Source: an uncultured bacterium | GTDB taxonomy: Bacteria; Arandabacterota; Arandabacteria; Arandabacterales; Arandabacteraceae | DNA length: 64,000 bases | Assembly (NCBI GenBank): GCA_964598025.1 | Contig: CAZRAU010000002.1 | Location: 17,854 to 81,853 of the forward strand | Direction: 5' to 3' | Shown here: positions 1-64,000 of the stretch, one piece after another | Position numbering within the stretch: the first letter of the stretch is position 1 | Layout of the letters: each line of letters begins with the position of its first letter | Notes under the pieces: model-generated | Told to the model about the DNA's origin: nothing | The model's database searches: none | What the model saw: only the letters and a program-made list of their open reading frames with translations | Position numbers and translations under genes: made by a program

Positions 1-1275
1 TCACAGGACGCCGCGCTCCGCGCCACGCACGGCGAGCTCAAGCTTCGAGCGGAAGAGCTGCAAAGCGAGTTGGCCGGACGCAGGAAGGCCCAGGAATCTC
101 TTCAGTATCGGCTGGAGCTGGAGAAGATTATCACCTCGATCTCAGCCGCATTTATCAATGTGGATTCGACGAGGATAGACCAAACGATAATCGAGGGGCT
201 CCGCTCGATCGGAGAGTTCATGGACGTCGACCAGTGCAACGTCATCATGTTTTCCGAAGACATGGCGACTATTGACTGCACGCACGAATGGTCGCGGCCG
301 GGTGTTGATCCTATGATGGGACGGGTAAGAGGCTTGCCGGTGGATGGCTTTCCGTGGTGGATGGAAGAAATACGAAAGGGTGACGCTTTGATCATATCGA
401 GCCCGGAAGACCTGCCGCCGTTTGCGCGCGGGACGAAGGAGATGATGGAACATAGCGGACTGCTAGGGATCATAGCCGTACGAATGGTCTATGGCGGCGA
501 GATGCTTGGATATATCACCTTTGCTTCGCGCCGGCCGGGACAGGCCTGGGCAGACGAGGACATAGCACTGCTCAAGATGGTCGCGGAGACCTTCGTAGAC
601 GCCCTCGGACGCAAAAAGGCAGAGGGTCTCAGGGCCTCATTGGCTGAAAAGGAAGTGCTTCTCAAGGAGATCCACCATCGGGTCAAGAACAACCTGCAGA
701 TAATATCGAGCTTGCTCCATCTACAGTCTAGAAACGTGACAGACGCGCGGGCCCTCGAGATGTTGAGGGAAGGCCAGAACCGCGTGCAGTCAATGGCGCT
801 CATCCACGAGAATCTGTATAGATCACAGGACCTCGCGAATGTTGATTTCGGGGAGTACGTAAAGACGCTGGTGGCACATCTCTTCAGTTCGTATGGAGGG
901 GGACAGGGGAAGGTCAATCTGATTGTGGAAGTTGACCGGGTTCCCCTCAGCATAGACACCGCAATACCTTGCGGGCTCATAATCAACGAATTGGTCACAA
1001 ACTCGCTGAAGTATGCGTTCCCGAAGGGTCGAAAAGGGGAGATTCAGGTTTGCCTTCACCTTGTCGGTGACGGGGAGGTTGCACTCACGGTGAGTGACAA
1101 CGGCGTCGGCCTTCCCCCAGGGTTTGATATCGAGAGAACCGAGTCACTGGGGCTTCGTCTGGTGACCACTCTGGCGGATCAGATAGACGGCCGGGTGCAC
1201 ATCGGGTGTGACGTCGGGTCCGAATTCAAAATCAGCTTCCGAACAGGTTTGGAAAAGGTGGGCTCGCACGCATGA
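1..1275 (+). CDS. sensor histidine kinase (coiled coil + GAF-like + HisKA_2-type DHp + HATPase), 5' end truncated by window edge
   Basis: Frame of ORF 70..1275 stays open back to nt 1 ([23 protein letters not shown]...). H-box [21 protein letters not shown]-binding region [10 protein letters not shown] / DNGVGLP. Stop overlaps next start (ATGA at 1272-1275). Confidence 0.8.
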
Positions 1276-3281
1276 ATGAAAACGTCCCGATACTGGTTGT
1301 TGAGGATGAGAGCATCGTGTCCATGGATATACAGGACAGGCTCCGCCGCCTCGGGTATACGGTCGCCGGTGCGGCCTCGACGGGACGTGATGCGATCATC
1401 AAGGCCGAGAAACTCAAGCCCGCCCTTGTGCTTATGGACATCCAACTCAAGGGAGGCATGGACGGCATAGAGGCGGCGGAGGAGATTCGACGAGGCCACG
1501 ACATCCCGGTGATCTTTCTGACAGCCTTCGCAGACACGGCCACGCTGGCGCGTGCGAAGCTTACCGGCCCATTCGGCTATATCACCAAGCCCTTCGAGGA
1601 AAAGGACCTCAGGACGAGCATCGAGATAGCGATCAACAATCACCGGATGGAGCACGCGCTCAAAGCCGAGCGGGACAAGGCTCAGAAGTATCTCGACATA
1701 GCAGGGGTGATGATCGTCGCTCTTGCCGCCGACGGGGAGATAACACTCATCAACCGAAAAGGCTGCGAGGTTCTCGGTTATGACGAAGAGGGGCTGATAG
1801 GCAGGAATTGGTTCGACACGTGCATTCCTCGTGACGCCCGGGCCGGGGCGAAAGGCACATTCGACAAGATCGCCTCCGGGGAGTTCGAGATAGTTGCGCA
1901 CGATGAGAACCCCGTGGTCACCAGCTCGGGCGAAGAGAGAATCATCCTGTGGTACAACAGCGCCATACTTGATGAGACAGGCGCATTCGCGGGTTATCTG
2001 AGTTCGGGTGAGGACATCACCGAGCGAAGGAAGGCAGAGAGAGAAAGGGAAAACCTGCAGGCACAGATAGTCCAGATGCAGAAGATGGACGCGATCGGGA
2101 CGCTTGCCGGCGGAATCGCCCACGACTTCAACAATATCCTTACCACCATACAGGGCAACACCGAGCTTGCGTTGCTCAAGATCGGTCCGAATGACGAACT
2201 ACGGAGGAAACTGGACCAGATTCACATGGCTGCGGATCGGGCCGCCAATCTTACGAGGCAGCTTCTCATCTTCAGCAGGAAGCGTCCGGTAAAGATAGAG
2301 GCGGTCGATATCAATGAAACCGTGGAGAACATGCTGGACATGCTCGGCCGTCTTATCGGGGAGGAGATCAGGATCGAGACTCATCTTGCCGATCACGTTC
2401 CGCTTCTGCGCGCGGATCGAACCAACCTGGAGCAGATCCTGCTGAATCTGGTGGTTAACGCCAGGGACGCAATGCCGAATGGCGGGGCCATCGGAATCAG
2501 CACATCTTATGCCCCGTCCCTCAAGGCACTGGGAGCAACCGGCGATGGGGCCGGACCGGTCAAGGCGGTATGTCTGGCCGTGGAAGACAATGGAGTCGGG
2601 ATCGACAAGGACACGGTCGCGAAGATCTTCGATCCTTTCTTCACAACCAAGGGGATGGGGAAGGGCACCGGTTTGGGCTTGTCGGTCGTCTACGGGATCT
2701 GCGAACAGCATGGGGGCTGGGTCGAGGTAGACAGCGAGCCCGGCAGGGGCTCTACATTCAGCATATATCTGCCCGCCGTCACCGAAGACAAGAGTGGGGC
2801 TGTGGGAGAAGAGGGCTCGAGCCCGAATCTTGTCGGCGACGGGGAGCGAGTTCTCATTGTGGAAGACGAACCTGCTGTCTTGGATATCACTGAGACCGTC
2901 CTCAGAGCCCACGGCTATCAAGTGTTCCCGGCCGCCAGCGCCGAGGAAGGCCTCAGGATCTTCGACAGCGAGAAGGGGAAACTCGACCTGATCTTCAGTG
3001 ACGTTGTGCTACCGGGCATGAGCGGGTTGGATTTTATCGATGCGGTCGTATCACGCGGCTTCGGCGGAGGCATCCTGTTTGGAAGCGGCTATACCGACAA
3101 TAAGTCCCAGTGGCCGGCAATCTGTGAAAGAGGGTACAAGTTCCTGTCGAAGCCATATCCCCTCCAGAGCCTGCTCAGGTCGGTGAAGGAAATCCTCGAG
3201 AGCACCCGGGCGGAGACGCGTGCCGAGGGAATCGGCATGGAAGACAGCCAGTTGGCGTCTGGTCGGCCCATCATCGCCTGA
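1272..3281 (+). CDS. hybrid sensor histidine kinase / response regulator (REC-PAS-HisKA-HATPase-REC)
   Basis: N-terminal receiver (ILVVEDE...LMDIQL...VIFLTAF), PAS, H-box [19 protein letters not shown]-boxes [12 protein letters not shown] / [12 protein letters not shown]-terminal receiver (VLIVEDE...[12 protein letters not shown]...[11 protein letters not shown]). Confidence 0.88.
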
Positions 3282-3491
3282 GTTTGGGCCGGTCGGTTTG
3301 GCGAACTCGCGCACGCTTCATTTCGCGTTATTCCGGGGAAGCTTCATAACGGTCAACCAGAACCCCTCGATTGCCTTGACGACCTTCATGAATTGCTCAA
3401 GACCGATGGGTTTCGTGATGAAGCAATTGGCGTGCAGATTGTAGATCTTGATGATATCCCCCGCCGTCTGGGGCGGCCCTTTCGCAATCGG

Positions 3492-5402
3492 TCATCCTTG
3501 CCGTCCGATTGTGAAGTGGAAGGTCGTGCCTTCCCCGGGCTCCGATTCCACCCAGATCCTCCCGCCATGGCGCTCGACGATCTTCTTGCAGATGGTCAGC
3601 CCTATGCCGGTGCCTGGGTACTCGTCCTTGCGGTGCAACCGCTGAAATATCACGAAGATCCGATCTCTGTACTCCGGGCCGATGCCGATACCGTTGTCCC
3701 GTACCGAAAACGACCATTGATCTCCGTCTTCCTGTGCGGAGATGTGGATTCGGGGCGCCTCCGTACCCCTGAACTTGATCCCGTTCTCGATGAGATTCTG
3801 GAATAACCGCGCGAGCTGTGATTCGTCTGCGAAGACAACGGGCAGATCATCACTGGTTATCACAGCTGAGGCCTGTCTGATAACGTTCTGCAGGCTCGCA
3901 ATCGCCCTGGCGAGCGCTGTGGCCGAATCGACCCTGTCGAATAACTTCGGTCCCGTGCTCAGCGTCGAATAGGAGAGCAAATCGCTAATCATACGTTGCA
4001 TCCTGTTGGCACCATCAACCGCAAAGCCGATGAATTCGAGGGCATCGCCATCGAGTCTGTCCCTGTAACGCCTCTCCAGCAGCTGCGTATAGCTCGAGAT
4101 CATGCGCAATGGTTCCTGCAAGTCATGCGATGCGACATAGGCAAACTGCTCCAGATCGCTGTTCGACCGCTTGAGTTCCTCGTTGTACCGTTTGACCTGC
4201 TCTTCCGCCCATCTCTTTTCGGTTATGTCCTCACCGGAACTCAACGTGCCTATGATCTCGCCGGCATCATCCTTGAGGACGGTATTATGCCACGCGATCA
4301 GACGTTCCTCGCTGGGTTTCACTATAACGGGGTTCTCATGGCGCCCAGCGCCGTCGACTTCGCCCGCAAGGAGCGCGCGGAAGAGGTCCAGGGTCCTTTT
4401 CCGACACCGTGCCGGTATGAAATCGTCAAACCAGTTTCTGCCGACAACGGCGGTTGGTTCGCGACCAAGTATCTCACAGCCCTTCTGGTTTATCATGCTG
4501 ACTTGCCCGGCGGGATCGATGGCTATCAGCATGACCCCGGCTACATCGAGATAGCGCTGGGTGCGATCTCTTTCCTGGCGCAAGGCCTTCTCGGTGAGCT
4601 TGCGGTCGGTTATGTCGCTCACTATCCCATCGAAGCAAAGAACGGTGCCTTGGTCATCCTTGTCCGGAACACCGTGGTCACTGAGCCAACGCACTTCTCC
4701 GGTCTCTTTGTGCACTACTCTGTATTCGAGCCTATACTCGCTCCCGTTGGTGCGGGCATCGGCTAGTCTGCTTAGTGTTGTTTCTGCGTCGTCCGGGTGA
4801 ATCGACTTGGACCGGGTCTGATGAAGATCACAGAGATCTTCCGGATTGTAACCCGTCCAGTCCTTCCATCGCGGCGACATGTAAGTCATGGTGCCGGTTT
4901 CGTCGGGCAGCGATGTATAGACGGCATCCGGGATATTGCGAACCAGGTTTTCGAATCTGTCTCTGGCCTCCCGAATTTCAGCCTCTGCTTGTTTGCGCTC
5001 GGTGATATCCTCAATGGCCAGGAGGATCATGCGGGCGTCATCCGGCGCCCCATAGAGCCTCCTGGCGTTTAAAGACATGATGCGGAGGCCGATCTTTGGG
5101 AAGTTGTGCCTAACCTCAAAACCGTCGAAACTGGTTTCCGCCGGGAGAATGGCCTCCAGGAGGTGTCTGAGTCTGGGGATGTCCCACTGCCCATGGCCCA
5201 GGTCATAGACACGTCTGCCGACCGTCTCCTCTTCGCCAATCTGAAAGACCCGGTAGAAACAAGGATTGGCGCAAATGACTCTCAGCCGGTCATCGAGAAC
5301 AAGCACAGGTTCACGAACAGTTGCAATGATGGTCTCGGCGATTCCTTCGATTAGCAGCATAACTCGCTCCGCCTCATGGCGTTCCAATGGAATCCGGCAC
5401 AA
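3492..5402 (-). CDS. multi-PAS sensor histidine kinase (HisKA + HATPase); first in-frame ATG at 5360 is the likelier start (track start 5402 is TTG)
   Basis: Several PAS-like segments, H-box SHDLQEPLRMISSYTQLL, C-terminal HATPase DNGIGI...GTGIGLTICKKIVERHGGRIWVESEPGEGTTF. Confidence 0.85.
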   Translation of the reverse strand: MCRIPLERHEAERVMLLIEGIAETIIATVREPVLVLDDRLRVICANPCFYRVFQIGEEETVGRRVYDLGHGQWDIPRLRHLLEAILPAETSFDGFEVRHNFPKIGLRIMSLNARRLYGAPDDARMILLAIEDITERKQAEAEIREARDRFENLVRNIPDAVYTSLPDETGTMTYMSPRWKDWTGYNPEDLCDLHQTRSKSIHPDDAETTLSRLADARTNGSEYRLEYRVVHKETGEVRWLSDHGVPDKDDQGTVLCFDGIVSDITDRKLTEKALRQERDRTQRYLDVAGVMLIAIDPAGQVSMINQKGCEILGREPTAVVGRNWFDDFIPARCRKRTLDLFRALLAGEVDGAGRHENPVIVKPSEERLIAWHNTVLKDDAGEIIGTLSSGEDITEKRWAEEQVKRYNEELKRSNSDLEQFAYVASHDLQEPLRMISSYTQLLERRYRDRLDGDALEFIGFAVDGANRMQRMISDLLSYSTLSTGPKLFDRVDSATALARAIASLQNVIRQASAVITSDDLPVVFADESQLARLFQNLIENGIKFRGTEAPRIHISAQEDGDQWSFSVRDNGIGIGPEYRDRIFVIFQRLHRKDEYPGTGIGLTICKKIVERHGGRIWVESEPGEGTTFHFTIGRQG

Positions 5403-5553
5403 TCGACCCAGGGCGACGATGTCCGAGCCAGGACCGGCATAGGCACAAAGAAACGATCCGGCCCCCCTGGGGGCCGGCGTGCAGGTCGCGAGCGGCCCGG
5501 CAGGCGTCCGGACCTGGGCCGCCGGGCCCTGGATGTCGTCAAATGGATCACGC

Positions 5554-5563
5554 GGTGACCTCC
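5554..5563 (-). repeat. GGAGGTCACC motif copy (inverted orientation, 154 nt upstream of minus-strand HK ORF)
   Basis: Plus strand reads GGTGACCTCC. Confidence 0.6.
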
Positions 5564-5720
5564 AATAGGCAGTGTCGGCAGCCCTTCACTACGTCTTTAG
5601 CTTCGATCCGGCGGGTTGTGCGTTCGACCTTGGATACCCGGGCGGCGATTCGGGTCAATGAATTCGGTATTCACTATTTCAAGCTAATGCAAGACGCACA
5701 GAATGTCGATAACCGCCGAT

Positions 5721-5730
5721 GGAGGTCACC
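5721..5730 (+). repeat. GGAGGTCACC motif copy abutting ATG 5731
   Basis: gatGGAGGTCACCATGaag; SD-like GGAGG 5 nt before ATG. Confidence 0.7.
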
Positions 5731-6783
5731 ATGAAGGGCCATTGTGCGCTTGTGCCAGCCGCTTCGTTTGGCGGAGCTAGTGGTTTTTTCAAGCATCCGT
5801 TCGGCATGTTGAATTGCCTCTCTGCCTCACGATGGTGTATCAGAGGAGGGCGCGTGGCAGAAGCGAACCATGGTCCGGAACCGGTCAGCATCCTACTGGT
5901 TGAAGACGATCCCGGCGACGTGCGTCTCATTCGTGAGATGCTCACCGAATTACAGGCGGGCAGTTTCTCACTCACCGTGGCGGACACCATTGAGACGGCG
6001 ATTGCGACTATGGCGTCTGAGCGGCCGGAGGTGATCCTCCTCGATCTTTGCCTGCCCGACAGCCGGGGACTGGACACATTCATGCAAATCCGCGATCGCA
6101 CGGCGGACATACCGATCGTTGTTCTCACAGGCGTCAGCCAGTGGGACACGGGCATCGCGGCCGTCCAGAAGGGGGCTCAGGATTATCTGGTGAAGGGGCA
6201 GGTCGACGGGCAGTTACTGCGGCGGTCGATCCACTATGCGGTTGAGCGCTATCGCCTGATCATAGAGCTCGAACACTCCCGTGAGCGGGAGGAGAGGTTG
6301 CGGGAGCTCCGATCGCTGGACAGACTCGCCGGCCGGCCGCCGGATGACTGCGACGGTAAGCCGTGGGCGGAAGCGGTCCTGCGTAGTGCGCTCCCCCGGA
6401 AGTTTGTTTCACTCACTGAGAATCTCGGCGGATTGCTCGAAACGGCGCTGGAAGAGGACATTCACAAGTCAGAGAGGAAGGTGCCCGGTGAGATCAGGTC
6501 GATGGCCGAGGAGATCGGGCGGCTTGGCGGCGGCCCGCGCGATGTGGTCGACATTTACTATACGGCAATCCGCGAACGCATGGAAGTCAGCGATGCCGGC
6601 AAAGCAAAGGCCTATGTCCGGGAGGGCCGTCTTGTGCTGCTCGAGCTTCTAGGATACCTGGCTTCTTATTATCGGACCCTGTCTCTAGGTATAGTCACAG
6701 ACCCAAGAGGAGTCATCCGTGGGTACAGAGAGGCACCACCGGAGCCTGCGGGTGGGCGGACCGGTCGAATTGAGGGGGGCTGA
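5731..6783 (+). CDS. response-regulator receiver fused to a KaiA-like C-terminal helical domain (KaiA3-like); track ORF starts at 5719
   Basis: Receiver motifs VSILLVEDDPGD...VILLDLCLPDSRG...IVVLTG...KGAQDYLVKG. C-terminal 60 aa (DVVDIYYTAIRERMEVSDAGKAKAYVREGRLVLLELLGYLASYYR) resemble the C-terminus of cyanobacterial KaiA as I recall it (VVEIHMELMDEF...YRLTLIDVIAHLCEMYRRSIP). Position immediately upstream of kaiB-kaiC with 1-nt spacing. Confidence 0.6.
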   Translation: MKGHCALVPAASFGGASGFFKHPFGMLNCLSASRWCIRGGRVAEANHGPEPVSILLVEDDPGDVRLIREMLTELQAGSFSLTVADTIETAIATMASERPEVILLDLCLPDSRGLDTFMQIRDRTADIPIVVLTGVSQWDTGIAAVQKGAQDYLVKGQVDGQLLRRSIHYAVERYRLIIELEHSREREERLRELRSLDRLAGRPPDDCDGKPWAEAVLRSALPRKFVSLTENLGGLLETALEEDIHKSERKVPGEIRSMAEEIGRLGGGPRDVVDIYYTAIRERMEVSDAGKAKAYVREGRLVLLELLGYLASYYRTLSLGIVTDPRGVIRGYREAPPEPAGGRTGRIEGG

Positions 6784-6784
6784 T

Positions 6785-7090
6785 ATGAGAGGTTGCATCA
6801 AGTTGAAACTGTATATCTCCGGGCATACCGTCAGGTCTGACAACGCGATCAGCCATCTTCGCAGCATCTGCGAGGAAATGGTACGGGGCGGCTATGAGAT
6901 AAGGGTCATAGATGTCACGAGACACCCCGACCAGGCGGAGATCGATGGGGTCCTGGCCACGCCGACCCTGATCAAGGATTCGCCTCCGCCGGCTGCAAGG
7001 CTAATCGGGGACCTGTCCGATAGAGAGAGAGTAGTCACGGCGCTGGATCTGCGGTGTGAGCCGGCGGCACATGGCGCGAAGTCACTCTGA
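6785..7090 (+). CDS. kaiB: circadian clock protein KaiB homolog
   Basis: IKLKLYISGHT...EIRVIDVTRHPDQAEIDGVLATPTLIKDSPPPAARLIGDLSDRERVVTALDL matches the KaiB thioredoxin-like family signature (KLxLYV.G, ATPTL, IGDLS). ATG 6785 is one nt after the stop of the upstream gene. Confidence 0.9.
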   Translation: MRGCIKLKLYISGHTVRSDNAISHLRSICEEMVRGGYEIRVIDVTRHPDQAEIDGVLATPTLIKDSPPPAARLIGDLSDRERVVTALDLRCEPAAHGAKSL

Positions 7091-7112
7091 CCGAACAGGG
7101 GGTAACCATAGG

Positions 7113-8648
7113 ATGAGAACCAAGAGACAGGGTGCCGACATCGACAGGGTGCCGACCGGTATGCCCGGCTTCGACCTGATATCCCATGGCGGCCTGCCGG
7201 CCGATAGGAGCACGCTGATCACGGGAACGCCCGGAAGCGGAAAAACCATGTTCGCAGTTCAATTCCTGGCCGAGGGGATACGAAGACACGGGCAGTCCGG
7301 CGTTTTCGTCACCTTCGAGGAATCCACGGATGATCTGCGGAAGAACTTCATCAGCCTCGGGTGGGACATCGAGAAATGGGAGAGCGAGAACAAGTGGCGT
7401 TTTGTTGATGTATCGCCGCACGCGGGGCAACGGTTGATACGAGTCGGCAAGTTCGACCTGAGCGCTCTTCTCACAAGGATCGGGAGTGCCGTGGAGCAGG
7501 TTGGCGCCAAGCGCGTGGCCCTGGATTCACTGGGCGCCATATTCACGCAGGTAACGGATCGTTCCACGCTGCGGAGCGAGATCTTCCGCATAATGTCCGT
7601 GCTGAAAGAAATGGAAGTCACGGCGGTTCTCACCGGCGAGCACGGCAGGGACGATGAGGTCATCACGAGAAGCGACATGGAGGAATTCACCGCCGACAAC
7701 GTGGTGATAACGCGGAATATTCGTGAAGATGAGCGACGGCGGAGAACCATCGAAATCCTCAAGTTCCGGGGCACAACCCACGAGAAAGGTGAACACCCCT
7801 TCACAATAATAAGGCGCCATGGTATTGTCGTGCTGCCTCTTTCGTCAATCGAGCTGAAGCAAAAATCTACGGAAATTCGCATGACCTCCGGCAACGTCAC
7901 ACTGGACGGGATGTGTGACGGGGGGTACTTCAGGGATTTCATCGTCGCCGTAAATGGGCCGACCGGGACGGGGAAGTCCCTCATGGCGACAGAGTTTGTC
8001 AAAGGCGGACTCCATGAGGGGGACAGATGTCTCTTTCTTGGCTTCGAAGAGAGCAAGGATCAGATTTTCAGGAACGCGTCTCGCTGGGGAATCGACTTCG
8101 CGGGCGCTGAATCGGCAGGATTGCTGAAGGTGTCGTGCGAGTATCCCGAGGCAATGGGGCTGGAGGACCATTCGCAAAGGCTGCGGACTCTGGTCAAGGA
8201 ATTCAAACCCAACCGCCTGGCCCTGGACAGCCTCTCGGCCCTGGAGCGGGTAGCCTCAGGCAAGGGATATAGAAAGTTCGTTGTTGGATTGACGGCATTT
8301 CTCAAGCAGAAGGGAATCGCCTCCTTGCTTACGGTCAACACTCCGGCAATAGCGGGGTCCCCGTCGATGCCGGAGGCCGAGATATCGAGTCTGGCGGATG
8401 CGATCATCCTGCTGAGGTATGTGGAGGTCCACGGTGAGATGAGGCGGGGGCTGACCGTCCTCAAGATGCGCGGTACGAGTCACGACAAGGAGATCCGCGA
8501 ATTCGCCATTGACGGGACCGGAATGCATATAGGGCAGCCGTTTCGCAATGTGAGCGGCATCCTGACGGGATACAGTCACAACGTGGTTCCGAGCGAGCTT
8601 GAACGGGTAGGTGAACTATTCGGGGAATCCAGCTCTGCCAGGAACTGA
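7113..8648 (+). CDS. kaiC: circadian clock protein KaiC homolog (double RecA-like ATPase); start 7113 preferred over track 7056, which overlaps kaiB
   Basis: Two Walker A motifs GTPGSGKT and GPTGTGKS. Catalytic EE pairs (VTFEES, LGFEES). C-terminal region AIILLRYVEVHGEMRRGLTVLKMRGTSHDKEIREF typical of KaiC. Candidate phospho-sites ISS aligned to S. elongatus IST. SD agggg before ATG 7113. Confidence 0.92.
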   Translation: MRTKRQGADIDRVPTGMPGFDLISHGGLPADRSTLITGTPGSGKTMFAVQFLAEGIRRHGQSGVFVTFEESTDDLRKNFISLGWDIEKWESENKWRFVDVSPHAGQRLIRVGKFDLSALLTRIGSAVEQVGAKRVALDSLGAIFTQVTDRSTLRSEIFRIMSVLKEMEVTAVLTGEHGRDDEVITRSDMEEFTADNVVITRNIREDERRRRTIEILKFRGTTHEKGEHPFTIIRRHGIVVLPLSSIELKQKSTEIRMTSGNVTLDGMCDGGYFRDFIVAVNGPTGTGKSLMATEFVKGGLHEGDRCLFLGFEESKDQIFRNASRWGIDFAGAESAGLLKVSCEYPEAMGLEDHSQRLRTLVKEFKPNRLALDSLSALERVASGKGYRKFVVGLTAFLKQKGIASLLTVNTPAIAGSPSMPEAEISSLADAIILLRYVEVHGEMRRGLTVLKMRGTSHDKEIREFAIDGTGMHIGQPFRNVSGILTGYSHNVVPSELERVGELFGESSSARN

Positions 8649-8675
8649 AAGCAGGTCGCCCATCCGGTCGGCCAT

Positions 8676-10655
8676 ATGGAAGGCGGACCAAGTTCGCGCC
8701 GGGAGGTGAAGTCACACTCGATGTTTGCCGAAACCACGCGCATTCTGCTGATCGAAGACGACCCCGGTGATTGCAGACTCATCGAGGGAATGCTCCAGGA
8801 TGCGGTCGGCCCGGGCTTCGAATTGCTCACGGCCGGAAGCCTTGCGGCTGCCATTGAACAGGTCGATGCCGGCAAGCCGGACGTCGTGCTGATGGATCTC
8901 CTCCTTCCCGACAGCGGCGCTCCCGACACGTTCACATCCTTCCGCTCCAAGGTGTCCGGTGTCCCCGTAGTCGTGCTGACAGGTCTGGACGATACCGCCG
9001 CAGCGTTGAAGGCGCTTCATGACGGTGCGCAGGACTACCTCATCAAAGGACGGATCGACGGCGGCCTTCTGGCCCGCTCGATTCGCTATGCGATAGAACG
9101 GCATCAAACCCGGAATAAGCTCGAGCATCAGTCGCTGAAACTGATGGACCGCGAGAAACGGCTGGATACCATCATAAGGGCCAGTGCCGAAGGCATCGCA
9201 ATTGTGGATCGAGATGGGATCGTTCTCTTCGTCAACCCCGCCGCGGAAGCGATCCTCGGCAGAGACGCCGCGGATGTCACAGGACGGGCGTTCGGGTTTC
9301 CCCTGGTTTCGGGGCTGCAAACCGAAGTCGATGTGATCAGCGCCGATGATAGAGTTCGCGTGGCGGAGATGAGGGTCACTGAGGTCGACTGGGACGGCTC
9401 GCGGGTGCAGCTCGTGTCGCTCAGGGACATAACCCAGCACAAAGAGATGCTCAAGGAGCTCGAGGAATCCCGGAAGCAGCAGATCCACTTGAAAGACCGG
9501 TTCTTGTCCCACGTGTCCCATGAGCTCCGGTCGCCCCTCGCGGCGGTGGACCAGTTCGTGTCCATCCTGCTTGATGAGATCCCGGGCAAGCTGAGCGAGC
9601 GGCAGCGCGAGTATCTCGGGATAGTATCGCGCAATGTCGAGCAGTTAGGTGCGATGATCAACGATCTGCTCCTGGTAACGCGGAGCATGGAGGACAGGGT
9701 GTCCATCAACCGGCGTCAGGTGGACGTGTGGAAGGTTCTGAAAGAGGCAGTGTCGACCTTCAAGGCGGCGGCGGCGGAGAAGGTCGTGAAACTGGCGGTA
9801 GATGAATCGGAGGATCTTCCCCGCGTGCTTGCGGACCCTGTCCGGATCAAGGAGGTCCTGACCAATCTAATCGATAATGCCCTCAGATTCACGCCGCCCA
9901 ATGGGACCATCACGATCGGTGCATGGGTGGATGCGCAGGACCCGGATTTCGTCCGGGTATGGGTGACGGACTCGGGAAGTGGCATTGAGGAGCAGGAGAT
10001 CGAGAAGATATTCGATCCTCTCCACCAGAGCGGAAGGGGTAATGACTCGGGCCGGCAGGGTCTCGGACTGGGGCTTTCCATCTGCAAGAGTCTGGTGATT
10101 CGGCAGGGTGGGAGAATCTGGGCGGAAAGTAGGCCCGGGCACGGGACGACCATCTCGTTCACGCTACCGGCATTCTCGCTGGCCGGCCTGCTTGTCCCGA
10201 TTCTGACGCGCGACAACCTGAAGCGCGGCGTGCTGGCAGTCGTCAAAATCCTGATGGTCTTCCGGCCCGAAGCAGGGATGGTGGAATATGTAGACCGCGC
10301 AGTTCGCGCGGCACGGGATAACTTGAACCGGTGCATCGTCGAAAACAGAGATGCCGTGCTTCCAACGGTCGGGGCTGATGACAGCCATCGGTCAACGGTC
10401 ACTGTCGCATGCACCGATCGGAGAGGCGCCGAGATCCTGGTGCGGATGGCGAGGGACCGGCTTTCCCGGGTCGACGACCTGGGACCTCCACAGGTGGAAA
10501 CAACGGTAGTGTTCGACCTGGTCGAGATACCACCGGATATAGCTGAAAGTCCGGCCGAACTGGCGGCGGCCGCCCTGGCCGATGCCATCGAGGGCCTGGT
10601 CTTCGACAGTTTCGAAAAGGAGGAATGCCAATGGCAGCAAAGACAATCCTCGTGA
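8676..10655 (+). CDS. REC-PAS-HisKA-HATPase sensor kinase with an uncharacterised ~170-aa C-terminal extension; alternative start ATG 8721
   Basis: RILLIEDDPGD...VVLMDLLLPDSG receiver, PAS, H-box SHVSHELRSPLAAVDQF, HATPase DSGSGIE...GLGLGLSICKSLVIRQGGRIWAESRPGHGTT, then a 170-aa tail without recognisable motifs. Confidence 0.8.
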   Translation: MEGGPSSRREVKSHSMFAETTRILLIEDDPGDCRLIEGMLQDAVGPGFELLTAGSLAAAIEQVDAGKPDVVLMDLLLPDSGAPDTFTSFRSKVSGVPVVVLTGLDDTAAALKALHDGAQDYLIKGRIDGGLLARSIRYAIERHQTRNKLEHQSLKLMDREKRLDTIIRASAEGIAIVDRDGIVLFVNPAAEAILGRDAADVTGRAFGFPLVSGLQTEVDVISADDRVRVAEMRVTEVDWDGSRVQLVSLRDITQHKEMLKELEESRKQQIHLKDRFLSHVSHELRSPLAAVDQFVSILLDEIPGKLSERQREYLGIVSRNVEQLGAMINDLLLVTRSMEDRVSINRRQVDVWKVLKEAVSTFKAAAAEKVVKLAVDESEDLPRVLADPVRIKEVLTNLIDNALRFTPPNGTITIGAWVDAQDPDFVRVWVTDSGSGIEEQEIEKIFDPLHQSGRGNDSGRQGLGLGLSICKSLVIRQGGRIWAESRPGHGTTISFTLPAFSLAGLLVPILTRDNLKRGVLAVVKILMVFRPEAGMVEYVDRAVRAARDNLNRCIVENRDAVLPTVGADDSHRSTVTVACTDRRGAEILVRMARDRLSRVDDLGPPQVETTVVFDLVEIPPDIAESPAELAAAALADAIEGLVFDSFEKEECQWQQRQSS

Positions 10656-11041
10656 TAGACGATGACCGAGATCTCCTGCTCGGGTTGTCGGTCAGGCTGA
10701 AGGCGGAAGGCTACGAGGTCATAACGGCGGCCGATGCGGTCGCCGCTACCGGCGCGGCCCGTAAAGGGGACCCGGACGTCATAATCCTGGACCTTGGTCT
10801 ACCCGGAGGCGACGGCTACCTGGTGATGCAGCGGCTGCGTTCGATGCTGGTGTCACTGGCGCCGATCATCGTGCTCACGGCGCGCGACCCGGCAACCGAT
10901 GAATGCAGGGCAACCCAACTGGGGGCCTTCACTTACCTCCAGAAGCCGGTCAGCAATGATAGGTTGTTGAGAGCTATCAGGCGTGCGCTTAATGAACCGG
11001 TAGAGCCGGAGAAAGACCGCCTGAGTTTGATCCCGGGCTGA
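10625..11041 (+). CDS. single-domain CheY-like response regulator
   Basis: KTILVIDDDRD...VIILDLGLPGGDG...IIVLTARD...YLQKP. Confidence 0.8.
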   Translation: MPMAAKTILVIDDDRDLLLGLSVRLKAEGYEVITAADAVAATGAARKGDPDVIILDLGLPGGDGYLVMQRLRSMLVSLAPIIVLTARDPATDECRATQLGAFTYLQKPVSNDRLLRAIRRALNEPVEPEKDRLSLIPG

Positions 11042-11153
11042 CTATCACCATGACTCGTCCTGACCGGGCAGTAGCTATGGGGCCGGCCGGTGCAACGCCC
11101 ATGGGCGCATCTGTGCCTATGATCAGGGTGACGGAAATGGATACATGATCAGC

Positions 11154-11181
11154 TTGACAATACCTGGGTCTGTGCTATGCT
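11154..11181 (+). promoter_or_regulatory. candidate sigma70-type promoter TTGACA-N16-TATGCT
   Basis: Exact -35 hexamer at 11154-11159 and TATGCT at 11176-11181 in the 425-nt intergenic region, about 290 nt upstream of the CheB-CheR ORF. Confidence 0.3.
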
Positions 11182-11467
11182 GGCATCATTGCGTGTTTGG
11201 CATCAGGATCAGCGGAGTGTCTGTTGTTCGATTGCATGGCATTGTGAAGCATGTCAAGGTTGTGGACAGGTGGGGACAGACAGTTTGCGAGACCGGATGA
11301 CCGCCCTGCTCGATTCCACTTGCATGAGTTGCGACACCGTGGATAGCCAAGCCGGACCGTCTGCGATCGGGGGAGCATACGCGACGGGTGAGTTGGGATC
11401 CCGGCGGACTGGGCAATGTGCGTTCGGGGATTGACGGTGCCGCCCTGAATGCCGAGCCAGGAAGGTC

Positions 11468-14400
11468 GTGATGGTCGCCGAGAAGAGAAAGCGAAAAGCC
11501 AAACCGACTGAGCCGGACAGACCCCGGGGGAAAGCCTGTGGGCACGGGCCCAAAGCGAAATCCTGCTCCCCAGGGACCCCATCCGATGAACCCGTCGCGA
11601 TTGTAGGCATTGGGGCGTCCGCCGGCGGGCTTGAAGCTCTTGAGGGGTTCTTCGACCACCTGCCTCCGAAGAGTGGCATAGCCTATGTGGTAATCCAGCA
11701 CCTGGCGCCGCAGCATAAGAGCGTCATGGATGCGATCTTGTCCAAACACACCGGCATGAGGATCAACAGGATCACCTCCGGTATGAAAGCCGAACCCGAC
11801 AACATATATCTCAACCAGCCGGATAAAGACGTGACGATTGTAAATGGACTTCTGTGTCTGGCCGAGCTGGAAGAACCGCACGGTATCAGGTTGCCGATTG
11901 ACCGTTTTCTGCGTTCCCTTGCCGCGGACCGGGGCGAGAAAGCCGTCTGCGTCATCCTCTCAGGTACCGGGAGTGACGGTACTCAGGGGTTGAAGGCTAT
12001 CAAGGAGACGGGCGGAATGGCAATGGTCCAGGAGAAGGAACAGGCGAGGTACGAGGGCATGCCGGCGAGTGCTCTTGCAACAGGCCTTGTGGATTTCGAG
12101 CTGCCCGTTGAGGATATGGCCGACGAGATCATGAAATTCGCATCACACACCTATGTCAGATGCCAGCAGGCGGTCACCGCCCCGGAAGAAGATATGGAGG
12201 GCTCGTTTGCAAGGATATTCTCGTTTATCCGTTCGGAAACGGGTCATGACTTCTCGGGCTACAAGAGGAAAACCACCCAACGCAGGATAGAGCGTCGGAT
12301 GGCGCTGCATGGAATCGATGCGGTGGACGCCTATGTGACTTTTCTCAGAGAGGATTCCAATGAAGTCAAGGCGCTTTACCGGGATATGCTGATCACGGTC
12401 ACGAGTTTCTTCAGGGAACCGGAGGCTTTCGAGGTTCTTGAGAAAACGGCGGTGCACGAGCTGCTAGATACGAGAGAACCGGACACGGCCCTACGGGTCT
12501 GGGTACCCGGCTGTGGTACGGGAGAGGAAGCCTATTCCATTGCGATTTTGATTGCCGAACACCTGGCGGCAAGGAAACGGCACCTTGAGGTCCAGGTATT
12601 CGCTACCGATCTGGACGATGGCTCGATCGAGTACGCGCGGGCCGGCGTCTATCCCGCCAGCATAGCTGCGGATGTCAAAGCAAAGCGACTGGAGCGATTT
12701 TTCGTGAGTGTTGATGGTTCATGGAGGATCAAGCGGCGGATTCGGGAGATGCTTGTCTTCGCCGTCCAGGACCTTATCAAAGATCCGCCCTTCTCGAATC
12801 TCGATCTAATCAGCTGCAGGAACGTGCTCATATACTTGGACGGCGCCCTCCAAAAGGAGGTACTATCACTCTTCCACTATGTGCTTCGGCCCGGCGGGTA
12901 CCTCTTCCTTGGTTCCGCCGAGACGATCGGCGGATTCGGTGACCGGTTCGAGACGGTTGACTCAAAACACAGGATATACAGACGAAAGGAAGCTATTCAC
13001 GGTGAGGTCAAGCCACACGGCGTACCGCCGTTCTTTGAGCGACGCGGCAGGTATCCCTTAACCGGTGAGCCCAGCAGCCGCAGTGCGAGCGACATCCGGG
13101 GTCTCGCACACCGAGCAATCATCGACAAGTATACTCCCCCGTGTGTGCTGATAAACGGGAGACACGAGATTCTGTACTTCCACGGTGACACGGACAAGTA
13201 CCTGGCTTCACCGGCTGGAGAAGCCAGCCTCGACATCCTGAAGATGATCCGTCCGGAGATTCGCTATAAATTGAGCGGAGCACTCCACAGTGTTTCCAAG
13301 GGCCTTGAAACCGTCGTATGTGATGATCTAACCGTAGTGCACGGATGCGAGTCGGTCAGCCTGGATCTGGTGGTCAAGCCGGTGGAGGATCTCCGCGGGG
13401 CGCCGGGTATGATGCTGGTAGTGTTTGAGGAGAGGCGCAAGCCGAAGCCGGCGCGCCGGAGAGCCGGACGATACAAAGCCGATCACCCGGAGGATTCCAG
13501 TGCGACCGCGCTGCAACAGGAGCTGGCATCGACGAAGGAGCATTTGCAGGCGGCGATCGAGGAGCTGGAAACCAGCAATGAAGAACTCAGATCGGCCAAT
13601 GAAGAGCTCCAATCGACCAATGAGGAGCTCCAGTCGACCAATGAGGAGCTGGAAACCGCCAGGGAAGAACTGCGATCCTCAAATGAAGAGCTGGAGACCG
13701 TGGCCACGGAGCGTGAGCACAAGATACAGACGTTGTCGAAAGCGCATGACGACCTCAACAATCTGCTTGCGAGCACCGACATCGGAACCATCTTCCTGGA
13801 CTTGGAACTTCGCATCAAGTTTTTCACCCCACCGACAACGGCGATCTTCAACGTGATCGAGACTGATATCGGCCGGCCGATTAGCGATATCACTACGGCG
13901 GCGAAATACGCGGGCCTCGACCGGGATGCCAGAGAGGTGCTCACGACCCTTACAAAGAAGGAGACAGAGGTTCAAACCACGGATGGGAGGTGGTTCACAG
14001 TCAAGATGCTGCCGTATCGGACGACGGACAACGTCATCAATGGCGTGGTGATCACCTTTACGGACGTCACGAGGATTAAGCGCGCGCGGGAGCACCTGGC
14101 GATAAGCAGGGTCGCGTTGGCGGCCTTTATGGAGTCGGCAACCGACGGGATGATGCTGTTCGACTCGGAGGGCAATCTCATTGAGATGAATTCCGCTGCG
14201 CTTGAGTTATTTCCACGGGGCATTCGGAAGGAAGATGTGACCGGCGAGAGTATCGCGAAGGTCCTGGGCCTTATCGGCCAAGGGGACCGAGCCGAGGATT
14301 ACTATGCAACGCTGGAGACCGGAATACCCTTCATAGATGGGGAGCGGCAGCGGCATCCGAGAATCGCGGGAAGGTACTTCTCTGCAAGGGTTTTCAGGAC

Positions 14401-14869
14401 GGGAACGGGGATCGGTGTAATACTGGCGGATGAGACCATCCAGGTTGAATTCGACAAGGCGGATAAGGCCCGCCGCTACGCCGAGCGAATCGTCGACAGC
14501 GTGCGGGAACCCATGCTTGTGCTCGACTCAGGCCTGCGAGTGATTTCGGCCAGTGCCGCGTTCTTCAGCGAGTTCGCCGCAAAGCCCCGGGAGACACTGG
14601 GCTTACAGATTCATGAGATCGGAAACGCGCTGTGGGATATACCCGAGCTGAGAGACAGGCTTGAAAAGACCCTGGCCTCAGGCCTGATTCTCAGGGACCT
14701 CGTCGTGGAGCGCGACTTGCCCGGGATCGGGAGAAGAAAGATGCTTCTCAATGGGCGTAGGCTGAAAATAGCCAAGGGTGAACCCGTAATGTTGTTGCTT
14801 ACCATCGAGAATATCTCGGAAGACGCGCCCAGCCGGGCAAACGTCACGGATACCGCGTGTGATCGGTGA
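11468..14869 (+). CDS. CheB methylesterase - CheR methyltransferase fusion protein with coiled coil and PAS domains, no kinase domain
   Basis: CheB-type VAIVGIGASAGGLEALEGFF...VVIQH. CheR-type FFREPEAFEVL...LRVWVPGCGTGEEAYSIAILI. Heptad-repeat linker. PAS-like segments to the C-terminus. Confidence 0.85.
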   Translation: MMVAEKRKRKAKPTEPDRPRGKACGHGPKAKSCSPGTPSDEPVAIVGIGASAGGLEALEGFFDHLPPKSGIAYVVIQHLAPQHKSVMDAILSKHTGMRINRITSGMKAEPDNIYLNQPDKDVTIVNGLLCLAELEEPHGIRLPIDRFLRSLAADRGEKAVCVILSGTGSDGTQGLKAIKETGGMAMVQEKEQARYEGMPASALATGLVDFELPVEDMADEIMKFASHTYVRCQQAVTAPEEDMEGSFARIFSFIRSETGHDFSGYKRKTTQRRIERRMALHGIDAVDAYVTFLREDSNEVKALYRDMLITVTSFFREPEAFEVLEKTAVHELLDTREPDTALRVWVPGCGTGEEAYSIAILIAEHLAARKRHLEVQVFATDLDDGSIEYARAGVYPASIAADVKAKRLERFFVSVDGSWRIKRRIREMLVFAVQDLIKDPPFSNLDLISCRNVLIYLDGALQKEVLSLFHYVLRPGGYLFLGSAETIGGFGDRFETVDSKHRIYRRKEAIHGEVKPHGVPPFFERRGRYPLTGEPSSRSASDIRGLAHRAIIDKYTPPCVLINGRHEILYFHGDTDKYLASPAGEASLDILKMIRPEIRYKLSGALHSVSKGLETVVCDDLTVVHGCESVSLDLVVKPVEDLRGAPGMMLVVFEERRKPKPARRRAGRYKADHPEDSSATALQQELASTKEHLQAAIEELETSNEELRSANEELQSTNEELQSTNEELETAREELRSSNEELETVATEREHKIQTLSKAHDDLNNLLASTDIGTIFLDLELRIKFFTPPTTAIFNVIETDIGRPISDITTAAKYAGLDRDAREVLTTLTKKETEVQTTDGRWFTVKMLPYRTTDNVINGVVITFTDVTRIKRAREHLAISRVALAAFMESATDGMMLFDSEGNLIEMNSAALELFPRGIRKEDVTGESIAKVLGLIGQGDRAEDYYATLETGIPFIDGERQRHPRIAGRYFSARVFRTGTGIGVILADETIQVEFDKADKARRYAERIVDSVREPMLVLDSGLRVISASAAFFSEFAAKPRETLGLQIHEIGNALWDIPELRDRLEKTLASGLILRDLVVERDLPGIGRRKMLLNGRRLKIAKGEPVMLLLTIENISEDAPSRANVTDTACDR
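13559..13699 (+). repeat. in-frame tandem repeat, 6.7 x 21 nt, encoding EEL(Q/E)(S/T)(S/T/A)N heptads inside the CheB-CheR gene
   Basis: gaggagctggaaaccagcaat / gaagaactcagatcggccaat / gaagagctccaatcgaccaat / gaggagctccagtcgaccaat ... Confidence 0.9.
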
Positions 14870-14899
14870 CGGTACGACGGCGTTGGCCGGTGTTCGGAG

Positions 14900-15472
14900 G
14901 TGAGCCGGATGCAAAGAGAAAAGCGCAAGCCGCACAATGCTGACAAGCTCCGCAAGTTGGCCGAGGAGGAGGCCGGTCTGCCGGTAACCCGTCCGGTCGA
15001 TGAGAGGCACGGCGATCTCGAGGAGCTTCTCTATGAGCTGCGGATTCATCAAGCCGAGCTTGAAATTCAGAACGAAGAGCTCCTTAGGGCGCAGGCGGAG
15101 CTTGAAAGCGCACGGGCCAAGTATCTGGACCTGTTTGAATCGGCGCCAATCGGCTATCTGGTGCTGGATTCGTCCGGCATGATCGTCGACGTTAACCTTG
15201 CGGGCAGGGCGATGTTGGGGCTGGACAAGCAGGCCGGGCTTGGGGCGAAGTTCGTCCGGTTAGTGGCCGGTGATGATCGGGACCGGTTCTACCTGCATAG
15301 GATGAAGGTCATGACGACCGGAACGAGGGACACCTGCAGGCTCCGCCTGGTCGGAGAGGATGGTGCGGAGTTCGCGGCCCGGCTGGAGACTGTGCCGATT
15401 CTCGATGAGGATGGTTCCTGCACGCAGCTCCGTGTGGCGCTGCTGGACCTTAGCGGGGACCGGTCGAAGTAG
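14900..15472 (+). CDS. PAS-domain protein with N-terminal coiled coil
   Basis: ELRIHQAELEIQNEELLRAQAELE followed by a PAS core FESAPIGYLVLDSSGMIVDVNLAGRAMLGL. Confidence 0.7.
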   Translation: MSRMQREKRKPHNADKLRKLAEEEAGLPVTRPVDERHGDLEELLYELRIHQAELEIQNEELLRAQAELESARAKYLDLFESAPIGYLVLDSSGMIVDVNLAGRAMLGLDKQAGLGAKFVRLVAGDDRDRFYLHRMKVMTTGTRDTCRLRLVGEDGAEFAARLETVPILDEDGSCTQLRVALLDLSGDRSK

Positions 15473-15606
15473 CATCGCCACACCCGTGGCGACGAAAGCC
15501 TTAGAGCGGCGTCATTCATCGCAACGCCACGGTAGGCAGCCAATTTCTCTTCCCACAGCCGGCATATCCATTCAAGTGTTGAGGTGCTTCGTCCGATGTA
15601 ACTAGT

Positions 15607-15616
15607 GGAGGTCACT
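15607..15616 (+). repeat. GGAGGTCACC motif copy (9/10, GGAGGTCACt) abutting ATG 15617
   Basis: tGGAGGTCACTATGagg. Confidence 0.6.
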
Positions 15617-18600
15617 ATGAGGAATGAGCATAAGCTCATTTGGTATCCCATATCGGCCGGTCTGCTGATAGTTATTTCGCACGCCCTGATCCGACTGGGC
15701 TTCCACTTCGCCGCAGGAGCATTCTTCCGGGCTGTTATTACAGGTCTTGAGGTCGGCGCGGGCCTGCTGTTTATCGGTGTGGCGCTTGCCGTCATCATTC
15801 GCCGGCATCGTGCTGCTCGGGACCTCGTCGAACGCGGGTCCGGGGATGAGTTGGCTTGGCTATCGCAGGTCTTCGACATGACTACGGAGAGCGTATTCAT
15901 CACCAACCTCGACCGGGTGATCATCGACGTCAACCGGGCCGCGCTGGAAGCAAGCGGGCGGAGTGGCAAGTCGGAGCTGGTCGGAAGAGATGTTCTTGAT
16001 ATCCTCGTGCCGGAGGACCGGGAGCCGGCTAAGGGCGCGTTCGAGAAGGTGGTGGAAGACGGCCATTTGACGGAACGCGGCTTCAGGGTCCTGAGGCCGG
16101 ACGGGGAACGCGTTGAGGTCGAAGCGAGCGTGTCCCTGATCAGAGACCCACAGGGCTATGCGGGGGGATTCGTAGGCATTGCGCGGGATCTGCACCTGCT
16201 CAGAGAGCGAGAAAGCCAGTTGTTGGACTCGGAGCGCCGCTTCAGAACCCTGTTTGATAGCGCCACGGACGGGCTGTTGGTGGCAGACACCGATACCAAG
16301 ATGCTGATCATGGCCAACCGGAGAATCTGTGAGATGCTGGGTTACACCCAGGCCGAGCTGCTGGCCCTGGGCGTCGAAGACATACATCCGGCGAAAGACC
16401 TGCCGCGGGTGTTCCAAGTGTTCGGCGATCAGGTCGCAGGTCGGCGTTCTTTCGCGGCGGAACTGCCCCTCAAGCGAAAAGACGGCAGTGTCATTCATGC
16501 CGACGTCAACTCCTCGATGATGACGCTGGACGGCAGTCCGCGCCTGCTCGGTATCTTCAGGGACGCAACCGAACGGATGGCAGCCGATGAGGTGCTCCGC
16601 GGGCGAACTCACGAGCTAGCCGAGAGAGTCAAGGAACTCGACTGTATGAACATGGCCTCGCGCCTCATGTCCGCACAGGAGAAGTCCACGGAAGAGATTC
16701 TCGCCGAATTGGTCCGGCTTGTGCCTGCGGCGTTGCAATACCCGGATAAGGCCTGCGGCATGGTCTCGGTAGACGGGGAGAATTACAGCACGCCCGGCTT
16801 TGTGGAAACCGGCAATGCAATATCGGCCATCATACGTGTGTCAAGGATGGCCAAGGGAAGATTGCTGGTTTGTTACGCCGGCACGTTTGACTCTGGCGAA
16901 GGCGATGGCGGCGCGTTCCTGAAAGAGGAGCAGCAGCTCATTGAAACGCTGGCCCTTGAAATAGGGAAGTTCCTGGAGCGAAGGGCGGTGAAAGCGGCCC
17001 TGGTGGCGAGTGAGGAGAAATACCGGCTGCTCGTCGACAACCAGACCGATCTTGTGGTCAAAGTCGATACGGAGGGCAGGTTCCTGTTCGCAAGCCGATC
17101 CTACTGCGAGATGTTCGGCAAGACCGAGGACGAGCTTTTGGGGCGGAAATTCATGCCTTTGGTACACGAAGATGATAGGGACGCCACAGTCAGGGAGATG
17201 GAACGCCTTTATAAGGCGCCGTTCACCTGCTATGCAGAACAGCGTTCGATGACTAAGGATGGATGGCGGTGGCTGGCATGGGCGTACAAGGCGATAGTCG
17301 GTGAAGACGGCAAGATCGAGGCGGTAGTGGGTGTGGGCCGGGACGTGAGCGGGCGCAAGGCCGCGGAACAGGCACTTTATCGCTCCGAGCACGAACTCAA
17401 AGTCAGAAACGAGATTGCCGACATCTTCCTCACGGTCCCTGATGATAAAATGTATGAGCGGGTTCTAGGGGCGGTTCTCAAGGCTGCCGGGAGCAGACGT
17501 GGTTGCTTCGCTGTCATGGACGAATCCAGGAGGCTGATCTGTGCTCCGGGAGTGATCGATGCCAGGGACATCTTCGTACGCACGCAATGCAGCAACGTCC
17601 TCACCGAGGACCAGTGGCTGGAGGCATGGGGAGACCTGTTCAGAGACGGCAAAGCCGTCGTCCTCGACGGTCCCCTGGATCTGTCCGGATCTCTATTGAA
17701 TGCTCAGAGGGGCATGGCCGCTCCGCTTGTCCATCAAAAGGCACCTGTCGGACTTCTCCTGGTTGCCGACAAGCCCAGCGACTACACCGAAGACGATCGG
17801 ACGTTGCTTGAGACGATCGGCAAGAAAATCGCGCCCATTCTCGCGGCCCGGCTCGAACGGGATACGGAGGAGCGAGGGCGCCTTGCAACGGAAGCGGAAA
17901 GAGAGCAACTACAATCCCAGCTCGTACAATCCCAGAAGATAGAAGCCATAGGCATCCTGGCCGGGGGTGTTGCCCATGACTTTAACAATATTCTCTCCTC
18001 GGTACAGGGGCATTGCGAGCTGGCGATGCTGAAGGCAGGTGAAGGCTCCCGGCTTGAACACGATCTCAAGCAGGTCGGGAATGCTGCGGCCCGCGGCGCT
18101 GCGCTGACACGCAAGCTGCTGCTCTTCAGCCGCAAGCACCCAATGGAAGTATCGCTTCTGGACATCAACGAAGTGGTCACGGACATGCACGAGATGCTCG
18201 ATCGCTTGATCGGCGAGGATATCACTGTTGAAAACCGGCTTGGCGATGACATCTGGACAGTCCGGGGAGACAGGACCGGTATCGAACAGGTGATAATGAA
18301 CCTGGCCGTGAACGCAAGGGACGCCATGCCGGCGGGGGGGGCAATAGAGATATCCACTGAGAACGTGGAGGTGGACTCGACGACGAGCCCGCCTTCACCC
18401 GACGGCAAACGCGGGAAGTACGTCTGCCTGAAGGTGAGCGACAACGGCACGGGAATGGACAGAAAGACCGTCGAGCGGATTTTCGAACCGTTTTACACCA
18501 CCAAGGAGATGGATAGCGGAACCGGGCTTGGGCTCTCGGTAGTCCACGGCATCGTCAAGCACCATGGAGGTTGGATTGACGTCAAGAGCACTCGCGGTCA

Positions 18601-19096
18601 GGGAAGCACCTTCAGAGTGTACCTGGCCGCGACCGGGCGCCCTGCGGAATCCCGCCCGAAGGAAAGCGGTTCGCTCGATGCATACAAAGGGAGCGGGGAA
18701 CGGGTCCTGGTCGTGGAGGACGAGGATCCTGTCCGAGAATTGGTCATCGAAGTCCTTGAAACCAACGGCTACAAAACGACACAGGCAGCCGGCGTCAAGG
18801 AAGCTCTAGCCATCTTCGAAGGCGCGGCCGGCAACTTCGACCTGGTGGTGAGCGATGTTGTCCTGGGAGACGGCACCGGGGTCGACCTGATCGCGGAGGT
18901 GCTGTCGCAGAAACCGGAAGTCAAGTGCCTGCTCAACAGCGGCTACACCGACGAGAAGTCCCAATGGCCGGAAATACGTGACCGGGGATACAATTTCCTG
19001 CACAAGCCGTTTACCGTCATCGCCTTGCTCCGCGCGGTGAAGGCGGCCCTGGCAAGCGAGGAAAAGACCCCTTCCATGACTGCCTCCGTGCCTTAA
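15617..19096 (+). CDS. large membrane hybrid sensor kinase (TM, PAS x3, conserved 115-aa sensory module, GAF, HisKA, HATPase, REC); track start 15605 (GTG)
   Basis: Hydrophobic N-terminus. H-box [21 protein letters not shown]. HATPase NARDAMP...[32 protein letters not shown]. Receiver VLVVEDEDPV...VVSDVVLGDGTG...NSGYTDEKSQWP. Confidence 0.88.
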   Translation: MRNEHKLIWYPISAGLLIVISHALIRLGFHFAAGAFFRAVITGLEVGAGLLFIGVALAVIIRRHRAARDLVERGSGDELAWLSQVFDMTTESVFITNLDRVIIDVNRAALEASGRSGKSELVGRDVLDILVPEDREPAKGAFEKVVEDGHLTERGFRVLRPDGERVEVEASVSLIRDPQGYAGGFVGIARDLHLLRERESQLLDSERRFRTLFDSATDGLLVADTDTKMLIMANRRICEMLGYTQAELLALGVEDIHPAKDLPRVFQVFGDQVAGRRSFAAELPLKRKDGSVIHADVNSSMMTLDGSPRLLGIFRDATERMAADEVLRGRTHELAERVKELDCMNMASRLMSAQEKSTEEILAELVRLVPAALQYPDKACGMVSVDGENYSTPGFVETGNAISAIIRVSRMAKGRLLVCYAGTFDSGEGDGGAFLKEEQQLIETLALEIGKFLERRAVKAALVASEEKYRLLVDNQTDLVVKVDTEGRFLFASRSYCEMFGKTEDELLGRKFMPLVHEDDRDATVREMERLYKAPFTCYAEQRSMTKDGWRWLAWAYKAIVGEDGKIEAVVGVGRDVSGRKAAEQALYRSEHELKVRNEIADIFLTVPDDKMYERVLGAVLKAAGSRRGCFAVMDESRRLICAPGVIDARDIFVRTQCSNVLTEDQWLEAWGDLFRDGKAVVLDGPLDLSGSLLNAQRGMAAPLVHQKAPVGLLLVADKPSDYTEDDRTLLETIGKKIAPILAARLERDTEERGRLATEAEREQLQSQLVQSQKIEAIGILAGGVAHDFNNILSSVQGHCELAMLKAGEGSRLEHDLKQVGNAAARGAALTRKLLLFSRKHPMEVSLLDINEVVTDMHEMLDRLIGEDITVENRLGDDIWTVRGDRTGIEQVIMNLAVNARDAMPAGGAIEISTENVEVDSTTSPPSPDGKRGKYVCLKVSDNGTGMDRKTVERIFEPFYTTKEMDSGTGLGLSVVHGIVKHHGGWIDVKSTRGQGSTFRVYLAATGRPAESRPKESGSLDAYKGSGERVLVVEDEDPVRELVIEVLETNGYKTTQAAGVKEALAIFEGAAGNFDLVVSDVVLGDGTGVDLIAEVLSQKPEVKCLLNSGYTDEKSQWPEIRDRGYNFLHKPFTVIALLRAVKAALASEEKTPSMTASVP

Positions 19097-19209
19097 CCTA
19101 CCGCCGGGAACTGCCTGTCGCAAGTCGCAAAGCACCGGGATAGAATCTTCTTGAGGAATGCGACCTCTTTCAACTAAAGACATCGGGAGGAGTGTCGATA
19201 TATACAGAT

Positions 19210-19219
19210 GGAGGTCACC
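19210..19219 (+). repeat. GGAGGTCACC motif copy followed by AGATGG, inside a 540-nt gene-free island
   Basis: gatGGAGGTCACCagATGg. Confidence 0.7.
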
Positions 19220-19631
19220 AGATGGTTCAGTCGGAAGTCTTAGGACTAAGCAGTATCCCTGGGAAGCTCAGTGGGCAGAGATCGAATTCTCACGTGCCCC
19301 TCGCTCCCGCCGATTCGTCGGGCCGGACAGTCCACCCTCTCCTCGCGGGAGCGGCCTGTTGCCCCCCGGCTATCCTGGCCTGCGAATCACTCTGTCCGTC
19401 GCCCCCGTCTCGTCAGGGAATCCGGCGCCTCTCCTTATGCACACCAGGCTCCCCGGAGACGGTACCCCCGTGGGTGTGGCAGCCGACTGGTGAAGTTGAA
19501 GACTCCCTTCTGGCGAACCTCGCCAAGGGGGTGGGGTCCCGAAGAGCACACATTCGCGGAAGCGGGCGGCGATGTCCGACCGCTCCCTATTGGGACAACG
19601 TTGGACCCCGCCCATCCCCAACCTATATGCG

Positions 19632-20555
19632 ATGGCTACACACATGAAAGTATTGATCATAGACGATAGCCCCGATGCCATGATGATCGCAAAAGCCCGG
19701 TTGGCCGGCGAAGATATCGAGATCCTGTGTGCCGACGGCGGGCGCAGCGGCCTTGCTATTGCCGAACAGGAGAAACCGGACGCGATCCTTCTGGATCTGG
19801 ACATGCCGGACATGTCGGGATTCGATGTCTGCCGGGCGCTCAAGTCCCACCTTGAGCTCAACATGATCCCTATCGTCTTCCTGTCCGGGTCAGGCAGCCC
19901 GGAGGACAAGATAAAAGGTCTCAACCTTGGGGCCGTGGACTATGTGACGAAGCCTTTTGACGCATTCGAACTCAAGGCGCGGGTCAGGGCCGTGCTGAGA
20001 ACCAAGCGTCTGCAGGATCTCCTCGTTGAGCAAGCCCGGATCGACCCGCTGACGGGGTTGCCTAACCGCCGAGCGTTCACCGAAAAGCTCGGGCAGGAGT
20101 GGGCCAGAGTGAACCGGCACCAGGTGGCGATGTCTTTAATCATGGCCGACATCGACACCTTCAAAGCTCTGAACGATACCTACGGCCACCAGGTGGGCGA
20201 CGAAGTCTTGCAGGAAGTTGCAGCCAGGATCCGGCAGTCATGCCGGGTCAATGACATGTCCGCACGGTACGGTGGCGAGGAGTTTGTTATTGTCGCCCCC
20301 GACACAGTCGCGGTGGGGGCTTTCCGGCTCGCCGAGAGGTGCCGCCGTGCTGTGGAAGGCATCCGCCTGAAGGTTGACGGCTCGACGGTGTGTCCCACGG
20401 CAAGCTTCGGTGTCGCCGACGCGGACCAGGCGGATTCACCGGAGGCGTTGATCAGGCTGGCCGATGACGCCCTTTATCGGGCGAAAGCCGCGGGTCGTAA
20501 TCGTGTGGAATGTTCCGGTCCTGTACCCCACGAGGCACATGCCGAAGCCCTATAG
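19632..20555 (+). CDS. response regulator with GGDEF diguanylate cyclase output (REC-GGDEF); track start 19572
   Basis: MKVLIIDDSPD...AILLDLDMPDMSG receiver. RYGGEEFVIV active-site motif and RxxD-like region. Confidence 0.85.
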   Translation: MATHMKVLIIDDSPDAMMIAKARLAGEDIEILCADGGRSGLAIAEQEKPDAILLDLDMPDMSGFDVCRALKSHLELNMIPIVFLSGSGSPEDKIKGLNLGAVDYVTKPFDAFELKARVRAVLRTKRLQDLLVEQARIDPLTGLPNRRAFTEKLGQEWARVNRHQVAMSLIMADIDTFKALNDTYGHQVGDEVLQEVAARIRQSCRVNDMSARYGGEEFVIVAPDTVAVGAFRLAERCRRAVEGIRLKVDGSTVCPTASFGVADADQADSPEALIRLADDALYRAKAAGRNRVECSGPVPHEAHAEAL

Positions 20556-20684
20556 GCAGTCCGCCCTCCCTGCGGGCACACCATAAGCGCATCACCACCG
20601 AGCCGTCGGTCCGGGGATCCGGCCGGACTGCATCACGCGATTTACACTTAAACCCGAATGTCACCGGTGCCGATATGAATACAT

Positions 20685-20694
20685 GGAGGTCACC
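20685..20694 (+). repeat. GGAGGTCACC motif copy abutting ATG 20695
   Basis: catGGAGGTCACCATGtta. Confidence 0.7.
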
Positions 20695-21297
20695 ATGTTA
20701 TTCAGACTGAGAATTGCCGCGTATGCGTGTATTGCGTGCGTGCTCATCGTAACACACTTTCTTGCCGCGGTGCGCCTCCACGGTGTTGGCGGCAATCTGT
20801 CGAGCGTGTTGTACGCAGCCCCGGGTATCGCGGCATTCATTCTGCTGTCCATAGTCATACACCGTGTGACACCCACCGGAGTGTCCACAGCCGGCCGCGT
20901 TGCCCAAAGGATGAAAGGGTTACACTGTCTCTACCAGGTCTCAGCGGTCATGGCGAGGGAGCAGGGATTGGTCGAGACCCTGCAGCAGGTAGTCGATCTG
21001 ATTCCGCCCGCCATGCAGTATCCGGGCAGCGCCCAAGCCAGGATAACATGCGCAGGGATGAACTTCAATACGTCAGGGTTTGTTGAGACGGAGTGGGGGA
21101 TTTCGTCTGAAATAAAGGTGGGTGGGAGACCGGTCGGCTCGCTTCAAGCCTGCTATGCAGCGGAACGCCCGGAGACCGAGCGCGGCCCCTTCCTTGAGTA
21201 TGAAGAACTGCTTATCAAGGCTCTTGCCGCTGAGGCAGGAGCATTCATCGAACAATATCAGGCTGCAGAGTCGCCGAGACTGCGACAGCGGGTGTAA
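20695..21297 (+). CDS. small membrane protein: 2 predicted TM helices + conserved 115-aa sensory module (no output domain); track start 20683
   Basis: Hydrophobic stretches IAAYACIACVLIV and GIAAFILLSIVI. Module LHCLYQVSAVM...AMQYP...TSGFVETEWGIS...FLEYEELLIKALAAEAGAFIEQ shared with the HKs at 15617 and 24628. Confidence 0.7.
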   Translation: MLFRLRIAAYACIACVLIVTHFLAAVRLHGVGGNLSSVLYAAPGIAAFILLSIVIHRVTPTGVSTAGRVAQRMKGLHCLYQVSAVMAREQGLVETLQQVVDLIPPAMQYPGSAQARITCAGMNFNTSGFVETEWGISSEIKVGGRPVGSLQACYAAERPETERGPFLEYEELLIKALAAEAGAFIEQYQAAESPRLRQRV

Positions 21298-21298
21298 C

Positions 21299-23212
21299 AT
21301 GCGAGACGAATACAAGTTCATCATAATCGGTGGAATTGCCGGCGCTGCCATTTACTTCACTCGAAGCGTCGCCAGTCCCCTGCTTTTTCCGGATCAGTCG
21401 GCCTGGGAGTGGATCGGCAACGAACTCCCGATCTATGCGATCGTTACGGTGTTCGCAGTGGCTGCATTGCGCATTCTCAGGGGCCACAGGGCGGTTGTTC
21501 GAACCACGAAACAGCTTCAACATGAGTCCGATATCCGTGACCGGATCAGCAGGACATTCCTGTTGGCCCCGGAAGAGAACGTGTACTCGGACGTGCTGGA
21601 TCACATAATCAAGTTCACCGGCAGCAAGCACGGCGTCTTCGGCTATCTGGATGAGCGCGGGCGCCTGGTATGTCCGTCCCTCACCGACCGCCAATGGGAT
21701 TTGCTGCAATCGCAGGATACAGGCATCGTCTTCAAGCGGCATACCTGGACGGGCCTATGGGGACGTGCGCTTACCGAACGAAGGCTCGTATGGTCGAACA
21801 GTAGCATAACCACACCAGGGGGGCCCGGGGCAGTACACCGGGCGGTAGGCGTTCCGCTAATGCATGAGCGCAAGGTCATCGGACTCCTGATGGTCGGGGA
21901 GAAACCGACGGACTACTCGCTTGCGGACCGGGTGTTCATTCAACATATTGCAGACCATATCGGGCCCATCCTGAACCGGAAACTCGAGGCATTCACGCCG
22001 GACTCGGAGGGTGGGGCCGGCTCGGACAGGCAGCAAGCACAGATCCGGATTCTCCAGCAGCAGCGTCTGGACGCTACATCCGCCGCGACGAGTGCCGTCG
22101 CCACCCAGTTCAGCCGGTGTGTATCCGGCACAGGGACCAAAATAGCCTCAGCGGTCAAGGGAGACGACCGGCGCCTGTTGCTCGGGGACCTCAGGCGGGT
22201 CTATGAGATCGGGCTCAGGTCGGTCAACCTGACACGGCAATTGCTGCTTCTTAATCGAAAGCACTTCATCAGGCCAGTTACCCTGGACATAAGCGTTGTA
22301 ATGCATGAAGTGCTGAAGATGATGGGCAATCTGCTAGGTGAAGATGTCGAGGTCACCGCCGATCTGGAGGCGGACCTCTGGTCTGTTCAAGCAGACCGAG
22401 CCGCGATAGAGCAGGTAATAACGGAACTGGTCATGAATGCCCTCGCTGCGATGCCGGCGGGAGGACATCTCCGGATTGAAACCCAAAACGCCGCCATCGG
22501 GGAAGGGGAATACGAGCTGACCGAAGAAGCCCGTCCCGGCAATTTCGTGTGCATATCGGTGACGGATGACGGGCACGGAATGGACAGGACCAAGCTCAAG
22601 AACGTATTCGAGCCGTTTACCGGTGGGGAAGAGGAAGAGGCGGGACCGGGCGTGGGCCTCTCGGTGGCCCGGAGCATAATCAGACAGCATGAAGGTTGGA
22701 TCAACGCATACAGTGAGCCGGGGCGAGGCTCGACGTTCAAGATGTACTTGCCCGGATTGGCGATTGCGCGCCGGGAGACCCATGAAGGGCCGGCGTCGAA
22801 TGAGGCCGTCAGGGGCCACGGAGAGAGAATCCTCCTGGTCGAAGACGAGGACGAAATCTGCGAATTGGTCGCACTCCTGCTTGCGGAGAACGGATACGCG
22901 GTGACCAGTGCCGCGCATGCCAATGAGGCCATCAGGATCTTCAGAAGCGAGAATGGGACATTCGACTTGTTATTCAGCGACATCGCACTACCCGACGAGG
23001 ACGGTATCTCCCTCGCAAACAGGCTGGTGCGAATCAAGCCCGATCTCCCGGTCTTGCTTACCAGCGGCTACATGGACGCCGAAGGCCAGTGGCGTATCAA
23101 GTGCGACAAGGGATACGGTTTCGTCAGCAAGCCCTTCTCGACCGCAGTCATGCTGAAGGAGGTCTCCCAGGCTCTCACCCAGGGTAGTGCCGTGGACAAG
23201 GTCACAGCGTAG
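21299..23212 (+). CDS. hybrid histidine-kinase-like protein (2TM-GAF-DHp-HATPase-REC) whose H-box histidine appears replaced (AVATQFSR instead of VAHDFNN)
   Basis: ATG 21299 one nt after the TAA of the upstream ORF. GAF similar to the 15617 protein. DHp alignment anchored on LTRQLLLLNRKH. Intact N/G boxes ([46 protein letters not shown]). Receiver with Asp (LLFSDIALPDEDG). Confidence 0.8.
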   Translation: MRDEYKFIIIGGIAGAAIYFTRSVASPLLFPDQSAWEWIGNELPIYAIVTVFAVAALRILRGHRAVVRTTKQLQHESDIRDRISRTFLLAPEENVYSDVLDHIIKFTGSKHGVFGYLDERGRLVCPSLTDRQWDLLQSQDTGIVFKRHTWTGLWGRALTERRLVWSNSSITTPGGPGAVHRAVGVPLMHERKVIGLLMVGEKPTDYSLADRVFIQHIADHIGPILNRKLEAFTPDSEGGAGSDRQQAQIRILQQQRLDATSAATSAVATQFSRCVSGTGTKIASAVKGDDRRLLLGDLRRVYEIGLRSVNLTRQLLLLNRKHFIRPVTLDISVVMHEVLKMMGNLLGEDVEVTADLEADLWSVQADRAAIEQVITELVMNALAAMPAGGHLRIETQNAAIGEGEYELTEEARPGNFVCISVTDDGHGMDRTKLKNVFEPFTGGEEEEAGPGVGLSVARSIIRQHEGWINAYSEPGRGSTFKMYLPGLAIARRETHEGPASNEAVRGHGERILLVEDEDEICELVALLLAENGYAVTSAAHANEAIRIFRSENGTFDLLFSDIALPDEDGISLANRLVRIKPDLPVLLTSGYMDAEGQWRIKCDKGYGFVSKPFSTAVMLKEVSQALTQGSAVDKVTA

Positions 23213-23408
23213 CGTCGAGACTTCTGTCGCGGGCGGGCCGGCTCGCGTCATCCGCGAACCTCGGTCGCGAGGTGACGGAGATGCCGGTGCCGTGGCAGAG
23301 GGTTTGTGAATAATCAGGGCTAGGTGGGACGGCGGAGGCTCCGGGTATCGGAGCGCCCCAGCGATGGAATCTGCGGGGCTGGCCGCGCTCGGCCAATGAC
23401 CGCGGTTT

Positions 23409-23418
23409 GGAGGTCACC
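23409..23418 (+). repeat. GGAGGTCACC motif copy in gene-free convergent intergenic island
   Basis: gtttGGAGGTCACCtaagg. Confidence 0.7.
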
Positions 23419-23474
23419 TAAGGAAGGTGCCGCGGCCAGAGGAGTGCGGCCAGCCCCATTGCCGCTCTCACACT

Positions 23475-23484
23475 GGAGGTCACC
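23475..23484 (+). repeat. GGAGGTCACC motif copy followed by AGATG (same extended form as copy at 19210)
   Basis: actGGAGGTCACCagATGtgg. Confidence 0.7.
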
Positions 23485-23885
23485 AGATGTGGGGTGAGCG
23501 GCATTGCAGATCGTATCGCTTCGGCGGGCGCGCCCGTGCAGCCGGCCATGTGGCCGGAACGGGGCCGTCGTCTGAAAACCGAACACGGGGATTGGAGTCC
23601 TCGTCGTCCCGGCTCCATCAGATCTTTTCGGCATGCCCAAAGCCTCCGCGTTTTCGTCTATCAAAAAAGGCACAATCGATGTCGTCTCACGTTTACGACG
23701 ACTCAATTGCGCCTTCGACTTGCAGGTCTTATAACCTGCCCGGCAAGGCGGCCCGCGCCCAAGTCGCGAGCCTTTTTCACTATCCAACTATCTACTTCGA
23801 CACATGGCCTGGAAACTTTAGCTGTTTTTGTGGCATCTTTTCTTTTTCACTCTTGGGCGCCATGCACGCTCGTCGGACGGCTGTC

Positions 23886-24635
23886 TCAATCGGTCGCGTC
23901 GACCAGGTCCTCAATCTTCTTGCGTAGGTCGCTGAGCTCCTTGGATCTGAACGACCGCTTGGACTTCTCGAGCACGTCGATCGTCTCCTTCATGGTGTCG
24001 ACGAGTTTCCTGGTTCTCGGGCAATCCAACAGACGGCAGATCTCGCCCTTGCCGGCTGAATCGGCAATAGCGGCCATGGCCGTCCTCAGGTCGGCCAAGC
24101 CGCCGGCGATGTGGCTGAGAGTCAACGCCACATACGTATCGGTGGGGACCGCGGGCAGGCCGGCCGGCTTTTCGGAAAGAACGCTCTTTATCTCGTCGAG
24201 GTCGCGGTCCCAGTCCAGGAGGCGCTGTTGAGTCTTACATACGGCCTTGAAAACCCTGGAACGTGAAAGGGCGGATTCGATCGCGGTCAGTAAGGCCGGA
24301 AAATCTATCGGTTTCAACACATAGGCAACGACGGGCAGGCTTACCGAATCTATGGCGGTTCTCATCGAGGGGTAGCCGGTTACCAGGATTACCGGGAGGC
24401 CATCGTCCAGGTCCTTGACTTTCCGAATAAGCTCCAGGTCGGGGTTCCCGGGCATCTTTATATCCGCGATAAGGAGATCGTACTTGTCCAGCCGCAGTGC
24501 CTCTGCCGCGGCCCTCCCATCCGGGACACAACAGCACTCATATCCCTCATCACGGAGAAGGTCACCGGTGGATTTCAGAAACGACATCTCATCGTCGGCA
24601 AGCAGCAGTTTCCCCTTAGAGGTGGTATCAGGCAT
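23886..24635 (-). CDS. response regulator: receiver + uncharacterised ~120-aa helical C-terminal domain
   Basis: KLLLADDEMSF...LLIADIKMPGNPD...VILVTGY...VAYVLKP. Overlaps the end of the upstream HK by 8 nt (operon). Confidence 0.75.
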   Translation of the reverse strand: MPDTTSKGKLLLADDEMSFLKSTGDLLRDEGYECCCVPDGRAAAEALRLDKYDLLIADIKMPGNPDLELIRKVKDLDDGLPVILVTGYPSMRTAIDSVSLPVVAYVLKPIDFPALLTAIESALSRSRVFKAVCKTQQRLLDWDRDLDEIKSVLSEKPAGLPAVPTDTYVALTLSHIAGGLADLRTAMAAIADSAGKGEICRLLDCPRTRKLVDTMKETIDVLEKSKRSFRSKELSDLRKKIEDLVDATD

Positions 24636-27471
24636 TCTGATCCTCCGATCTCCACGGCAATCTTACGATGAAGGTTGTCCCTTTGCCAACAGCAGTCTCG
24701 AAAGCGATGGTCCCTCCCATGGCCTCGATCATGTTCTTCGATACCGATAACCCCAGCCCCAGGCCGCGCAGATCGCCTTCGGACCTCGTGGTGAAAAACG
24801 GTTCGAATATCAGATCCCGGTGTTCGGGCGCGATCCCTGTACCGGCATCCTCAACTTCGATAACCACGCCGGAAGCCTCTCGATTGATGGACACCGTTAT
24901 CGTCCCGGATGTCGGGGACGCCTCAATGGCGTTGCTGAGCAGGTTGAACATCACCTGGCTGAAGTATCCGACCGGCAGCCTGACATTCACGGGCTCCTGC
25001 GGCGCGTTGCAGAGCAGCTTGATCTCCCTTGCCCTCAGACTGCTCTCGAGCAGAGTGAAGACCTCCTTAACCGAGTCGACCACCGAGATCGCGCGGCGCG
25101 GCTGCACCTCGTCGCGGTAAAGCTCGAACATCTTACGGATTATCAAGGCGATCCGGTCGATTTCGTGTCCGACCAGATCGACATACTCGAAACGCGGATG
25201 ATCCTTAGGGACGGCTCCCTTGATCAGAAGAAACGAGTTCTTGATGCCGGCAAGCGGATTGTTTATCTCATGGGCGATTCTGGCCGCCATCCTGCCGGTC
25301 GCGGCGATTCCTTCAGCGGAGGCGCGCTGCCGCTCGAGATCATGTATGCGCTGCGTTCGTTGCTCCACGAGTCTCTCCAATTCCTCGCTGTAGGTTCTAA
25401 TCTGCGCTTCCGCGAGGCGGAGCCCGCCCTCGCTGTTCTTAAGATTGGTGATGTCAACCGCCGAGACAAGCAGGTTTGTAGACATGTCCCGGGATGGGGC
25501 AACGGCAACCGAGCGGAGGCTGACATATCGCTCGCGGCCTTTGGCCGTGCGCGTGCGATACTCCGCATGGAAGCGAGCATTGCCGCCGGCGAGCGCTATG
25601 ATGGTGCCCACAAACGGCTCCAGCGCGGGGCCGCGGATACTCGAGACAACGAACTCTCGGAACTCATCCATTGTGGCACATTCATACAATCTCAGGGCCG
25701 CGTCATTCGCCCGGTCTATGCTCATCACTTGTGCGCATGCCGAGAGGTCATCCGGATGGCTTCGGAGGTGGGCTGCGCAGTCTGTAATGGCCCGTGATCG
25801 GAGATCATCGAGGTAGGCTATCACTTTCGCACAATCGATCTCGACCAGGGCGATGGGTGCTTCCTCGAACAGACGCCTGTAGGCTTCCTCGCTCTTCCTG
25901 AGTGCGCCTTCGGTTCGCTTGAGATCGGTAATATCCAGGATAACCCCCAGGAACCCCGCAAGCGACCCGTCCGGGCCGGCATACGTGGCCTTGTTGAAGA
26001 CCACGTCCCTGACGTCGCCGGCCGCCGTTTTGACCCGCCGCTCGTAGGTTTGGGTGCCTGGGTTCGCGAAGAGCTCGGCGTCCATCTTCGTACACTCGTC
26101 GGCGACCTCCTTGGGCGCTATCTCGTACCCGGTTTTGCCGATTATCTCAGCCTGCGTCAGCCCTATGAAGCGCTCGAAAGCCCGGTTACAGCCCGTGTAG
26201 CGCCCTTCCGGGCCCTTGTAGAACACAGGATTGGGGATTGTGTCCATCAGTATGCGTAGCAGCTCAAGCTGGCGCTTGAGTTCGACCTCGGCCTGTTTGC
26301 GCTGCGTGACGTCGCGGGCGACATTCATGATCTCGACAACCTTCCCATCCCTCAAGATCGGGATCGCGTTTATCTCGAAGCTGCGAACCGTGGCTTCGTC
26401 GAGATGCACTGCAACGTCGAAGCCCCGCACCTCCTCGCCGGCCCGCAGCCGCCCTGCAACCGTGGAGATGGCATCGGGGTCGGTTGCGGTGAAGAGTGAC
26501 AGGACATTGACATTCCTCGCTTCCTCCAGTGTGAGCCCGAGGAGGTCGAGGCTGGCCTTGTTTGCATAAAGGATACGGCCGTCGGCATCGGTGAGGTACG
26601 TGTGATCAGGATTAGCCGACAGGAAGAGATTCAGTCTCCGTTCGTGCTCGGCGATCTCCATCCGCCCCCATCTTCGCTCGATGAAACCGGCGATGTCTCC
26701 TGCCAATATGTCGATGAGCCGCTTCTCCTCCTCAAGGAAGGGGGCTTCGGTGGGCCGGGCCGGATCCTCAAGGTAGTAAACCTCTATGGCCCCGACGAGA
26801 GCATCCTTTACTCTTATGTCCGATGACATCCTGCATGGGCTTTCCTCGAAGCCGGAGGTTCTCACCTCGGTACCGGACAATACGATTCGCACGCATGTGT
26901 CGCCGGGGCGGCTCATGGCCGACGGCAGTAGATTCGCTATCTCCTGGAGCACCCGGGGGACTTCGGCTTCCGGGTCTGCCATCGCTTTCGACGTCGCGTG
27001 AAGGCAACTGAGTTCTCGCACCCGCACATGGAGTTTTCCCCGCTTGTCTTCCAGTTGCGCCATCGCAGTCTTCTGCTCGGTAATGTCACGGAAGATTTCC
27101 ACTCTGTGGCGGGTCCCATCAGGATTCCGGACCAGCGTATCAATGATGTCGTATATCCGCTTGTTCTTCGGGCAGAACCATTCCCTTCGGGACTTCTCTC
27201 CGCGGTAAACCGCCTCACTCGGACAGCCCTCGCAGGTTGTCGGGCCTTGTTCGAAGTACTCATAGCACTTTCTGCCCTCCCAGGGGCCGTATAGGTCTTC
27301 GATCAAGTGGTTGACATAGAGGACGTCACGGGTCTGGTTGGTGATCAACAAGCCGTCTTCGAGGGCATCAAACACCCTGCGGAGATTATCAAGATCGTCC
27401 ATCAACCGCGCGCGGGCCCCTTCCGGCTCCCGTACCGACCGGTTCTTGGTCTTCGCTCGATCTCCCATCAT
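24628..27471 (-). CDS. multi-PAS sensor histidine kinase carrying the conserved 115-aa sensory module; ATG 27471 preferred (track GTG 27516)
   Basis: H-box AHEINNPLAGIKNSFLL. HATPase NLLSNAIEASPTSG...DAGTGIAPEH...GLGLGLSVSKNMIEAMGGTIAFETAVGKGTTF. Module LSCLHATSKAM...SAMSRP...TSGFEESPC...FLEEEKRLIDILAGDIAGFIERR. GGGAGG SD before ATG 27471. Confidence 0.85.
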   Translation of the reverse strand: MMGDRAKTKNRSVREPEGARARLMDDLDNLRRVFDALEDGLLITNQTRDVLYVNHLIEDLYGPWEGRKCYEYFEQGPTTCEGCPSEAVYRGEKSRREWFCPKNKRIYDIIDTLVRNPDGTRHRVEIFRDITEQKTAMAQLEDKRGKLHVRVRELSCLHATSKAMADPEAEVPRVLQEIANLLPSAMSRPGDTCVRIVLSGTEVRTSGFEESPCRMSSDIRVKDALVGAIEVYYLEDPARPTEAPFLEEEKRLIDILAGDIAGFIERRWGRMEIAEHERRLNLFLSANPDHTYLTDADGRILYANKASLDLLGLTLEEARNVNVLSLFTATDPDAISTVAGRLRAGEEVRGFDVAVHLDEATVRSFEINAIPILRDGKVVEIMNVARDVTQRKQAEVELKRQLELLRILMDTIPNPVFYKGPEGRYTGCNRAFERFIGLTQAEIIGKTGYEIAPKEVADECTKMDAELFANPGTQTYERRVKTAAGDVRDVVFNKATYAGPDGSLAGFLGVILDITDLKRTEGALRKSEEAYRRLFEEAPIALVEIDCAKVIAYLDDLRSRAITDCAAHLRSHPDDLSACAQVMSIDRANDAALRLYECATMDEFREFVVSSIRGPALEPFVGTIIALAGGNARFHAEYRTRTAKGRERYVSLRSVAVAPSRDMSTNLLVSAVDITNLKNSEGGLRLAEAQIRTYSEELERLVEQRTQRIHDLERQRASAEGIAATGRMAARIAHEINNPLAGIKNSFLLIKGAVPKDHPRFEYVDLVGHEIDRIALIIRKMFELYRDEVQPRRAISVVDSVKEVFTLLESSLRAREIKLLCNAPQEPVNVRLPVGYFSQVMFNLLSNAIEASPTSGTITVSINREASGVVIEVEDAGTGIAPEHRDLIFEPFFTTRSEGDLRGLGLGLSVSKNMIEAMGGTIAFETAVGKGTTFIVRLPWRSEDQNA

Positions 27472-27531
27472 GGGCCTCCCGGAGTGGGTAATAGCGATGC
27501 ACCGGACACCCGGCACCGCTATGGTATACCA

Positions 27532-27559
27532 AACATAGCACCACCTTGATGTTTGTCAA
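27532..27559 (-). promoter_or_regulatory. candidate sigma70-type promoter TTGACA-N16-TATGTT for the minus-strand HK/RR operon
   Basis: Minus strand reads gcTTGACAaacatcaaggtggtgcTATGTTtgg, about 60 nt upstream of ATG 27471. Confidence 0.3.
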
Positions 27560-27714
27560 GCTTGCCCGGAAGGCGCGTATGCGAGGCCCGGGGAAAGAAG
27601 AGAGCGGCTGGACGGCCGGGCAAGCCTGAGGAGACCGGCCCGGGGGCGGGGGATGCGGGAGCTGTTGCCGGATAGCAACCTCAAGTTGTTCATCCCCAGG
27701 CCGATAATAAGACC

Positions 27715-27724
27715 GGAGGTCACC
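27715..27724 (+). repeat. GGAGGTCACC motif copy about 100 nt upstream of the CHASE-HK ORF
   Basis: gaccGGAGGTCACCggtccaATG (short ORF only). Confidence 0.6.
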
Positions 27725-27821
27725 GGTCCAATGAAATGCATATCCCGGGACCAACGGCTGACGCGTGCCGGCGGCGGCACCGGAAGGTCATGAGGCATTC
27801 CTGGCACCCGCTGCCTGAGAG

Positions 27822-30800
27822 GTGGGCGAGACCTTGGATACGGCAAGAGCACTTCCGAAGCACTCAGGTTTGAGAGCATACGTGACCCCGGCCATCATAG
27901 TATGCCTGGGCATATGGATGTCGGTGTATAGTTTCACGACGGCGAGGGGACGGGCCGCGAAGCAGAAGAAGTCCATCTTCGCCGAATCTGCCAGAAAAGA
28001 CGTGGCCCGGTTGAGTGGGCATTTGGCGACCCATGAGATCGTTCTCAGGTCGCTGAGAGCTTTCTATGAGGGGTCGGAGTACGTAAGCCGCAAGGAGTTC
28101 CAGGACTTCACGAATATAGTGCTTTCCGGCCTCACGGATGTCGATGCCCTGATGTGGTTACCCAGGGTGGCGGCCGGCGAACGTGACGCCGTCGAGCGCG
28201 AAGCGGCTGCTTCCGGTGTTCTTGGTTTCGAGATAATCTCTCTCGGTGAGCAGGGCCTGCCGGTCCGTGCCGATGACCGGGTTGAGTATTTCCCCATTCT
28301 ATACATAAGCCCCATGGCCGGCAATCAGAGCCGCCTGGGCATGGATTGGGGTGAGGTTCCCGAGCTCAGACTCGGATTGGACCGCGCAAGGGACGGCGAC
28401 AGACCGGTCACAGTCCGCTTCCCTCCCGGAGCCTGGGGCGATGAGCCGGCGCCGGTCCTTGCAACCATCCTACCCGTCTATCGAAAGGGAACATGGATCC
28501 AATCGATGGACAATAGGCGCACATACCTGGAAGGTTTCCTGGTCGAGGTGTATGAACCCGACCGGATTCTCGGAATGGGCGCCTTGCCCGGGGATTCTCA
28601 TGCCGCCGGCCTCATGATCGCTATGATCAGAGACGACACGTCAGGCGCGGTGATATATGAGAACGGCGTCGTTCCAAGCGTCATGACGGCACCCGACGGC
28701 GATATGGTCTTTCCCGAGATTGACGGCGCGCTCCATGGTGTCGCTACCCTGGGCGTGGGGCGGGCGGCATGGACGGTGTTCTCGACCCCCGGCGCCGAGC
28801 TGGCATCTCTCAGCAAGGGATGGTCTTCATGGTTGCTCCTCTTCACGGGATTGGCCCTCACCGGAGGGATCGCGACCTACCTCGTCATCGTGCAACGAAG
28901 TTCCGCCGAGATTGCGTGGTATGCGGACGAACTCCAGGTGACCCAGACCGAGCTCGAGCGCAGGCTCTCGGAATACCTCATTGCCGAGAAGACCCTCAAT
29001 GAGAGCGAACGCTATCTCAAGGTGATATTCGACACGGTTTCAACCGGCATGCTGGTGATCGATCCGGAGTCTCACACCATAGTCGATGCCAACATGGCCG
29101 CTGCAGGTCTGGTCGGTGTGCGTAAGGAACACCTGGTGGGCCGGGGCTGTCAGGGCCTTGTCTGCAATACCGAGAGCGGGGGTTGTCCTGTTACGGACAG
29201 GGGCGAGATCCTCGACAATTCCGAATCCACGTTCCTTAATGCTTCCGGAGAAGAGGTGCCCTGCCTCAGGACCGTGGTGCCGATCACGCTCAAGGGCAAG
29301 AAGCATCTCCTGGATTGCATTGTGGACATAAGCAGCCAGAAACGCGCGCAAGCGGCGGCCGAGCGTGAGAGCGCGAAATTGTCGGCCATGATTTCGGGCA
29401 TGGAAGAGGGGGTCGTATTCGCGGATGCGCAGAACGTGATTACGGGGGTGAACGATTTCTTCTGCCGGTTTGTGGGTAAGGACGGCGATGAGATCCTCGG
29501 CAGGCACATTGAGGCCCTTCACTCCGGCCGCATACTGGACCACGTCAAGGGATTGCTCCAGGGTTTCCGCTCGAATGTTCACTCCGAGCCATTTACCTTG
29601 CAGCGACAACTCGGTGGCGCCGAGGTGCTCCTCCGAATACAGCCGATCTACCGCGGGGGTGACTATGACGGTGTGCTTCTCAACGTAATCGACGTGAGCA
29701 AACTCGTCGGCGCGCGGCGGCAGGCGGAGGAAGCGACGAGGGCCAAGAGCGAGTTCCTTGCCAACATGAGCCACGAGATAAGGACGCCCATGACCGCGAT
29801 CATGGGCTATGCCGACCTGCTTACCGGTCCGGGGCTCGATGACAAAGACAGGCTGGACTATCTGGACATCATCCGACGCAACGGCGCCCATCTGTTGGCC
29901 CTCATTAACGACATACTTGACCTCTCCAAGATCGAAGCCGGGAGACTGCTGATCGAAAAGGACAGCAGCGACCTGCTGGCAATGCTGGCGGACGTCGCGA
30001 GCACAATGCGGGTGAGGGCGAGGGAGCGTGATACCGAACTCAGGACCGAATTCCCCACCAGCCTGCCGAAGACCATCATGACGGATCGGTCCAGGCTGCA
30101 TCAGGTACTCGTCAATCTCGTCGGCAACGCAGTGAAATTCACCAAAGGCGGCAGCGTTACCGTAAGGACATCGGTCTTGTCCGAGTGGCATGGGGAAGGG
30201 CCTGCGGTACGCATCGAGGTCATCGACACCGGAATAGGAGTCAGCAAGGAGAGACTGCCCAGGCTTTTTGAACCCTTTGTGCAGGCGGATGCGTCCACCT
30301 CGCGGGAGTATGGTGGAACCGGCTTGGGTCTCACCATCAGCGCTCGCATCATGGGTTTGCTCGGTGGTGAGATTTCCGCCGCGAGCGAACCCGGCAAGGG
30401 CAGCACCTTCGCTGTCACAGTACCCACTGGTGATCTTGAAGGTGTTGAAGTGATAGAAACGCCGAGCGAGTCTCTCATCGAAGCCAGGGCGGACCTCGGC
30501 CCGGCTGTTGTCGATCCGGATGCCCTCAAGGGGTTGCGCATTCTTGTTGCCGAGGACGGCCCGGACAACCAGCGCCTCATCAAGACCGTGTTGTCGAATG
30601 CGGGAGGGCTTGTGACACTGGTCGAGGACGGGAGCGCCGCTGTCGATGCCGTAGCAAACGGTGTCTTTGATGTGGTGCTCATGGATCTTCAGATGCCGAC
30701 TATGGACGGCTACGAGGCCACAAGGACACTCAGGGCCCGAGGCTACAAGATCCCGATCCTAGCCCTGACGGCTCACGCTATGTCGGCGGATCGGGATAAA

Positions 30801-31292
30801 TGCATGGCCGCCGGTTGTGATGATCACCTGACGAAGCCCATCAATCAGCAGAAACTCATAACGAAGGTAGTCCGGTGGGCAAGGAATCACGGCGCACCGG
30901 AAGACGGCCGGCTCGTTACCGGTGTTCAAGACAGGGATGACGGGGAGGTGATATCACACGTGGAGCGAGTGGTTTCCGAGTATGCAGACGATCCGGCCCT
31001 CGCCGGGATACTCGAGGTGTTTGTTACCGGGTTGACCGGGAAAGTCCATGCCATGAAAGATCATCTCGCCAATGGGAATCTTGATGAACTCGAGCGCCTG
31101 GCCCACCAACTCAAGGGGGCCGGCGGCAGCTATGGCTACCCGATTATTACGGAAGCAGCGGCCGGGATCGAGGCCGCTTGCCAGAAGGGCGACAAGGAGG
31201 CGGTTCCGCGGGGGATTGATCTGCTGGAGCGGCTTTGCGGGGCCATCACGGCGGGATTCGAAAAGACGACGAAATCGCCTGCCGGCGTCTAG
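27822..31292 (+). CDS. unorthodox hybrid sensor kinase: TM - periplasmic CHASE-like domain - TM - PAS x2 - HisKA - HATPase - REC - HPt
   Basis: TM AIIVCLGIWMSVYSF and WSSWLLLFTGLALTGGIATYLVIV flanking a ~300-aa CHASE-like domain. H-box ANMSHEIRTPMTAIMGYADLL. HATPase GNAVKFT...DTGIGV...GTGLGLTISARIMGLLGG. Receiver LRILVAEDGPDNQ...VLMDLQMPTMDG...ILALTAHA. HPt HQLKGAGGSYG. Confidence 0.88.
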   Translation: MGETLDTARALPKHSGLRAYVTPAIIVCLGIWMSVYSFTTARGRAAKQKKSIFAESARKDVARLSGHLATHEIVLRSLRAFYEGSEYVSRKEFQDFTNIVLSGLTDVDALMWLPRVAAGERDAVEREAAASGVLGFEIISLGEQGLPVRADDRVEYFPILYISPMAGNQSRLGMDWGEVPELRLGLDRARDGDRPVTVRFPPGAWGDEPAPVLATILPVYRKGTWIQSMDNRRTYLEGFLVEVYEPDRILGMGALPGDSHAAGLMIAMIRDDTSGAVIYENGVVPSVMTAPDGDMVFPEIDGALHGVATLGVGRAAWTVFSTPGAELASLSKGWSSWLLLFTGLALTGGIATYLVIVQRSSAEIAWYADELQVTQTELERRLSEYLIAEKTLNESERYLKVIFDTVSTGMLVIDPESHTIVDANMAAAGLVGVRKEHLVGRGCQGLVCNTESGGCPVTDRGEILDNSESTFLNASGEEVPCLRTVVPITLKGKKHLLDCIVDISSQKRAQAAAERESAKLSAMISGMEEGVVFADAQNVITGVNDFFCRFVGKDGDEILGRHIEALHSGRILDHVKGLLQGFRSNVHSEPFTLQRQLGGAEVLLRIQPIYRGGDYDGVLLNVIDVSKLVGARRQAEEATRAKSEFLANMSHEIRTPMTAIMGYADLLTGPGLDDKDRLDYLDIIRRNGAHLLALINDILDLSKIEAGRLLIEKDSSDLLAMLADVASTMRVRARERDTELRTEFPTSLPKTIMTDRSRLHQVLVNLVGNAVKFTKGGSVTVRTSVLSEWHGEGPAVRIEVIDTGIGVSKERLPRLFEPFVQADASTSREYGGTGLGLTISARIMGLLGGEISAASEPGKGSTFAVTVPTGDLEGVEVIETPSESLIEARADLGPAVVDPDALKGLRILVAEDGPDNQRLIKTVLSNAGGLVTLVEDGSAAVDAVANGVFDVVLMDLQMPTMDGYEATRTLRARGYKIPILALTAHAMSADRDKCMAAGCDDHLTKPINQQKLITKVVRWARNHGAPEDGRLVTGVQDRDDGEVISHVERVVSEYADDPALAGILEVFVTGLTGKVHAMKDHLANGNLDELERLAHQLKGAGGSYGYPIITEAAAGIEAACQKGDKEAVPRGIDLLERLCGAITAGFEKTTKSPAGV

Positions 31293-31375
31293 CCCGGATT
31301 ATTCACAGGCACGACCGGGCGGCATCAAGTGGGGGGTGCGGGTTTCACGGGGTGTAGGCTTCCGCTGGGCGGCGG

Positions 31376-32554
31376 TCATGCCACCCTCGAGTGACGCACC
31401 GGATTCGGTCCGGATCTTCTCAAGAAGGGTTTCATCAGGCTCATACCGAAGAGCAATAGATCGGCATGGTAGTCGAAACTTACCTTCCGCCTGATCAAAC
31501 CCCTCAGGTGCATGTTCCGTCTGATCAGCCGGAAAAGCGAGTCCACATGTTCAGGATTCATGCTCTCCATGAGGCTGCGCACCTTGCACCCGGTCATGAT
31601 TTCCTTTCCGATCATCGCTCGCCAGGCTTTCTCATAAGTACATAGACAACCGGCACTCAGGTCTCCCTTCCTGAAAGCCTGCAGCAGAACGTCGACGGCG
31701 ACATCGGAGCACATCAGGCCATAGAATATGCCCCCACCGGTCGTCGTCTTGATCTGCCCCGCCGCTTCTCCGACCGCGATAACGCGGTCGGCCACGGTCC
31801 GGTCCATCAACCCATGTGCTATGGGCTTGTGCGCGATCACGGGATCGACTTGGTTTCCCCCAGCCGCCACGCGGGCCCGCACGAATCTTGTGAGTTCCCT
31901 GATGTCCTGGTTCCTTGTCAGGGCGCCAACGCGGGCTTGGCCCCCGCCGGCTGGGACCACCCAGGCGAAGGAACCGCGCGTCAGGTCGTTAAGGTATATC
32001 TCAGGCCTCTCGAGGTCCGGCATCTCCACAACGGTTTGGAGCGCGAAGAGGAACGCCGGCGGTCTGCCGAAACCAAGGGCCCTGTGGAGGTCATAGTCGA
32101 CTCCGGTGGCAAGGACCACTACGCGGGCGCGGATCTCCTCCGTCTCCTCCGGCGCCCCGGCCCTGATGCTGCAGAGATCGGGCCCGACGGTTATACCGGT
32201 CACCTTCTGCCCGATGTGCGGGACCACGCCCTTGGCTATCGCCTCTTGGAGAATGCCCCTGTCGAAGAGGCCACGGTCGATGACGTATGAGAAAGGTTCG
32301 GTTGATGTGTAGTCCAGCGTTTCGCCTGACGGAGAGAAGAAAGTAACGGAGTCCATCTTATACAGCACCGAATCCGCCGGCAGATCGTGTTGCTTGAAAG
32401 CCTCCGCCCCCACGATTCCGGTGCAGACGACGTCGCGTCCGATCTCGGTGTCCTTTTCAAAAAGCGCCACATCAAATCCGAGGTCGGCCAGCCGGTACGC
32501 CGTGTATGAACCTACCGGCCCTCCACCGACGACGGCGATGTCATGCGTTCTCAT
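31376..32554 (-). CDS. FAD-dependent oxidoreductase, geranylgeranyl reductase family
   Basis: N-terminal dinucleotide-binding HDIAVVGGGPVGSYTAYRLADLGFDVALFEK. Length and internal motifs typical of the GGR/ChlP family. Last gene of the minus-strand glycan operon. Confidence 0.75.
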   Translation of the reverse strand: MRTHDIAVVGGGPVGSYTAYRLADLGFDVALFEKDTEIGRDVVCTGIVGAEAFKQHDLPADSVLYKMDSVTFFSPSGETLDYTSTEPFSYVIDRGLFDRGILQEAIAKGVVPHIGQKVTGITVGPDLCSIRAGAPEETEEIRARVVVLATGVDYDLHRALGFGRPPAFLFALQTVVEMPDLERPEIYLNDLTRGSFAWVVPAGGGQARVGALTRNQDIRELTRFVRARVAAGGNQVDPVIAHKPIAHGLMDRTVADRVIAVGEAAGQIKTTTGGGIFYGLMCSDVAVDVLLQAFRKGDLSAGCLCTYEKAWRAMIGKEIMTGCKVRSLMESMNPEHVDSLFRLIRRNMHLRGLIRRKVSFDYHADLLLFGMSLMKPFLRRSGPNPVRHSRVA

Positions 32555-32597
32555 GGTACCTCCAAGTGACTCTGAGTTGCACCACGGGTGCTGAGCG

Positions 32598-33296
32598 TCA
32601 GACCTTGCTGCCTCTCTCCTCCCACCTGCCGCGGAAGGTAATCAGAAACGAAAGCAAGATCAGTTTGAGATCCAGCCGGAAAGTCTGGTTGCCGACATAG
32701 AGGAGATCATGCCTGAATTTCTCGGCGCGCGGGACATCACGCGGGGCATACACCTGTGCCAGCCCGGTGAGGCCCGGCCTGACGGCCAGGCGTTCTTCAA
32801 AACCGGGAATCTGCTCATCGGGCAGGTGCCCGGAGGTCTCCTGTACCTGTACCTCGTTGAGGGGAAGTGCTCTCGGCCCGACGAAACTCATGTCGCCCTT
32901 CAGGATATTGAGAAGTTGAGGCATTTCATCGAGTGCGGTGGCCCGTAAGAACTTCCCGATCCGTGTAATCCTCGGGTCGTCCTCTGTGGCCTGAGTCGAC
33001 CCCCAGTCGGCGTCGGCGTTGGGGACCATGGAGCGGAACTTGTGAGCCTCGAACCGCGACTTGTACCGGCCCCACCTTTCCTGGATATAGAGCACAGGGC
33101 CGCCGTCCTCCAGCTTTATTGCGGCGGCAATCACGAGCCAGAGCGGGGCCGACAGTGCAAGGCCGATGGCGGCCAGGACGGCGTCAAACGGTCGTTTGAG
33201 CAAGGGTTCCCTTGGCCGGTTTGTCGCGCTGCTCGGGGCCGAAACCGCACTTGACAGGGGGGCACCGCTTTGGAAACCGACGCCTGCGGTTTTCAT
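32598..33296 (-). CDS. polyprenyl-phosphate sugar-1-phosphate transferase (small PglC/WbaP-C-terminal type, Bac_transf family)
   Basis: N-terminal membrane anchor LAAIGLALSAPLWLVIAAAIKL. Catalytic region YIQERWGRYKSRFEAHKFRSM...DPRITRIGKFLRATALDEMPQLLNILKGDMSFVGPRA. Confidence 0.85.
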   Translation of the reverse strand: MKTAGVGFQSGAPLSSAVSAPSSATNRPREPLLKRPFDAVLAAIGLALSAPLWLVIAAAIKLEDGGPVLYIQERWGRYKSRFEAHKFRSMVPNADADWGSTQATEDDPRITRIGKFLRATALDEMPQLLNILKGDMSFVGPRALPLNEVQVQETSGHLPDEQIPGFEERLAVRPGLTGLAQVYAPRDVPRAEKFRHDLLYVGNQTFRLDLKLILLSFLITFRGRWEERGSKV

Positions 33297-34291
33297 ACGA
33301 CCAACCCGAGGTTCATTCGCTCGGCGCTGTACCGGATAACGTCGGTGAGAATCTGGTTAAGGTCGTGACTCGGCCGGTAGCCGATGTACTGCCTTATCTT
33401 GGTCGTGTCCGGGATCCGGCACCTAATATCCTCGAAGCCTTTCCCGTAAGCTTCCTCATACGGCACGAGAGCCACCTGGGAATCACTGCCGGTGAGTTGC
33501 TTCACCCTGGATGCCAGGTCTCCGATCGTGATAGGCTCGTCGTTGCCTATGTTGAAGATCTCTCCGATCGCCCGGTCCGATACCATCAGTTCAATGGTTG
33601 CATCCACTGCATCACCCACCCAGGTGAAACTTCTCGTCTGGTACCCGTCTCCGTAGACCTGGATGGGTCTGCCGGCCAGAGCCGCCTCCACGAACCTCGG
33701 GATCACCATGCCGTAGGCGCCGGTCTGTCTGGGGCCGACCGTGTTGAAGAAACGGCAGATGATCACCGGCAACCCGTTTTGCCGGTAGTAGGCCATTGCA
33801 AGGTGCTCGTCGAGGGCCTTAGCGGCGGCATAGCACCAGCGTTGCGAGACGCCGAGCGTTATGTCGTCCGTTTCCTTGAAGCCTCGATCCGGCAATGGGG
33901 TATCCTTGCCGTAAACCTCCGAGGTCGAAGCGATGAGGACTTTCCGCCCATACCTCAGCGCGGATTCCAGAACGATCTCGGTCCCCCCGACATTCGTTGT
34001 CAGCGTATAGATGGGGCGCTCGAAGATCAGCCTCACGCCGACCGCCGCCGCGAGATGAAACACCGCATGGCATTTCTCCATCAAACGATTGACCGCCTTC
34101 ACATCAAGAACGGAGCCGAGAACGAAGTGCATATTCGGATTGTCCATGAGATGCTGTATGTTCTCGAGGTTTCCGGTCGAAAGATCGTCGAGCACGTATA
34201 CCTCTGCGCCGAGATCCAGCAGGGCCTCAGTAAGCCACGAGCCGATGAAGCCGGCACCGCCGGTCACTAGGTATCTGTCTGCAGTTTCCAT
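33293..34291 (-). CDS. NAD-dependent sugar-nucleotide epimerase/dehydratase (UDP-glucuronate decarboxylase / 4-epimerase-like)
   Basis: [14 protein letters not shown] Rossmann motif, YAAAK catalytic YxxxK. Confidence 0.8.
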   Translation of the reverse strand: METADRYLVTGGAGFIGSWLTEALLDLGAEVYVLDDLSTGNLENIQHLMDNPNMHFVLGSVLDVKAVNRLMEKCHAVFHLAAAVGVRLIFERPIYTLTTNVGGTEIVLESALRYGRKVLIASTSEVYGKDTPLPDRGFKETDDITLGVSQRWCYAAAKALDEHLAMAYYRQNGLPVIICRFFNTVGPRQTGAYGMVIPRFVEAALAGRPIQVYGDGYQTRSFTWVGDAVDATIELMVSDRAIGEIFNIGNDEPITIGDLASRVKQLTGSDSQVALVPYEEAYGKGFEDIRCRIPDTTKIRQYIGYRPSHDLNQILTDVIRYSAERMNLGLVV

Positions 34292-35547
34292 TGGTCTTCC
34301 CCCTTCTGTTCGCCTGGCGACCGGTCGACGTCGCGCATACCCTCGAAGAGACGTGCGTATCGCCGGACTGCTGTTTGTCTGGAATGTCTAAGATCTGCCG
34401 CCGACCGTGCATTCGTGCCGTATTGTGCCCGGAGGTCCGGTCTCGCCATGAGTCGGCGAATCGCCTGAACCATCTTGTGCGGATCCCCCGGCTCGATCAC
34501 GACACCGCACTTTGCCCGCTTGACTGTCCGGGCCACTTCACACTCGTTCTCGACTGCGGCCAGGACCGGCCTGGCGCTGGCGAGGATGCCGTATAGCTTG
34601 CTCGGCACGATGTAGCCGGCAAGACCGGATTTCAGCGAAACCACCGAGAGATCCGCCGAGGCGAGGGAGTACCTGAGTGCGTCACGGTCCTGATATGGGA
34701 CAAACCTGACATTGCTCAGTGAGAGGTCGGTCGCCCTCTCCTCGAGGGCGGCCTTGCCCACGCCGTCTCCGATGATCACGAATTCCACACCCGCATCCGA
34801 CTTCATGAGGTCGGCCGCTTCAAGGAGGGTATCGAGATCCTGGGAGAGGCCGACGTTTCCCGAATGCATGATCACGAAACGCCCGCATAGATCGTTCCTG
34901 AGCGAGAATCCATTGACCCTGTCCTCGGGTGAGATAGAAGCGGTGTCGGCCCAGTTCTCGATCACGGTGACGCGCCGGGGATCGGCGCCCTTGTCGATCA
35001 GACGCTTTCGCATGGTTCCCCCGATGGCGACGATGCCGGCGGCCTTGCCGAGCAGGAACCTATTCAGCGTGTCCAGCAGCAGAACCAGCGGACGCGCATT
35101 CATGACGCCGAGGACCTGGCCGACCTCGGGGAACACATCCTGACTGATGAAAACGAAACGGGCCCGCCTGATCCGGCTGACCAGGTAACCGACCAATCCG
35201 ATTACCGGCGGGTCCGTCATGGTGGCGACCACGTCGGCGGGGCCTGCGAGGATCAACGCGCCGATAAGCGAGGAGCATAGGAAGGAAAGGTAGTTGGTGA
35301 TCCTTCCGATGGGCGACCTGCGGGGCCAACCCGTGGTAAAGGTCCGGATCACTCTGGCGTTCCCGATTCGCTCCGAGGCGAAAAGGCGGAGCCGGGGAAG
35401 CCTGTTCCGATGGCTAACGTAGCTTGGGAAGCCGGTCACGACGGTAACCTCGTGGCTCGCGCTAAGATCGGCGGCCAGCTCGGTGAGCAGCTGGCCGGTC
35501 GAGGCGGGGTCCGGGTGGAAATACTGGTTTATGAACAGAATGCGCAT
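34267..35547 (-). CDS. GT4-family glycosyltransferase; ATG 35547 preferred (track extension to 35688 is low-complexity)
   Basis: [25 protein letters not shown]-terminus. C-terminal GT4 region with paired E residues. aagga SD. Confidence 0.8.
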
Positions 35548-36482
35548 TGGCGGTTCCTTGTGTACCAGTCGACCGTTTCGACCAGGCCGACGCTGAGGGG
35601 GGTCCTGGCTTCGAACCCGAACTCCCTGAGAGCCCTGGATGTATCGAGCCTGCGCCGTGGCTGGCCGTCGGGACGGGAGGTGTTCCATCTCACGAGGCCG
35701 TCGAAACCGGTCAGAGCGGCGATCAGGTCGACGAGTCCCTTGATCCGGACCTCCCTTCCGGATCCGAGGTTGACCGGCTGGGGTGAATCATAGTGTTCCG
35801 CCGCGAGTACTATGCCCTCAGCCGCATCTTTGACATAGAGAAACTCGCGCGATGCGTTGCCGCTGCCCCAGGCCTCGATCTCGGGGTCACCGTTTTCCTT
35901 GGCCTCGACCATCTTTCTGATGATGGCCGGGATGACGTGCGAAGACTCGAGATCGAAGTTGTCCCGGGGGCCGTACAAGTTGACCGGGAGCAGGTAGATG
36001 GCATTGAAGCCGTATTGCTCGCGGTATGCCTGCGCCTGGACCAGGAGCATCTTCTTGGCCAGGCCGTAGGGCGCATTGGTTTCCTCCGGATAGCCGTCCC
36101 AGAGATGTTCTTCCTTGAAGGGTACCGGAGTGTGCTTGGGATAAGCGCAGATGGTGCCGATGGCGACGAATTTCTCGATTCCCCAGACCCGCCCCAGCTC
36201 CATCATCTGGGTACCCATGATCAGGTTATCGTAGAAGAATCCGCCCGGATTGGCCTGGTTGGCGCCGATCCCGCCCACCTTTGCGGCCAGATGTATTACG
36301 ATATCCGGGCTATGGTCTCGATATGCCGCCTGAGCATCCTCCATGTCGATGAGATCGTAATCCCGGCTGCGGGGTACGAAGATATCCCGGCAGCCCCGGG
36401 CTTCCAGCACCTCGACTACGTGTGAGCCAAGGAAGCCGGCTCCGCCCGTGACAAGGACTCGTTTGCTCGTCCAGAAAGCCAT
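35529..36482 (-). CDS. fcl: GDP-L-fucose synthase (GDP-4-keto-6-deoxymannose 3,5-epimerase/4-reductase)
   Basis: [16 protein letters not shown]...[13 protein letters not shown]...NLYGPRDNF...IPAIIRK signature of Fcl/WcaG. Strong AGGAGG SD before ATG 36482. Confidence 0.88.
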
Positions 36483-37528
36483 TGTTCCTCCTTCCACCAT
36501 CTGTTCGGAAACTTGCGTTCCAGTATGCTGTCGCCTTCGCCGGGTGCCTCGAGTCCGATGCGCCGCATCTCGGCGTCGACCATTACTCTGGCGAGATCGT
36601 CAAACCGGAGCCTCGGCGCGGATCCCAACAGCCGAGAAGCTCTTGCAGGGTCGGCAGTCAGCTCTCCAACGTCGGTGGGCCGCAGGTAGCGTTCGTCGAT
36701 ACGGATGTGGTTCTCCAAGTCAAGGCCGGCATAGTCGAAGGCGACCTCGGCGAATTCCCTGACCGAATGGGCTTCGCCGGTCCCGAGCACGAAATCTCCG
36801 GGGCTATCCAGCTGGAGCATCTTGTGCATGGCCTCAACATACTCCGGGGCGTAACCCCAATCACGCCGGGCGCCCAGATTTCCCAAGTAGAGATAACGCT
36901 GGCGGCCTGCGGCAATGGCGGCGGCCGCCCGCGCGATCTTTCTGGTTACGAATGTTTCCCCTCTGCGCGGACTTTCATGGTTGAAGAGGATTCCGTTACA
37001 GATGAAAAGGTTGTAACCCTCGCGGTAATTGGCGGCCATCCAGTAAGAATAGAGCTTGCTGCAAGCGTAAGGACTTCGGGGCATGAAAGGCGTGCTCTCG
37101 TTCTGAGGCGGCGGCGCGGCCCCGAACATCTCGCTGCTGGAGGCTTGATAGAAGCGTATGTGATTGCCGCTTCTTCTTATGGCCTCGAGTATTCTCGTTG
37201 TGCCGAGGCCGGTGATATTACCGCTGTACTCGGGAATGTCGAAGCTGACCCGGACGTGGCTCTGGGCTCCCAGATGATATACCTCATCGGGTTTTATGTT
37301 GTATATCATGTTCGACACCTGTTCGGAGTCGGACAGGTCGCCGTAATGCAGAAAGAGCCGGGTATCGTCGGCGTGGGGATCCGCATAGATATGGTTGATT
37401 CTGCCCGTATTAAAGGTGCTCGCCCTGCGGATTATGCCGTGCACTTCATACCCCTTCGCAATCAGGAGCTCCGCAAGATACGATCCGTCTTGTCCCGTGA
37501 TTCCGGTAATCAATGCCTTTTTCGCCAT
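36416..37528 (-). CDS. gmd: GDP-mannose 4,6-dehydratase
   Basis: [48 protein letters not shown]..., near-invariant Gmd N-terminus. C-terminal tail is ~45 aa longer than usual and overlaps the fcl start by 67 nt. Confidence 0.9.
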
Positions 37529-37529
37529 A

Positions 37530-39287
37530 TCAATCACCCCTGTGGAGGGCCTGGGAACCCATAACAAGCACATCCATCCTGGTCCGCAGGAAACAGTCGA
37601 TCGCCTCAGCCGGTGTGCAAACGATGGGCTCATTCTCGTTGAAGGATGTATTGAGCACAACGGGCACGCCGGTGATCTTCTGAAATTCCCTGATCAGCTG
37701 CCAGTATGGGCGGTTGGCGTCCTTGCTCACGCTTTGCGGGCGGGCCGTCCCGTCGACGTGCGTTACCGCCGGGATATCGGCGCGCTTGGCGTCTGCGACA
37801 TCGAGGGACATCAGCATGAAGGGGGTGGGACATGCACCCTCGAAATACTCGTGTTGAGCCTCTTCGAGAACGGATGGGGCGAACGGTCTGAAGGGCTCGC
37901 GACGCTTTATTCGGTTATTGAGGACCTCCTTCATCTCCGGCTTGCGGGGGTCGACGACGATACTCCTGTTGCCGAGCGCGCGGGGCCCGAACTCGGACCG
38001 GCCCTGGAACCATCCGACGACTTTGCCCCGGGCCACCTGGCCGGCCGTCCACCTGCAAGTGCCGTCGAGGTCGTCGAACTTCCTGGCCCGACACCCGTTC
38101 CGTCGAATCTCGGGCTCCTTCCCGGCTAGCGCCGCGGCTATGTCGCCGTCATCGAACCCCGGCCCCCAGTAGACGTGGTCCATCGTGAAGGTGCGTGGTT
38201 TGTCCAGAATTTGGTTCCATACCCAGTACGCGGCCCCGAGCGAGGTTCCGCCGTCATGGCTGGCCGGCTGGATGTAGACTTCCTCGAAAGGGGTTTGCGA
38301 CAGGATCTTGCCGTTGACCACGCAGTTGAGGGCCACACCGCCGGCCAGACACAGCTTGTCGACGCCGTAGGCCTCGTGAAGCTTGCCAAGCAGGTTGAAC
38401 ATGGCGATCTCCAGCATCGCCTGGAGGGAGGCGGCGATGTCCTGGTGTCTCCGCTCGATCTCGGCCCCGGGCTCGCGCGGCGGCCCCAGCATCTCGGTCA
38501 TCTTCCCGGAATACGCGTTTGCCATTACCGGCGGTCCGTCATCCCACGTCATCGCAACACCGTCGCGGTGGTGGACGAAGTAGGGCAGATTGAGATTGTA
38601 GCCGAGCCCGTTGCCGTTCACCTTGACCAGCTCCCGGAATTCCGCCAGGTAAGCGGGTTCGCCGTAAGATGCAAGGCCCATGACCTTGTACTCGTCGCCG
38701 TACTTGGGAAATCCGAGAAACTGGGTCACCGCGGTGTATGCAAGGCCGAGCGAGTGCGGGAACTCGACCCAACCGCCCACGTCGATCTTGTTATCATGAC
38801 CGAGCCCCCACATGCAACTGACGAAGTCACCGAACCCATCAACCGAGAGCACGGCTGCCTCATCGAAGTCGGAAACGAAGTAGGCGCTTCCAAGGTGGGC
38901 CCGGTGGTGCTCCACGTTGTGGAGCCGGGCCTTGATGTTGCGGGCGTCGGTGCCCAATGCTTCGGCTACCTGTTCTCTGGTGTCGCCGATGCGCATCGCA
39001 TTGGACAGCCTATCGCCGAGCATGCCGATGCTCGGCATTCTCGAGAACGTATAGAGTATCTTTCTGTGAATGTGGGCGCTGGGGTTCCGGGATATGGCGA
39101 TATGATCGATATCCTCGGCCCTGAGGCCGGCGGCGGCCACGCAGTATCGGACTGCGTCGTAGGGAAACCCGGCGATATGCTTGATCCGCTTGAACCTTTC
39201 CTCCTCGACTGCCGCGACAAGCCGGCCGTCCGAGACGAGCGCGGCCGAGGCGTCTCCGTGATAGGCATTGATGCCCAGTATGTTCAT
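37530..39287 (-). CDS. carbamoyltransferase (NodU/CmcH family)
   Basis: [38 protein letters not shown]-terminal signature; length ~585 aa; ATGA overlap with downstream GT. Confidence 0.85.
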
Positions 39288-40642
39288 CTCGTCCTCCCTT
39301 GACAGTTGCCGATGTAGCAATTCACACCTGAGGCGGCCGGAGCACCGGTAACGTCCGCCGTCACCGGCCCCAAGACCGCGGACTTGTAGAGGTCTTCCAT
39401 CCGGCGAATAGGGCCGTCCCATGAAAGTTCCGAAGCTGCAGCCGGGGCATTTCCCCTGAATGTCGATATCAGACCATCGTCGGTGATGGTCCGGACCAAA
39501 GCCTCGCGCAAAGCGGTTTCATTAAATGGGATGACCAGGCCTACTCTTCCAACGGTATATATGTTCCGGCCGCTGTTTGCCTCCGGGTGATCGCCGGGCC
39601 CCGACACCACAGGCGGACATCCCGTCTGATGGAGGCGACGGGGCGGCGCCGGGTCGGTGGTGCCTAAGACGAAGGGGGCGATCCCGCATCGATCGGTGAC
39701 TATGACCGGCGTTCCGCAGGCTACCGCCTCGGCTACGACGTTTCCAAAGTTCTCATTTGCCGAGGGCAGCACCAGCACATCGGAGTCGTGTAGCGCCTCG
39801 ACCTTCTCCTGCCCATAGAGAGGCCCGGTGAAAGCGACCCGTGCGGTGAGCGCCGAAGTGTCGACCAGGTTCTCGAGCCTGTGCACATGGCCGTCGCAAT
39901 CATCGGGACCTACCACGGCGAGATGGGTTCGTGCCAGGCGCGCATCGCAGAGCGACCGTATGAGTAGACCGATCCCCTTCTTTTTCGAAATCCTGCCCAG
40001 GTAAAGCACAAGGCGGTCGGTATCTCCCAATCCCAACCGCCGGCGGAACGCCCCCGGTCGCGGGGAAACCCGTAACTCGTCAAGGTCAACCCCATTACGC
40101 CGTATGATGACTCGGCCCGGATCGATTCCACGCTCGATGATCTCCCGGCGCTCGGCTGTGGATGTGGCTATGACTCCGGCGGCCAGTTGGGCCATGCCGT
40201 CGCCATAGACCCAGTCATACAGGCGTTTTTGCAGCAGACTTCTGATCATGGGTTTGAACATGCCCATCGGTTCGATGAAATAGGGAACGTGGCGTCGGCG
40301 GGCGTACCAGGATACGAAGGTCGAGATGAAATCCCGGTAGCCGTATACGTGTATTACATCAAACTGAGTGAGTTCTCTGCGGCAAAACCCGAAAACATCG
40401 GGGGTGATCGGGTCCCAGTGGTAATTCAACACACTGTTCAGGTAGACGATTCGGGCGCCATCCATCTCGCAGACCGAGGTTCCGTCGGACATCTTCCGCC
40501 TGGGGTTGAGCAAGTTGGAGGTGTAGACCGTCACCTTGTGACCCCGCCCGATGAGACCCCGGCTGAGAGCGAGCATCTTGCCTATGGGTCCGCCGTACTC
40601 CGCGGCGGGGTGGTAGCAACGAGAGACCTTGAGAATCCTCAT
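39284..40642 (-). CDS. GT4-family glycosyltransferase
   Basis: MRILKVSRCYHPAAEYGGPIGKMLALSRGL N-terminus, C-terminal GT4 fold motifs. Confidence 0.8.
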   Translation of the reverse strand: MRILKVSRCYHPAAEYGGPIGKMLALSRGLIGRGHKVTVYTSNLLNPRRKMSDGTSVCEMDGARIVYLNSVLNYHWDPITPDVFGFCRRELTQFDVIHVYGYRDFISTFVSWYARRRHVPYFIEPMGMFKPMIRSLLQKRLYDWVYGDGMAQLAAGVIATSTAERREIIERGIDPGRVIIRRNGVDLDELRVSPRPGAFRRRLGLGDTDRLVLYLGRISKKKGIGLLIRSLCDARLARTHLAVVGPDDCDGHVHRLENLVDTSALTARVAFTGPLYGQEKVEALHDSDVLVLPSANENFGNVVAEAVACGTPVIVTDRCGIAPFVLGTTDPAPPRRLHQTGCPPVVSGPGDHPEANSGRNIYTVGRVGLVIPFNETALREALVRTITDDGLISTFRGNAPAAASELSWDGPIRRMEDLYKSAVLGPVTADVTGAPAASGVNCYIGNCQGRTR

Positions 40643-41859
40643 TGTTGTCGCACTCGCACGGTGTCTCGTGCCCGCTTTTCGGCGAGCATCGTATCGATTG
40701 TGGCCTTAAGCAAGGCGCCGTTCCTACCCCATGTGCAGGATCGGGCGGTTTGGCGTGCCCGCAGTCCAAGCGCCTTGCACAACGCCGGGTCACGCAGCAA
40801 CTGCACGATCTTGGCCGCCAGGCCCGGGGCGTCGTCGGGATCGTCCAGGATCAACCCGTCATCGCCGTCGGTGATGAGCTCTGAGACGCCGGCCCGGGAG
40901 CTCACGACTACTGGAAGGCCGCAGGCCATGGCCTCGAGCGGGGGAAGCGCGAATGCATCTTCCAGCGATGGCCCGACGTAGGCGTCAGCCAGGGCATAGA
41001 AACGCAGGACGTCGTCATGGGGCGGCAAGAACAGTACGCGCCCGGGGCCGGCGGCGGATACCTGTTTGTGAAATGCGGCCTCAGTGTCGGTGCCGACCAC
41101 CACGATCTTGAGGCGTGGGTCGCCGGCGGCCGTGACCGCTCCTATAAGCGTCCTGAGGCCCTTGGTGATCCAGTCGTTCCCGATCAGAAGCAAGACGAAG
41201 TCGGTGGGCATTATTCCCGTATTGCGACGCTCCACGGCTCGCAGTGCTTCTCTGGACACGGGGTTGAAGTAAGACGCGTCGACCCCGTTATGGATCACGG
41301 TATCATTCGGGTTCGAGCGTCCGATGTGCGTTCTGACCTCGCGGGAGATTCTCCGGGAAACGTAGATCATGGAGATGTTGCGGCTCCGGTAGACCAACCT
41401 CTCCAGACACATAATCAACTTGTAGTAGATCCGTCGGTGGAGCAGCCGGAGGCCGTCCCTGGGGGAGAGGCATCCGGACGCGCCCGGCTCCCGCCGCCGG
41501 CGATAGAGGCTGTGGAACAATATGTGTATGGCGATAAGGTTGGCGTCCAGGCAGTTGACGCAGGGCGAGTACCTCACCGGGTACCTTGCCCCGCGGACGG
41601 CCGCGTCATAGCCCCGCACAATGTGATTAGCCACGAAGAACCAGATATATTTGATGATATGCGGCCCCGGTATGCCCGGTATCCGTCGAACACTGATATT
41701 GCCGCTTGAGAGATCCAGACCGGTGGCCCGCTGCGTGTAAACACAGACGGGATAGTGATGCGCAATACGCTCTACCTGTTCGGCCAGGCACCTTTCACTT
41801 CCATGGCACCTGTCCAGGAAGGGCGTGATCACCGCTATGGTAGGTGTATCAGATTTCAC
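40639..41859 (-). CDS. GT4-family glycosyltransferase
   Basis: C-terminal ...PSLEDAFALPPLEAMACGLPVVVSSRAGVSELITDG... GT4 signature. Confidence 0.8.
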   Translation of the reverse strand: MKSDTPTIAVITPFLDRCHGSERCLAEQVERIAHHYPVCVYTQRATGLDLSSGNISVRRIPGIPGPHIIKYIWFFVANHIVRGYDAAVRGARYPVRYSPCVNCLDANLIAIHILFHSLYRRRREPGASGCLSPRDGLRLLHRRIYYKLIMCLERLVYRSRNISMIYVSRRISREVRTHIGRSNPNDTVIHNGVDASYFNPVSREALRAVERRNTGIMPTDFVLLLIGNDWITKGLRTLIGAVTAAGDPRLKIVVVGTDTEAAFHKQVSAAGPGRVLFLPPHDDVLRFYALADAYVGPSLEDAFALPPLEAMACGLPVVVSSRAGVSELITDGDDGLILDDPDDAPGLAAKIVQLLRDPALCKALGLRARQTARSCTWGRNGALLKATIDTMLAEKRARDTVRVRQQ

Positions 41860-43387
41860 GGCGTTGCGTCTCCGCAGCGAGCTTGGGCAGTCTCATCAGG
41901 ATTCCCACGAGGAACCAGAGAAATGCGGCGGTGATATAGTTCTGATAGACCTGAAACCCGAGGAACGTCCACAGGACCAGAATCGAGAATGCATAATAGG
42001 ATATCATCACGGCCAGCCAGTAGAATCTTGTGCCGGCCAGTGACATGGTGATGCCGACCGATCGGCGGGTGAGGCTCAGCACCCACCACAGCCAGAGGGC
42101 CAAGCCTATGATTCCCCATTCCCAGATGATCGCGCCGTATCCCATCTCGACGCCGCCCATCCAGGGGGCATCGGGCATGTAGAGGTTGTCGGTGCCGTAC
42201 AGGTATTGACGTCCGAGTGAATTCGTGCCGGTACCGTGGCCGATGATCGGCGACTTGGACAGGGCGTACCTGAACTGCCATACCATGGAGTTGATCCTCT
42301 GGGGCACTTCGAAGCCGGCCTCCGCCGGACTCAGGGTTTTGGTGTAGAAGTCATATGTCGCATGAACGCGCTGGGGAAGCAGGAGCCAAAGGCCCAGGAA
42401 TCCCGCAAGCAGCACTACGCCGAGTTTGAGCAGCGGCATGCCACCCGCGATACCGCGGCGTGCCCGGGACTCATAGCGGCGAAATATCAGAACGACGGGG
42501 ATGCCGAGGAGCACGAGATATATGGCGGCCCGTTGCCCGCTTACATAGATGGCCGCGCACAGAAGTGTCAAGGAGAGCCACAACCACGGTGAAGACCGAC
42601 GCCGGCCGCCCCTGTTCCGGGGCCGGCGGGAGTCTGCCGCGAGCGTGCCCAGACACACCAGGATAATCACGTAGAGATACTGGGCCAACCTGCCGGCATC
42701 GACGAAAACGGAATTCGGCCGGGGGACCGCCCCCCCCTCGTCGCCGACCGAACGGACAAGAAAGAGGCGCAGGTACGGCACAAACTCATCGGGATTCAAG
42801 AACCCCAGTCCCACGACCACCTGGATGATCCCAAGCGTTGCGATGATCGTCCCTATCGCGATATTGAGTTTCAGAAAGCGCGACAGGCTGTTGGGACTCT
42901 CGGCAAATCGGTAACCTAGGTAGATCATGGGAACGTAGAAGAAGCTCATGCGGAAACCGACCAGTGGCTCGAGGGGATGACCGATTCCGGGATTGAGCAC
43001 TTCTACCAGCGCCCAGATGAACCAGGCAAGGATCGGTACAAACAGCGGATTCTTGAAATCGTCACCTGGTCTCCACTTGAGCATAACCGGTATGAAGAAG
43101 GCGACGTATGCGAGTGCCACCAACGTGTCCTTTGCGAGGTACAGCATCATATCGTTGCCGATGTACTTGCGCAGCAAGTCCTCCGCCGCAATCCAGATGA
43201 AGAATGCGAATATTCCGACCTGCCACTTCTTCAGTATGACAAGCACCAGACCGAGCACACCCGCGAACGAGGAGGCTATCGTGACAAGCCTGAGGTTGCC
43301 CGATGCGATCCACATGCTGATGAAGTAGCCGACAAGCGCGATGGCGACTATCGCGGCTATGATAGCGAGTCTACTGAGTGGATTCAT
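41849..43387 (-). CDS. polytopic membrane protein of the O-antigen ligase / polymerase (WaaL/Wzy-like) type; ATG 43387 preferred
   Basis: Starts MNPLSRLAIIAAIVAIALVGYF; at least 10 hydrophobic segments and a large loop. ATGA overlap with the upstream GT stop. Track N-terminal extension (to 43978) is Arg/Gly/Pro-rich and overlaps the upstream GT gene. Confidence 0.7.
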   Translation of the reverse strand: MNPLSRLAIIAAIVAIALVGYFISMWIASGNLRLVTIASSFAGVLGLVLVILKKWQVGIFAFFIWIAAEDLLRKYIGNDMMLYLAKDTLVALAYVAFFIPVMLKWRPGDDFKNPLFVPILAWFIWALVEVLNPGIGHPLEPLVGFRMSFFYVPMIYLGYRFAESPNSLSRFLKLNIAIGTIIATLGIIQVVVGLGFLNPDEFVPYLRLFLVRSVGDEGGAVPRPNSVFVDAGRLAQYLYVIILVCLGTLAADSRRPRNRGGRRRSSPWLWLSLTLLCAAIYVSGQRAAIYLVLLGIPVVLIFRRYESRARRGIAGGMPLLKLGVVLLAGFLGLWLLLPQRVHATYDFYTKTLSPAEAGFEVPQRINSMVWQFRYALSKSPIIGHGTGTNSLGRQYLYGTDNLYMPDAPWMGGVEMGYGAIIWEWGIIGLALWLWWVLSLTRRSVGITMSLAGTRFYWLAVMISYYAFSILVLWTFLGFQVYQNYITAAFLWFLVGILMRLPKLAAETQRREI

Positions 43388-44601
43388 GTTGCCATCAGCT
43401 GGGGAATGAGTCCCGGGCGGTCCTGCGACGTCGCCGACAGGTTTGCGATGCGATCGGCATACTGCGAGGTGATCCTGTCGGCGGCGAAGTGCTCCGCACG
43501 GGCAAGCCCGCACCGGCTGAACCAAGCCCGCAGATCGGGTCTTATCAGCAGGCGCGTGATGGCGGAGGCCAGGCGCTCGTGGTCGCCGACCGGGACCAGC
43601 AGGCCGTCGGCCCCGCGCCTCAGAATCTCCTCCGGCCCCGATGGGCAGCATGTCGAAACCACCGGTACGCCGAGGGCCATCGCCTCGACAAGCACCAACC
43701 CGAAGCCCTCGAACTTCGACGGCAGTACGAAAACGCTGGCTCTTGCCATGTACTTGTAGGGATTCGGCCGGTATCCGACGAAGGCCGTGTCCTCTGCGAC
43801 GCCGAGCTCCCATGCCAGGCCCCGGAGACGGTTCTTCTCCGGGCCGTCTCCTATGAGGACCAGTCGTGCCGGGTAGGTCCGCCTGAGTATCGCGAAGGCT
43901 CTTAATAGTGTCGGGAAATCCTTCTGTGATGTCATGCGTCCCGCCGATGCGATGACGGGCCGCACCGACGCGAACCATGGGTGCCCGGCGGGCTCGGCTC
44001 CGAGGTCGCGGACCCTGCGAAGATCAACGGGATCGTAGACGACTGCGATCTTCTCAGGCGGCAGGCCGAAGTTGCCCACGAGGTCGTCTCTGACGCCCTG
44101 GGAAACTGCAATGATCTGATCGGCTGATGGATAAAGCCACCGGATCATCTTACGCTTCACGATTCCGAGGGGTTCCTCGGCGCTCGCGTACATCTGCGTC
44201 GGGTTTATGTGTTCGGTGACCACAATCCGGGTGCCTGTCTTCGCCAGGCGATGCGCCAGGAGCACTACGAGATTGGCGAGTCCGGTAAAGGCAACGGCGA
44301 TATCCGGCCGCTCCCTGCGCAGCACGTCCGCCATCTTGAAGATAAGTCCCGGGAAACTGAACCTGGACTCGCGCTTCAGATCGTGAACGCGCAGCCAGTC
44401 GGGGACTTCTCCCTGATAGGAACCGGTCGTGCTCAGGGCCGCCAGAACCGGCTTGTATGCGCGGCGGTCCATCGTCGCTATGAGCGTCAGCAGAACACGT
44501 TCAGCACCCCCGAAGGCAAGCGTGGGGGTGACGAACAGCACTTTCGATACCTCTTCTCGCGCCTCGGTATGCACTAGCGGCATGTCAAGCCCTCCATGCA
44601 A
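43384..44601 (-). CDS. GT4-family glycosyltransferase (tandem paralog 1 of 3)
   Basis: VLFVTPTLAFGGAERV N-terminus; C-terminal VFVLPSKFEGFGLVLVEAMALGVPVVST. Confidence 0.85.
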   Translation of the reverse strand: MHGGLDMPLVHTEAREEVSKVLFVTPTLAFGGAERVLLTLIATMDRRAYKPVLAALSTTGSYQGEVPDWLRVHDLKRESRFSFPGLIFKMADVLRRERPDIAVAFTGLANLVVLLAHRLAKTGTRIVVTEHINPTQMYASAEEPLGIVKRKMIRWLYPSADQIIAVSQGVRDDLVGNFGLPPEKIAVVYDPVDLRRVRDLGAEPAGHPWFASVRPVIASAGRMTSQKDFPTLLRAFAILRRTYPARLVLIGDGPEKNRLRGLAWELGVAEDTAFVGYRPNPYKYMARASVFVLPSKFEGFGLVLVEAMALGVPVVSTCCPSGPEEILRRGADGLLVPVGDHERLASAITRLLIRPDLRAWFSRCGLARAEHFAADRITSQYADRIANLSATSQDRPGLIPQLMAT

Positions 44602-45755
44602 TGTTCATAGGCCCTGACCATTGTCCGAAGGCGGAAAGTGTCGGCCTTGGCCCGCCCTCTCTCGGCTAACACCGCCCGCAACGCAGGGTCGTCCAGAAGT
44701 CTGATCACACCTGCCGACAATGCACTGCAATCCCCGACCGGCACGAGAACCCCGCATCTGCCCCCTTCCAGCAGCTCTTCGGGGCCGGAAGGACATCTGG
44801 TGCTGACAATCGGGACCCCCAGTGCCATCGCCTCGAGCAGTACGGTGGGCAGGGCCTCACCGACGGATGACAAGACGAAAACCGTCGATCGGGCAAGATA
44901 CTTGTAGGGGTTGGGCTGCCTGCCCATCAATGCAACGTGCTCGTCAAGGCCCAGGCCGGTTATGATCTTTTCCAGCTCGGATCTCAGCTTGCCTTCCCCC
45001 AGGATCACCAGCTTGGCCTGTGAGTGACGGCATACGTCTCCGAAGGCCTTGATCAGCAAATCGAAGTTCTTCTGCTCGGTCAGACGCCCGATGCCGATGA
45101 TGATGGGCTGACGGCCCTCGAACCACGGATGATCCACCTTCTCCCCGGCCATCCGGCGAATGCCGGCCAGGTCGATTCCATTATAGATCGTCCGTATCCG
45201 CTCCGCTCTTGCCCCGTGGTTTGCCGCCAGGTCCCTCGCGACGTCCCGCGCTACCGGGACAATCATGTCGGCGTTCCTGTAGCAATAGCGGTGCAGCCAC
45301 GCGCTCAGAAGGGACATCGCCGGGCGCTTGTGCCTGAGACTTCGAAGCGAGCCGGATACGTGGATATGCTCGTTGATGACGATCGCGAAGCGTCTTCCCG
45401 AAAGCAGTCGAGCCAGGTGCAGCACGGCACCCCAGGTGTGAAGCAAGCTGATTACGACATCCGGTCTTTCCCTTCGGATTGTCTTCACCAGTCCGATGGT
45501 GAGCCTCGGCCACTCGATAAAGAACCGCCTCTTCTGCCGCAGATCGTAGGTTGGGACATCACGGGGTATCTCTCGCAGAAAGTGTGAATCTATGTGCTCG
45601 AAGAAAACCAGAGCGGCCCTGAAGCGGGAACGGTCGAGATGCTGGAGCAGGCTGAGCCAGATCCTCTCCCCGCCGCCATCCGAGAAGCGGGGTGTCACGA
45701 AGAGGACCCTGACGGCTTTAGCGGGCATTATTCGCACGCCCTCTGCTTCGCCCAT
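44574..45755 (-). CDS. GT4-family glycosyltransferase (tandem paralog 2 of 3)
   Basis: VLFVTPRFSDGGGERI; STVFVLSSVGEALPTVLLEAMALGVPIVSTRCPSGPEELL. Confidence 0.85.
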   Translation of the reverse strand: MGEAEGVRIMPAKAVRVLFVTPRFSDGGGERIWLSLLQHLDRSRFRAALVFFEHIDSHFLREIPRDVPTYDLRQKRRFFIEWPRLTIGLVKTIRRERPDVVISLLHTWGAVLHLARLLSGRRFAIVINEHIHVSGSLRSLRHKRPAMSLLSAWLHRYCYRNADMIVPVARDVARDLAANHGARAERIRTIYNGIDLAGIRRMAGEKVDHPWFEGRQPIIIGIGRLTEQKNFDLLIKAFGDVCRHSQAKLVILGEGKLRSELEKIITGLGLDEHVALMGRQPNPYKYLARSTVFVLSSVGEALPTVLLEAMALGVPIVSTRCPSGPEELLEGGRCGVLVPVGDCSALSAGVIRLLDDPALRAVLAERGRAKADTFRLRTMVRAYEHCMEGLTCR

Positions 45756-45792
45756 CGGCGTGCTCTCTTCCTTGTCGGGTGAAGTCTGTGGA

Positions 45793-46959
45793 TTATGCGG
45801 GCTGCGAGTGTTGACAGAAGACCTCCTCGTATTCGGGGACGACCGTCTTGACCGAGAAGTCGCGAGCTCTTTGGCGGCCCAGTGAAGACAGGCGTTCCCT
45901 GAGCCCTGCGTCCCGTATCACCTCGAGTATGGCATGGCTGAGCGCTTGGACGTCCCCCTGGGGAACCAGAAGTCCGCACCGGCCCCGCTGGAGGATCTCG
46001 GTGGAGCCGGTGCAGCGGGTGGCAACCACGGGAGTGCCGACCGCCAGGGCCTCCTCCACCACATAGGGGCAGCCCTCCGACACCGACGGGCACACGAAGA
46101 GAGTCGAACGCGCCACATACTTGAATGGATTACTCCGGTAGCCGAGTATGGCAACCGCATCGCCGATGCCGAGCTCCCCGATCAGCGCCTCGATCTCGGG
46201 GCGTTCAGGCCCATCTGCGACTATCATCAACCTGGCAGGATGCTCGGAATTCACCTGCGCGAACGCTCTTACAAGATGCTTGTTTCCTTTGTGCGCGGCC
46301 AGTCTGCCGACCCCGATTACAACCGGCAGGCCGTCATGGAGCCACGGATGGTCAACCTCCTCCTGTGCCATCTTCTCGACCGCCGCGACGTCAAGCGGGT
46401 TGAGAATAGGGCGGAGATTCCGGCGATCGCTCCCGAAGTTGACGGCGAAGTCGTCCGCGACATCGTTGGAGCAGCATATGACGGAGTCTGCATACTTGAG
46501 GTAGATGTGCTTATAGAGAAAGCGGACGATCGCCGCCCTTGTGGGACGCTTCTCTCGAAGAAAATCCAGCCAGGACGAGATCCCGCCTTGTTCCTCGAGA
46601 ATCAGAGCGGGCTTGAGGCCGCTCAAGGCCCTTGCCAGGAAGGTCGCGATGTGCCACTCGTTGAGCATGCAGACGATAATGTGGGGTCTCTCGCTCCTGA
46701 TCAGCCGCGCCATTCTCCAGATGAGGCCCGGCAGCCTGTAGCGGAACCGTCCCCGCAGGTCGAGATCGATATGTTTGACATGCCGGGGTATCATGTCGCT
46801 GAGATGGCTCCTGCGAACACACCAGCTGAGGAGGGTGACTCGGAAGCGTTCGGTATCGATGTTGTCGAACAGATTGAGCATGAAGCGTTCGCCGCCGCCC
46901 TCTTCGAAGCCTGGTGTCACAAACAGGATTTTCTTCCCTTCGCGCCTCTCACGTTTCAT
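45793..46959 (-). CDS. GT4-family glycosyltransferase (tandem paralog 3 of 3)
   Basis: ILFVTPGFEEGGGERF; STLFVCPSVSEGCPYVVEEALAVGTPVVATRCTGSTEIL. Confidence 0.85.
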   Translation of the reverse strand: MKRERREGKKILFVTPGFEEGGGERFMLNLFDNIDTERFRVTLLSWCVRRSHLSDMIPRHVKHIDLDLRGRFRYRLPGLIWRMARLIRSERPHIIVCMLNEWHIATFLARALSGLKPALILEEQGGISSWLDFLREKRPTRAAIVRFLYKHIYLKYADSVICCSNDVADDFAVNFGSDRRNLRPILNPLDVAAVEKMAQEEVDHPWLHDGLPVVIGVGRLAAHKGNKHLVRAFAQVNSEHPARLMIVADGPERPEIEALIGELGIGDAVAILGYRSNPFKYVARSTLFVCPSVSEGCPYVVEEALAVGTPVVATRCTGSTEILQRGRCGLLVPQGDVQALSHAILEVIRDAGLRERLSSLGRQRARDFSVKTVVPEYEEVFCQHSQPA

Positions 46960-46974
46960 GTTTCGAGCCTCGCT

Positions 46975-48039
46975 TCAACATAGAGGGTCTGCGCCGGACG
47001 GCTTCCGGCGGGCCATGAGCCATAGGCTGTAGGATGCCTGGCCGCTGATCCGGAACGGCAGCCAGAGCGGAAACCAGAGCAGGGTCGAAACGCTGTAGAG
47101 CGCGATCTTGAATGCTCGACTGGCAATGGAATCCTCGTGGAATACGCGGCAGCCGCCATCCTCCAACCGGATACGACGTTCTCGCTGCATGGCGCGTATC
47201 AGAGGGGCTATCAGGGGCTTGAACCGGTACAGCAGGATATCCCCGGATTCATAGAAGCCGTACAAGTCGGAACGCCGGCTATAGAGGGTCACGACCTCAA
47301 AGCCGCCGTGCGTAATAAAGTTCCTGAGGGCCGCTGCGTTCCATCGCGTCATGTGATTAGGGGGGTAGTCGGCTACGGCCATCATGTCCGCGCTGAAGGA
47401 TTTTCTGTCGCGATTCGGGAGACTGATGACAAGCACCCCCTCCGGAGTAAGCAGGTCCTTGACAATGGCGAGGTGTCCCGCCGGATCGTCGAGGTGCTCG
47501 AGCACGTCGAACATTGTTATGACATCGAAACGGTCGTCGCCGCAGGTCCGACTGAATTCCTTCAGGCTCATCGCGTATACATGGTCTATCCCGTACATTT
47601 CCCCGGCCGCGGCGACCGCATCCCGGTCTATGTCGATGCCCGTGACCCGATAGTGGCGTTTCGCGTAATGGAGGAAAAGACCCTCGCCGCAGCCGATGTC
47701 GAGCAGTCTGCCGCCCGAAGCCGGCCTCCGCTTGAGTACGAGCCTCCCGTTCTGAGACACGCTCTCCCAGCCCTTACGCACGAATTTCCTCTCACCGTAT
47801 ATCTGCTCGAGGCAATCGTAGCCGTGGCTGCCGGGATGCTCGTAGAAACCCGATCCGGCGGGGTCCATGGGGTCGGCAAAGACCGCGTCGCATTCAGGGC
47901 ATCGGCGGAGCGTGTAAGGTTCCCACCGCTCAATCCCGGGGCACCTGCACGCGGCGTCACAGACAGGGCAGTGCATTTGCTTGATGCCCTCCGGGTAGAT
48001 CGTCTCTTGATGCTGCTTCGGCTTCAAGGCTGTCGGCAT
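46975..48039 (-). CDS. class I SAM-dependent methyltransferase with N-terminal Cys4 zinc-ribbon; ATG 48039 preferred
   Basis: CPVCDAACRC...CPECDAVF zinc ribbon. LLDIGCGEGLF SAM motif I. DVITMFDVLEHL. Track N-terminal 71 aa are low-complexity. Confidence 0.8.
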   Translation of the reverse strand: MPTALKPKQHQETIYPEGIKQMHCPVCDAACRCPGIERWEPYTLRRCPECDAVFADPMDPAGSGFYEHPGSHGYDCLEQIYGERKFVRKGWESVSQNGRLVLKRRPASGGRLLDIGCGEGLFLHYAKRHYRVTGIDIDRDAVAAAGEMYGIDHVYAMSLKEFSRTCGDDRFDVITMFDVLEHLDDPAGHLAIVKDLLTPEGVLVISLPNRDRKSFSADMMAVADYPPNHMTRWNAAALRNFITHGGFEVVTLYSRRSDLYGFYESGDILLYRFKPLIAPLIRAMQRERRIRLEDGGCRVFHEDSIASRAFKIALYSVSTLLWFPLWLPFRISGQASYSLWLMARRKPSGADPLC

Positions 48040-49079
48040 GATCGGACCGGTTTCGTTCCCCTCCTTTCGGATTCGATTGCAGCGACCCGCCCGCCGTGCG
48101 GCACGCTTCTGCACCGGCGGTTCCAGGCCCTGAGCCTCCTGATGCCGTCGAGTAGGGGCGGCGGGGTGATGGTCCGGGCGGCCAGGTGGAGCAAGGCGGG
48201 TTCCAGCAATGCGCCGGAAGGGTCGGCCGTCACGGCCTTGGCCAGGTAGCATCCGACCGTCCTATTCTCCCTCCGGGTGTGGTAATCGCGGGCAAGCGCT
48301 ACATAGAGATTGCGTATGGCTCGTCGTTTTCTATCCGCGGGTAATCTCGTGTTTCCCCCCAGGATTTCAAGATGCTTCCGGTGTACCCTGATATACACGT
48401 GAGATAGATTGGGGGGTGCGATCAACTCATCCCTGCGCGTGCGATATCTGCAGACCGGAGCCCCGGCAAGCGAGCCTATCGGGTAGGCGAGCGCGATTCT
48501 GAGATAGATATCGAGGTCCTCTCTTGGATCGAGTGCCGGGTCGAACAAGCCGACCGCATCGAACACCCTCCGGGGAACTATCGTTGTGGAGGTATACATT
48601 GAATGGTGCAGGATAAGGCGCTCGTATGTTTCGCCTTCGGCTTGCTGGCGCGCAAGTCCGGACCTGAAGTTGCGAGTGACATCGGCCATAAGAGCGCCTT
48701 CCTCATCGACAACTTCTACCGGACCGTGGAGCAAGCCGAGTGCCGGATTGCGTCCGAGCTCTGCGATCTGACGGGCGAGTTTGTCCGGAAACCATGTGTC
48801 GTCCGAGTCCAGAAATGCGCAGTAGCGGCCCCCCGCAAGCCCTATGCCCCGGTTGCGGGCCGCCGACCGACCGCATCGATCCTGGCGGACATACCGTATG
48901 TCGCTACGGTACGGGGCGAGCGTTTCGGCGGTGTCGTCGGTGGAGCCGTCGTCGATTACGATGACCTCGAAGTCTCGAAAAGTCTGGGCCAGGACGCTCT
49001 CTATCGCCTGGCAGACGAACCGTCCCCTGTTATAGGTTGGGATAATGACGCTGATTTCCGGCATGGCGTCAGTCGCCAT
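48024..49079 (-). CDS. GT2-family glycosyltransferase; ATG 49079 preferred
   Basis: ISVIIPTYNRGRFVCQAIESVLAQTFRDFEVIVIDDGSTDDT...DSDD. Confidence 0.85.
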   Translation of the reverse strand: MATDAMPEISVIIPTYNRGRFVCQAIESVLAQTFRDFEVIVIDDGSTDDTAETLAPYRSDIRYVRQDRCGRSAARNRGIGLAGGRYCAFLDSDDTWFPDKLARQIAELGRNPALGLLHGPVEVVDEEGALMADVTRNFRSGLARQQAEGETYERLILHHSMYTSTTIVPRRVFDAVGLFDPALDPREDLDIYLRIALAYPIGSLAGAPVCRYRTRRDELIAPPNLSHVYIRVHRKHLEILGGNTRLPADRKRRAIRNLYVALARDYHTRRENRTVGCYLAKAVTADPSGALLEPALLHLAARTITPPPLLDGIRRLRAWNRRCRSVPHGGRVAAIESERRGTKPVRSCRQP

Positions 49080-50193
49080 CGCGGTCTGCACGGTAGTGAA
49101 CGCTTCTGTACATGTCGATGTAATCCTGCTTGAGATGGCTCCAGTCGAACCGCTGCTGAGCCTGGCTCCTGAGGGATGCGCCGAGAGCCACAAGACCTTC
49201 CGGATCGGAGGTCAGCGCGGCGATGCGTCCGGCCAGGGCGCCGGGCCGGGTCATATCGATATGGCATGAGTGCAGGCCCGCGAGCCAGCGGAAGTGGACA
49301 TTGTCGTGCATGAGCACAGGAAGTCCCGCGCACATGGCTTCCACGATGCCGAGCCCGAAGCCTTCGGTGAGGGATGTACTGACGGCAATGTCGGCGGTGC
49401 CGTATATCTCTGCGATCTCATCGCGGAGCGGTCGCGTTATCAACATATGGCGGCCGGGGAGCCGTCTTGCGGCGAGCTCCACGAGTGACGGATCTTCCGG
49501 GTGTCCCGCCACAACAAGGAAACAGCCCGGATCCAGCTTCGCCATCTCTTCGATCAGATAGTCGATGCGTTTGTGCCCGCGGTTCAGCGCGGCGACGCAG
49601 AGTATCACGGTGCTGTTCTCCGGGATGCGCCATCTGGCGCGCAGCTCGGTCCGGTCCCGCCCGCTCCGATAGGCCCGCGATTTAACACCTAGAGGGACAA
49701 GGGCCATACGCTCTTTAGCGAAGCCGCGTTCGACGCACTGGTTGTAAGGCACCGGGCTTGCGTGATGGACGAAGTCGGCCCTGGCGCAATATTCGGGGGG
49801 CAGCGCAAGCGCGTTGGTGATCATGGTCTTGAACCTGAACCTCAAGCCGAGTTTCGAGCATGCATGGAAATACAGATTGCCCAGCGTAGGGTCCACATAG
49901 TGAAGAACGTCGTATCTGCCCACCAGCAGGTGAGGCAGGAGCGCGACCCCGAAGGACAGCACCTCGAAGTAGTAGGGATCGCGGTATCGGCCGTTTCGTG
50001 TCAACGGTAAACGACCTACCCAGCCGTCACGGCGCAGATTCGGAACGACAACCTCGCCGTCGGATCTGCTGCCGCCGCCTTTGAAAAGGGTGATGTCGAT
50101 ATCGGTTTTCAGGATCGAATAAAGGTCCTCCGTGAACTTCTCGTACCCACGCCGCACGTTACCTAGACCCGTACACGCAAGTGCTATCCTCAT
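49069..50193 (-). CDS. GT4-family glycosyltransferase; ATG 50193 preferred
   Basis: MRIALACTGLGNVRRGYE; C-terminal STSLTEGFGLGIVEAMCAGLPVLM. Confidence 0.8.
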   Translation of the reverse strand: MRIALACTGLGNVRRGYEKFTEDLYSILKTDIDITLFKGGGSRSDGEVVVPNLRRDGWVGRLPLTRNGRYRDPYYFEVLSFGVALLPHLLVGRYDVLHYVDPTLGNLYFHACSKLGLRFRFKTMITNALALPPEYCARADFVHHASPVPYNQCVERGFAKERMALVPLGVKSRAYRSGRDRTELRARWRIPENSTVILCVAALNRGHKRIDYLIEEMAKLDPGCFLVVAGHPEDPSLVELAARRLPGRHMLITRPLRDEIAEIYGTADIAVSTSLTEGFGLGIVEAMCAGLPVLMHDNVHFRWLAGLHSCHIDMTRPGALAGRIAALTSDPEGLVALGASLRSQAQQRFDWSHLKQDYIDMYRSVHYRADRDGD

Positions 50194-51193
50194 GGATGCC
50201 TTTCCCGGCTGAGCCGAAGTAGGTTCGATACCATTCAATGGTCATGGCGAGACCCTCCGCCAGCCCGGTGAGGGGCCTCCAGCCGAGTAAACGCTCAGCT
50301 TTGGAGGCATCGAGGCTCTGCCTGTCTATCTCTCCCTGAAGACCCGGCGCTGAGCGGGGTCTCGGGACTATCCCCGCTTCCCCTGAAAGCCGGATGACCA
50401 ACTCAACGAGATGCAAAGCAGAGGTCGCCGACCCTGTCCCGAAGTTGAACGCCTGCCCCGCGATGGAAGGGTCGGTCCTGACCTTATCGGCCAGCAACAT
50501 GTAGCCACGGACGGCATCGTCTACAAAGACGTAATCTCGTTCGGGCGTACCGTCACTGCGCATGGCCGGGTCCTTGCCTGCCAGTATGGATCGAATGGTT
50601 CCCGGTATGAGGCGGGAGAAGTTGAAATCTCCGCCGCCGTATATGTTTGCCATTCGGGCGACAACCACGGGTAACCCGTACGTGTGGTGGTAGCAGCGGG
50701 CAAGGACGTCCGCGCAGGCTTTCGATGCGTCATAGGGGTATAAGCCGTCCAGAGTGAAATCCTCGGTGTAGGGGAGGCGTTCATGATCGCCGTACGCCTT
50801 GTCGCTCGAGGCGACCACCACGCCTTCCACAAAGCCGGACTGCCTGCACGCTTCCAGGATGTTCCAGGTCCCGCGGATGTTTGCGTCGAAGGTGGCACGT
50901 GGTGACCGGTGGGCGATACCCACGATCGGCTGTGCCGCCAGGTGGTAGCACATGCGCACCTCATACTCATTCACAACACGCTCTACGACATGGAAGTCCG
51001 TGGTGTCGCCCCACACGATATCGACGCGGTCTTCCATTCCCAGGGCCGACAATGCGGCCAGCCGAGGTTTGTCGCGCAGCATGCAGACCACGGCCGCGCC
51101 TCCGTCGGCGAGGGCTCTCGCCAGCCAGGAACCGACGAAGCCCCCCGCACCGGTTACGAGGATTCTGTTATCTGCACTAAATCCGTACGACAT
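50159..51193 (-). CDS. NAD-dependent epimerase/dehydratase (CDP-glucose 4,6-dehydratase-like); ATG 51193 preferred
   Basis: ILVTGAGGFVGSWLARAL; YDASKACADVL catalytic YxxxK. Confidence 0.8.
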   Translation of the reverse strand: MSYGFSADNRILVTGAGGFVGSWLARALADGGAAVVCMLRDKPRLAALSALGMEDRVDIVWGDTTDFHVVERVVNEYEVRMCYHLAAQPIVGIAHRSPRATFDANIRGTWNILEACRQSGFVEGVVVASSDKAYGDHERLPYTEDFTLDGLYPYDASKACADVLARCYHHTYGLPVVVARMANIYGGGDFNFSRLIPGTIRSILAGKDPAMRSDGTPERDYVFVDDAVRGYMLLADKVRTDPSIAGQAFNFGTGSATSALHLVELVIRLSGEAGIVPRPRSAPGLQGEIDRQSLDASKAERLLGWRPLTGLAEGLAMTIEWYRTYFGSAGKGIHEDSTCVYGSR

Positions 51194-51302
51194 TGTTCGC
51201 TCCGCATCCTCCAGGGGACGTCGCCGGCGTTCCGGGGTGCTTCCCCGGGTGTGTTCCCTTGCAGCCACTCAGGCTTACGGTCCGCACTATTCCAACCCTC
51301 CC

Positions 51303-52499
51303 TTAGCCGGCTCTGTTGCGGTCCAGCAGCCCGGTGTAGAAGGCCGCCAGAGTCTCGCTGTGTATGCGCCAGGAGAGCACATGCTCCGCCGCCGACCGGG
51401 CGGCAAGTGAGCAGCGTCTGCGCAACTCGGCATTGTCGGCCAGCACCAGTATCTTCTCTGCGAAATCACGCGGTGATCCGTCAGCCGGCAGGCCGACGCG
51501 GTATCGTCTTACGAAATCGCCTATGTCGCCGACATCACCGGCGACCACCGGCTTGCCCGCAGCCAGGTAGTCTCCGAATTTGTTGGGGAACCTGTATCTA
51601 TTGGTTTTATTGTCTGTGCATGGTAGGAAAGCGATGTCACCCGCCCCAAGAAAACGCGCAAACTGGGTGAGCGGGACGTTGCCGAAATGTACGATTGAAT
51701 CCTCCGGGAGGCCGAGCCGCCGTCTCTCACGGTCGACCGGCTCTCTCGATAAGCCGCTCACCAGCAGTTTCACATCGGACATCTCGCGGACGAGACCCAA
51801 CGTCGAGAGCATTGTAGTGAGGTCGGCCTCGGGTATCGAAAAGCCGGAGTAGACCAGCGCGAGACCGCCAAAGTCCAACCCCAGACGTCTCCGTGCGCGG
51901 TCCCGGGGAAAAGGCACGATGTTTTCGGTGTCGGCGCCGGCCGGGATGTACTGTATGCGTTCCTCGTCGACCCCAAGACCCGCCGCGCGCTTCTCGAGCG
52001 CCCTGCTGATCGCCGTCACCCCATCGGCGTTGATTCGGGCTGATCTTTCCAGCCGGGCTTCGACACGGTATCTCCATCGGGGAATCCCGGGGTTGCTGCC
52101 GTCCCCGAACCAGCCGCCGTCCGTCCACAGATCGTCCCAGTCGTTTACGAACAGATCCGCTCGGCCGAGAATCTTGGCCAGACGCCATGGCACATAACCG
52201 CTGAGATGATGGGAGAACAGGTGCAGCACATCGTATCGGTTCCCTACCAGGTGCCATATTCTCGCAAGGATGTCTGAGGGCAGTCTGTCGTTTCCGAACC
52301 AGCGCATGCCCCAGAACCGGGGCATTTCCAGAACCCGGATCCCATTGATCTCGCTTGTCAGTATCCTGGTTCGTGACCGCTCGGACACCTTGACCACGAC
52401 TACGTCGTGGCCCTGTCTACCGAGCCATCTGGAGAGCTCCTGACAACGGACATACGTGCCTCCATACGTAAGCGCAGAGCTCAGGAACATTATCTTCAT
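51303..52499 (-). CDS. GT4-family glycosyltransferase; ATG 52499 preferred
   Basis: MKIMFLSSALTYGGTYVRCQELSRWL. C-terminal GT4 signature. Confidence 0.8.
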   Translation of the reverse strand: MKIMFLSSALTYGGTYVRCQELSRWLGRQGHDVVVVKVSERSRTRILTSEINGIRVLEMPRFWGMRWFGNDRLPSDILARIWHLVGNRYDVLHLFSHHLSGYVPWRLAKILGRADLFVNDWDDLWTDGGWFGDGSNPGIPRWRYRVEARLERSARINADGVTAISRALEKRAAGLGVDEERIQYIPAGADTENIVPFPRDRARRRLGLDFGGLALVYSGFSIPEADLTTMLSTLGLVREMSDVKLLVSGLSREPVDRERRRLGLPEDSIVHFGNVPLTQFARFLGAGDIAFLPCTDNKTNRYRFPNKFGDYLAAGKPVVAGDVGDIGDFVRRYRVGLPADGSPRDFAEKILVLADNAELRRRCSLAARSAAEHVLSWRIHSETLAAFYTGLLDRNRAG

Positions 52500-52516
52500 C
52501 GGGTTCTTGGCACGAC

Positions 52517-53809
52517 TCACGTCTTGAGCGCCGGGTCTCTCGTCGGGATTGTCCTGGGTGGGGCGGGGAATTCCCCCAGCGACACCAGGTGTTTTGCGAC
52601 GGCCATCTTGACCAGAGTGGCCGGGATTGACTGCATGCACAGGGGTTCATCATAACGGCACGGGCCGCAGCGATCGATATGATGCTCGCCGTGACACGGG
52701 CCGCAGGGGAGGCTTGCTGAAATCACTCTGTGGCTGGGCCCCCAGGGCCCGAACCTGTGCTGGCAGCTGGAGGCGAATATGGCAACCACAGGTGTCCCAC
52801 AGGCAGCCGCGAGATGCATAAGGCCGGTGTCGCCGCCCACATAGAGACTGCACGCGCGGAGTAGAGCTCCGGCCTGCCGCAGAGTGGTTTTGCCGGTCAT
52901 GTCTATCGCAGTGGGGCCGAGGTCCGACCGCATTCTCCGTCCGAGGCGGCGATCGGCGGGGCCGCCGAAAACCACGATCCGTGCACCGTACTCGGTCTTG
53001 AGCCAGTTGCCGACCTCGACGAAGCGTTGAACCGGCCACTGCTTGAGGTGAGAATTGCCGCCGGATGGTCCGATCCCTATGAGTCGATCATCCGCTCTCA
53101 CTCCATGCTCCTTCAGGGTCGCGCGGGCATAAGCCTCATCTGCCGGCAGGGGCCAGACCTCCAGGCCGTCTTGCTTGACTGCGCCGCCAAGGCAGGTAAT
53201 CAGATCAAGGCTGTGGCGGACCTCGTGCTTAAGACCGTCATCGTTCACCACGTGGGTGTAAAGGGTGTCGTAGCCGGAATTGAGTTGCATCTTGTACTTC
53301 GAGACATGCTCCGAGAAGCCCACCCTCCAGGCAGCTCCACTGAAATAGGCCAGGAACGCGGCGTGGACATGATCCACGTCCCACCGTGGCACGATCGCCA
53401 GATCAAGCCGGCGGGGCCAGAAGCGGCGCCGGGCCAATCGCAGGCAACCTAAGAGGCTCCGGAGAGTCGCGAACCGCCCTGGCGCGCGGACGTCGTGGAC
53501 AAGCACTTCATCGACGTAGGGGCAGGGTTCCATCAGGTTGTGAGTGTCGGGGTTCACCACAAGCGTGATCCAGGCCTCTTGTAGATTCTGCCGGAGCTCT
53601 CTCAGGAAGGGAGTGGTCATCACGAGGTCGCCGATCTCGTCGAGACGGACGACCAGCACACTCTTGACCAGCGGAAGGTCCACCTTCTCCGCCCCGCGGG
53701 GCTTCCCGAACAGCCTGAAAAGCGGCTCTCCGACAGCGTATGTCAGGCGGGGCAAGGCCGTCCGGCGCAGAACACCTATGAGCGCGGATCTCACGCTTCG
53801 AGCAAGCAC
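52517..53809 (-). CDS. GT9-family glycosyltransferase (ADP-heptose:LPS heptosyltransferase-like)
   Basis: VLVVRLDEIGDLVMTTPFLRELRQ...; C-terminal GGDTGLMHLAAACGTPVVAIF. Confidence 0.8.
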   Translation of the reverse strand: MLARSVRSALIGVLRRTALPRLTYAVGEPLFRLFGKPRGAEKVDLPLVKSVLVVRLDEIGDLVMTTPFLRELRQNLQEAWITLVVNPDTHNLMEPCPYVDEVLVHDVRAPGRFATLRSLLGCLRLARRRFWPRRLDLAIVPRWDVDHVHAAFLAYFSGAAWRVGFSEHVSKYKMQLNSGYDTLYTHVVNDDGLKHEVRHSLDLITCLGGAVKQDGLEVWPLPADEAYARATLKEHGVRADDRLIGIGPSGGNSHLKQWPVQRFVEVGNWLKTEYGARIVVFGGPADRRLGRRMRSDLGPTAIDMTGKTTLRQAGALLRACSLYVGGDTGLMHLAAACGTPVVAIFASSCQHRFGPWGPSHRVISASLPCGPCHGEHHIDRCGPCRYDEPLCMQSIPATLVKMAVAKHLVSLGEFPAPPRTIPTRDPALKT

Positions 53810-54966
53810 GGCTCAGGCCTCCATGACTTGTTCCCGTCAAGCACACCACGGATCAGGTTGGCATAGGTGTCCCAGGTCCGGCGGCGAAGCACCGCGAGCC
53901 TCTCAGCCTCGTCGGCGCGGCGTTCCAGCAGGTCTTCGGCGAGTCCCTCCAGCATGCCCGGGGTCGCGTCTTTGACATAGATACCGGGCAACCCGAAGGC
54001 CTCCACCATCAGAAGCCTGGTGTCGGTGCAGACGGCGATCGATGGCACACCGATGCCGGCAAGGGCCACGGAAGCGTGCATTCTGTTGCATATCGCCAGC
54101 TTTGAACCGGATGCGATCTCGGAGTACTGGTTGGTGGTCCTCGGCCACAGCCGGGGCAGGCTCGGATCGAGGCCCTTTGCCAGATCGAACTCCCTGCCGT
54201 CATGGCACAGGAAGCCGAGTTTATGCCTGCGCTTAAGCCGCCGGAGCAGGTTCCTCACGGTGTCGGCCCACGCGTCGGCCTCGATGCCCTGTTCGCAATC
54301 GTAGTGGCCGCCCCCATACATGTAGTTGACGAGCACCATGTCGTCCCGACTACCTGCCGCGGCAGTGCCCGCATGGGGGGGATTGGTTGCCAGCGATGCC
54401 GCGCACGGGATGAAAGTGCTTTCGATTTCCATGGACCGGAGCAGGGCAAAGGCCAGTCTGTCCCGGACGGTGGTCACGCGGCAGTATGCCGTGATCGCCC
54501 TTATGTACGTTGCGTCTTCGGGATCGGTTATGGAAGTCGGTTGGCGCTCCCACGGATAGCAGGACCCCGCCGCCAGGTTTAGTACGGGTATCCGCTTCGA
54601 CAACCTCCCAATTACATGATGCCATATCGGAACGGCCCATTCGCACCCGTGACACCCGGGCCAGAATACGGGGGTACCGCACTGAACGATCATGTCGCAG
54701 GTGTCGAAACGGCTCATATTCAAACCGGCGGCGAGCCGTTCGATTGTGGTGCCTGCCAGCGTCTTGCCTCGAGGTAGAAATCGGGCGAGTCTCGCGGCTT
54801 GTACCGGGTGCCATTCCGGATAGACCGTCAGCGGGTTGTGCTTGTTCACGGGAACAAACTCGATGTTGCGCGGGGAGAAGATGCTCCGCAGGACACGGCA
54901 TATACCGTCCCGGATCAGGGTGTCCCCGATATTGGTGTCGATTGTCGTTACCAGACCTATGCGCAC
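53791..54966 (-). CDS. polysaccharide pyruvyl transferase family protein
   Basis: MRIGLVTTIDTNIGDTLIRDGICRVL N-terminal PS_pyruv_trans signature, ~390 aa. Confidence 0.75.
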   Translation of the reverse strand: MRIGLVTTIDTNIGDTLIRDGICRVLRSIFSPRNIEFVPVNKHNPLTVYPEWHPVQAARLARFLPRGKTLAGTTIERLAAGLNMSRFDTCDMIVQCGTPVFWPGCHGCEWAVPIWHHVIGRLSKRIPVLNLAAGSCYPWERQPTSITDPEDATYIRAITAYCRVTTVRDRLAFALLRSMEIESTFIPCAASLATNPPHAGTAAAGSRDDMVLVNYMYGGGHYDCEQGIEADAWADTVRNLLRRLKRRHKLGFLCHDGREFDLAKGLDPSLPRLWPRTTNQYSEIASGSKLAICNRMHASVALAGIGVPSIAVCTDTRLLMVEAFGLPGIYVKDATPGMLEGLAEDLLERRADEAERLAVLRRRTWDTYANLIRGVLDGNKSWRPEPCLLEA

Positions 54967-55983
54967 TCAAGCCTCCCCATAGCCGACATCGATTACCCGC
55001 GCATCGCGTGCCCATTTCAGTGTTCCGGCAATGCCGTCCTCCAGAGGGATCTGAAAAGGCAGATCCAGGGCCCGGAACGTTTCCTCCATCGAATAAGCCC
55101 GATGAACGCGCCGACCGGACGGGGCCATTAGATACGTGATGAAATCCATGCCGTTCCCGCGTTTGTGATACTCACGCCTGAGCAGGAGAAACAGCTCGTC
55201 CACCTTGTGCCTCGGCCTCTGCATGAGCGGTCTGGCGAGTATCCGGCCGGTGATCTCGAAGATCTTGCCCACAGTCGCATACTCGCCCCCCAGGGTTAGG
55301 GTTGCAGTCGGGACATCCTGCCCACAGGCCGCAATAATGCCCTCGGTGACATCTCGATTGTGGATTGGGTGGATATACCTGTCGGCGTAGACAGGCAGGA
55401 ATTCCAGCAACCTGTTTCTCGTAAGGATCGCCTCGGCGATATCGGTGACGAAGCTTATGTGCCCCGGACCGTAGACATTACCTATTCGCAGGATCACGGT
55501 GGGGAAGTGTCCAGCGGCCGCCCCCAGCAAAATCCTCTCAGCGGCGACCTTGCTTGCCCCATAGGCGCTCAACGGCCGGCACGGGGTGTCATGTGGGGCC
55601 GGGACGGCGGCCGCGGCCACCGGGCCGACGGCCTCGATACTGCTTGCGTATACGAATCTCCCGGCGGCCGCCAGCTTGGCCAGCTCCAGGACATTGCCGG
55701 TTCCGGCAACATTGGTTGTGTATGTCTCCCGTGCGTCATAGTAGTCGAGAGAAGCCGCAAGGTGGATGACGGCATCGAGCGGTCTGCACATGTCCGCGAT
55801 TGATACGATCGTGCCCGGATCCGTCACGTCCGCCTCAAGGACGTCCAGGTTCGCCGAGTCCGGCCGGGACAGCTTGCTCTTGTCGCGGGTCACGAGGATG
55901 ACATGCCACGAATCCCTGAGCAGCCTGCCCACCAGGTGCCGGCCGATGAAACCGGTGCCGCCCGTAACCAGCGCACGCATCAC
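54967..55983 (-). CDS. NAD-dependent epimerase/dehydratase family protein
   Basis: MMRALVTGGTGFIGRHLVGRLL...YGASKVAAE. Confidence 0.8.
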   Translation of the reverse strand: MMRALVTGGTGFIGRHLVGRLLRDSWHVILVTRDKSKLSRPDSANLDVLEADVTDPGTIVSIADMCRPLDAVIHLAASLDYYDARETYTTNVAGTGNVLELAKLAAAGRFVYASSIEAVGPVAAAAVPAPHDTPCRPLSAYGASKVAAERILLGAAAGHFPTVILRIGNVYGPGHISFVTDIAEAILTRNRLLEFLPVYADRYIHPIHNRDVTEGIIAACGQDVPTATLTLGGEYATVGKIFEITGRILARPLMQRPRHKVDELFLLLRREYHKRGNGMDFITYLMAPSGRRVHRAYSMEETFRALDLPFQIPLEDGIAGTLKWARDARVIDVGYGEA

Positions 55984-57530
55984 AGGTCGCCTCCCGCCGA
56001 ACCGGAGGCGACGGTTGCTGTGTCACCCGCGGGACATTCATCGGCCCTATCGATTCGGGGGGAAACACCGCACATCGGGGCTTTCACCCTCCCGTCTCCA
56101 ATCGCCAGATTCTGTACGATGAACCTGTGCTTCCCCCTCGTGGTTCTTGCAATGTCGTCAACGATCCGGATCTCCAGGTCTATGCCGGGCCCCATCTTGC
56201 CGAGCATGGCTTCCCTTATGCGCCGGATGCGGTCGGTCCCACAGGAGGGGCTCTTGATGATGTCCATACGCACCATCCCGGGGGTATCCTGGTGGAATTG
56301 GTAGGTCCGGACGTCGTCGAATGTGTTGGAATGAACATTGAGAGCCGAGTTCGGGATGAGTCTCCCGTCACGGGCGACAAGATATTCCTGGGTTCGGCCC
56401 GAGATCATCTTTACAAGCGGATAGTTGCGGCCGCACTTGGTGCAGCCGGAGGCGCCCACCACCCCCCGATCGCCGGTCCTGTATCTTATGAAGGGGGTGG
56501 CAAGATTGTGGAAACCGGTAAGGACTATCTCGCCTTCGCCACCTTGCTCGGTGACAGGCCTGCCGCTGTCGTCGAGAACCTCCAGTATGCCGGCCTGTGG
56601 GAAGAAGTGGTACTCATCGCTGTGCTCGCAGCCCGAAGCGAACCCGGCGTACTCGGCCATCCCATACCAGGATAGGATCCGGCACCGGAAGACATCGGCG
56701 ATGTAGCGACGCTGCGATTCATGCATGACCTCGGATGAGGTGATGACCGCCCGGACGGTCCCAATCGGCGTACCATAGATACGGCCCAGCTGTGCAAGCA
56801 GTGTGACAGTCGATGGAAAGCCGAGTACGAATTCGGGCCGGAAAGACTTCACGGCCTCTGCGGCGGCCCTGAAACCTCGGCGCCCTAGTGCGGAGATCGA
56901 CAGGAATAGGGTCTTGGACTCGGGCGCATACTGGAAAGGGTCGCCGTCGAAAGAGGCCGTGACATCCAACACGCGGGTGCCGGGCTTGTAGCCTGCGCGG
57001 CCCCACATCATGAGTCTGTAAGCAGTTGCCACCTCGTCGTTGTATGTCCGGACGTGATAGAATCCCGTCGGCTTCCCGGTTGTTCCCCCCGACATGACAT
57101 ACTGCAGGCGCTCCTCGGGGATATCGCCCGCGATGTATTCGGACGGCAGATGCCGGAGCGCATCCTTCGTCAAACAGGGTAATCGGCGGATCGAGTCGAC
57201 CGATTCTATGTCATTGGAGCCGATGCCAAGCAGGGTCAGAGCCGTCCTGTATGCCGGGACATTGACGCTTACATGGCGGATGAGCTCCACGAGCCGGGAA
57301 CGCTGATACTCGAGCATCTGCTCGCGGCTCCACATTTCCGACTCCTTCAGGAATGCATACGTGGTTCGCAGAGTCTCACCCGCCCGCCACCAGTAGGGCA
57401 GCCTCCTGTAGATCTGTCTCAGGGGTTGTTTCAGTCCCGGCGGGAGCAGCCGGCGCGCCGATCGTCCCAGCGCACATTTCAGGTGTGGTGCGATGGGACG
57501 TGCGACCGGACTTGAATTGCCGTTGCTCAT
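55980..57530 (-). CDS. CapK-like / coenzyme F390 synthetase family adenylate-forming enzyme (phenylacetate-CoA ligase superfamily); ATG 57530 preferred
   Basis: AMP-binding P-loop-like SGGTTGKPTGFYH. Family-typical length and order of motifs. ATGA overlaps on both sides. Confidence 0.7.
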   Translation of the reverse strand: MSNGNSSPVARPIAPHLKCALGRSARRLLPPGLKQPLRQIYRRLPYWWRAGETLRTTYAFLKESEMWSREQMLEYQRSRLVELIRHVSVNVPAYRTALTLLGIGSNDIESVDSIRRLPCLTKDALRHLPSEYIAGDIPEERLQYVMSGGTTGKPTGFYHVRTYNDEVATAYRLMMWGRAGYKPGTRVLDVTASFDGDPFQYAPESKTLFLSISALGRRGFRAAAEAVKSFRPEFVLGFPSTVTLLAQLGRIYGTPIGTVRAVITSSEVMHESQRRYIADVFRCRILSWYGMAEYAGFASGCEHSDEYHFFPQAGILEVLDDSGRPVTEQGGEGEIVLTGFHNLATPFIRYRTGDRGVVGASGCTKCGRNYPLVKMISGRTQEYLVARDGRLIPNSALNVHSNTFDDVRTYQFHQDTPGMVRMDIIKSPSCGTDRIRRIREAMLGKMGPGIDLEIRIVDDIARTTRGKHRFIVQNLAIGDGRVKAPMCGVSPRIDRADECPAGDTATVASGSAGGDL

Positions 57531-58357
57531 GGTTTCCGGTTCCGGTCCGACTTGGGGAACCCTACTGCGCAGATCGAGTAGTCGAACTCCCCGAGCAGCC
57601 TCAGACACGCCGCATACGTGATTCTGAGAAGTTTCTTCTTGATCGAACCGCAGCCCCAATTCATGTGCACATGACACATCCAGCAGCGGCCCCGGTACCC
57701 GGAACGGGCGAGCAAGCGCTCAAGGGCCTGACGTGTCCAGCGGGTCAGATGATGGGGTGGGTAGTCGAGGCGGCGGTTGAACTCCGGAACCTTCAAAGAT
57801 CTCTGTGGGGTTGGGACGCTCAGGCACAGAGTGGCTTCGGAAAACCGCCGCCTGATGCTCTTGACAAGGCCCGTGGGGTCGGGGAAGCGTACAAGGCTCT
57901 CCAGCATGACGACCGCCCTGGGCTCGGGCCAGTTTCCGGGATAAGCCTCCACCGATCCGGTGGCCACCGCAAATCCGTGGCTTCGAAGCGCCTCGACGTG
58001 TGCGGGCAGGGGATCCATTCCCATGGGACTCAGGCCGGTGGATTTCAAACCCATGAGAAAGCGCCCTGATTCAAAGCAGATCTCGAGCACCGGCGCGCGG
58101 GGGGGCAGATTGCGCCTGAGCCAGCGCAGGATGGCACGTTCGTTCGCGGTGAGCGACAGCCCCGCCCCGTTGCCCTCTCCGTGTGCCGGCATCGCCGGCG
58201 CTGCCTCGGAGAAATCCTGAAAGACCGGTTGGGTGGTGTCGAGCCTGCTGATGTGTTGGAGTCCGCATTCCGGACAGAGATGAAAAACCTCCGACCCGAG
58301 ATCCTCCACTATAGGCCTGTTGGATGTGGACCCGCAGGCAGGGCAGGAGCTCAGCAT
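57527..58357 (-). CDS. SAM-dependent methyltransferase with N-terminal zinc ribbon; ATG 58357 preferred
   Basis: CPACGS...CPECGL zinc ribbon. VLEICFESGRF. Class I methyltransferase-like core. Confidence 0.7.
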   Translation of the reverse strand: MLSSCPACGSTSNRPIVEDLGSEVFHLCPECGLQHISRLDTTQPVFQDFSEAAPAMPAHGEGNGAGLSLTANERAILRWLRRNLPPRAPVLEICFESGRFLMGLKSTGLSPMGMDPLPAHVEALRSHGFAVATGSVEAYPGNWPEPRAVVMLESLVRFPDPTGLVKSIRRRFSEATLCLSVPTPQRSLKVPEFNRRLDYPPHHLTRWTRQALERLLARSGYRGRCWMCHVHMNWGCGSIKKKLLRITYAACLRLLGEFDYSICAVGFPKSDRNRKP

Positions 58358-59718
58358 CGGGGTGCCTTGATCTGGGCGAACCGGCGGCCGTGCAGCCGCC
58401 GGTTCGCAGCCGGACGTCGGTGGGGTTGGGTATTCAAGTGCCGGACATGCCACGGCAGTCGAGGGCATACGAGTCCGAGCCTGTTATCTGATGTTGTGCC
58501 GTCGAGGTCGCCCGCGATTTCGACGTCGAAGGACACGACGCTATCCATGAAAAGTATCGATTCCACCTTCGGGATGTCGATCCCGAGCGAAATCGAGTAC
58601 CGGCCTCTGTTTAGAAAACCTCCGGGGATCGTGCATCTGCTCACATAGGCTCCGGGCGCGCAGTCTGCCTCGGCCCGGCACGCGCCGTCGCGGTCGGTGG
58701 AGCTGAGCACGATCGTGCCGTCGGAGGCCAGGAGTCGGTACCCGACGCGTAAGCCGGGTACGGGCCCGGCCAGCTCATACTCGATTTCGACAAAGCAATC
58801 ATGTCGCGTATCGATGGCGCCGCGCCCGGAACCCTCGCAGTCCTTGACGCGGACAGCGCGGAGGATGAAGCTGCCGTTTCCCGGGGCCTCGGCTGGGTCG
58901 GTCACGGCGTATTCGGCGCTCATGCCGCCTTTGGACGAGAGATACCTGGTGATCACCTCTCCGGTCTCGCCGGACATCTCGAGGCGGCCGTCGTCGAGCC
59001 ATATAGACCGAGTGCAGAGCTTGGCCACCGCACCCATGTTGTGGCTGACAAATACCACGGTTCGGCCTTCCCTGGCGACGTCGCCCATCTTCCCCAGGCA
59101 CTTCCTCTGGAACACGGCGTCACCGACTGCAAGCACCTCGTCCACAAGCAGGATCTCCGGCTCCAGGTGGGCGGCCACGGCGAATCCGAGCCTCACCCAC
59201 ATGCCGCTGGAGTATCGCTTAACCGGTGTGTCCACGAATCTCTCAATGCCGGCGAAGCCGACGATCCGGTCGAATTTGCTCCGCACGTCGTTGCGGCTCA
59301 TTCCAAGGATGGTGCCGCTGAGATATATGTTCTCCCGCCCGGTCAGCTCCGGATGAAAGCCCGTGCCGACTTCGAGGAGGCTGCCGACACGGCCCCTTAT
59401 GGTAGCCCTGCCTTCGGTCGGCTCCGTGATTCTGGAGAGCACCTTCAGCAACGTGCTCTTGCCGGCACCATTGCTCCCTATGAGTCCCAGGGTCTCGCCC
59501 TCTTCTACGCCGAATGAGACCTCCCGGAGCGCCCAGACGTCCACGGACGGGGGGACCCCGTCCACCCGCGCCGGTTTCCTCAGGAGCCGGAGGGGCGCCC
59601 TCATGGCCGTCGCGACCCTCTCGCGCAACGCCCCGTATTGGTACATTCCGCTTCCGACATACTGGCCGAGCCGGTAACGCTTGCCGATGTTTGCGGCTTC
59701 TATTGCCAATGGTTTCAT
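58351..59718 (-). CDS. wzt: ABC transporter ATP-binding protein of the Wzt/TagH type with C-terminal glycan-binding extension
   Basis: Walker A GSNGAGKST. ABC signature YSSGMWVRLGFAVA. Walker B ILLVDEVLAVGD. About 170 extra C-terminal residues as in O-antigen-binding Wzt proteins. Confidence 0.88.
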   Translation of the reverse strand: MKPLAIEAANIGKRYRLGQYVGSGMYQYGALRERVATAMRAPLRLLRKPARVDGVPPSVDVWALREVSFGVEEGETLGLIGSNGAGKSTLLKVLSRITEPTEGRATIRGRVGSLLEVGTGFHPELTGRENIYLSGTILGMSRNDVRSKFDRIVGFAGIERFVDTPVKRYSSGMWVRLGFAVAAHLEPEILLVDEVLAVGDAVFQRKCLGKMGDVAREGRTVVFVSHNMGAVAKLCTRSIWLDDGRLEMSGETGEVITRYLSSKGGMSAEYAVTDPAEAPGNGSFILRAVRVKDCEGSGRGAIDTRHDCFVEIEYELAGPVPGLRVGYRLLASDGTIVLSSTDRDGACRAEADCAPGAYVSRCTIPGGFLNRGRYSISLGIDIPKVESILFMDSVVSFDVEIAGDLDGTTSDNRLGLVCPRLPWHVRHLNTQPHRRPAANRRLHGRRFAQIKAPRC

Positions 59719-59816
59719 GATCCGTATTCCCGGTTACTGATTGTGGTGCTCAAGACCAGAGTCTCCTCACCGGTTGAGTCTCCGGATCGCCGGTGTCCGA
59801 ATAGATGGAGGAACCG

Positions 59817-60659
59817 TCAGTCTGAATACCCCAGTCGCTCCAGGAGATCACCGGTGATCTCCCTGAAGTAGGCGGTCACCGCCCGGTCGAAGTGGTTATG
59901 CCAATCACCTGCCGTGCCCATCCTGTAGTGGGACGCCGGGTCGGATTGACCGACGCTCCGCCCCCCCGAGTTGACCTCGAAGGTGTGTGCGCGGTACAAT
60001 ACGTCGAACTCGTCTGCGGGCATCCTCACATCCAGAAACTCGAGAATGCCGTGCAGGAATGCCGACTGATCTGCTGCCAGGTCCTCATATCGGAAGAGTT
60101 TCACGCGGGCTCCGGCCGCGTTCATCCATGACAACTGGGCATGGAAGAGCCCCCGGTCCCACAAGGTGTCAATGCCGTACCTGAGCCCCGCATGGAGATC
60201 AAGGCATGCAAGGTCTTTTCGGAACTTCGGGATCAGACCGGTCGGTCGATGAGAATACCTGGCCGAGAAATACCATGAAGTCACTATGTCACGAGGGTCC
60301 CTCAACACGAAGAATGCCTTGTAGGCGTTCGGTTTAGGGAGATTCACAAAGGTCGAGTAGTCTATGTACAGGTTCGTGCCTATGGTCTTCCCGGGGAGGG
60401 GTTCGTCTATCCGGGCATCCTGGACGCGCTCCGGATCCTGAGTGAAAGGCAATGGCCGAAGCCCCGAGTAACAATAGAACAGCGGATCTGAGAATACATC
60501 CTTCAGCATCCGGCTGGCCGTCCGCTGGGTACAACAGTGGTACGCGTTGTCATAGGAAACGTGGTGCACGACCCTGGGGGATCCGTATGTCTCCCTGATG
60601 CGACGTGGTACCAGGTCCGTGACACGCTTTTTCAGGCGCTCGAGGGTCAAAGGTCCCAC
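59817..60659 (-). CDS. sulfotransferase family protein
   Basis: PAPS-binding 3'-PB-like region KAFFVLRDPRDIVTSWYFS plus further sulfotransferase-family spacing. Sits between wzt and wzm. Confidence 0.7.
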   Translation of the reverse strand: MGPLTLERLKKRVTDLVPRRIRETYGSPRVVHHVSYDNAYHCCTQRTASRMLKDVFSDPLFYCYSGLRPLPFTQDPERVQDARIDEPLPGKTIGTNLYIDYSTFVNLPKPNAYKAFFVLRDPRDIVTSWYFSARYSHRPTGLIPKFRKDLACLDLHAGLRYGIDTLWDRGLFHAQLSWMNAAGARVKLFRYEDLAADQSAFLHGILEFLDVRMPADEFDVLYRAHTFEVNSGGRSVGQSDPASHYRMGTAGDWHNHFDRAVTAYFREITGDLLERLGYSD

Positions 60660-60839
60660 AGCGCCCCCCCGAAAACCGGGACTCCAGGCTGCCCAAGAAC
60701 ACCCATCTGCTTCATTATGCTCGACTCCCGGCCCTGCGGCGTACGCTGAAGTACGCCTCGCTCCCTGAGCCTTCGCAAGCCTCGCATCTGGCTGTTCTTG
60801 ACCAGCCTGATACAGCCCGCTTTTTCAACAGCCCCACTC

Positions 60840-61685
60840 CTACACTATGTCGGCGAACCATCGCTCCATCCTCCTGAAGTAAACCAGTCCACACGCGAAC
60901 AAGACGGCGGCGGCCAGAGTAGACACGCCCAGCTCGGTCCATCTGAAGGGAGTGCCCAGGATGGCGGAGCGGTAGCCGCCGACGATGCCGGCCATCGGGT
61001 TTACATGCGCCACCCACTTCCACGGACCGTTGAGAATTCCGACCGGATATATTACCGGAGTCAGAAACATCCAGATCTGTATAAGGAAGGGAAGCACGTA
61101 GCGGAAATCCCTGTATGCCACATTCAGCGCACTGATGAGCATTCCGACGCCGAGCGCGGCAATGACCACGGCCATCACCAGGGGCACCACCATCAGTACG
61201 TTCAGGGTCGGCACGATGCCGTAGAAGATCATCAAGACGATGAGGATCCCGAACGATACCGCGAAATCGACGAGGCAAGCCCCGACTGCGGCTATGGGGA
61301 TGATGATTCTTGAAAAGTAGACCTTTCTTATCAGGTTGGCACTCCCCACCACGCTTTCGCCGCTTCTGGTGACGGCGCCGGCGAAGAACTCCCATGGCAG
61401 GAGCCCCGCATAGACAAACACCGGGTACGGGAAACCCTCCGAGCCGATCTTCGCCAGGCGTCCGAAGACCAGGCTGAAAACCAGCATCTTGGTCGCAGGC
61501 TGAAGCACGGCCCACAAGAAGCCGATGGCGGTCTGTTTGTATCGCACCTTGACATCGCGCCACGTCAGGAAATAGAGCAGCTCGCGGTACTGCCAGATCT
61601 CGCGCAGCCGCAGCGAGAGCCAACCGCGCGACGGCTCGACCACAGTGACCGGAGTTGCCTCGCAGGCCTGGCCCACGTGATTCAT
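60840..61685 (-). CDS. wzm: ABC-2 type polysaccharide export permease
   Basis: LREIWQYRELLYFLTWRDVKVRYKQTAIGFLWAVLQP ABC-2 signature, six hydrophobic segments. ATG 61685 overlaps the asnB-like stop (ATGA). Confidence 0.88.
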   Translation of the reverse strand: MNHVGQACEATPVTVVEPSRGWLSLRLREIWQYRELLYFLTWRDVKVRYKQTAIGFLWAVLQPATKMLVFSLVFGRLAKIGSEGFPYPVFVYAGLLPWEFFAGAVTRSGESVVGSANLIRKVYFSRIIIPIAAVGACLVDFAVSFGILIVLMIFYGIVPTLNVLMVVPLVMAVVIAALGVGMLISALNVAYRDFRYVLPFLIQIWMFLTPVIYPVGILNGPWKWVAHVNPMAGIVGGYRSAILGTPFRWTELGVSTLAAAVLFACGLVYFRRMERWFADIV

Positions 61686-63559
61686 AGAGCGTCCTTCAGC
61701 CAGTGGTTCAGGACGACCAGACTCCAGACCCGTGACCAATGCACTCCGCCTTCTCCAAAACCGCGCAGGAGCGATCGAACATAAGGCTTGTTAAGATGCG
61801 GACTCTCGAGGATGGGCTCAGTGAACTCTCTCAGGCTCTTCCTGAGCCATGTATCGAACGGGAACACGAAGCCCTGCTTTCGCCGGTGGACTACCTCGCG
61901 CGGCAACCCGTTTTCCAGGGCCTTCGCCAGGAGGGGTTTCGGCCCCGCGCCGCCGACCTTATGACGGTCGGGGATGCGCGCAAGCAGTTCCACCAGGACA
62001 TGGTCGACGAAGGGCGACCGAACCTCCAGGGAGTGCGCCATACTGAAGGCGTCCGTGTCCCTCAGGAGCTGATTCGCCATATAGCGGGTGGTCTCCAGGA
62101 ACCCGACCTGGCCCTGTATGGTCTTGTGGGGCAGGCCTTCCGGAGCCGCGGTTCCAATATGTCCTGTCGCCTCGCGAGCAAAGGCCGGGTCCAGCAAACC
62201 TCTGATCTGGTCTACCGTGAATATCTGCCTGTAGGACCTGTAGATGTCCGGGACGGATCCGCCCCCGGAAAGGATGGAAGCCAGCTTGGCGGTTCGCGAC
62301 CGCCCGCGGGTATTGAGAAGTCTGCCGGCCAGGAGTCTGCCCATAGGTAGACACGAAACGGCGCGGTGCAATCTGTGGAGGTAGGGTATCCACCTGAACG
62401 ATGGATATCCCCAGAAGATCTCGTCGCCACCAAGGCCCGACAGCGCCACCTTCAGCCCCGCACGGGCTGCCGCGAGCGCAACGAAGTAGGTGTTGACACC
62501 GTCAACGGTCGGCTGGTCCGCGACATCGAGTATTCGCTCCATGTGATCCCGGAGATCGGCGCCGCTCACGGTGACCTCAACATGGTCTGTGGCGTAGGTG
62601 TCGGCGACTCGCCTGGCGAAGCCGCTCTCGTCATAGGCTGTGCCCGGGAAGCCGACGGATACGGTTCTTATAGGGTGGTGGTCCAACTGCCTCATGACAG
62701 CCACGATGGAACTCGAGTCGATGCCGCCGCTCAGGAAGACACCAATCGGGACATCGCTTATCAGGTGACATTTCACGGTGTCCAATAGACATGAATGAAC
62801 GCGGTCGATAGCCTCGGATTCAGTCATGTCCCAGAGAGAGTTCTCGCGACATGCCTTGCTCAGATCGTAGTAGCGGTGCTCCGCCGGACCACTCTGGTCC
62901 ACAACCAGGTAGTGGCCGGGTTTGAGGGCGGAGATCCCGCGGTAAACGGTGCCGGGAGGCGGCACATGGCCGAAGTGCAGGTAAGAGCCGACCGCCGGGG
63001 GGTCGATTTCCGGTTCGACCATCCCGGACGCAAGGATGGCCCGGATCTCCGATGCGAAGACGAAACCGGCGCTGGAATGAGCATAGTAGAGCGGTTTCTG
63101 GCCGAACCGGTCGCGGGCCAGCAAGAGACGCCGGCGCGGCGGTGCGGTGCCCCGGCAGTCATAGACAGCGAAACTGAACATGCCTCGAAGGCGGGTCAGC
63201 AAACCCTCGATGCCCCACTGCTCGTAACCATGGATAAGCACCTCGGTGTCCGTGTTGCTCTTGAAGACATGGCCGCATGCTTGAAGCTCGGGGCGGAGGT
63301 CGGGAAAGTTGTATATCTCACCGTTGTAGGTTGTCCAGATCCGCCCGGTCTCGTTGGGCATGGGCTGGTGGCCGGCGGCCGATGGATCTATGATTGACAG
63401 CCTCGTATGTCCCAGGCCGACGGGTCCGTGGCCGGATGTGAACACACCGGAATCATCGGGGCCGCGCCGGTCCATGACGGCCGTCATCCGCCCGAGCGCT
63501 GCCGTAATGGCCCCCGCGGCGACTTCGCCGTTCCGGTATATTCCGGCTACTCCACACAT
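61682..63559 (-). CDS. asparagine synthase (glutamine-hydrolysing) family amidotransferase
   Basis: N-terminal MCGVAGIY (Cys2 nucleophile). SGGIDSS PP-loop. ~625 aa. Confidence 0.88.
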   Translation of the reverse strand: MCGVAGIYRNGEVAAGAITAALGRMTAVMDRRGPDDSGVFTSGHGPVGLGHTRLSIIDPSAAGHQPMPNETGRIWTTYNGEIYNFPDLRPELQACGHVFKSNTDTEVLIHGYEQWGIEGLLTRLRGMFSFAVYDCRGTAPPRRRLLLARDRFGQKPLYYAHSSAGFVFASEIRAILASGMVEPEIDPPAVGSYLHFGHVPPPGTVYRGISALKPGHYLVVDQSGPAEHRYYDLSKACRENSLWDMTESEAIDRVHSCLLDTVKCHLISDVPIGVFLSGGIDSSSIVAVMRQLDHHPIRTVSVGFPGTAYDESGFARRVADTYATDHVEVTVSGADLRDHMERILDVADQPTVDGVNTYFVALAAARAGLKVALSGLGGDEIFWGYPSFRWIPYLHRLHRAVSCLPMGRLLAGRLLNTRGRSRTAKLASILSGGGSVPDIYRSYRQIFTVDQIRGLLDPAFAREATGHIGTAAPEGLPHKTIQGQVGFLETTRYMANQLLRDTDAFSMAHSLEVRSPFVDHVLVELLARIPDRHKVGGAGPKPLLAKALENGLPREVVHRRKQGFVFPFDTWLRKSLREFTEPILESPHLNKPYVRSLLRGFGEGGVHWSRVWSLVVLNHWLKDAL

Positions 63560-63664
63560 GTTCGCGTCTGTGGCATTTCCGTGGTGGTATTGTCCGGCAT
63601 GGCCGGCGGGACCGGGATGGCCGCGGGTTTCCGGCCCTGCCGGTGGCGGGTGAGGTCCCGGTTC

Positions 63665-64000
63665 CTAAAACCTGTCAACTTCCTCATCCGAGAGGTGCAC
63701 GGCTACGGAGCGGCCAAGCAGTTCCACCGATATCACCAGTTTCCGCTTGTTCGGCCGGGTCGCCAGTATATGGCCGATCGCGCCTTTGAGTGGGCCGGAG
63801 ACCACGATGACCTCATCGCCCTCCTCGAAATACGGATGCGGCTCGAGCACCCGGTCCGACGACAGCAGGATTATCAGGCTCTGCATCTCGCTTGGTGCGA
63901 CCTGCTCGGGGCCGTTCCCGTTGCCCAGAATTCTTGCGAGTCCGGGGGTTTCAAGCATCCGGGCGAAGCGCTGCGGGAACGGTTCGGTCTGGACGAAGAG
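63665..64000 (-). CDS. NusG-family transcription antiterminator paralog (RfaH/UpxY/LoaP-like); C-terminal KOW domain present, N-terminus beyond the window edge
   Basis: KOW signature FEEGDEVIVVSGPLKGAIGHILATRPNKRKLVISVELLGRSVAVHL. Reading frame stays open to nt 64000. Sits at the 5' end of the 32-kb minus-strand glycan operon. Confidence 0.7.
   Translation of the reverse strand, partial: LFVQTEPFPQRFARMLETPGLARILGNGNGPEQVAPSEMQSLIILLSSDRVLEPHPYFEEGDEVIVVSGPLKGAIGHILATRPNKRKLVISVELLGRSVAVHLSDEEVDRF

What the first reader, a model, noticed from the sequence alone, without database searches (positions are those of the whole stretch)
15617..27471. Recurrent uncharacterised ~115-aa sensory module shared by three proteins
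- Shared sequence: a module with conserved blocks L-x-C-[LM]-x(4)-[SA], [AS]-M-[QS]-[YR]-P, T-[SP]-G-F-[VE]-E-[TS] and F-L-x-E-E-x-x-L-I-x-x-L-A, ending ...IE(Q/R)(Y/R).
- Occurrences: the HK at 15617 (ELDCMNMASRLM...FLKEEQQLIETLALEIGKFLERR), the HK at 24628-27471 (ELSCLHATSKAM...FLEEEKRLIDILAGDIAGFIERR), and as the only soluble domain of the 20695 protein.
- Assignment: I cannot assign it to a named family from the sequence alone. Its reuse as a cassette suggests a ligand-binding input domain specific to this lineage.
Basis: seen in the sequence. Interest (0 to 1): 0.5.

Follow-up and report, generated by a model that had tools for sequence, protein, structure and literature searches.

The report
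Widespread unannotated compact GAF-like sensor module
Three signalling proteins in this window share a real ~120-residue domain that standard domain libraries miss; it is a stripped-down GAF-type fold found in thousands of bacterial and archaeal regulators, so it is a candidate new sensor family, not a feature of this lineage.

Summary
Three ORFs (A 15605-19096 +, B 20683-21297 +, C 24628-27516 -) each carry one copy of a 121-124-aa module. The copies share 34-40% identity (BLASTP E 1e-16 to 1e-21), and the window holds no fourth copy.

- **Not annotated:** Pfam-A and NCBIfam give no hit, even at E<=10.
- **Not lineage-specific:** A profile of the three copies finds 9,969 cluster representatives (7,589 at E<=1e-10). 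At least 598 genome loci across many bacterial phyla and several archaeal groups carry it.
- **Not a recent cassette:** Each window copy has closer relatives elsewhere than its two neighbours.
- **Likely an input domain:** It is the only non-output domain in minimal soluble kinases (module, 25-29-aa linker, HisKA) and in module-LuxR and module-AraC regulators.
- **Signal unknown:** Leads are a co-varying Cys pair and conserved synteny of minimal module-kinases with gdh, nrpR and nuoEF-like genes.

Verdict: a new, unannotated variant of the GAF superfamily, of moderate interest.

The parts
16613..16984 (+). Module copy A (aa 337-460 of protein A), lying between PAS domains. It has both Cys11 and Cys48 of the family numbering.
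20896..21258 (+). Module copy B (aa 72-192 of protein B), the only soluble domain of B. It has Cys11 but Gln at position 48.
26671..27033 (-). Module copy C (aa 162-282 of protein C), between an N-terminal Cys-rich PAS-like region and two or three PAS domains. It has both Cys11 and Cys48.
   Evidence: Scores 123.8 bits.
15605..19096 (+). Gene A: hybrid histidine kinase with two hydrophobic (TM) segments, PAS-PAS-module-PAS-GAF_2-HisKA-HATPase_c-REC.
   Evidence: ORF. Pfam. Hydrophobic segments. The 1159-aa form is in the NCBI-derived collection.
20683..21297 (+). Gene B: small membrane protein consisting of two TM helices plus the module, with no output domain. The start in the public collection is ATG 20695 (200 aa).
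   Evidence: The orthologue P0090 has the same layout (66% identity over the module; the C-terminal tail is conserved).
24628..27516 (-). Gene C: soluble histidine kinase, PAS-like-module-PAS-PAS-(unassigned region)-HisKA-HATPase_c.
   Evidence: No hydrophobic segments.
21299..23212 (+). Gene D: two TM segments-GAF_2-degenerate DHp (no phospho-acceptor His)-HATPase_c-REC. Its ATG lies 1 nt after B's stop codon, making it B's likely partner. It is paralogous to the C-terminal half of A.
   Evidence: 1-nt spacer. 35% identity over 616 aa to A, E 5e-111. H-box His missing in D and in its 85%-identical orthologue. No HisKA hit. The B-D pairing is conserved in three metagenome contigs.
19572..20555 (+). 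REC-GGDEF response regulator between A and B, conserved immediately upstream of the B-D pair in relatives.
   Evidence: Pfam. Same gene order in L085, L086 and L087.
23886..24635 (-). REC-domain protein whose ATG overlaps the stop codon of gene C by 8 nt (ATGCCTGA), making it the likely cognate regulator of C.
   Evidence: Pfam. Overlap read from the sequence.

Best explanation
The module is a member of a large, ancient family of compact GAF-fold domains that Pfam and NCBIfam do not annotate. Its family consensus is L.ER.KEL.CLY..S ... LIP..WQYPEITCARI ... T.NF.ET.W.Q ... G..EV.Y ... EGPFLKEER.LI. The fold keeps the GAF three-helix layer (N-terminal helix, second helix, long C-terminal helix) and two beta-hairpins. 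The helix/strand insert that forms the ligand pocket in canonical GAFs is replaced by a 9-residue conserved loop.

I infer that it works as a cytoplasmic input domain. I expect it to dimerise through its N- and C-terminal helices, as GAF domains do. A signal perceived at the conserved loop and aromatic face would then be passed through the C-terminal helix into the next element: a PAS domain in A and C, or the DHp helix after a fixed 25-29-residue linker in minimal kinases.

The window holds three old paralogues. Two are embedded in multi-PAS kinases (A and C). One (B) is a membrane-anchored stand-alone version, translationally coupled to D, a His-less kinase-like GAF-CA-REC protein. B probably modulates D by direct interaction.

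Shown: homology, family size, taxonomic spread, fold, domain architectures and operon structure. Inferred: dimerisation, the sensing role, and the B-D interaction. The signal is unknown.
For: **Homology and discreteness**
- Pairwise E-values of 1e-16 to 1e-21.
- Sharp boundaries and tandem arrays with a period of about 122-134 aa.

**Fold**
- Two independent AF2 models, from 3-sequence and 43-sequence alignments, agree (module pLDDT 89-97).
- Foldseek gives query-normalised TM-scores of 0.56-0.67, with alignments 150-180 columns long, so the targets carry an insertion the module lacks.
- The top covarying column pairs (alpha1-alpha3, beta3-alpha3, beta1-beta4) fit the model.

**Family size and spread**
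- 9,969 representatives at E<=1e-3 and 7,589 at E<=1e-10.
- At least 598 genome loci in Bacteria and Archaea.

**Input-domain role**
- Partners include HisKA, HisKA_3, HisKA_2, PAS, REC, HAMP, MCP signalling, Ser/Thr kinase, HD-GYP, GGDEF, sigma54 AAA+, LuxR, AraC and STAS.
- 13 of 80 genome ORFs have room for nothing but the module and a kinase core.
- Ten of these 13 were scanned and none has any other confident domain. HisKA or HisKA_3 was detected in eight, each starting 25-29 residues after the module.
- Module x2 or x3-LuxR and module-AraC one-component regulators exist.
- Polar and aromatic loop residues are very strongly conserved (G82 0.96, F100 0.98, E104 0.97, Y88 0.94, R5 0.92, Q42 0.86, W68 0.85).

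**B-D unit**
- 1-nt spacer between the genes.
- Same REC-GGDEF / B / D order in three metagenome contigs.
Against: - No ligand, cofactor or dimer has been shown, and the structural statements rest on predictions.
- The element that forms the pocket in canonical GAFs is absent, so a classical small-molecule site is not evident.
- The window copies are divergent members: 109-126 bits against a family median of 166. They retain only 16-18 of the 24 most conserved positions, having lost W41 in all three, W68 in A and C, Q70 in all three, and R50 in A. They may therefore have lost whatever the consensus members sense and act mainly as transmitters.
- In A and C the module is flanked by PAS domains that could do the sensing.
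Confidence: 0.6

Rival explanations
1. The module is a passive transmitter or dimerisation spacer. It is a reduced GAF that has lost its pocket and binds nothing. It only provides a dimeric helical scaffold between sensing domains (PAS, TM) and outputs, as has been proposed for the reduced GAF-like domain of NarQ.
For: - The module lacks the GAF pocket-forming insert.
- In A and C it sits in line between PAS domains.
- It occurs in tandem arrays of up to 5 copies.
- The NarQ GAF-like domain is described as reduced to three helices, unrecognised by Pfam and InterPro, and probably only a transmitter (PMC8199190).
- The window copies have lost several hallmark residues.
Against: - The module is the sole non-output domain in minimal soluble kinases and in LuxR- and AraC-type one-component regulators. 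Such proteins would have no input at all under this reading.
- Loop residues that would be irrelevant to a spacer are conserved from Archaea to Bacteria. In contrast, the Nar GAF-like region is reported as less conserved than the rest of the protein.
- Stand-alone coiled-coil-plus-module proteins of about 192 aa are abundant.
Confidence: 0.25
2. The module is a thiol-based redox or metal/cofactor sensor. Cys11 on helix 1 and Cys48 on strand 1 would form a reversible disulfide, or ligate a metal or Fe-S centre (possibly across the dimer). Oxidation state would then control the helical output.
For: - C11 is present in 75% and C48 in 54% of 256 instances. They co-occur: both 128, C11 only 64, C48 only 9, neither 55 (odds ratio 12).
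- The pair ranks 45th of 6,441 column pairs by MI-APC.
- Copies A and C retain both cysteines.
- Host lineages in the genome sample are mostly ones known as anaerobes (plus general knowledge).
- Some minimal module-kinases neighbour NuoE/NuoF-like Fe-S/FMN proteins and a small Cys-rich ORF.
Against: - 21% of instances have neither Cys and 25% have only C11, so the pair is not a family-defining feature.
- The co-occurrence statistic is not corrected for phylogeny.
- The pair is not among the very top covarying pairs.
- Copy B lacks C48.
Confidence: 0.2
3. The module is a divergent, reduced PAS domain and not a GAF domain.
For: - PAS and GAF share the same basic sheet.
- The module is surrounded by PAS domains in A and C.
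Against: - No PAS profile hits the module at E<=10. The only weak sequence echoes are to Pfam GAF and GAF_3.
- The order of elements (two helices before strand 1, a long C-terminal helix beginning with a PF-x-x-EE motif) is the GAF order.
Confidence: 0.05
4. One reading: a lineage-specific ligand-binding cassette recently re-used in three proteins of this organism.
For: Three copies lie within 12 kb in one signalling island. They share some local peculiarities, such as T-[SP]-G-F-[VE]-E-[TS] where the family has T-x-N-F-x-E-T.
Against: - The family has thousands of members across Bacteria and Archaea.
- Each copy has closer relatives in other organisms than in the window.
- B has a 66%-identical orthologue in the same operon context in three metagenome contigs.
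Confidence: 0.02

Closest known systems
Canonical GAF domains (Pfam GAF PF01590, GAF_2 PF13185, GAF_3 PF13492), for example Aquifex Nlh1/Nlh2 GAF (4g3k, 4g3v), PtsP GAF (3trc), NifA GAF (8jrc), P. syringae HK GAF (3cit)
   Same: - The C-terminal motif (beta-hairpin with Gly, then F-x-x-EE-x-x-L) gives weak Pfam GAF echoes.
- The same kinds of partner domains occur.
   Different: - No profile hit above threshold.
- hhalign against the window's own GAF_2 domains aligns only the last helix, at 3.6% probability.
- The module is about 120 aa against about 150-170 aa, with four predicted strands and three helices. The middle insert that forms the ligand pocket is replaced by a conserved 9-residue loop.
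- It has its own strongly conserved motifs (CLY, WQYPE, T.NF.ET.W.Q, EGPFLKEER).
Reduced 'GAF-like' domain of NarQ/NarX nitrate-sensor kinases
   Same: - It is described as a reduced GAF with only three helices that Pfam and InterPro do not recognise, sitting on the helical path into the DHp domain (PMC8199190).
- Minimal family members here likewise place the module 25-29 residues before HisKA or HisKA_3.
   Different: - There is no detectable sequence relationship: the family HMM scores E. coli NarQ at 1.8 bits overall (best domain 0.0) and NarX below zero.
- The Nar domain always follows a periplasmic sensor, TM region and HAMP, and is poorly conserved.
- This module is often the only candidate sensor and is strongly conserved.
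- In the window it lies between PAS domains or directly after TM helices, not before DHp.
GnfL/GnfM of Geobacter sulfurreducens (kinase plus sigma54 activator controlling gdhA and nif genes)
   Same: It is a precedent for a soluble kinase and response-regulator pair that controls glutamate dehydrogenase expression (PMC2995071). This parallels the synteny of module-kinase, regulator and gdh/nrpR seen in many related loci.
   Different: GnfL is reported to carry a PAS-like sensor within about 100 N-terminal residues. Its sequence could not be fetched and tested here, so this is an analogy only. It does not bear directly on the window's three copies.

Membership tests
GAF superfamily (fold level) | [quoted passage not shown] | tested here: met
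   [not shown]
Pfam GAF / GAF_2 / GAF_3 (sequence families) | A match to the family HMM at or above the gathering threshold. | tested here: not met
   The three window modules give no hit at E<=10. Only 5 of 37 diverse members give PF01590 hits, best E 0.013. NCBIfam gives none. hhalign against the window's GAF_2 domains gives 3.6% probability.
Canonical GAF domain architecture | A five- or six-stranded sheet plus helices on the distal face that enclose the ligand pocket. | tested here: not met
   AF2 models show four strands and three helices, with strands 2 and 3 joined by a 9-residue loop. Foldseek alignments need about 30-60 extra columns in the targets.
Canonical GAF domain function | Binding of a small ligand or cofactor (cNMP, bilin, haem, 2-oxoglutarate and others). 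| not testable with these tools
PAS domain | A match to PAS profiles, and helices C-F inserted between strands B and G. | tested here: not met
   [not shown]
NarX/NarQ GAF-like domain | Sequence homology to the S-helix-to-DHp region of NarX or NarQ. | tested here: not met
   The family HMM scores E. coli NarQ at 1.8 bits overall (best domain 0.0) and NarX at -0.4 bits.
The unannotated 'CLY / WQYPE / EGPFLKEER' module family defined here | A full-length match to a family HMM built without the window sequences. | tested here: met
   A scores 108.7, B 126.1 and C 123.8 bits (E 1e-35 to 1e-40), full length, against a family 5th percentile of 96 and a median of 166 bits. These are divergent but clear members.
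The unannotated 'CLY / WQYPE / EGPFLKEER' module family defined here | Retention of the hallmark residues (24 columns conserved at >=0.6, plus Cys48 at 0.54). | tested here: inconclusive
   A retains 16 of 24, B 18 of 24 and C 16 of 24. W41 and Q70 are lost in all three, W68 in A and C, and C48 in B.

The most novel reading that the evidence does not exclude
The family is a dedicated sensor of one conserved intracellular cue. The cue would be perceived on the conserved loop and aromatic face that replaces the canonical GAF pocket. Candidates are the carbon/nitrogen status metabolites 2-oxoglutarate or glutamine, or NAD(P)H/thiol redox state read through the co-varying Cys11-Cys48 pair.

Its archetype would be a previously unrecognised two-component system: a minimal module-kinase plus a response regulator of varying class. 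This system would control glutamate dehydrogenase, NrpR and NuoEF-like genes in anaerobic Bacteria from several phyla. The window's three copies would be diversified descendants wired into a c-di-GMP and exopolysaccharide signalling island.
Probability: 0.3. Interest if true: 0.7.

Novelty: new variant of a known kind. Interest (0 to 1): 0.45.

Why it matters
Pfam and NCBIfam leave this domain unannotated, and public sources call many stand-alone carriers 'hypothetical protein'. It nevertheless occurs in roughly ten thousand 50%-identity protein clusters across Bacteria and Archaea. In many kinases and one-component regulators it is the only candidate input domain.

- **Annotation:** Defining it as a family, probably a new member of the GAF clan, would close an annotation gap in signal-transduction censuses.
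- **Sensing without a pocket:** It shows that a GAF core stripped of its classical pocket can still be the sole sensory element, which raises the question of how such a domain perceives a signal.
- **Testable hypotheses:** The conserved synteny with gdh, nrpR and nuoEF-like genes, and the Cys pair, give concrete hypotheses about the signal.
- **For this window:** The finding reinterprets B as an accessory sensor subunit of a His-less kinase-like protein, within a conserved REC-GGDEF / B / D unit.

Tried and rejected
- **Word-indexed protein search with the three-copy profile.** It returned only B itself and one fragment, so it was uninformative. The exhaustive profile search replaced it.
- **Genome scan with the 37-sequence alignment.** It failed for lack of a conserved stretch and was repeated with 10 consensus-like members. 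The 80 loci kept are therefore biased towards the consensus subfamily, not towards the window's divergent copies.
- **AlphaFold-DB Foldseek library.** Not available.
- **PDB sequence searches with both profiles.** They gave only spurious WD40-design hits and a marginal Nlh2 GAF helix match, E 0.11.
- **hhalign against the window's own GAF_2 domains.** Only the last helix aligned. The GAF profile had just two sequences, so this is a weak negative.
- **NarX/NarQ homology.** Rejected.
- **GnfL as a characterised member.** Could not be tested, and the paper describes its sensor as PAS.
- **Literature searches.** Motif strings and descriptive terms found no prior description.
- **Source organism.** Not identified. 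A and B are in an NCBI-derived collection on an 86,827-bp contig, without names or retrievable records. The nearest named relatives of the window's asparagine synthase are Candidatus Eisenbacteria MAGs at 65% and 58% identity, which is only a weak hint.
- **B plus D as a frameshifted single gene.** Rejected. D has its own TM pair and an ATG 1 nt after B's stop, and the split is conserved in relatives.
- **My first label 'sigma54 regulator in 53 loci'.** It was wrong as stated. The cluster is held together by REC domains and contains LuxR-, OmpR- and NtrC-type regulators.
- **The first top-150 hit list.** It over-represents multi-copy proteins because their scores add up. In the genome sample, 78 of 80 ORFs carry one copy.
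Full report
**1. The observation**

The region holds three ORFs that share one module:
- A: 15605-19096 (+), 1163 aa.
- B: 20683-21297 (+), 204 aa. The public start is 20695.
- C: 24628-27516 (-), 962 aa.

The module lies at A aa 337-460 (nt 16613-16984), B aa 72-192 (nt 20896-21258) and C aa 162-282 (nt 26671-27033). The three-way alignment has 35-40% identity and 30 invariant columns. Pairwise BLASTP E-values are 1e-16 to 1e-21. An HMM of the three copies finds no further copy in the six-frame translation of the window; the next hit has E=1.2.

The first block should be x(3), not x(4). A has L for M in the second block. B has Y in FLEYEE. A ends LERR. The module is about 121-124 aa, not 115.

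B has two hydrophobic N-terminal segments and nothing else besides the module.

**2. Standard profiles do not cover it**

Pfam-A assigns PAS, GAF_2, HisKA, HATPase_c and REC domains to A and C but leaves the module uncovered. It finds nothing credible in B. The isolated modules give no meaningful Pfam hit at E<=10 and no NCBIfam hit.

Across 37 diverse family members, only 5 give sub-threshold PF01590 (GAF) hits, best E 0.013. PDB sequence searches with two profiles find nothing real. hhalign against the window's own two GAF_2 domains aligns only the last helix, at 3.6% probability.

**3. Fold**

AF2 on module A with the three-sequence alignment gives pLDDT 89.3 and pTM 0.83. The elements are H2-19, H26-36, E47-53, E56-59, E69-76, E79-88 and H104-123. 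AF2 on full-length B with a 43-sequence alignment gives the same module topology at pLDDT 91-97, preceded by two TM helices.

Reading the element order against the usual GAF layout (my knowledge of the fold), the module keeps helix 1, helix 2, the first hairpin, the last hairpin and the C-terminal helix. It replaces the middle helix/strand/helix insert, the part that closes the ligand pocket, with a 9-residue loop. The top covarying column pairs (alpha1-alpha3, beta3-alpha3, beta1-beta4) are consistent with the model.

**4. Family size, spread and conservation**

An exhaustive hmmsearch with the three-copy profile against 1.84 billion cluster representatives finds 9,969 proteins at E<=1e-3, 7,589 at E<=1e-10 and 178 at E<=1e-30.

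The consensus of 256 instances is L.ER.KEL.CLY..S.L...LIP..WQYPEITCARI...F.T.NF.ET.W.Q...I.V.G...G..EV.YLEE.P...EGPFLKEER.LI...A..LG...ER. The most conserved positions are G82 0.96, F100 0.98, E104 0.97, L107 0.95, Y88 0.94, E8 0.93 and R5 0.92.

The 80 loci kept include:
- Bacteria: Desulfobacterales, Syntrophus, Syntrophorhabdus, Geobacter, Dehalococcoidia, Anaerolineales, Chloroflexia, Bacteroidota, Ignavibacteriales, Spirochaetes, Clostridia, Planctomycetota, Acidobacteria, Zixibacteria, Cloacimonadota and Aminicenantes.
- Archaea: Hadesarchaea, Bathyarchaeia, Thermoplasmatales, Hydrothermarchaeales and an Asgard MAG.

Public sources name most stand-alone members 'hypothetical protein'. 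A few are 'LuxR family transcriptional regulator' and one is 'GAF domain-containing protein'. I found no paper describing the module.

The window copies are genuine but divergent members. They score 109-126 bits against an HMM built without them, against a family median of 166. They keep 16-18 of 24 hallmark positions. Each has closer relatives elsewhere than its two neighbours, which rank 27th to 216th of 337. They are old paralogues, not a recently re-used cassette. The claim 'specific to this lineage' is refuted.

**5. Architectures**

In 62 high-scoring proteins the partners are PAS (27), HATPase_c (27), HisKA (20), HisKA_3 (6), REC (10), GAF (9), GerE (5), PPDK_N (4), STAS (3), HAMP (3), MCP signalling (2) and Ser/Thr kinase (2).

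In a less biased sample of 74 genome ORFs they are HATPase_c (52), HisKA (33), HisKA_3 (15), PAS (27), REC (16), GAF_2 (13), HAMP (5), HD-GYP (3), GerE (3), sigma54 AAA+ (2) and GGDEF (2).

Multi-copy arrays of up to 5 copies, with a period of about 122-134 aa, exist. Single copies dominate in genomes, at 78 of 80 ORFs.

Three architecture classes bear on function:
- **Minimal soluble kinases.** 13 of 80 genome ORFs have room only for the module and a kinase core. Ten of them were scanned and none has any other confident domain. HisKA or HisKA_3 was detected in eight, each starting a constant 25-29 residues after the module.
- **One-component regulators.** These consist of two or three modules plus a LuxR HTH, one module plus an AraC HTH, or two modules plus STAS.
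- **Stand-alone proteins.** Many soluble proteins of about 192 aa consist of a coiled coil plus one module.

In the first two classes the module is the only candidate input. That is the main argument that the family senses something and is not merely a spacer.

**6. The window's own systems**

The three genes sit in a dense signalling island:
- KaiC-like ATPase (7056-8648)
- REC-PAS-HK (8676-10655)
- CheB-CheR-PAS fusion (11468-14869)
- PAS protein (14900-15472)
- A
- REC-GGDEF (19572-20555)
- B
- D (21299-23212)
- REC protein (23886-24635, -)
- C
- CHASE-PAS hybrid kinase with Hpt (27822-31292)

A polysaccharide-biosynthesis cluster follows at 31-64 kb.

B's TAA stop lies 1 nt before D's ATG. 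D has its own TM pair, then GAF_2, a DHp-like region, HATPase_c and REC. It is paralogous to A's C-terminal half (35% identity over 616 aa, E 5e-111). D lacks the phospho-acceptor histidine: A has GVAHDFNN where D has AVATQFSR. Its 85%-identical orthologue also lacks it, with AVASQFSR, and Pfam finds no HisKA in D.

B's orthologue P0090 (66% identical over the module, with a conserved C-terminal tail) lies in three metagenome contigs in the same order: REC-GGDEF, B, a 1-nt spacer, then D. B is therefore a real, conserved gene coupled to D. I infer that B is an accessory membrane-anchored sensor subunit acting on D, or on A. The interaction itself is not shown.

C's stop overlaps by 8 nt the ATG of the REC protein at 23886-24635, which is probably its cognate regulator.

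**7. Leads on the signal**

*Cysteine pair.* Cys11 (75%) and Cys48 (54%) co-occur strongly: both 128, C11 only 64, C48 only 9, neither 55 (odds ratio 12). The pair ranks 45th of 6,441 column pairs by MI-APC. The statistic is not corrected for phylogeny. One instance in five has neither Cys, and I could not measure the distance in the model. A and C keep both cysteines; B keeps only C11.

*Synteny.* In the 80 genome loci, minimal module-kinases are followed by a response regulator. After that comes glutamate dehydrogenase (17 loci), an NrpR homologue (10 loci), or a small Cys-rich ORF with NuoE-like and NuoF-like genes (6, 9 and 5 loci). This holds across Thermodesulfobacteriota, Dehalococcoidia, Cloacimonadota, Eubacteriales, Zixibacteria and Planctomycetota.

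The regulator class differs between lineages: REC-LuxR, REC-OmpR or REC-sigma54. The association is therefore unlikely to be mere inherited synteny. It points to nitrogen/2-oxoglutarate status or NAD(P)H redox as candidate signals for the consensus subfamily. GnfL/GnfM of Geobacter is a functional precedent for kinase and regulator control of gdhA, but I could not test whether GnfL carries the module. None of this transfers directly to the window's divergent copies.

**8. Comparison with what is known, and verdict**

By fold the module belongs with GAF domains. By sequence profile and by architecture (four strands, three helices, no pocket insert) it fails the tests for the curated GAF families.

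The nearest conceptual relative is the reduced three-helix GAF-like domain of NarQ. That domain is likewise invisible to Pfam and InterPro and is thought to be a transmitter. There is no detectable sequence homology to it, and this module is often the sole input.

I classify the module as a new, unannotated variant within the GAF superfamily. For the window itself the finding is moderately interesting: it gives a correct annotation of three proteins and a conserved B-D unit. At family level it is a reasonable candidate for a new domain family, with testable hypotheses about its signal.

**Limitations**
- HHpred and InterPro member databases, and the AlphaFold-DB fold library, could not be consulted.
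- The source organism is unknown. The nearest named relatives of one gene are Candidatus Eisenbacteria MAGs.

Noticed in passing
window 21299-23212 (+), gene D; also L085:2700-4613: D is a kinase-like protein (two TM segments-GAF_2-DHp-like-HATPase_c-REC) that lacks the phospho-acceptor histidine. It has AVATQFSR where paralogue A has GVAHDFNN. The 85%-identical orthologue also lacks it (AVASQFSR), so this looks like a conserved pseudo-kinase or atypical kinase.
   Followed up: partly
window 19572-23212 (+); L085, L086, L087: The three-gene unit REC-GGDEF / B (TM-TM-module) / D, with a 1-nt B-D spacer, is conserved in three independent metagenome contigs. D's region is about 85% identical at the nucleotide level, while B's N-terminal part is much more diverged and carries an insertion of about 40 aa.
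   Followed up: yes
L005, L007, L015, L017, L019, L022, L025, L029, L030, L039, L042, L046, L048, L057, L059, L070 and others (genome loci): Minimal module-kinases are followed by a response regulator of varying class (LuxR, OmpR or NtrC type). After that comes glutamate dehydrogenase and/or an NrpR homologue, across several phyla. This suggests an undescribed two-component system for nitrogen or redox control.
   Followed up: partly
L054, L060, L061, L063, L067, L073, L077, L078: A second recurrent neighbourhood is module-kinase, regulator, a small Cys-rich ORF of about 140-175 aa with no Pfam hit, then NuoE-like [2Fe-2S] and NuoF-like FMN/NADH subunits.
   Followed up: partly
window 27172-27267 (-), protein C aa 84-115: The N-terminal PAS-like region of C, upstream of the module, contains four cysteines in the pattern C-x10-C-x2-C-x16-C (CYEYFEQGPTTCEGCPSEAV...FC). 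This could be a metal or Fe-S site. It was not examined.
   Followed up: no
window 24628-24635 (-): The stop codon of kinase C and the start codon of the downstream REC-domain protein (23886-24635) overlap by 8 nt (ATGCCTGA), which indicates translational coupling. The regulator's C-terminal ~130 aa have no Pfam domain.
   Followed up: partly
window 15605-15673 and 20683-20751 (+): The longest ORFs of A and B both begin (M/V)EVTM followed by a similar first TM segment (10 of 23 residues identical). Together with the A/D paralogy, this suggests that B+D arose as a split, reduced copy of an A-like gene.
   Followed up: partly
window 11468-14869 (+): A 1133-aa CheB methylesterase-CheR methyltransferase fusion, with a repetitive coiled-coil stretch (…EELxSxNEEL… repeats, aa ~678-768) and several PAS domains, lies just upstream of a small PAS protein and gene A.
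   Followed up: no
window 7056-10655 (+): A KaiC-like double-domain ATPase lies immediately upstream of a REC-PAS-HisKA-HATPase kinase, a possible KaiC-based timing or input module at the edge of the signalling island.
   Followed up: no
window ~31300-63600 (mostly -): A large polysaccharide-biosynthesis cluster adjoins the signalling island. It has four GT4 glycosyltransferases, a carbamoyltransferase, a Wzy_C-like membrane protein, a methyltransferase, a Wzt-type ABC ATPase, an AMP-binding enzyme and an asparagine synthase. It is a plausible output of the c-di-GMP and two-component genes next door.
   Followed up: partly
P0191, P0234 and about 100 similar proteins; L083, L084: There is a large group of soluble 'hypothetical proteins' of about 192 aa, mostly from Desulfobacterales MAGs. 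Each consists of an N-terminal coiled coil plus one consensus module and has no output domain. The two genomic contexts examined are not signalling loci.
   Followed up: partly
P0003 (1279 aa), P0004 (653 aa): Two unusual architectures were seen. One is a Ser/Thr protein kinase followed by five tandem modules. The other is 4HB_MCP-HAMP followed by three tandem modules that run to the protein's C-terminus.
   Followed up: no

What the first reader, a model, noticed from the sequence alone, without database searches (positions are those of the whole stretch)
20695..23212. Translationally coupled pair: 2TM sensor-module protein plus hybrid kinase lacking the phospho-accepting histidine
- Coupling: ORF 20695-21297 (two TM helices plus the conserved sensory module, no output) ends TAA one nucleotide before ATG 21299.
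- Downstream protein: ATG 21299 opens a 2TM-GAF-DHp-HATPase-REC protein.
- Relation to the intact paralog: together the two genes reproduce most of the domain order of the single large HK at 15617, so this looks like a split or reshuffled paralog.
- Missing histidine: in the DHp helix the alignment is anchored on the conserved LTR(K/Q)LLL(F/L)(S/N)RKH segment. The H-box reads SAVATQFSRC where paralogs have [10 protein letters not shown], i.e. the catalytic His is Thr.
- Retained domains: the N and G boxes and the receiver Asp are intact.
- Implication: this predicts a kinase-dead scaffold or phosphatase, or a protein that is trans-phosphorylated by a partner HK, possibly as a heterodimer with the 15617 or 1272 paralog.
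Basis: seen in the sequence. Interest (0 to 1): 0.65.

Follow-up and report, generated by a model that had tools for sequence, protein, structure and literature searches.

The report
Histidine-less hybrid kinase with small partner
The gene at 21299-23212 encodes a sensor kinase look-alike that lost its phosphorylatable histidine long ago yet is still kept by selection, which makes it a bacterial "pseudokinase", a kind of protein already known from DivL, RcsD and PsmA.

Summary
ORF1 (20695-21297) ends in TAA one base before the ATG of ORF2 (21299-23212). ORF2 is a 2TM-GAF-DHp-HATPase-REC protein with Thr269 (ACC, 22103-22105) where 109 of 109 canonical relatives have the H-box His.

It is neither an error nor a pseudogene:
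- Five orthologs (85-51% identity) also lack the His (S, A, G, D, D). With ORF2 they form one clade (100/100 bootstrap).
- dN/dS is about 0.15 in every domain.
- The whole H-box helix has lost its canonical residues, including the HisKA phosphatase motif (HDxxN to TQFSR).
- The N-box R/D and the ATP-lid FFTTK motif are also degenerate. The N-box Asn, the G1 box and all five receiver active-site residues are kept.

Synteny gives the history. A CckA-like hybrid kinase (the 15617 type) was duplicated in tandem, and one copy lost PAS-module-PAS and the His. REC-GGDEF and ORF1 appear only in the window's sub-lineage.

ORF1 is a 2TM protein with a divergent GAF domain. It evolves about twice as fast as ORF2, is deleted in one close relative and is absent from the distant ones.

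Best reading: a histidine pseudokinase whose receiver is phosphorylated in trans. A phosphatase role is unlikely. This is a new member of a known kind and is moderately interesting.

The parts
20685..20689 (+). Shine-Dalgarno GGAGG of ORF1, 5 nt before the ATG
   Evidence: Sequence. The same TGGAGGTCACC-ATG context occurs in L003, L004 and L006 and at the 15617 start.
20695..21297 (+). ORF1: 200-aa membrane protein with two hydrophobic helices, a divergent GAF domain, a C-terminal helix and no output domain
   Evidence: ORF and junction. No Pfam or NCBIfam hit. AF2 model pLDDT 84. Orthologs in L001, L003, L004 and P0126. dN/dS 0.21-0.36.
20701..20868 (+). ORF1 membrane anchor (about res 3-27 and 36-58)
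   Evidence: Kyte-Doolittle 19-residue windows reach 2.26. Helices H2-28 and H35-56 in the AF2 model. Similar to the N-terminal anchor of the large kinase P0007 (z=9.3, 0 of 500 shuffles).
20887..21288 (+). ORF1 sensory module (res 65-198), a divergent GAF fold
21295..21301 (+). Stop-1nt-start junction TAA-C-ATG, with the ORF1 stop lying between a weak SD (GGGTG) and the ORF2 start
   Evidence: The same layout is seen in L001 (TAA-T-ATG) and in L003/L004 (TAA-G-GTG). Distant orthologs without ORF1 have their own strong SD (GGAGGT in L005).
21299..23212 (+). ORF2: 637-aa His-less CckA-like hybrid kinase homolog (2TM-GAF-DHp*-HATPase-REC)
21317..21484 (+). ORF2 membrane anchor (about res 7-29 and 42-62)
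   Evidence: Hydropathy and AF2 helices. The anchor of ortholog P0005 resembles the 15617 kinase anchor (z=7.3).
21572..21973 (+). GAF_2 domain (res 92-225)
   Evidence: Pfam E=1.9e-16. Collinear with the GAF of the 15617 kinase.
22019..22252 (+). DHp-like helical hairpin (res 241-285 and 291-318)
   Evidence: AF2 secondary structure, at low confidence (pLDDT 53-64). Matches an HMM of 109 canonical DHp regions at E=5e-13. Helix 1 keeps only 25% of canonical conserved residues and helix 2 keeps 50%.
22091..22120 (+). Remnant H-box SAVATQFSRC. The Thr269 codon ACC (22103-22105) sits at the phospho-acceptor His position, and the phosphatase motif is also lost.
22394..22753 (+). HATPase_c catalytic-type domain (res 366-485)
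   Evidence: Pfam E=2.1e-21. Closest solved structure is the CckA DHp-CA, 5IDJ. dN/dS 0.11-0.14.
22424..22465 (+). N-box: the Asn is kept (N380), but NARDAMP has become NALAAMP
   Evidence: R382 is lost in 4 of 6 orthologs and D383 in 6 of 6.
22619..22654 (+). Degenerate ATP-lid motif (FFTTKE.GKGTGL has become FTGGEEEEAGPGV)
   Evidence: Only ortholog P0006 still reads FFTTKE.
22829..23164 (+). Receiver domain (res 511-622) with E515, D516, D561 (22979-22981), S589 and K611 all intact
   Evidence: Pfam E=4.5e-18. All five residues are kept in 6 of 6 orthologs. The D561 codon was checked.
15617..19096 (+). Canonical paralog: 2TM-PAS-PAS-module-PAS-GAF-HisKA(His)-HATPase-REC kinase
   Evidence: Pfam. 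35% identity to ORF2 over 616 aa. 41% identity to P0007. Orthologs of this type lie directly upstream of the ORF2 orthologs in L002 and L005.
19572..20555 (+). REC-GGDEF diguanylate cyclase gene upstream of ORF1 on the same strand
   Evidence: Pfam. Syntenic in L003 and L004. Deleted in L006 and absent in L002 and L005.
23886..27516 (-). Convergent REC protein (23886-24635) and PAS-HisKA kinase (24628-27516), present downstream of every ORF2 ortholog whose contig reaches that far
   Evidence: Pfam. Synteny in L001, L002, L003 and L005 (the L006 contig ends before that point) and in the pre-duplication locus L010. The REC protein is 63% identical to its L010 counterpart.

Best explanation
ORF2 is a histidine pseudokinase. 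It is a membrane-anchored GAF sensor descended from a CckA-like hybrid histidine kinase.

Origin: the 15617-type gene was duplicated in tandem. One copy lost the PAS-module-PAS segment and then the phospho-accepting His, together with the whole H-box helix signature.

Consequences (inferred, not shown): it can no longer autophosphorylate at the canonical site or act as a HisKA-type phosphatase. It is nevertheless maintained by purifying selection in all domains.

Most likely mode of action (inferred): it still senses through its GAF domain. Its receiver Asp561 accepts phosphate in trans from another kinase of this signalling island. The candidates are the canonical paralog at 15617 and the always-syntenic convergent kinase at 24628-27516. 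In that role it would act as a phosphate sink, competitor or regulated scaffold, with the DHp/CA-like core serving as an interaction or regulatory module.

ORF1 is a lineage-specific, output-less 2TM-GAF sensor fragment of the same large-kinase family. It is probably co-translated with ORF2 through the stop-1nt-start junction. It is an accessory and not an obligatory partner.
For: Shown:
- Thr sits at the His column in pairwise, multiple and profile alignments, and Pfam finds no HisKA.
- Five orthologs at 85-51% identity also lack the His (S, A, G, D, D). With ORF2 the six form one clade with 100/100 bootstrap on 332 columns that exclude helix 1. This indicates one old loss.
- dN/dS is 0.15-0.18 overall and below 0.26 in every domain against the three closest orthologs (L001, L006, L003), with synonymous sites near saturation in the distant pairs.
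- Retention of canonical conserved residues follows a gradient: DHp helix 1 25%, helix 2 50%, CA 76%, REC 88%.
- The phosphatase motif HDxxN is lost in 6 of 6. The N-box D is lost in 6 of 6 and the lid FFTTK in 5 of 6. N380, D423, G425, G427, G453 and L454 are kept in 6 of 6. The REC quintet E515, D516, D561, S589 and K611 is kept in 6 of 6.
- The synteny series is L010 (canonical kinase then convergent REC and HK), then L002/L005 (canonical kinase, His-less copy, convergent REC and HK), then the window, L003 and L004 and, as far as its cut contig shows, L001 (REC-GGDEF and ORF1 added), then L006 (REC-GGDEF and ORF1 deleted again).

Precedent from the literature:
- PsmA of Streptomyces is a hybrid-kinase pseudokinase. 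It has a variable residue at the His position, a degenerate ATP lid, a retained REC Asp and no autokinase activity (PMC12963549).
- DivL is a pseudokinase whose DHp-CA core has been repurposed as a sensor (PMC4211667 abstract).
Against: - No biochemical data exist for this protein.
- In PsmA the retained REC Asp turned out to be dispensable. Conservation of the quintet therefore does not prove phosphorylation.
- The CA domain has the lowest dN/dS and keeps the Mg-binding Asn and the G1 box, so ATP binding or residual catalysis cannot be excluded.
- One ortholog (P0006) still has an intact lid motif.
- No partner kinase is identified. The canonical paralog is not adjacent in L004.
- The DHp model is of low confidence.
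Confidence: 0.6

Rival explanations
1. Phosphorylation-independent scaffold or adaptor, as in PsmA. The HK-like core and the REC are kept only as interaction surfaces, and D561 is never phosphorylated.
For: PsmA retains its REC Asp, yet D-to-A, D-to-Q and D-to-E alleles all complement. The H-box, the phosphatase motif and the lid are all degenerate in ORF2.
Against: All five REC active-site residues are kept in six orthologs that have diverged to 51% identity. REC retains 88% of the family's conserved positions. Pseudo-receivers that are not phosphorylated usually lose some of the quintet (general knowledge; see also the topic of 10.1101/2025.06.23.661182 listed).
Confidence: 0.2
2. ORF2 is still an active ATP-dependent enzyme. 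Its CA domain phosphorylates a His on a partner kinase within a heterodimer, for example with 15617, or it uses a non-canonical acceptor residue.
For: N380, the G1 box DxGxG and the G2 core GL are invariant, and CA has the lowest dN/dS. His322, His336, His390 and His464 are conserved in all six.
Against: - The lid motif FFTTK is lost in 5 of 6, and the N-box R and D are lost.
- There is no conserved His in DHp helix 1.
- H322 is shared with the canonical paralog 15617 ('RKH') and P0007 ('RRH') and lies at the far end of helix 2.
- The residue at the His column varies (T, S, A, G, D, D), so it is not a conserved alternative acceptor.
- Helix 1, which forms the dimer and docking surface, is the most diverged part.
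Confidence: 0.12
3. ORF1 and ORF2 are the two halves of one split sensor and work only together. ORF1 would supply the input domain to ORF2.
For: The stop-1nt-start junction is conserved in three lineages. ORF1 is under purifying selection (dN/dS 0.21-0.36). Its module is homologous to the module of the large kinases.
Against: - ORF1 is reduced to a remnant in L006 while ORF2 there is intact at 80% identity.
- ORF1 is absent in L002 and L005, where ORF2 orthologs have their own strong SD.
- ORF1 evolves about twice as fast as ORF2 (46% against 71% identity to L003).
- Both proteins have their own membrane anchor.
- In L003 the first helix motif of the module is destroyed.
Confidence: 0.12
4. 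Artefact or decaying pseudogene: a sequencing or assembly error at the His codon or at the 21297/21299 junction, or a gene drifting neutrally.
For: Only the atypical H-box and the missing HisKA hit.
Against: - An identical sequence appears in an independent metagenome contig, L009.
- Five diverged orthologs lack the His.
- ACC to CAC needs two substitutions.
- dN/dS is about 0.15.
- The junction is conserved in L001, L003 and L004.
Confidence: 0.02

Closest known systems
PsmA (SCO4009 family), the hybrid histidine pseudokinase of Streptomyces (PMC12963549)
   Same: An HK-like protein with a C-terminal receiver. The His position is occupied by a residue that varies among orthologs. The HisKA phosphatase motif is lost, the ATP lid is degenerate and the REC Asp is retained. 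The protein is conserved within a clade.
   Different: It is an unrelated lineage and architecture: PsmA is cytoplasmic, with PAS domains and a long disordered region, and it binds DivIVA. ORF2 is 2TM-GAF, CckA-like, sits in a multi-kinase island next to its canonical parent, and keeps more ATP-binding residues. PsmA has experimental support; ORF2 has none.
DivL of Caulobacter (pseudokinase, Tyr for His; PMC4211667; PDB 4Q20)
   Same: A HisKA-type kinase homolog without the His, which acts as a regulator of a bona fide CckA kinase. Its CA domain is detectably similar to ORF2 (E=1.8e-12).
   Different: DivL has a conserved Tyr at the site, multiple PAS domains and no receiver, and is alphaproteobacterial. 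ORF2 has a variable residue, a GAF domain and a REC. No DivK-like partner is identified.
CckA (bifunctional hybrid kinase/phosphatase; PDB 5IDJ and 5IDM; PMC5026420)
   Same: It is the closest solved and NCBIfam-named relative of ORF2's helix 2, CA and REC. Both belong to the hybrid HisKA-HATPase-REC family with the GGVAHDFNN / NARDAMP / FFTTK motifs.
   Different: ORF2 lacks the His, the phosphatase motif, the N-box R/D and the lid motif. NCBIfam scores are far below the CckA cut-offs (223 against 1000). Of the CckA c-di-GMP contacts Y514, K518 and W523, ORF2 has R458, R462 and W467, so that site is not clearly kept.
RcsD (pseudo-HK domain plus Hpt in the Rcs phosphorelay) and RetS/GacS-type multikinase networks
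   Same: A kinase-like membrane protein without autokinase function, working alongside a canonical hybrid kinase encoded nearby. RcsD is called a pseudo-histidine kinase in a paper listed. The rest is general knowledge.
   Different: RcsD carries an Hpt domain and no REC. RetS keeps its His. There is no sequence-level relationship beyond the HK superfamily, and none was tested here.
GAF domain superfamily (for the ORF1 module)
   Different: ORF1 itself has no Pfam or NCBIfam hit. The family has its own signature (ERVKELDCLY...WQYP...CARI...GPFLKEE), and its ligand is unknown.

Membership tests
HisKA-type (CckA-like) hybrid histidine kinase | Phospho-accepting His in the H-box of DHp helix 1 | tested here: not met
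   Thr269 sits at the column that is His in 109 of 109 canonical relatives. A profile HMM places it on the His state.
HisKA-type (CckA-like) hybrid histidine kinase | Match to the Pfam HisKA (PF00512) profile | tested here: not met
   No hit at E<=1. The five orthologs also lack PF00512 in the precomputed annotation.
HisKA-type (CckA-like) hybrid histidine kinase | HisKA phosphatase motif H-[D/E]-x-x-[T/N] | tested here: not met
   The canonical HDFNN reads TQFSR in ORF2. It is lost in 6 of 6 orthologs. The motif is as described in PMC12963549.
HisKA-type (CckA-like) hybrid histidine kinase | HATPase_c domain with N, G1, F/lid and G2 boxes | tested here: inconclusive
   The Pfam HATPase_c hit is strong (E=2e-21). 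N380, D423, G425, G427, G453 and L454 are kept. The N-box R382/D383 and the lid FFTTK/GTGL are degenerate.
HisKA-type (CckA-like) hybrid histidine kinase | C-terminal receiver with the acidic pair, phospho-Asp, Ser/Thr and Lys | tested here: met
   E515, D516, D561, S589 and K611 are present in 6 of 6 orthologs.
Histidine pseudokinase (functional class: DivL, PsmA, RcsD) | Clear HK homolog lacking the His, with the loss shared by orthologs | tested here: met
   Six orthologs form a clade with 100/100 bootstrap.
Histidine pseudokinase (functional class: DivL, PsmA, RcsD) | Maintained by selection, so not a pseudogene | tested here: met
   dN/dS is 0.15-0.18 overall (0.23 against the most distant, saturated pair) and stays below 1 in every domain where dS could be estimated.
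Histidine pseudokinase (functional class: DivL, PsmA, RcsD) | No autokinase activity | not testable with these tools
   Requires a [gamma-32P]ATP assay on the purified cytoplasmic fragment.
DivL orthologs | Tyr at the His position, a multi-PAS N-terminus and no receiver | tested here: not met
   The residue is Thr and variable, the sensor is a GAF domain and a REC is present. Only the CA domain aligns to 4Q20.
CckA orthologs (NCBIfam NF046020 and NF046026) | Score above the curated equivalog cut-off | tested here: not met
   223 and 191 bits against a cut-off of 1000.
GAF domain (ORF1 module) | GAF fold | tested here: met
GAF domain (ORF1 module) | Match to the Pfam GAF, GAF_2 or GAF_3 profiles | tested here: not met
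   No hit for ORF1. Module relatives give only weak partial hits.
Translationally coupled gene pair | Stop of the upstream gene within a few nt of the downstream start, conserved in relatives | tested here: met
   TAA-N-ATG/GTG in the window, L001, L003 and L004.
Translationally coupled gene pair | Downstream translation depends on upstream translation | not testable with these tools
   Needs reporter fusions with ORF1 start and stop mutants.

The most novel reading that the evidence does not exclude
ORF2 could be a DivL-like 'reverse-signalling' pseudokinase outside the Alphaproteobacteria. Its own covalently attached receiver would report the phosphorylation state of the island's kinases back onto a dead DHp/CA core. 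That core would then allosterically control the parental CckA-like kinase (15617) or the convergent HK-REC pair. The detachable GAF protein ORF1 and the neighbouring diguanylate cyclase would act as lineage-specific inputs. The ortholog series would then be a natural time-course of kinase-to-pseudokinase conversion: His and phosphatase motif first, ATP lid later.
Probability: 0.15. Interest if true: 0.55.

Novelty: new member of a known kind. Interest (0 to 1): 0.35.

Why it matters
Histidine pseudokinases are few and mostly known from single model organisms (DivL, RcsD, PsmA, RocA). This locus offers something those lack: the pseudokinase lies next to its still-canonical parent.

Related metagenome contigs preserve four states:
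- the state before the duplication;
- the state just after it;
- the state after an extra sensor and a cyclase were added;
- the state after these were lost again.

This makes the order of decay readable. The acceptor His and the phosphatase motif went first, the N-box and ATP lid later, and the receiver not at all. It also gives concrete partner candidates for testing how a dead kinase is wired into a multi-kinase network.

It does not overturn any concept. The organism is uncultured and no function can be assigned, so the value is as a comparative case and not as a discovery of a new mechanism.

Tried and rejected
- **Organism.** A genome-contig scan with ORF2 found only unrelated HATPase hits. 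The exact-sequence look-up gave no names. The encoding-contig look-up for P0001 found nothing.
- **Recent DNA duplication.** I tested whether ORF1's 'MEVTM' upstream frame and start region come from a recent duplication of the 15617 start. Only a 14-nt SD-plus-ATG match was found (E=0.42), so this was rejected as evidence.
- **Sister group.** I looked for a canonical sister group of the His-less clade with an NJ tree of helix 2, CA and REC. The clade itself is solid, but its sister is unresolved (0/100 for the grouping with 15617, P0007 and the L002 upstream kinase). The parent-copy inference therefore rests on GAF collinearity, the best hit P0007 and tandem synteny.
- **Alternative acceptor His.** None is conserved in helix 1.
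- **c-di-GMP site.** Prompted by the neighbouring GGDEF gene, I checked the CckA-type contacts. Y514 corresponds to R, L or H in the orthologs, so the site is not clearly kept.
- **Module family size.** The exhaustive profile search with alignment A4 picked up 356 profile positions, including kinase columns. The 1.65 million hits are therefore mostly generic kinases, and the size of the module family is not cleanly measured. Only the top hits with 2-11 tandem module copies are informative.
- **Conserved downstream region.** Rfam gave nothing at gathering threshold or at E<=1, and there are no tRNAs. A metagenome pattern scan for the conserved hairpin returned only a contig identical to the window.
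- **Promoters and terminators.** The scan found nothing in 19000-24000. A terminator-like stem at 23750-23785 is not better than shuffles (z=-0.69).


Full report
**1. The observation**

ORF1 runs from ATG 20695 (GGAGG at 20685-20689) to TAA 21295-21297. After one base, ATG 21299 opens ORF2, which ends at 23212. The public record of this contig has the same 200-aa and 637-aa products.

Pfam finds GAF_2 (92-225), HATPase_c (366-485) and Response_reg (511-622) in ORF2, but no HisKA even at E<=1. It finds nothing in ORF1. The window's other kinases all give HisKA or HisKA_2 hits. The window is a large signalling island. It carries a KaiC homolog, a CheB-CheR-PAS fusion, a REC-GGDEF gene and at least eight kinases.

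**2. Is the histidine really missing?**

- BLASTP of ORF2 against the 15605/15617 kinase gives 35% identity over 616 residues. It is gap-free across the H-box, 'ATSAVATQFSRC' against 'LAGGVAHDFNNI'. The 1272 kinase gives the same register.
- In a MAFFT alignment of 115 family members, the column is His in 109. It is T, S, A, G, D, D in ORF2 and its five closest relatives only.
- An HMM built from the 109 canonical DHp regions aligns all six at E of 1e-11 to 1e-14. In five of them it places the non-His residue on the His match state; for P0004 only helix 2 aligned.
- The codon is ACC (22103-22105), two changes from a His codon.
- A contig with identical sequence exists in an independent metagenome.

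Both fail.

**3. Is it a functioning gene?**

A homolog search found five orthologs at 85, 80, 71, 52 and 51% identity. None has a HisKA annotation.

On 332 columns that exclude helix 1, ORF2 and these five orthologs form a clade in 100 of 100 bootstrap NJ trees. The His was therefore lost once, in their common ancestor.

Nei-Gojobori dN/dS between the window and the orthologs is 0.15-0.18 overall against all but the most distant pair (0.23, with synonymous sites saturated). By domain it is GAF 0.10-0.22, DHp helix 1 0.15-0.25, helix 2 0.13-0.16, CA 0.11-0.14 and REC 0.13-0.19 for the three closest pairs. This is purifying selection on every part, so the gene is not a decaying pseudogene.

**4. 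What has decayed and what has not**

I took the columns that are at least 85% conserved in the 109 canonical sequences. The six His-less proteins keep the following shares of those residues:

| Region | Canonical conserved residues kept |
|---|---|
| DHp helix 1 | 25% |
| DHp helix 2 | 50% |
| CA domain | 76% |
| Receiver | 88% |

Lost in all six:
- the His;
- the adjacent Asp and the Asn four residues on, which form the HisKA phosphatase motif D/E-x-x-T/N (as described in PMC12963549);
- the GG preceding the His;
- the N-box Asp (NARDAMP).

Lost in most:
- the N-box Arg (4 of 6);
- the lid motif FFTTK (5 of 6; only P0006 still reads FFTTKE).

Kept in all six:
- the Mg-binding Asn380;
- the G1 box D423-x-G-x-G;
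- the G2 core G453-L454;
- the complete receiver quintet E515, D516, D561, S589 and K611.

The 'phosphatase' option is disfavoured.

No His is conserved in helix 1. H322 is conserved, but it is shared with the canonical paralogs and lies at the end of helix 2.

The AF2 model keeps a helical hairpin (241-285 and 291-318) at low confidence. The GAF, CA and REC domains are confident.

The closest solved structure is the CckA DHp-CA (5IDJ), but the match starts only at residue 297, so helix 1 no longer aligns. DivL's CA domain is also detected. NCBIfam's best models are the CckA equivalogs, far below their cut-offs.

**5. Origin**

Related contigs give a series of states.

| Locus | Gene order |
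|---|---|
| L010 (carries P0007, which is 41% identical and collinear with the 15617 kinase) | Large canonical kinase, then directly the convergent REC protein (63% identical to 23886-24635) and PAS kinase, then a CHASE hybrid kinase. This is the window's order without ORF2. |
| L002 and L005 (52% and 51% orthologs) | His-less gene immediately behind a canonical full-length kinase with an intact 'AAGVAHDFNNVL'. It has its own strong SD. There is no ORF1 and no GGDEF gene. |
| Window, L003 and L004 | A REC-GGDEF gene and ORF1 lie between the two. L001 shows ORF1 and the same junction, but its contig is cut within ORF1. |
| L006 (80% ortholog) | REC-GGDEF and most of ORF1 are deleted. A short remnant is left and ORF2 is intact. 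|

The simplest history is a tandem duplication of the large kinase. One copy then lost PAS-module-PAS by internal deletion, and lost the His. ORF1 and REC-GGDEF were gained in one sub-lineage.

The membrane anchors argue against a simple split. ORF1's anchor resembles that of P0007 (z=9.3). The anchor of an ORF2 ortholog resembles that of the 15617 kinase (z=7.3). ORF1 and ORF2 are therefore two separately anchored deletion derivatives of the large-kinase family, not the two halves of one split gene.

**6. ORF1**

Its C-terminal 130 residues are 40% identical to residues 338-459 of the 15605-frame kinase.

A profile search found the same module fused to HisKA-HATPase, HisKA_3, LuxR-type HTH, STAS and nucleotidyltransferase domains, and also standing alone. 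It has the signature ERVKELDCLY...WQYP...CARI...GPFLKEE. In the exhaustive search the top hits carry 2 to 11 tandem copies.

ORF1 is under purifying selection (dN/dS 0.21-0.36), but it evolves about twice as fast as ORF2 (46% against 71% identity to L003). In L003 the first helix of the module has lost its motif. ORF1 is deleted in L006 and absent in L002 and L005.

The stop-1nt-start junction places the ORF1 stop between a weakened SD (GGGTG) and the ORF2 start. It is conserved in three lineages. This fits termination-reinitiation coupling, which cannot be tested here. ORF1 is best seen as a lineage-specific accessory.

**7. Mechanism**

Shown:
- The canonical acceptor and the phosphatase motif are gone.
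- The lid is degenerate.
- The receiver chemistry is intact.
- Every domain is under selection.
- The gene always sits next to the convergent REC and kinase pair, and often next to its canonical parent.

Inferred:
- ORF2 cannot autophosphorylate or dephosphorylate in the HisKA manner.
- It acts as a GAF-regulated pseudokinase whose receiver takes phosphate in trans, working as a sink, competitor or regulated scaffold within this multi-kinase island.

Rivals:
- A phosphorylation-independent scaffold, as shown for PsmA, where the REC Asp is dispensable.
- Residual ATP-dependent activity on a partner.
- An obligatory ORF1-ORF2 two-piece sensor.
- An artefact.

A CckA-type c-di-GMP site, suggested by the neighbouring cyclase, is not clearly conserved. 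Y514, K518 and W523 correspond to R458, R462 and W467.

**8. Comparison and novelty**

Histidine pseudokinases are a known kind.
- DivL has Tyr for His and its DHp-CA core has been repurposed as a sensor (PMC4211667).
- RcsD has a pseudo-HK domain.
- PsmA of Streptomyces is a hybrid-kinase pseudokinase with a variable residue at the His site, a degenerate lid and a retained REC Asp (PMC12963549).

ORF2 works like these, as far as sequence can tell, but it is not a member of their families. It fails the DivL and CckA membership tests and is unrelated to PsmA in architecture. It is a new, small, uncultured clade of a known kind.

Its main value is the preserved series of evolutionary intermediates next to the parental gene.

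Noticed in passing
window 23320-23830 (hairpin 23375-23457): The convergent intergenic region between ORF2 and the reverse-strand REC gene is more conserved at DNA level (80-89% to L003, L004 and L006) than the flanking genes (72-80%). It contains an 83-nt hairpin of about 32 bp (dG -56.4 kcal/mol, z=-3.7 against shuffles). The hairpin has a few compensatory changes across five copies and is duplicated in L003. There is no Rfam match at gathering threshold or at E<=1. It occurs once in the window. It is a candidate structured RNA or 3'-UTR element.
   Followed up: partly
window 19097-19571: A 475-nt intergenic region upstream of the REC-GGDEF gene is conserved in L003 and L004 (77% over part of it) and in L006 (69% over 419 nt). 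In L006 it persists although the GGDEF gene is deleted. Gene callers have placed probably spurious ORFs over it (L004 2568-3287). It may be a regulatory leader.
   Followed up: no
window 20887-21288 and 16616-16981; proteins P0127-P0150, P0151, P0290: The ORF1 module defines a widespread divergent GAF family with its own signature (ERVKELDCLY...WQYP...CARI...GPFLKEE) and no dedicated Pfam or NCBIfam model. It occurs alone or fused to histidine kinase, LuxR HTH, STAS, nucleotidyltransferase and Ser/Thr kinase domains. Up to 11 tandem copies occur in one protein. Two conserved Cys suggest a redox or cofactor role, which was not tested.
   Followed up: partly
window 20684-20697, 15606-15619, 23409-23419, 23473-23489: The string TGGAGGTCAC(C/T) followed by ATG recurs at the starts of ORF1 and the 15617 kinase (and in L003, L004 and L006). 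It also occurs twice in the conserved downstream intergenic region: once inside the hairpin loop region, and once 2 nt before an ATG at 23487 whose downstream frame is not conserved. It may simply be this organism's preferred SD context, or an SD mimic in a regulatory RNA.
   Followed up: no
L002 340-420 (upstream canonical kinase): In the L002 lineage the canonical large kinase has itself lost most of the GAF-like module. Only the first helix remains ('ERVKELAGLNQASRIMA') and it runs straight into a PAS domain. Domain erosion in this family is therefore not limited to the His-less copy.
   Followed up: no
window 7056-10655 and 11468-14869: A KaiC homolog (E=5e-110) is followed 27 nt later by a REC-PAS-HisKA-HATPase kinase. 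Further on lies an 1133-aa CheB-CheR-PAS fusion. These make the first 31 kb of the window an unusually dense signalling island.
   Followed up: no
window 23886-24635 (-): The always-syntenic 249-aa response regulator has a conserved C-terminal domain of about 125 residues with no Pfam hit. It contains a 'CRLLDCP(K/R)TR' motif and is 63% identical to its L010 counterpart. Its output function is unknown.
   Followed up: no

What the first reader, a model, noticed from the sequence alone, without database searches (positions are those of the whole stretch)
23213..23885. Convergent intergenic island with two motif copies and an AT-rich segment
- Motif copies: two GGAGGTCACC copies (23409, 23475) lie 56 nt apart on the plus strand, between two convergently transcribed genes. 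No credible plus-strand gene follows; the ORF at 23427 has non-protein-like composition.
- AT-rich tract: 23640-23880 is markedly AT-richer than the surrounding 62% GC DNA, with runs such as TATCAAAAAAGG and TTTTCTTTTTCAC.
- Candidate roles: sRNA gene, bidirectional terminator region, or remnant of an inserted element.
Basis: seen in the sequence. Interest (0 to 1): 0.5.

Follow-up and report, generated by a model that had tools for sequence, protein, structure and literature searches.

The report
Two linked regulatory RNA genes
The "empty" spacer holds two conserved non-coding RNAs on the minus strand: a widespread RNA missing from Rfam that looks like a switchable transcription stop signal, followed by a folded RNA whose two loops are exact complements of the ribosome-binding site shared by six nearby signalling genes.

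Summary
GGAGGTCACC occurs 7 times in the window against 0.2 expected. The tract 23640-23880 has GC 0.52, in the lowest 0.5% of windows.

The spacer is conserved non-coding RNA on the MINUS strand, not junk, a bidirectional terminator or an insertion remnant.

- **RNA A (23789-23663, the "AT-rich tract").** It has a sigma-28-type promoter, two hairpins, invariant GCCUUGYCG and AAGUCGAAGG, and a long terminator with U6. Its covariance model hits beside homologues of the adjacent response regulator in about 55 of 79 genome loci, which span many phylum-level groups. Rfam 15 has no match. Mutually exclusive helices, and copies 14-130 nt upstream of REC and MCP genes elsewhere, suggest a conditional terminator.
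- **RNA B (about 23649-23332; core 23520-23360).** This is a closed multi-helix fold (z -8) found in Eisenbacteria-like lineages. The two motif copies sit in loops as GGUGACCUCCA, complementary to the UGGAGGUCACC binding site that follows sigma-28-type promoters of six signalling genes. Loop motif and binding-site motif change together in relatives (CACC, CAUC, CGUC).

Best model: read-through of A produces B, which masks those ribosome-binding sites. The strand of B, co-transcription and pairing are inferred, not shown.

The parts
23813..23820 (-). -35 element TAAAGTTT of the sigma-28 (FliA)-type promoter of RNA A
   Evidence: The pattern TAAA-N15/16-GYCGA matches at 23820-23797 (5 matches in the window, 0.92 expected). 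The element is conserved in L081, L084, L091, L098, L099 and L101. The same promoter type precedes RNA A in at least 16 of 59 copies across phyla. Coordinates.
23794..23801 (-). -10 element GTCGAAGT (consensus GCCGATAA; the GTCGA core is conserved)
   Evidence: The spacer to the -35 TAAAGTTT element is 11 nt, as in the E. coli FliA consensus (own knowledge).
23663..23789 (-). RNA A: a roughly 127-nt conserved RNA (P1 hairpin, switch region, P2 hairpin, terminator). It belongs to a widespread family not in Rfam.
   Evidence: Covariance model R1 scores 107.5 bits, E 5e-31. RNAalifold finds 31 pairs, 22 with compensatory changes. Rfam gives no hit even at E<=10.
23750..23772 (-). P1 hairpin of RNA A (GGCUCGCG / CGCGGGCC)
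   Evidence: All 5 modelled pairs change on both sides across 24 sequences. L091 shows CG->AU swaps.
23741..23749 (-). Conserved 5' segment GCCUUGCCG. It can pair with the middle AAGGC to form the anti-terminator helix P-alt.
   Evidence: Cells are 98% paired, with one G-C to A-U swap and two wobble changes. The extension pair covaries as G-C, U-A, A-U and G.U in 62 sequences. It is the MFE structure of the nascent RNA.
23722..23739 (-). P2 hairpin of RNA A (GCAGGU / ACCUGC)
   Evidence: All 5 pairs show changes on both sides, and 94% of cells are paired.
23711..23721 (-). Invariant AAGUCGAAGGC. It is shared between the anti-terminator helix and the base of the terminator.
   Evidence: AAGTCGAAGG is invariant in the 24-sequence alignment. 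It is GAAGGC in 56 of the 62 aligned full-length matches.
23663..23716 (-). Intrinsic terminator of RNA A: a roughly 20-bp hairpin followed by U6 (23668-23663)
   Evidence: Folding. The stem covaries strongly except at its conserved base GAAGGC/GCCUUU.
23633..23649 (-). 5' arm (GCGGAGGCUUUGGGCAU) of the long-range helix that encloses RNA B. It starts 13 nt after the U-tract of RNA A.
   Evidence: Inverted repeat I2. It forms in the MFE fold of the 332-nt RNA. In L005 it is fully Watson-Crick with compensatory changes, and the U.G pairs are only possible on the minus strand.
23360..23520 (-). Core of RNA B: closing stems plus two hairpins (H1, H2), each carrying one motif copy
   Evidence: z-score is -9.2 on the minus strand and -7.7 on the plus strand. 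The core is conserved in L081, L084, L091/L093, L098, L099, L101 and L005, with compensatory changes in P0, H1a, H2a and H2b.
23474..23484 (-). Motif copy 1, GGUGACCUCCA, in the terminal loop region of hairpin H1
   Evidence: The GACCUCC core is invariant in all lineages, while the neighbouring stems vary. In L099 and L005 it lies in an open 15-17-nt loop.
23408..23418 (-). Motif copy 2, GGUGACCUCCA. ACCUCCAAA is single-stranded in the internal loop of hairpin H2.
23332..23348 (-). 3' arm (AUACCCGGAGCCUCCGC) of the long-range helix. It contains a third CCUCC.
23886..24635 (-). Response regulator (REC domain plus an uncharacterised helical C-terminal domain with conserved Cys). It is the genomic partner of RNA A.
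   Evidence: Pfam finds REC only. About 55 of the 79 genome loci found through homologues of this protein carry RNA A, nearly all just downstream on the same strand. Alignment A7; AF2 model.
5554..5563 (-). Predicted target: GGAGGTCACC ribosome-binding site behind a sigma-28-type promoter, ahead of a PAS histidine kinase
5721..5730 (+). Predicted target: the same promoter and binding-site module directly before the ATG of a REC protein
15607..15616 (+). Predicted target: GGAGGTCACT then ATG (15617) of a PAS/GAF hybrid kinase, behind a sigma-28-like promoter
19210..19219 (+). Predicted target: 16 nt (TGGAGGTCACCAGATG) identical to 23474-23489, before a 141-aa ORF
   Evidence: It is the best non-self duplex in the window, -29.5 kcal/mol.
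20685..20694 (+). Predicted target: the same module before the ATG of a 200-aa ORF
27715..27724 (+). Predicted target: the same module before a 20-codon uORF ahead of a CHASE hybrid kinase

Best explanation
The spacer encodes a two-part regulatory RNA unit on the minus strand, downstream of the PAS-kinase and response-regulator genes.

**Part 1, RNA A (23789-23663).** It is transcribed from a sigma-28 (FliA)-type promoter. It folds into P1, then either an anti-terminator hairpin or a strong intrinsic terminator. The anti-terminator is GCCUU-GYCG-P2-AAGUCG-AAGGC. The terminator is GAAGGC...GCCUUUUUU. Both use the same AAGGC, so A works as a conditional terminator. The most likely factor that stabilises the anti-terminator is the adjacent response regulator, whose output domain is uncharacterised.

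**Part 2, RNA B (about 23649-23332).** It is made when transcription reads through A. It is a closed, highly structured RNA. Two loops expose GGUGACCUCCA, an exact 11-nt complement of UGGAGGUCACC. That sequence is the Shine-Dalgarno region lying 0-7 nt before the start codons of at least six signalling genes in this window. All six also sit behind sigma-28-type promoters, so it lies at the extreme 5' end of their mRNAs. B pairs with these sites and blocks, or otherwise tunes, ribosome binding. The same sigma factor would then drive both the targets and their RNA regulator, with the two-component system as the gate.

**Shown:**
- Conservation, covariation and promoter/terminator signals of A.
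- Conservation and structure of B.
- Non-random occurrence of the motif at ribosome-binding sites.
- Co-variation of the loop motif with the binding-site motif.

**Inferred:**
- The strand of B.
- A-to-B read-through.
- Actual pairing and its outcome.
- The role of the response regulator.
For: **RNA A**
- CM hit of 107.5 bits in the window. About 55 of 79 response-regulator loci from many phylum-level groups carry it, nearly always just downstream on the same strand.
- 22 of 31 pairs show compensatory changes. Shuffle controls reach the observed percent paired, both-sided changes and covariation score in 0 of 500 (pair types 1 of 500).
- Sigma-28-type promoters (TAAAG-N15-GCCGATAA) precede at least 16 of 59 copies. 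Sigma-70-type promoters precede 5 others. So it is an independently promoted unit.
- The three segments GCCUU / AAGGC / GCCUU are conserved with only wobble-compatible or compensated changes. An extra G-C pair of the alternative helix covaries as U-A, A-U and G.U.
- The nascent RNA folds into the anti-terminator. The full-length MFE is the terminator, at -57.8 against -52.1 kcal/mol.
- In L102 the U-tracts lie 43, 14 and 86 nt before REC genes and an ORF, with no room for another promoter. In Planctomycetes A lies 45-130 nt upstream of MCP genes.

**RNA B**
- z-scores are -9.2 for the core and -8.2 for the 332-nt RNA.
- It is present in eight lineages, with compensatory changes in P0, H1a, H2a, H2b and the outer helix.
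- The GACCUCC core is invariant.

**Strand of B**
- In non-terminal helix positions there are 15 G.U cells against 5 A.C cells, about 11 against 3 independent events.
- The outer helix carries tandem U.G pairs that become C-G and U-A in L005.
- B follows A in the same order in all lineages. It lies 12 nt after the U-tract in L091 and is fused to A in L101.

**Targets**
- The exact motif occurs 7 times against 0.2 expected.
- The 5 copies outside B, plus one GGAGGTCACT, all lie behind sigma-28-like promoters and 0-7 nt before start codons.
- They rank among the best 9 of 25,584 duplex windows.
- Co-variation between loop and binding site: window and L081 have loops GGUGACCUCC with sites GGAGGUCACC. 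L091 has loop 1 GAUGACCUCC with sites GGAGGUCAUC (two sites). L005 has loops GACGACCUCC with site GGAGGUCGUC followed by ATG, behind a sigma-28-like promoter.
Against: - No transcript data exist. Strand, 5'/3' ends and read-through are all inferred.
- The MFE of the B core is as good or slightly better on the plus strand, with more G.U pairs in the unconstrained plus-strand folds.
- A few positions favour the plus strand: an A.C in H2a of the window clade, and the inner stem of H1.
- Matching of loop and binding-site motifs is equally expected if the plus strand is a decoy that mimics the site.
- No terminator for B was found on either strand (and reading).
- In many phyla A is followed by a convergent gene or a long gap, not by a same-strand gene. 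A may therefore also act as a free-standing sRNA.
- The terminator in the window is strong (about a 20-bp stem plus U6), so read-through may be rare.
- Nothing shows that the response regulator binds RNA. Its C-terminal domain has no known fold match, and the model is of low confidence there.
- The sigma-28 assignment rests on the promoter consensus only. No fliA gene was examined, and the -10 of A matches 5 of 8.
Confidence: 0.5

Rival explanations
1. RNA B is made from the plus strand, as the 3' UTR of the GAF hybrid kinase gene or as its own sRNA. It acts as a decoy. Its loops display UGGAGGUCACC, the same sequence as the ribosome-binding sites of the sigma-28-type regulon. They would titrate whatever binds those sites: a CsrA-like GGA-binding translational repressor, another RNA, or 30S subunits. 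This would resemble CsrB/RsmY/RsmZ sponges.
For: - The plus strand folds equally well or better: window -98.2 against -96.4 kcal/mol, L081 -93.2 against -85.9, with more G.U pairs in unconstrained folds.
- There is a G.U in H2a of the window clade, and G.U pairs in the inner H1 stem of L081, L091 and L098.
- Three to four GGA motifs fall within about 90 nt on the plus strand, including an AAGGA pentaloop.
- Identity with the binding-site motif, and its co-variation, fits a mimic as well as an antisense RNA.
Against: - The outer helix would carry 2-4 adjacent A.C mismatches on the plus strand, yet it is conserved with compensatory changes.
- G.U against A.C events run 11 to 3 in favour of the minus strand.
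- The AAGGA loop and the inner H1 stem are not conserved in L091, L098, L099 or L005.
- The model needs an unidentified third partner.
- A 10-11-nt identity is longer than CsrA-type recognition needs (own knowledge).
- The U-rich stretch after the outer helix on the plus strand is absent in L081.
Confidence: 0.17
2. RNA A is a free-standing trans-acting sRNA that always terminates at 23663. Its conserved single-stranded AAGUCGAAGG or GCCUUGYCG would be a seed or a protein-binding site. RNA B is an independent element with its own promoter or processing. The two are neighbours, not one unit.
For: - A has its own promoter and a strong terminator.
- In many loci nothing on the same strand follows A closely.
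- B exists only in Eisenbacteria-like lineages, whereas A is widespread.
- L005 has a sigma-28-like sequence (TAAAG-N15-AACGATAA) between A and B.
Against: - The 5' arm of the conserved outer helix of B starts 13 nt after A's U-tract, leaving no room for a promoter.
- In L091 and L101, B follows or fuses to A's terminator.
- The base of the terminator and the upstream GCCUU are sequence-conserved across phyla, which a plain terminator does not need.
- In L102, genes start 14-43 nt after the U-tract.
Confidence: 0.2
3. The motif works at the DNA level. GGAGGTCACC contains the interrupted palindrome GGTCACC and lies at about +1 to +12 of the sigma-28-type promoters. It could be an operator for a DNA-binding repressor, and the two copies in the spacer would be extra binding sites. 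Alternatively the whole spacer is only structural, as terminator or REP-like hairpins.
For: - The motif sits at a fixed distance (7-8 nt) from the -10 element in six promoters.
- GGTCACC is its own reverse complement apart from its central base (read directly from the sequence).
Against: - Stems around the two copies keep pairing through compensatory substitutions, which selection on DNA sites would not produce.
- The variants GGAGGTCGTC (L005) and GGAGGTCATC (L091) lose the palindrome but keep GGAGG and the loop complementarity.
- The element is single-copy in the window and syntenic, unlike REP or MITE repeats.
Confidence: 0.05

Closest known systems
sRNAs with C-rich or anti-Shine-Dalgarno loops (RsaE/RoxS in Firmicutes; CcsR/'cuckoo' and AbcR RNAs with CCUCC-type loops in Alphaproteobacteria). 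Recalled from own knowledge, not tested here.
   Same: Hairpin or internal loops expose a CCUCC-containing sequence in more than one copy. This pairs with ribosome-binding sites of several mRNAs.
   Different: - There is no sequence or structure similarity, and no Rfam hit.
- The complementarity extends to 10-11 nt. It is specific for one promoter-defined gene set, not for SD sequences in general.
- The RNA lies behind a conserved attenuator-like RNA.
- Pairing has not been demonstrated.
FliA-dependent sRNA CJnc170 of Campylobacter jejuni, which together with the RpoN-dependent CJnc230 tunes flagellar gene expression (PMC11187230, found; only title and abstract seen)
   Same: An sRNA is transcribed from a FliA (sigma-28)-type promoter and acts back on the motility or late regulon after transcription.
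   Different: - The organism is from an unrelated phylum and the RNA is unrelated.
- The targets here are two-component and signalling genes, not flagellar structural genes.
- FliA dependence here is inferred from the promoter sequence only.
Riboswitch-gated sRNAs EutX (Enterococcus) and Rli55 (Listeria), which interact with the ANTAR response regulator EutV (own knowledge: Mellin et al. and DebRoy et al., Science 2014)
   Same: A 5' sensor domain with a conditional terminator decides whether the 3' effector part of a non-coding RNA is made. There is a close functional link to a response regulator without a DNA-binding domain.
   Different: - There is no B12 aptamer.
- RNA A has no ANTAR-type dual hexaloop hairpins.
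- The response regulator has no ANTAR domain.
- The effector part is proposed to pair with mRNAs, not to sequester the regulator.
Protein-dependent antitermination with an overlapping antiterminator and terminator (RAT/BglG-SacY-LicT; ANTAR AmiR/NasR/EutV). Own knowledge.
   Same: The 3' arm of a conserved irregular hairpin overlaps the 5' arm of an intrinsic terminator. The regulator gene is adjacent.
   Different: - The RNA motif differs.
- The protein has no CAT/PRD or ANTAR domain.
- Binding is untested.
- Many copies are not followed by a same-strand gene.
CsrB/RsmY/RsmZ sponge RNAs
   Same: On the plus strand there are several GGA-containing motifs in loops of a multi-hairpin RNA.
   Different: - Strand evidence points the other way.
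- Only the GGAGGUC core is conserved, not A(N)GGA loops.
- There is no Rfam match to any Csr/Rsm family.

Membership tests
Any Rfam 15 family (4227 covariance models) | A match to a family model at its gathering score, or at least a suggestive E-value | tested here: not met
   The whole window gives 0 hits at gathering score. 23100-24000 gives 0 hits at E<=10. Nine related loci (50 kb) give no hit over RNA A at E<=1.
Rho-independent (intrinsic) terminator (RNA A 3' end, minus strand) | A G+C-containing stem-loop directly followed by a U-tract on the transcribed strand | tested here: met
   A roughly 20-bp stem at 23716-23666 is followed by U6 at 23668-23663. It is conserved with covariation in 24 to about 60 sequences. 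The simple scanner missed it because its loop and stem limits are narrower.
Bidirectional terminator | A hairpin flanked by an A-tract upstream and a U-tract downstream, so that it terminates on both strands | tested here: not met
   On the plus strand the hairpin is followed by UUCGACUUGC, with no U-tract. No plus-strand terminator was found.
Sigma-28 / FliA-type promoter | -35 TAAA(GTTT) and -10 GCCGATAA separated so that TAAA-N15-GCCGATAA | tested here: met
   The promoter of A reads TAAAGTTT-N11-GTCGAAGT, matching the -35 at 8 of 8 and the -10 at 5 of 8. Near-perfect versions precede A in L004, L005, L040, L102 and L103. Six target genes have TAAA/TCAA-N15/16-GYCGAYNN.
Sigma-28 / FliA-type promoter | Dependence on a FliA-family sigma factor encoded in the genome | not testable with these tools
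   No fliA gene lies in the window, and complete genomes of the clade could not be fetched. Indirect support only: MCP genes lie downstream of A in Planctomycetes, and motA/motB lie beside the locus in L103.
Transcription attenuator / riboswitch-like leader (RNA A) | Mutually exclusive anti-terminator and terminator helices sharing one strand | tested here: met
   The 5' GCCUU and the 3' GCCUU both pair with AAGGC. Changes are wobble-compatible or compensated, and the extension pair covaries. The energy gap between the two forms is 5.7 kcal/mol.
Transcription attenuator / riboswitch-like leader (RNA A) | Consistently located upstream of the gene(s) it controls | tested here: inconclusive
   This holds in L102 (14-86 nt to REC genes and an ORF), L065, L069, L074 and L077 (MCP genes), and L067, L068 and L003. 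In many other loci a convergent gene or a gap of more than 300 nt follows. In the window clade RNA B follows.
Base-pairing anti-RBS sRNA (RNA B) | An accessible, conserved seed complementary to the translation-initiation regions of several mRNAs | tested here: met
   There is 11-nt perfect complementarity to five sites and 10 nt plus a wobble to a sixth. The GACCUCC core is invariant and lies in loops. The seed and the binding-site motif co-vary in three states.
Base-pairing anti-RBS sRNA (RNA B) | Transcribed from the strand that carries the complement, with a measurable effect on targets | not testable with these tools
   Only indirect strand evidence is available: G.U against A.C events at 11 to 3, and linkage to A.
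CsrA/RsmA-sequestering sRNA | Multiple A(N)GGA motifs in hairpin loops, conserved among homologues | tested here: not met
   The AAGGA pentaloop seen on the plus strand in the window is replaced by unrelated loops in L084, L091, L098, L099 and L005. Only the GGAGGUC core persists.
ANTAR-regulated RNA | Two tandem hairpins with hexanucleotide loops (A at position 1, G at 4), the second overlapping a terminator, plus an ANTAR-domain regulator | tested here: not met
   P1 and P2 loops are 6-9 nt and variable. The response regulator has no ANTAR Pfam hit at E<=0.01.
Mobile-element remnant / REP-MITE | Multiple dispersed copies, or presence/absence polymorphism at the syntenic site | tested here: not met
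   The window holds no other copy beyond the 10-16-nt binding-site motif. The spacer is conserved at the same site in all relatives examined.

The most novel reading that the evidence does not exclude
RNA A may define a new, phylum-spanning class of response-regulator-controlled antiterminator RNA. In this reading the adjacent CheY-like regulator is an RNA-binding output protein. It has a REC domain plus a Cys-containing helical domain of unknown function. When phosphorylated it would clamp the invariant GYCG/AAGUCG internal loop, suppress the terminator, and switch on downstream chemotaxis and signalling genes (MCPs, REC proteins). In Eisenbacteria-like bacteria it would instead switch on an anti-RBS RNA that shuts off translation of a whole sigma-28-type regulon through its shared 5'-terminal ribosome-binding site.
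Probability: 0.2. Interest if true: 0.85.

Novelty: new variant of a known kind. Interest (0 to 1): 0.66.

Why it matters
- **RNA A would be a new widespread RNA family.** If confirmed, it adds a bacterial RNA family seen in Planctomycetota, Zixibacteria, Latescibacterota, Eisenbacteria, Nitrospirota, Hydrogenedentes, delta-proteobacterial bins and others. It is absent from Rfam and is tied to a large family of response regulators whose output domain has no known function. That gives a concrete, testable idea of what these orphan regulators do.
- **RNA B would be an unusually clean regulatory design.** One sigma-factor regulon would be marked by a shared, extended ribosome-binding site at the mRNA 5' end. 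It would be controlled after transcription by one RNA with two copies of the complement. Seed and sites co-evolve across lineages.
- **It bears on poorly known organisms.** It offers an entry point for studying regulation in uncultured FCB-group bacteria.
- **It is a caution for annotation.** Long convergent spacers in MAGs can hold regulatory RNA genes.

Tried and rejected
- **Known RNA families:** Rfam at gathering score and at E<=10, and a tRNA/tmRNA scan, found nothing.
- **Consensus scanner:** the promoter/terminator scanner found nothing in 23000-24100. It is limited to sigma-70 hexamers and short-loop terminators, so it missed the sigma-28-type promoter and the long terminator.
- **Plasmid BLAST of the spacer:** no match.
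- **Protein-coding readings of the spacer:**
  - Pfam on ORFs 23487-23927(+), 23320-23787(-) and 23418-23618(-) gave nothing.
  - The 23-codon ORF at 23863-23792(-) and the 66-codon ORF at 23618-23418(-) are not conserved in L081/L084.
- **Exact-protein look-up of the response regulator:** it returned only a 1-kb contig.
- **Genome-collection scan with the response regulator:** it found no close relative (at most 51% identity). Instead it revealed how widespread RNA A is.
- **Metagenome pattern scan for the two-copy motif:** it returned only the window's own sequence (L096), an L091-like contig (L093) and four unrelated tandem repeats.
- **Automatic MAFFT plus RNAalifold of RNA B:** it mis-aligned the inner stems, so helices were curated by hand.
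- **MFE comparison of the two strands:** not decisive.
- **Literature searches:** searches by sequence and by keywords found no description of RNA A.
- **A sigma-28-type promoter directly upstream of the B core** (the conserved AGCGAUA box): considered and rejected, because no -35 element is conserved there.
- **Reading A as a 3'-UTR element of the response-regulator gene:** rejected, because many copies have clear promoters of their own.
Full report
**1. Checking the observation**

The 673-nt spacer 23213-23885 lies between two convergent genes. A GAF/HATPase/REC hybrid kinase (21122-23212, +) faces a REC-domain response regulator (23886-24635, -). The regulator is the last gene of a PAS-kinase/regulator pair (24628-27516, -).

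TGGAGGTCACC occurs at 23408-23418 and 23474-23484, 66 nt start-to-start. The exact 10-mer GGAGGTCACC occurs 7 times in the window. Dinucleotide-preserving shuffles give 0.20, and none of 100 reaches 7.

The tract 23640-23880 has GC 0.519. The window mean is 0.599 (sd 0.033), and only 0.5% of 241-nt windows are as low. This is a real but modest dip. No ORF in the spacer has a Pfam match.

**2. The motif elsewhere in the window**

The five copies outside the spacer (5563-, 5721+, 19210+, 20685+, 27715+) share one context. Each has a sigma-28-like promoter, T(A/C)AA-N15/16-GYCGAYNN. The motif follows 7-8 nt later, and a start codon 0-7 nt after that. A sixth site (15607, GGAGGTCACT then ATG at 15617) has the same layout.

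The pattern TAAA-N15/16-GYCGA occurs 5 times against 0.92 expected. Three of these are such genes, and one lies in the spacer on the minus strand.

The genes encode a REC protein, a PAS kinase, a PAS/GAF hybrid kinase, two small unknown proteins, and a short uORF ahead of a CHASE hybrid kinase. With the usual distance between a sigma-28 -10 element and the start site (own knowledge), these mRNAs would begin at or next to UGGAGGUCACC. That is an inference.

**3. Relatives**

The regulator has homologues of 76, 74, 68, 63, 63 and 59% identity in metagenome contigs and in a Candidatus Eisenbacteria MAG. The loci that extend far enough show the same gene order, and all keep the regulator-RNA A arrangement.

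Aligning the spacers, all turned so that the regulator is on +, which equals the window's minus strand, shows two conserved blocks separated by variable sequence. That variable sequence is absent in L091.

**4. Block A (window 23789-23663, minus), the AT-rich tract**

Block A starts after a conserved promoter: TAAAGTTT (23820-23813), N11, GTCGAAGT (23801-23794). It continues through hairpin P1, GCCUUGCCG, hairpin P2 and AAGUCGAAGGC. It ends in a roughly 20-bp hairpin followed by U6 (23668-23663).

- **How widespread it is.** The 10-mer AAGTCGAAGG turned up just downstream of regulator homologues in dozens of the 79 genome loci fetched with the protein. A 24-sequence alignment gives 31 consensus pairs, 22 with compensatory changes. 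A covariance model built from it (R1) scores 107.5 bits on the window and 35-115 bits at 60 sites. About 55 of the 79 genome loci carry it, nearly always just downstream of the regulator on the same strand. These loci are labelled Planctomycetota (several orders), Zixibacteria, Latescibacterota, Eisenbacteria, Nitrospiraceae, Hydrogenedentes, LCP-89, delta-proteobacterial bins and others.
- **Its promoters.** Many copies have their own promoter. It is sigma-28-type in at least 16 of 59, and sigma-70-type (TTGACA/TATAAT) in 5.
- **Not a known family.** Rfam 15 has no match even at E<=10. Full-text searches found no description.

**5. How A probably works**

Three segments are conserved in sequence across phyla: a 5' GCCUU, a middle (G)AAGGC, and a 3' GCCUU(U). 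The middle segment can pair with either of the others.

The 5'/middle helix closes P2, with an internal loop GYCG/AAGUCG. It is 98% paired, with one G-C to A-U swap and two wobble changes. In 62 sequences its extension pair, beyond a bulged G, covaries as G-C, U-A, A-U and G.U. The middle/3' helix forms the base of the terminator, and its variants are also wobble-compatible.

The nascent RNA folds into the first form. The full-length MFE is the terminator, at -57.8 against -52.1 kcal/mol. This is the architecture of a conditional terminator.

In other lineages genes follow A closely:
- In L102, three copies have U-tracts 43, 14 and 86 nt before two REC genes and an ORF. Two of these copies sit behind perfect sigma-28-type promoters.
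- In Planctomycetes loci, A lies 45-130 nt before MCP genes. It also precedes NtrC-type and LuxR-type regulators and a GAF protein.

Many other copies are followed by convergent genes. A free-standing sRNA role therefore cannot be excluded.

**6. Block B (core 23520-23360)**

The core folds into closing stems plus two hairpins. The z-score is -9.2 on the minus strand and -7.7 on the plus strand. Each hairpin carries one motif copy.

A long-range helix (23649-23633 with 23348-23332) encloses it, and the 332-nt RNA has z -8.2.

Homologues exist in L081, L084, L091/L093, L098, L099, L101 (second hairpin only, fused to A) and L005. L005 has two simple hairpins, GCACA-CCACYGACGACCUCC-UGUGC. Stems keep pairing through compensatory changes, while the core GACCUCC is invariant and lies in loops.

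**7. Strand of B**

Free energies do not decide the strand. In hand-curated conserved helices, non-terminal positions show 15 G.U cells against 5 A.C cells in the minus orientation. That is about 11 against 3 independent events.

The outer helix has tandem U.G pairs in the window clade. These become C-G and U-A in L005, and on the plus strand they would be adjacent A.C mismatches.

B always follows A in the same order. The outer helix begins 13 nt after A's U-tract in the window. In L091, B starts 12 nt after the U-tract. In L101 a deletion fuses the two.

I therefore place B on the minus strand, at roughly 75-80%, as the read-through product of A.

**8. What B probably does**

On the minus strand the loops read GGUGACCUCCA, an exact complement of the UGGAGGUCACC binding sites of section 2. 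Those sites are among the 9 best of 25,584 duplex windows in the window.

The loop motif and the binding-site motif change together:
- Window and L081: loops GGUGACCUCC, sites GGAGGUCACC.
- L091: loop 1 is GAUGACCUCC, and two sites are GGAGGUCAUC. One follows a clear sigma-28-type promoter; the other follows a GCCGATAT -10 box.
- L005: both loops are GACGACCUCC, and a site is GGAGGUCGUC followed by ATG.

This ties B to these sites functionally. It does not by itself separate pairing (minus strand) from mimicry (plus strand). Pairing needs no third partner, and it fits the strand evidence and the 10-11-nt length of the match.

**9. Rivals**

- A plus-strand decoy of CsrB type (0.17).
- A and B as independent neighbours (0.20).
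- DNA-level operator sites or purely structural hairpins (0.05).

An insertion remnant and a bidirectional terminator are rejected.

**10. Comparison with known systems and verdict**

B works like the C-rich-loop or anti-SD sRNAs, and like FliA-dependent sRNAs such as C. jejuni CJnc170 (PMC11187230). A followed by B resembles riboswitch-gated sRNAs (EutX/Rli55) and RAT- or ANTAR-type antitermination. None of the defining sequence or domain features of those families is present (see the membership table).

The finding is a new variant of known kinds of regulation. It is built from one RNA family that appears to be undescribed and widespread, and one clade-specific RNA. All functional steps beyond conservation, structure and motif statistics remain to be shown experimentally.

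Noticed in passing
window 5554-5563(-), 5721-5730(+), 15607-15616(+), 19210-19219(+), 20685-20694(+), 27715-27724(+): Six signalling genes share one module: a sigma-28-like promoter, then 7-8 nt, then GGAGGTCAC(C/T), then 0-7 nt, then the start codon. This implies very short leaders that consist almost only of an extended ribosome-binding site.
   Followed up: yes
window 27731-27793 (+): The motif at 27715 is followed by a 20-codon ORF (MKCISRDQRLTRAGGGTGRS), not directly by the CHASE hybrid kinase ORF (27822-31292). This could be a uORF or leader peptide, or a mis-called start. In L081 the kinase appears to start 5 nt after the motif.
   Followed up: partly
window 23886-24635 (-) and homologues P0001-P0120: The response-regulator family has four conserved cysteines: C34 and C36 in the REC domain, and C200 and C205-P206 in the C-terminal domain. 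It also has a conserved basic last helix (K226, F229, S231, K232, R238). There is no Pfam or NCBIfam family for the C-terminal half. This hints at a metal- or redox-sensitive, or RNA-binding, output domain.
   Followed up: partly
L102:11096-11226, 11967-12096, 12943-13071: Three tandem copies of RNA A lie in one locus, interleaved with REC-domain genes. Two have perfect sigma-28-type promoters. The third starts 4 nt after the stop codon of the preceding regulator gene.
   Followed up: partly
L065:6888-7022 and 9771-9906; L069, L074, L077: In Planctomycetes (Thermoguttaceae, Planctomycetaceae), RNA A sits 45-130 nt upstream of methyl-accepting chemotaxis protein genes. In L065 this happens twice in tandem.
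   Followed up: partly
L103:1-2175 and 10819-11200: In another lineage the kinase/regulator/RNA A locus lies beside motA/motB stator genes. The sequence after RNA A has a GCGGAGG...CCUCCGC long-range helix around a 15-bp hairpin. This may be a distant analogue of RNA B without the loop motifs.
   Followed up: no
window 7056-8648 (+) and 11468-14869 (+): A KaiC homologue (two KaiC/RecA-like ATPase halves) and a CheB-CheR fusion with PAS domains are embedded in a 30-kb cluster made almost entirely of histidine kinases, response regulators and a GGDEF protein.
   Followed up: no
window 59843-59862: There is a perfect 20-nt palindrome, GGAGATCACCGGTGATCTCC, with a related GGCGGTCACC 9 nt downstream. 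It lies near the 3' end of a minus-strand ORF in the polysaccharide cluster and resembles the binding-site motif by one base.
   Followed up: no
loci L011, L036, L051, L065, L066, L074 (regulator 3' ends): The invariant RNA 10-mer AAGTCGAAGG also occurs inside the regulator coding sequence of several Planctomycetes. There it encodes the conserved peptide FKSKE(L). This is probably a coincidence of codon usage, but it is the same sense as in the RNA.
   Followed up: no
L005:6800-6940: Upstream of RNA A in the Eisenbacteria MAG L005 there is a second sigma-28-type promoter, followed by a truncated A-like start. This looks like a tandem partial duplication of the promoter region.
   Followed up: no
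window 31376-63559 (-): A long minus-strand polysaccharide/O-antigen-type biosynthesis cluster. It includes a sugar transferase, epimerase, glycosyltransferases, carbamoyltransferase, a Wzy-like protein, a Wzt ABC transporter and an asparagine synthase.
   Followed up: no
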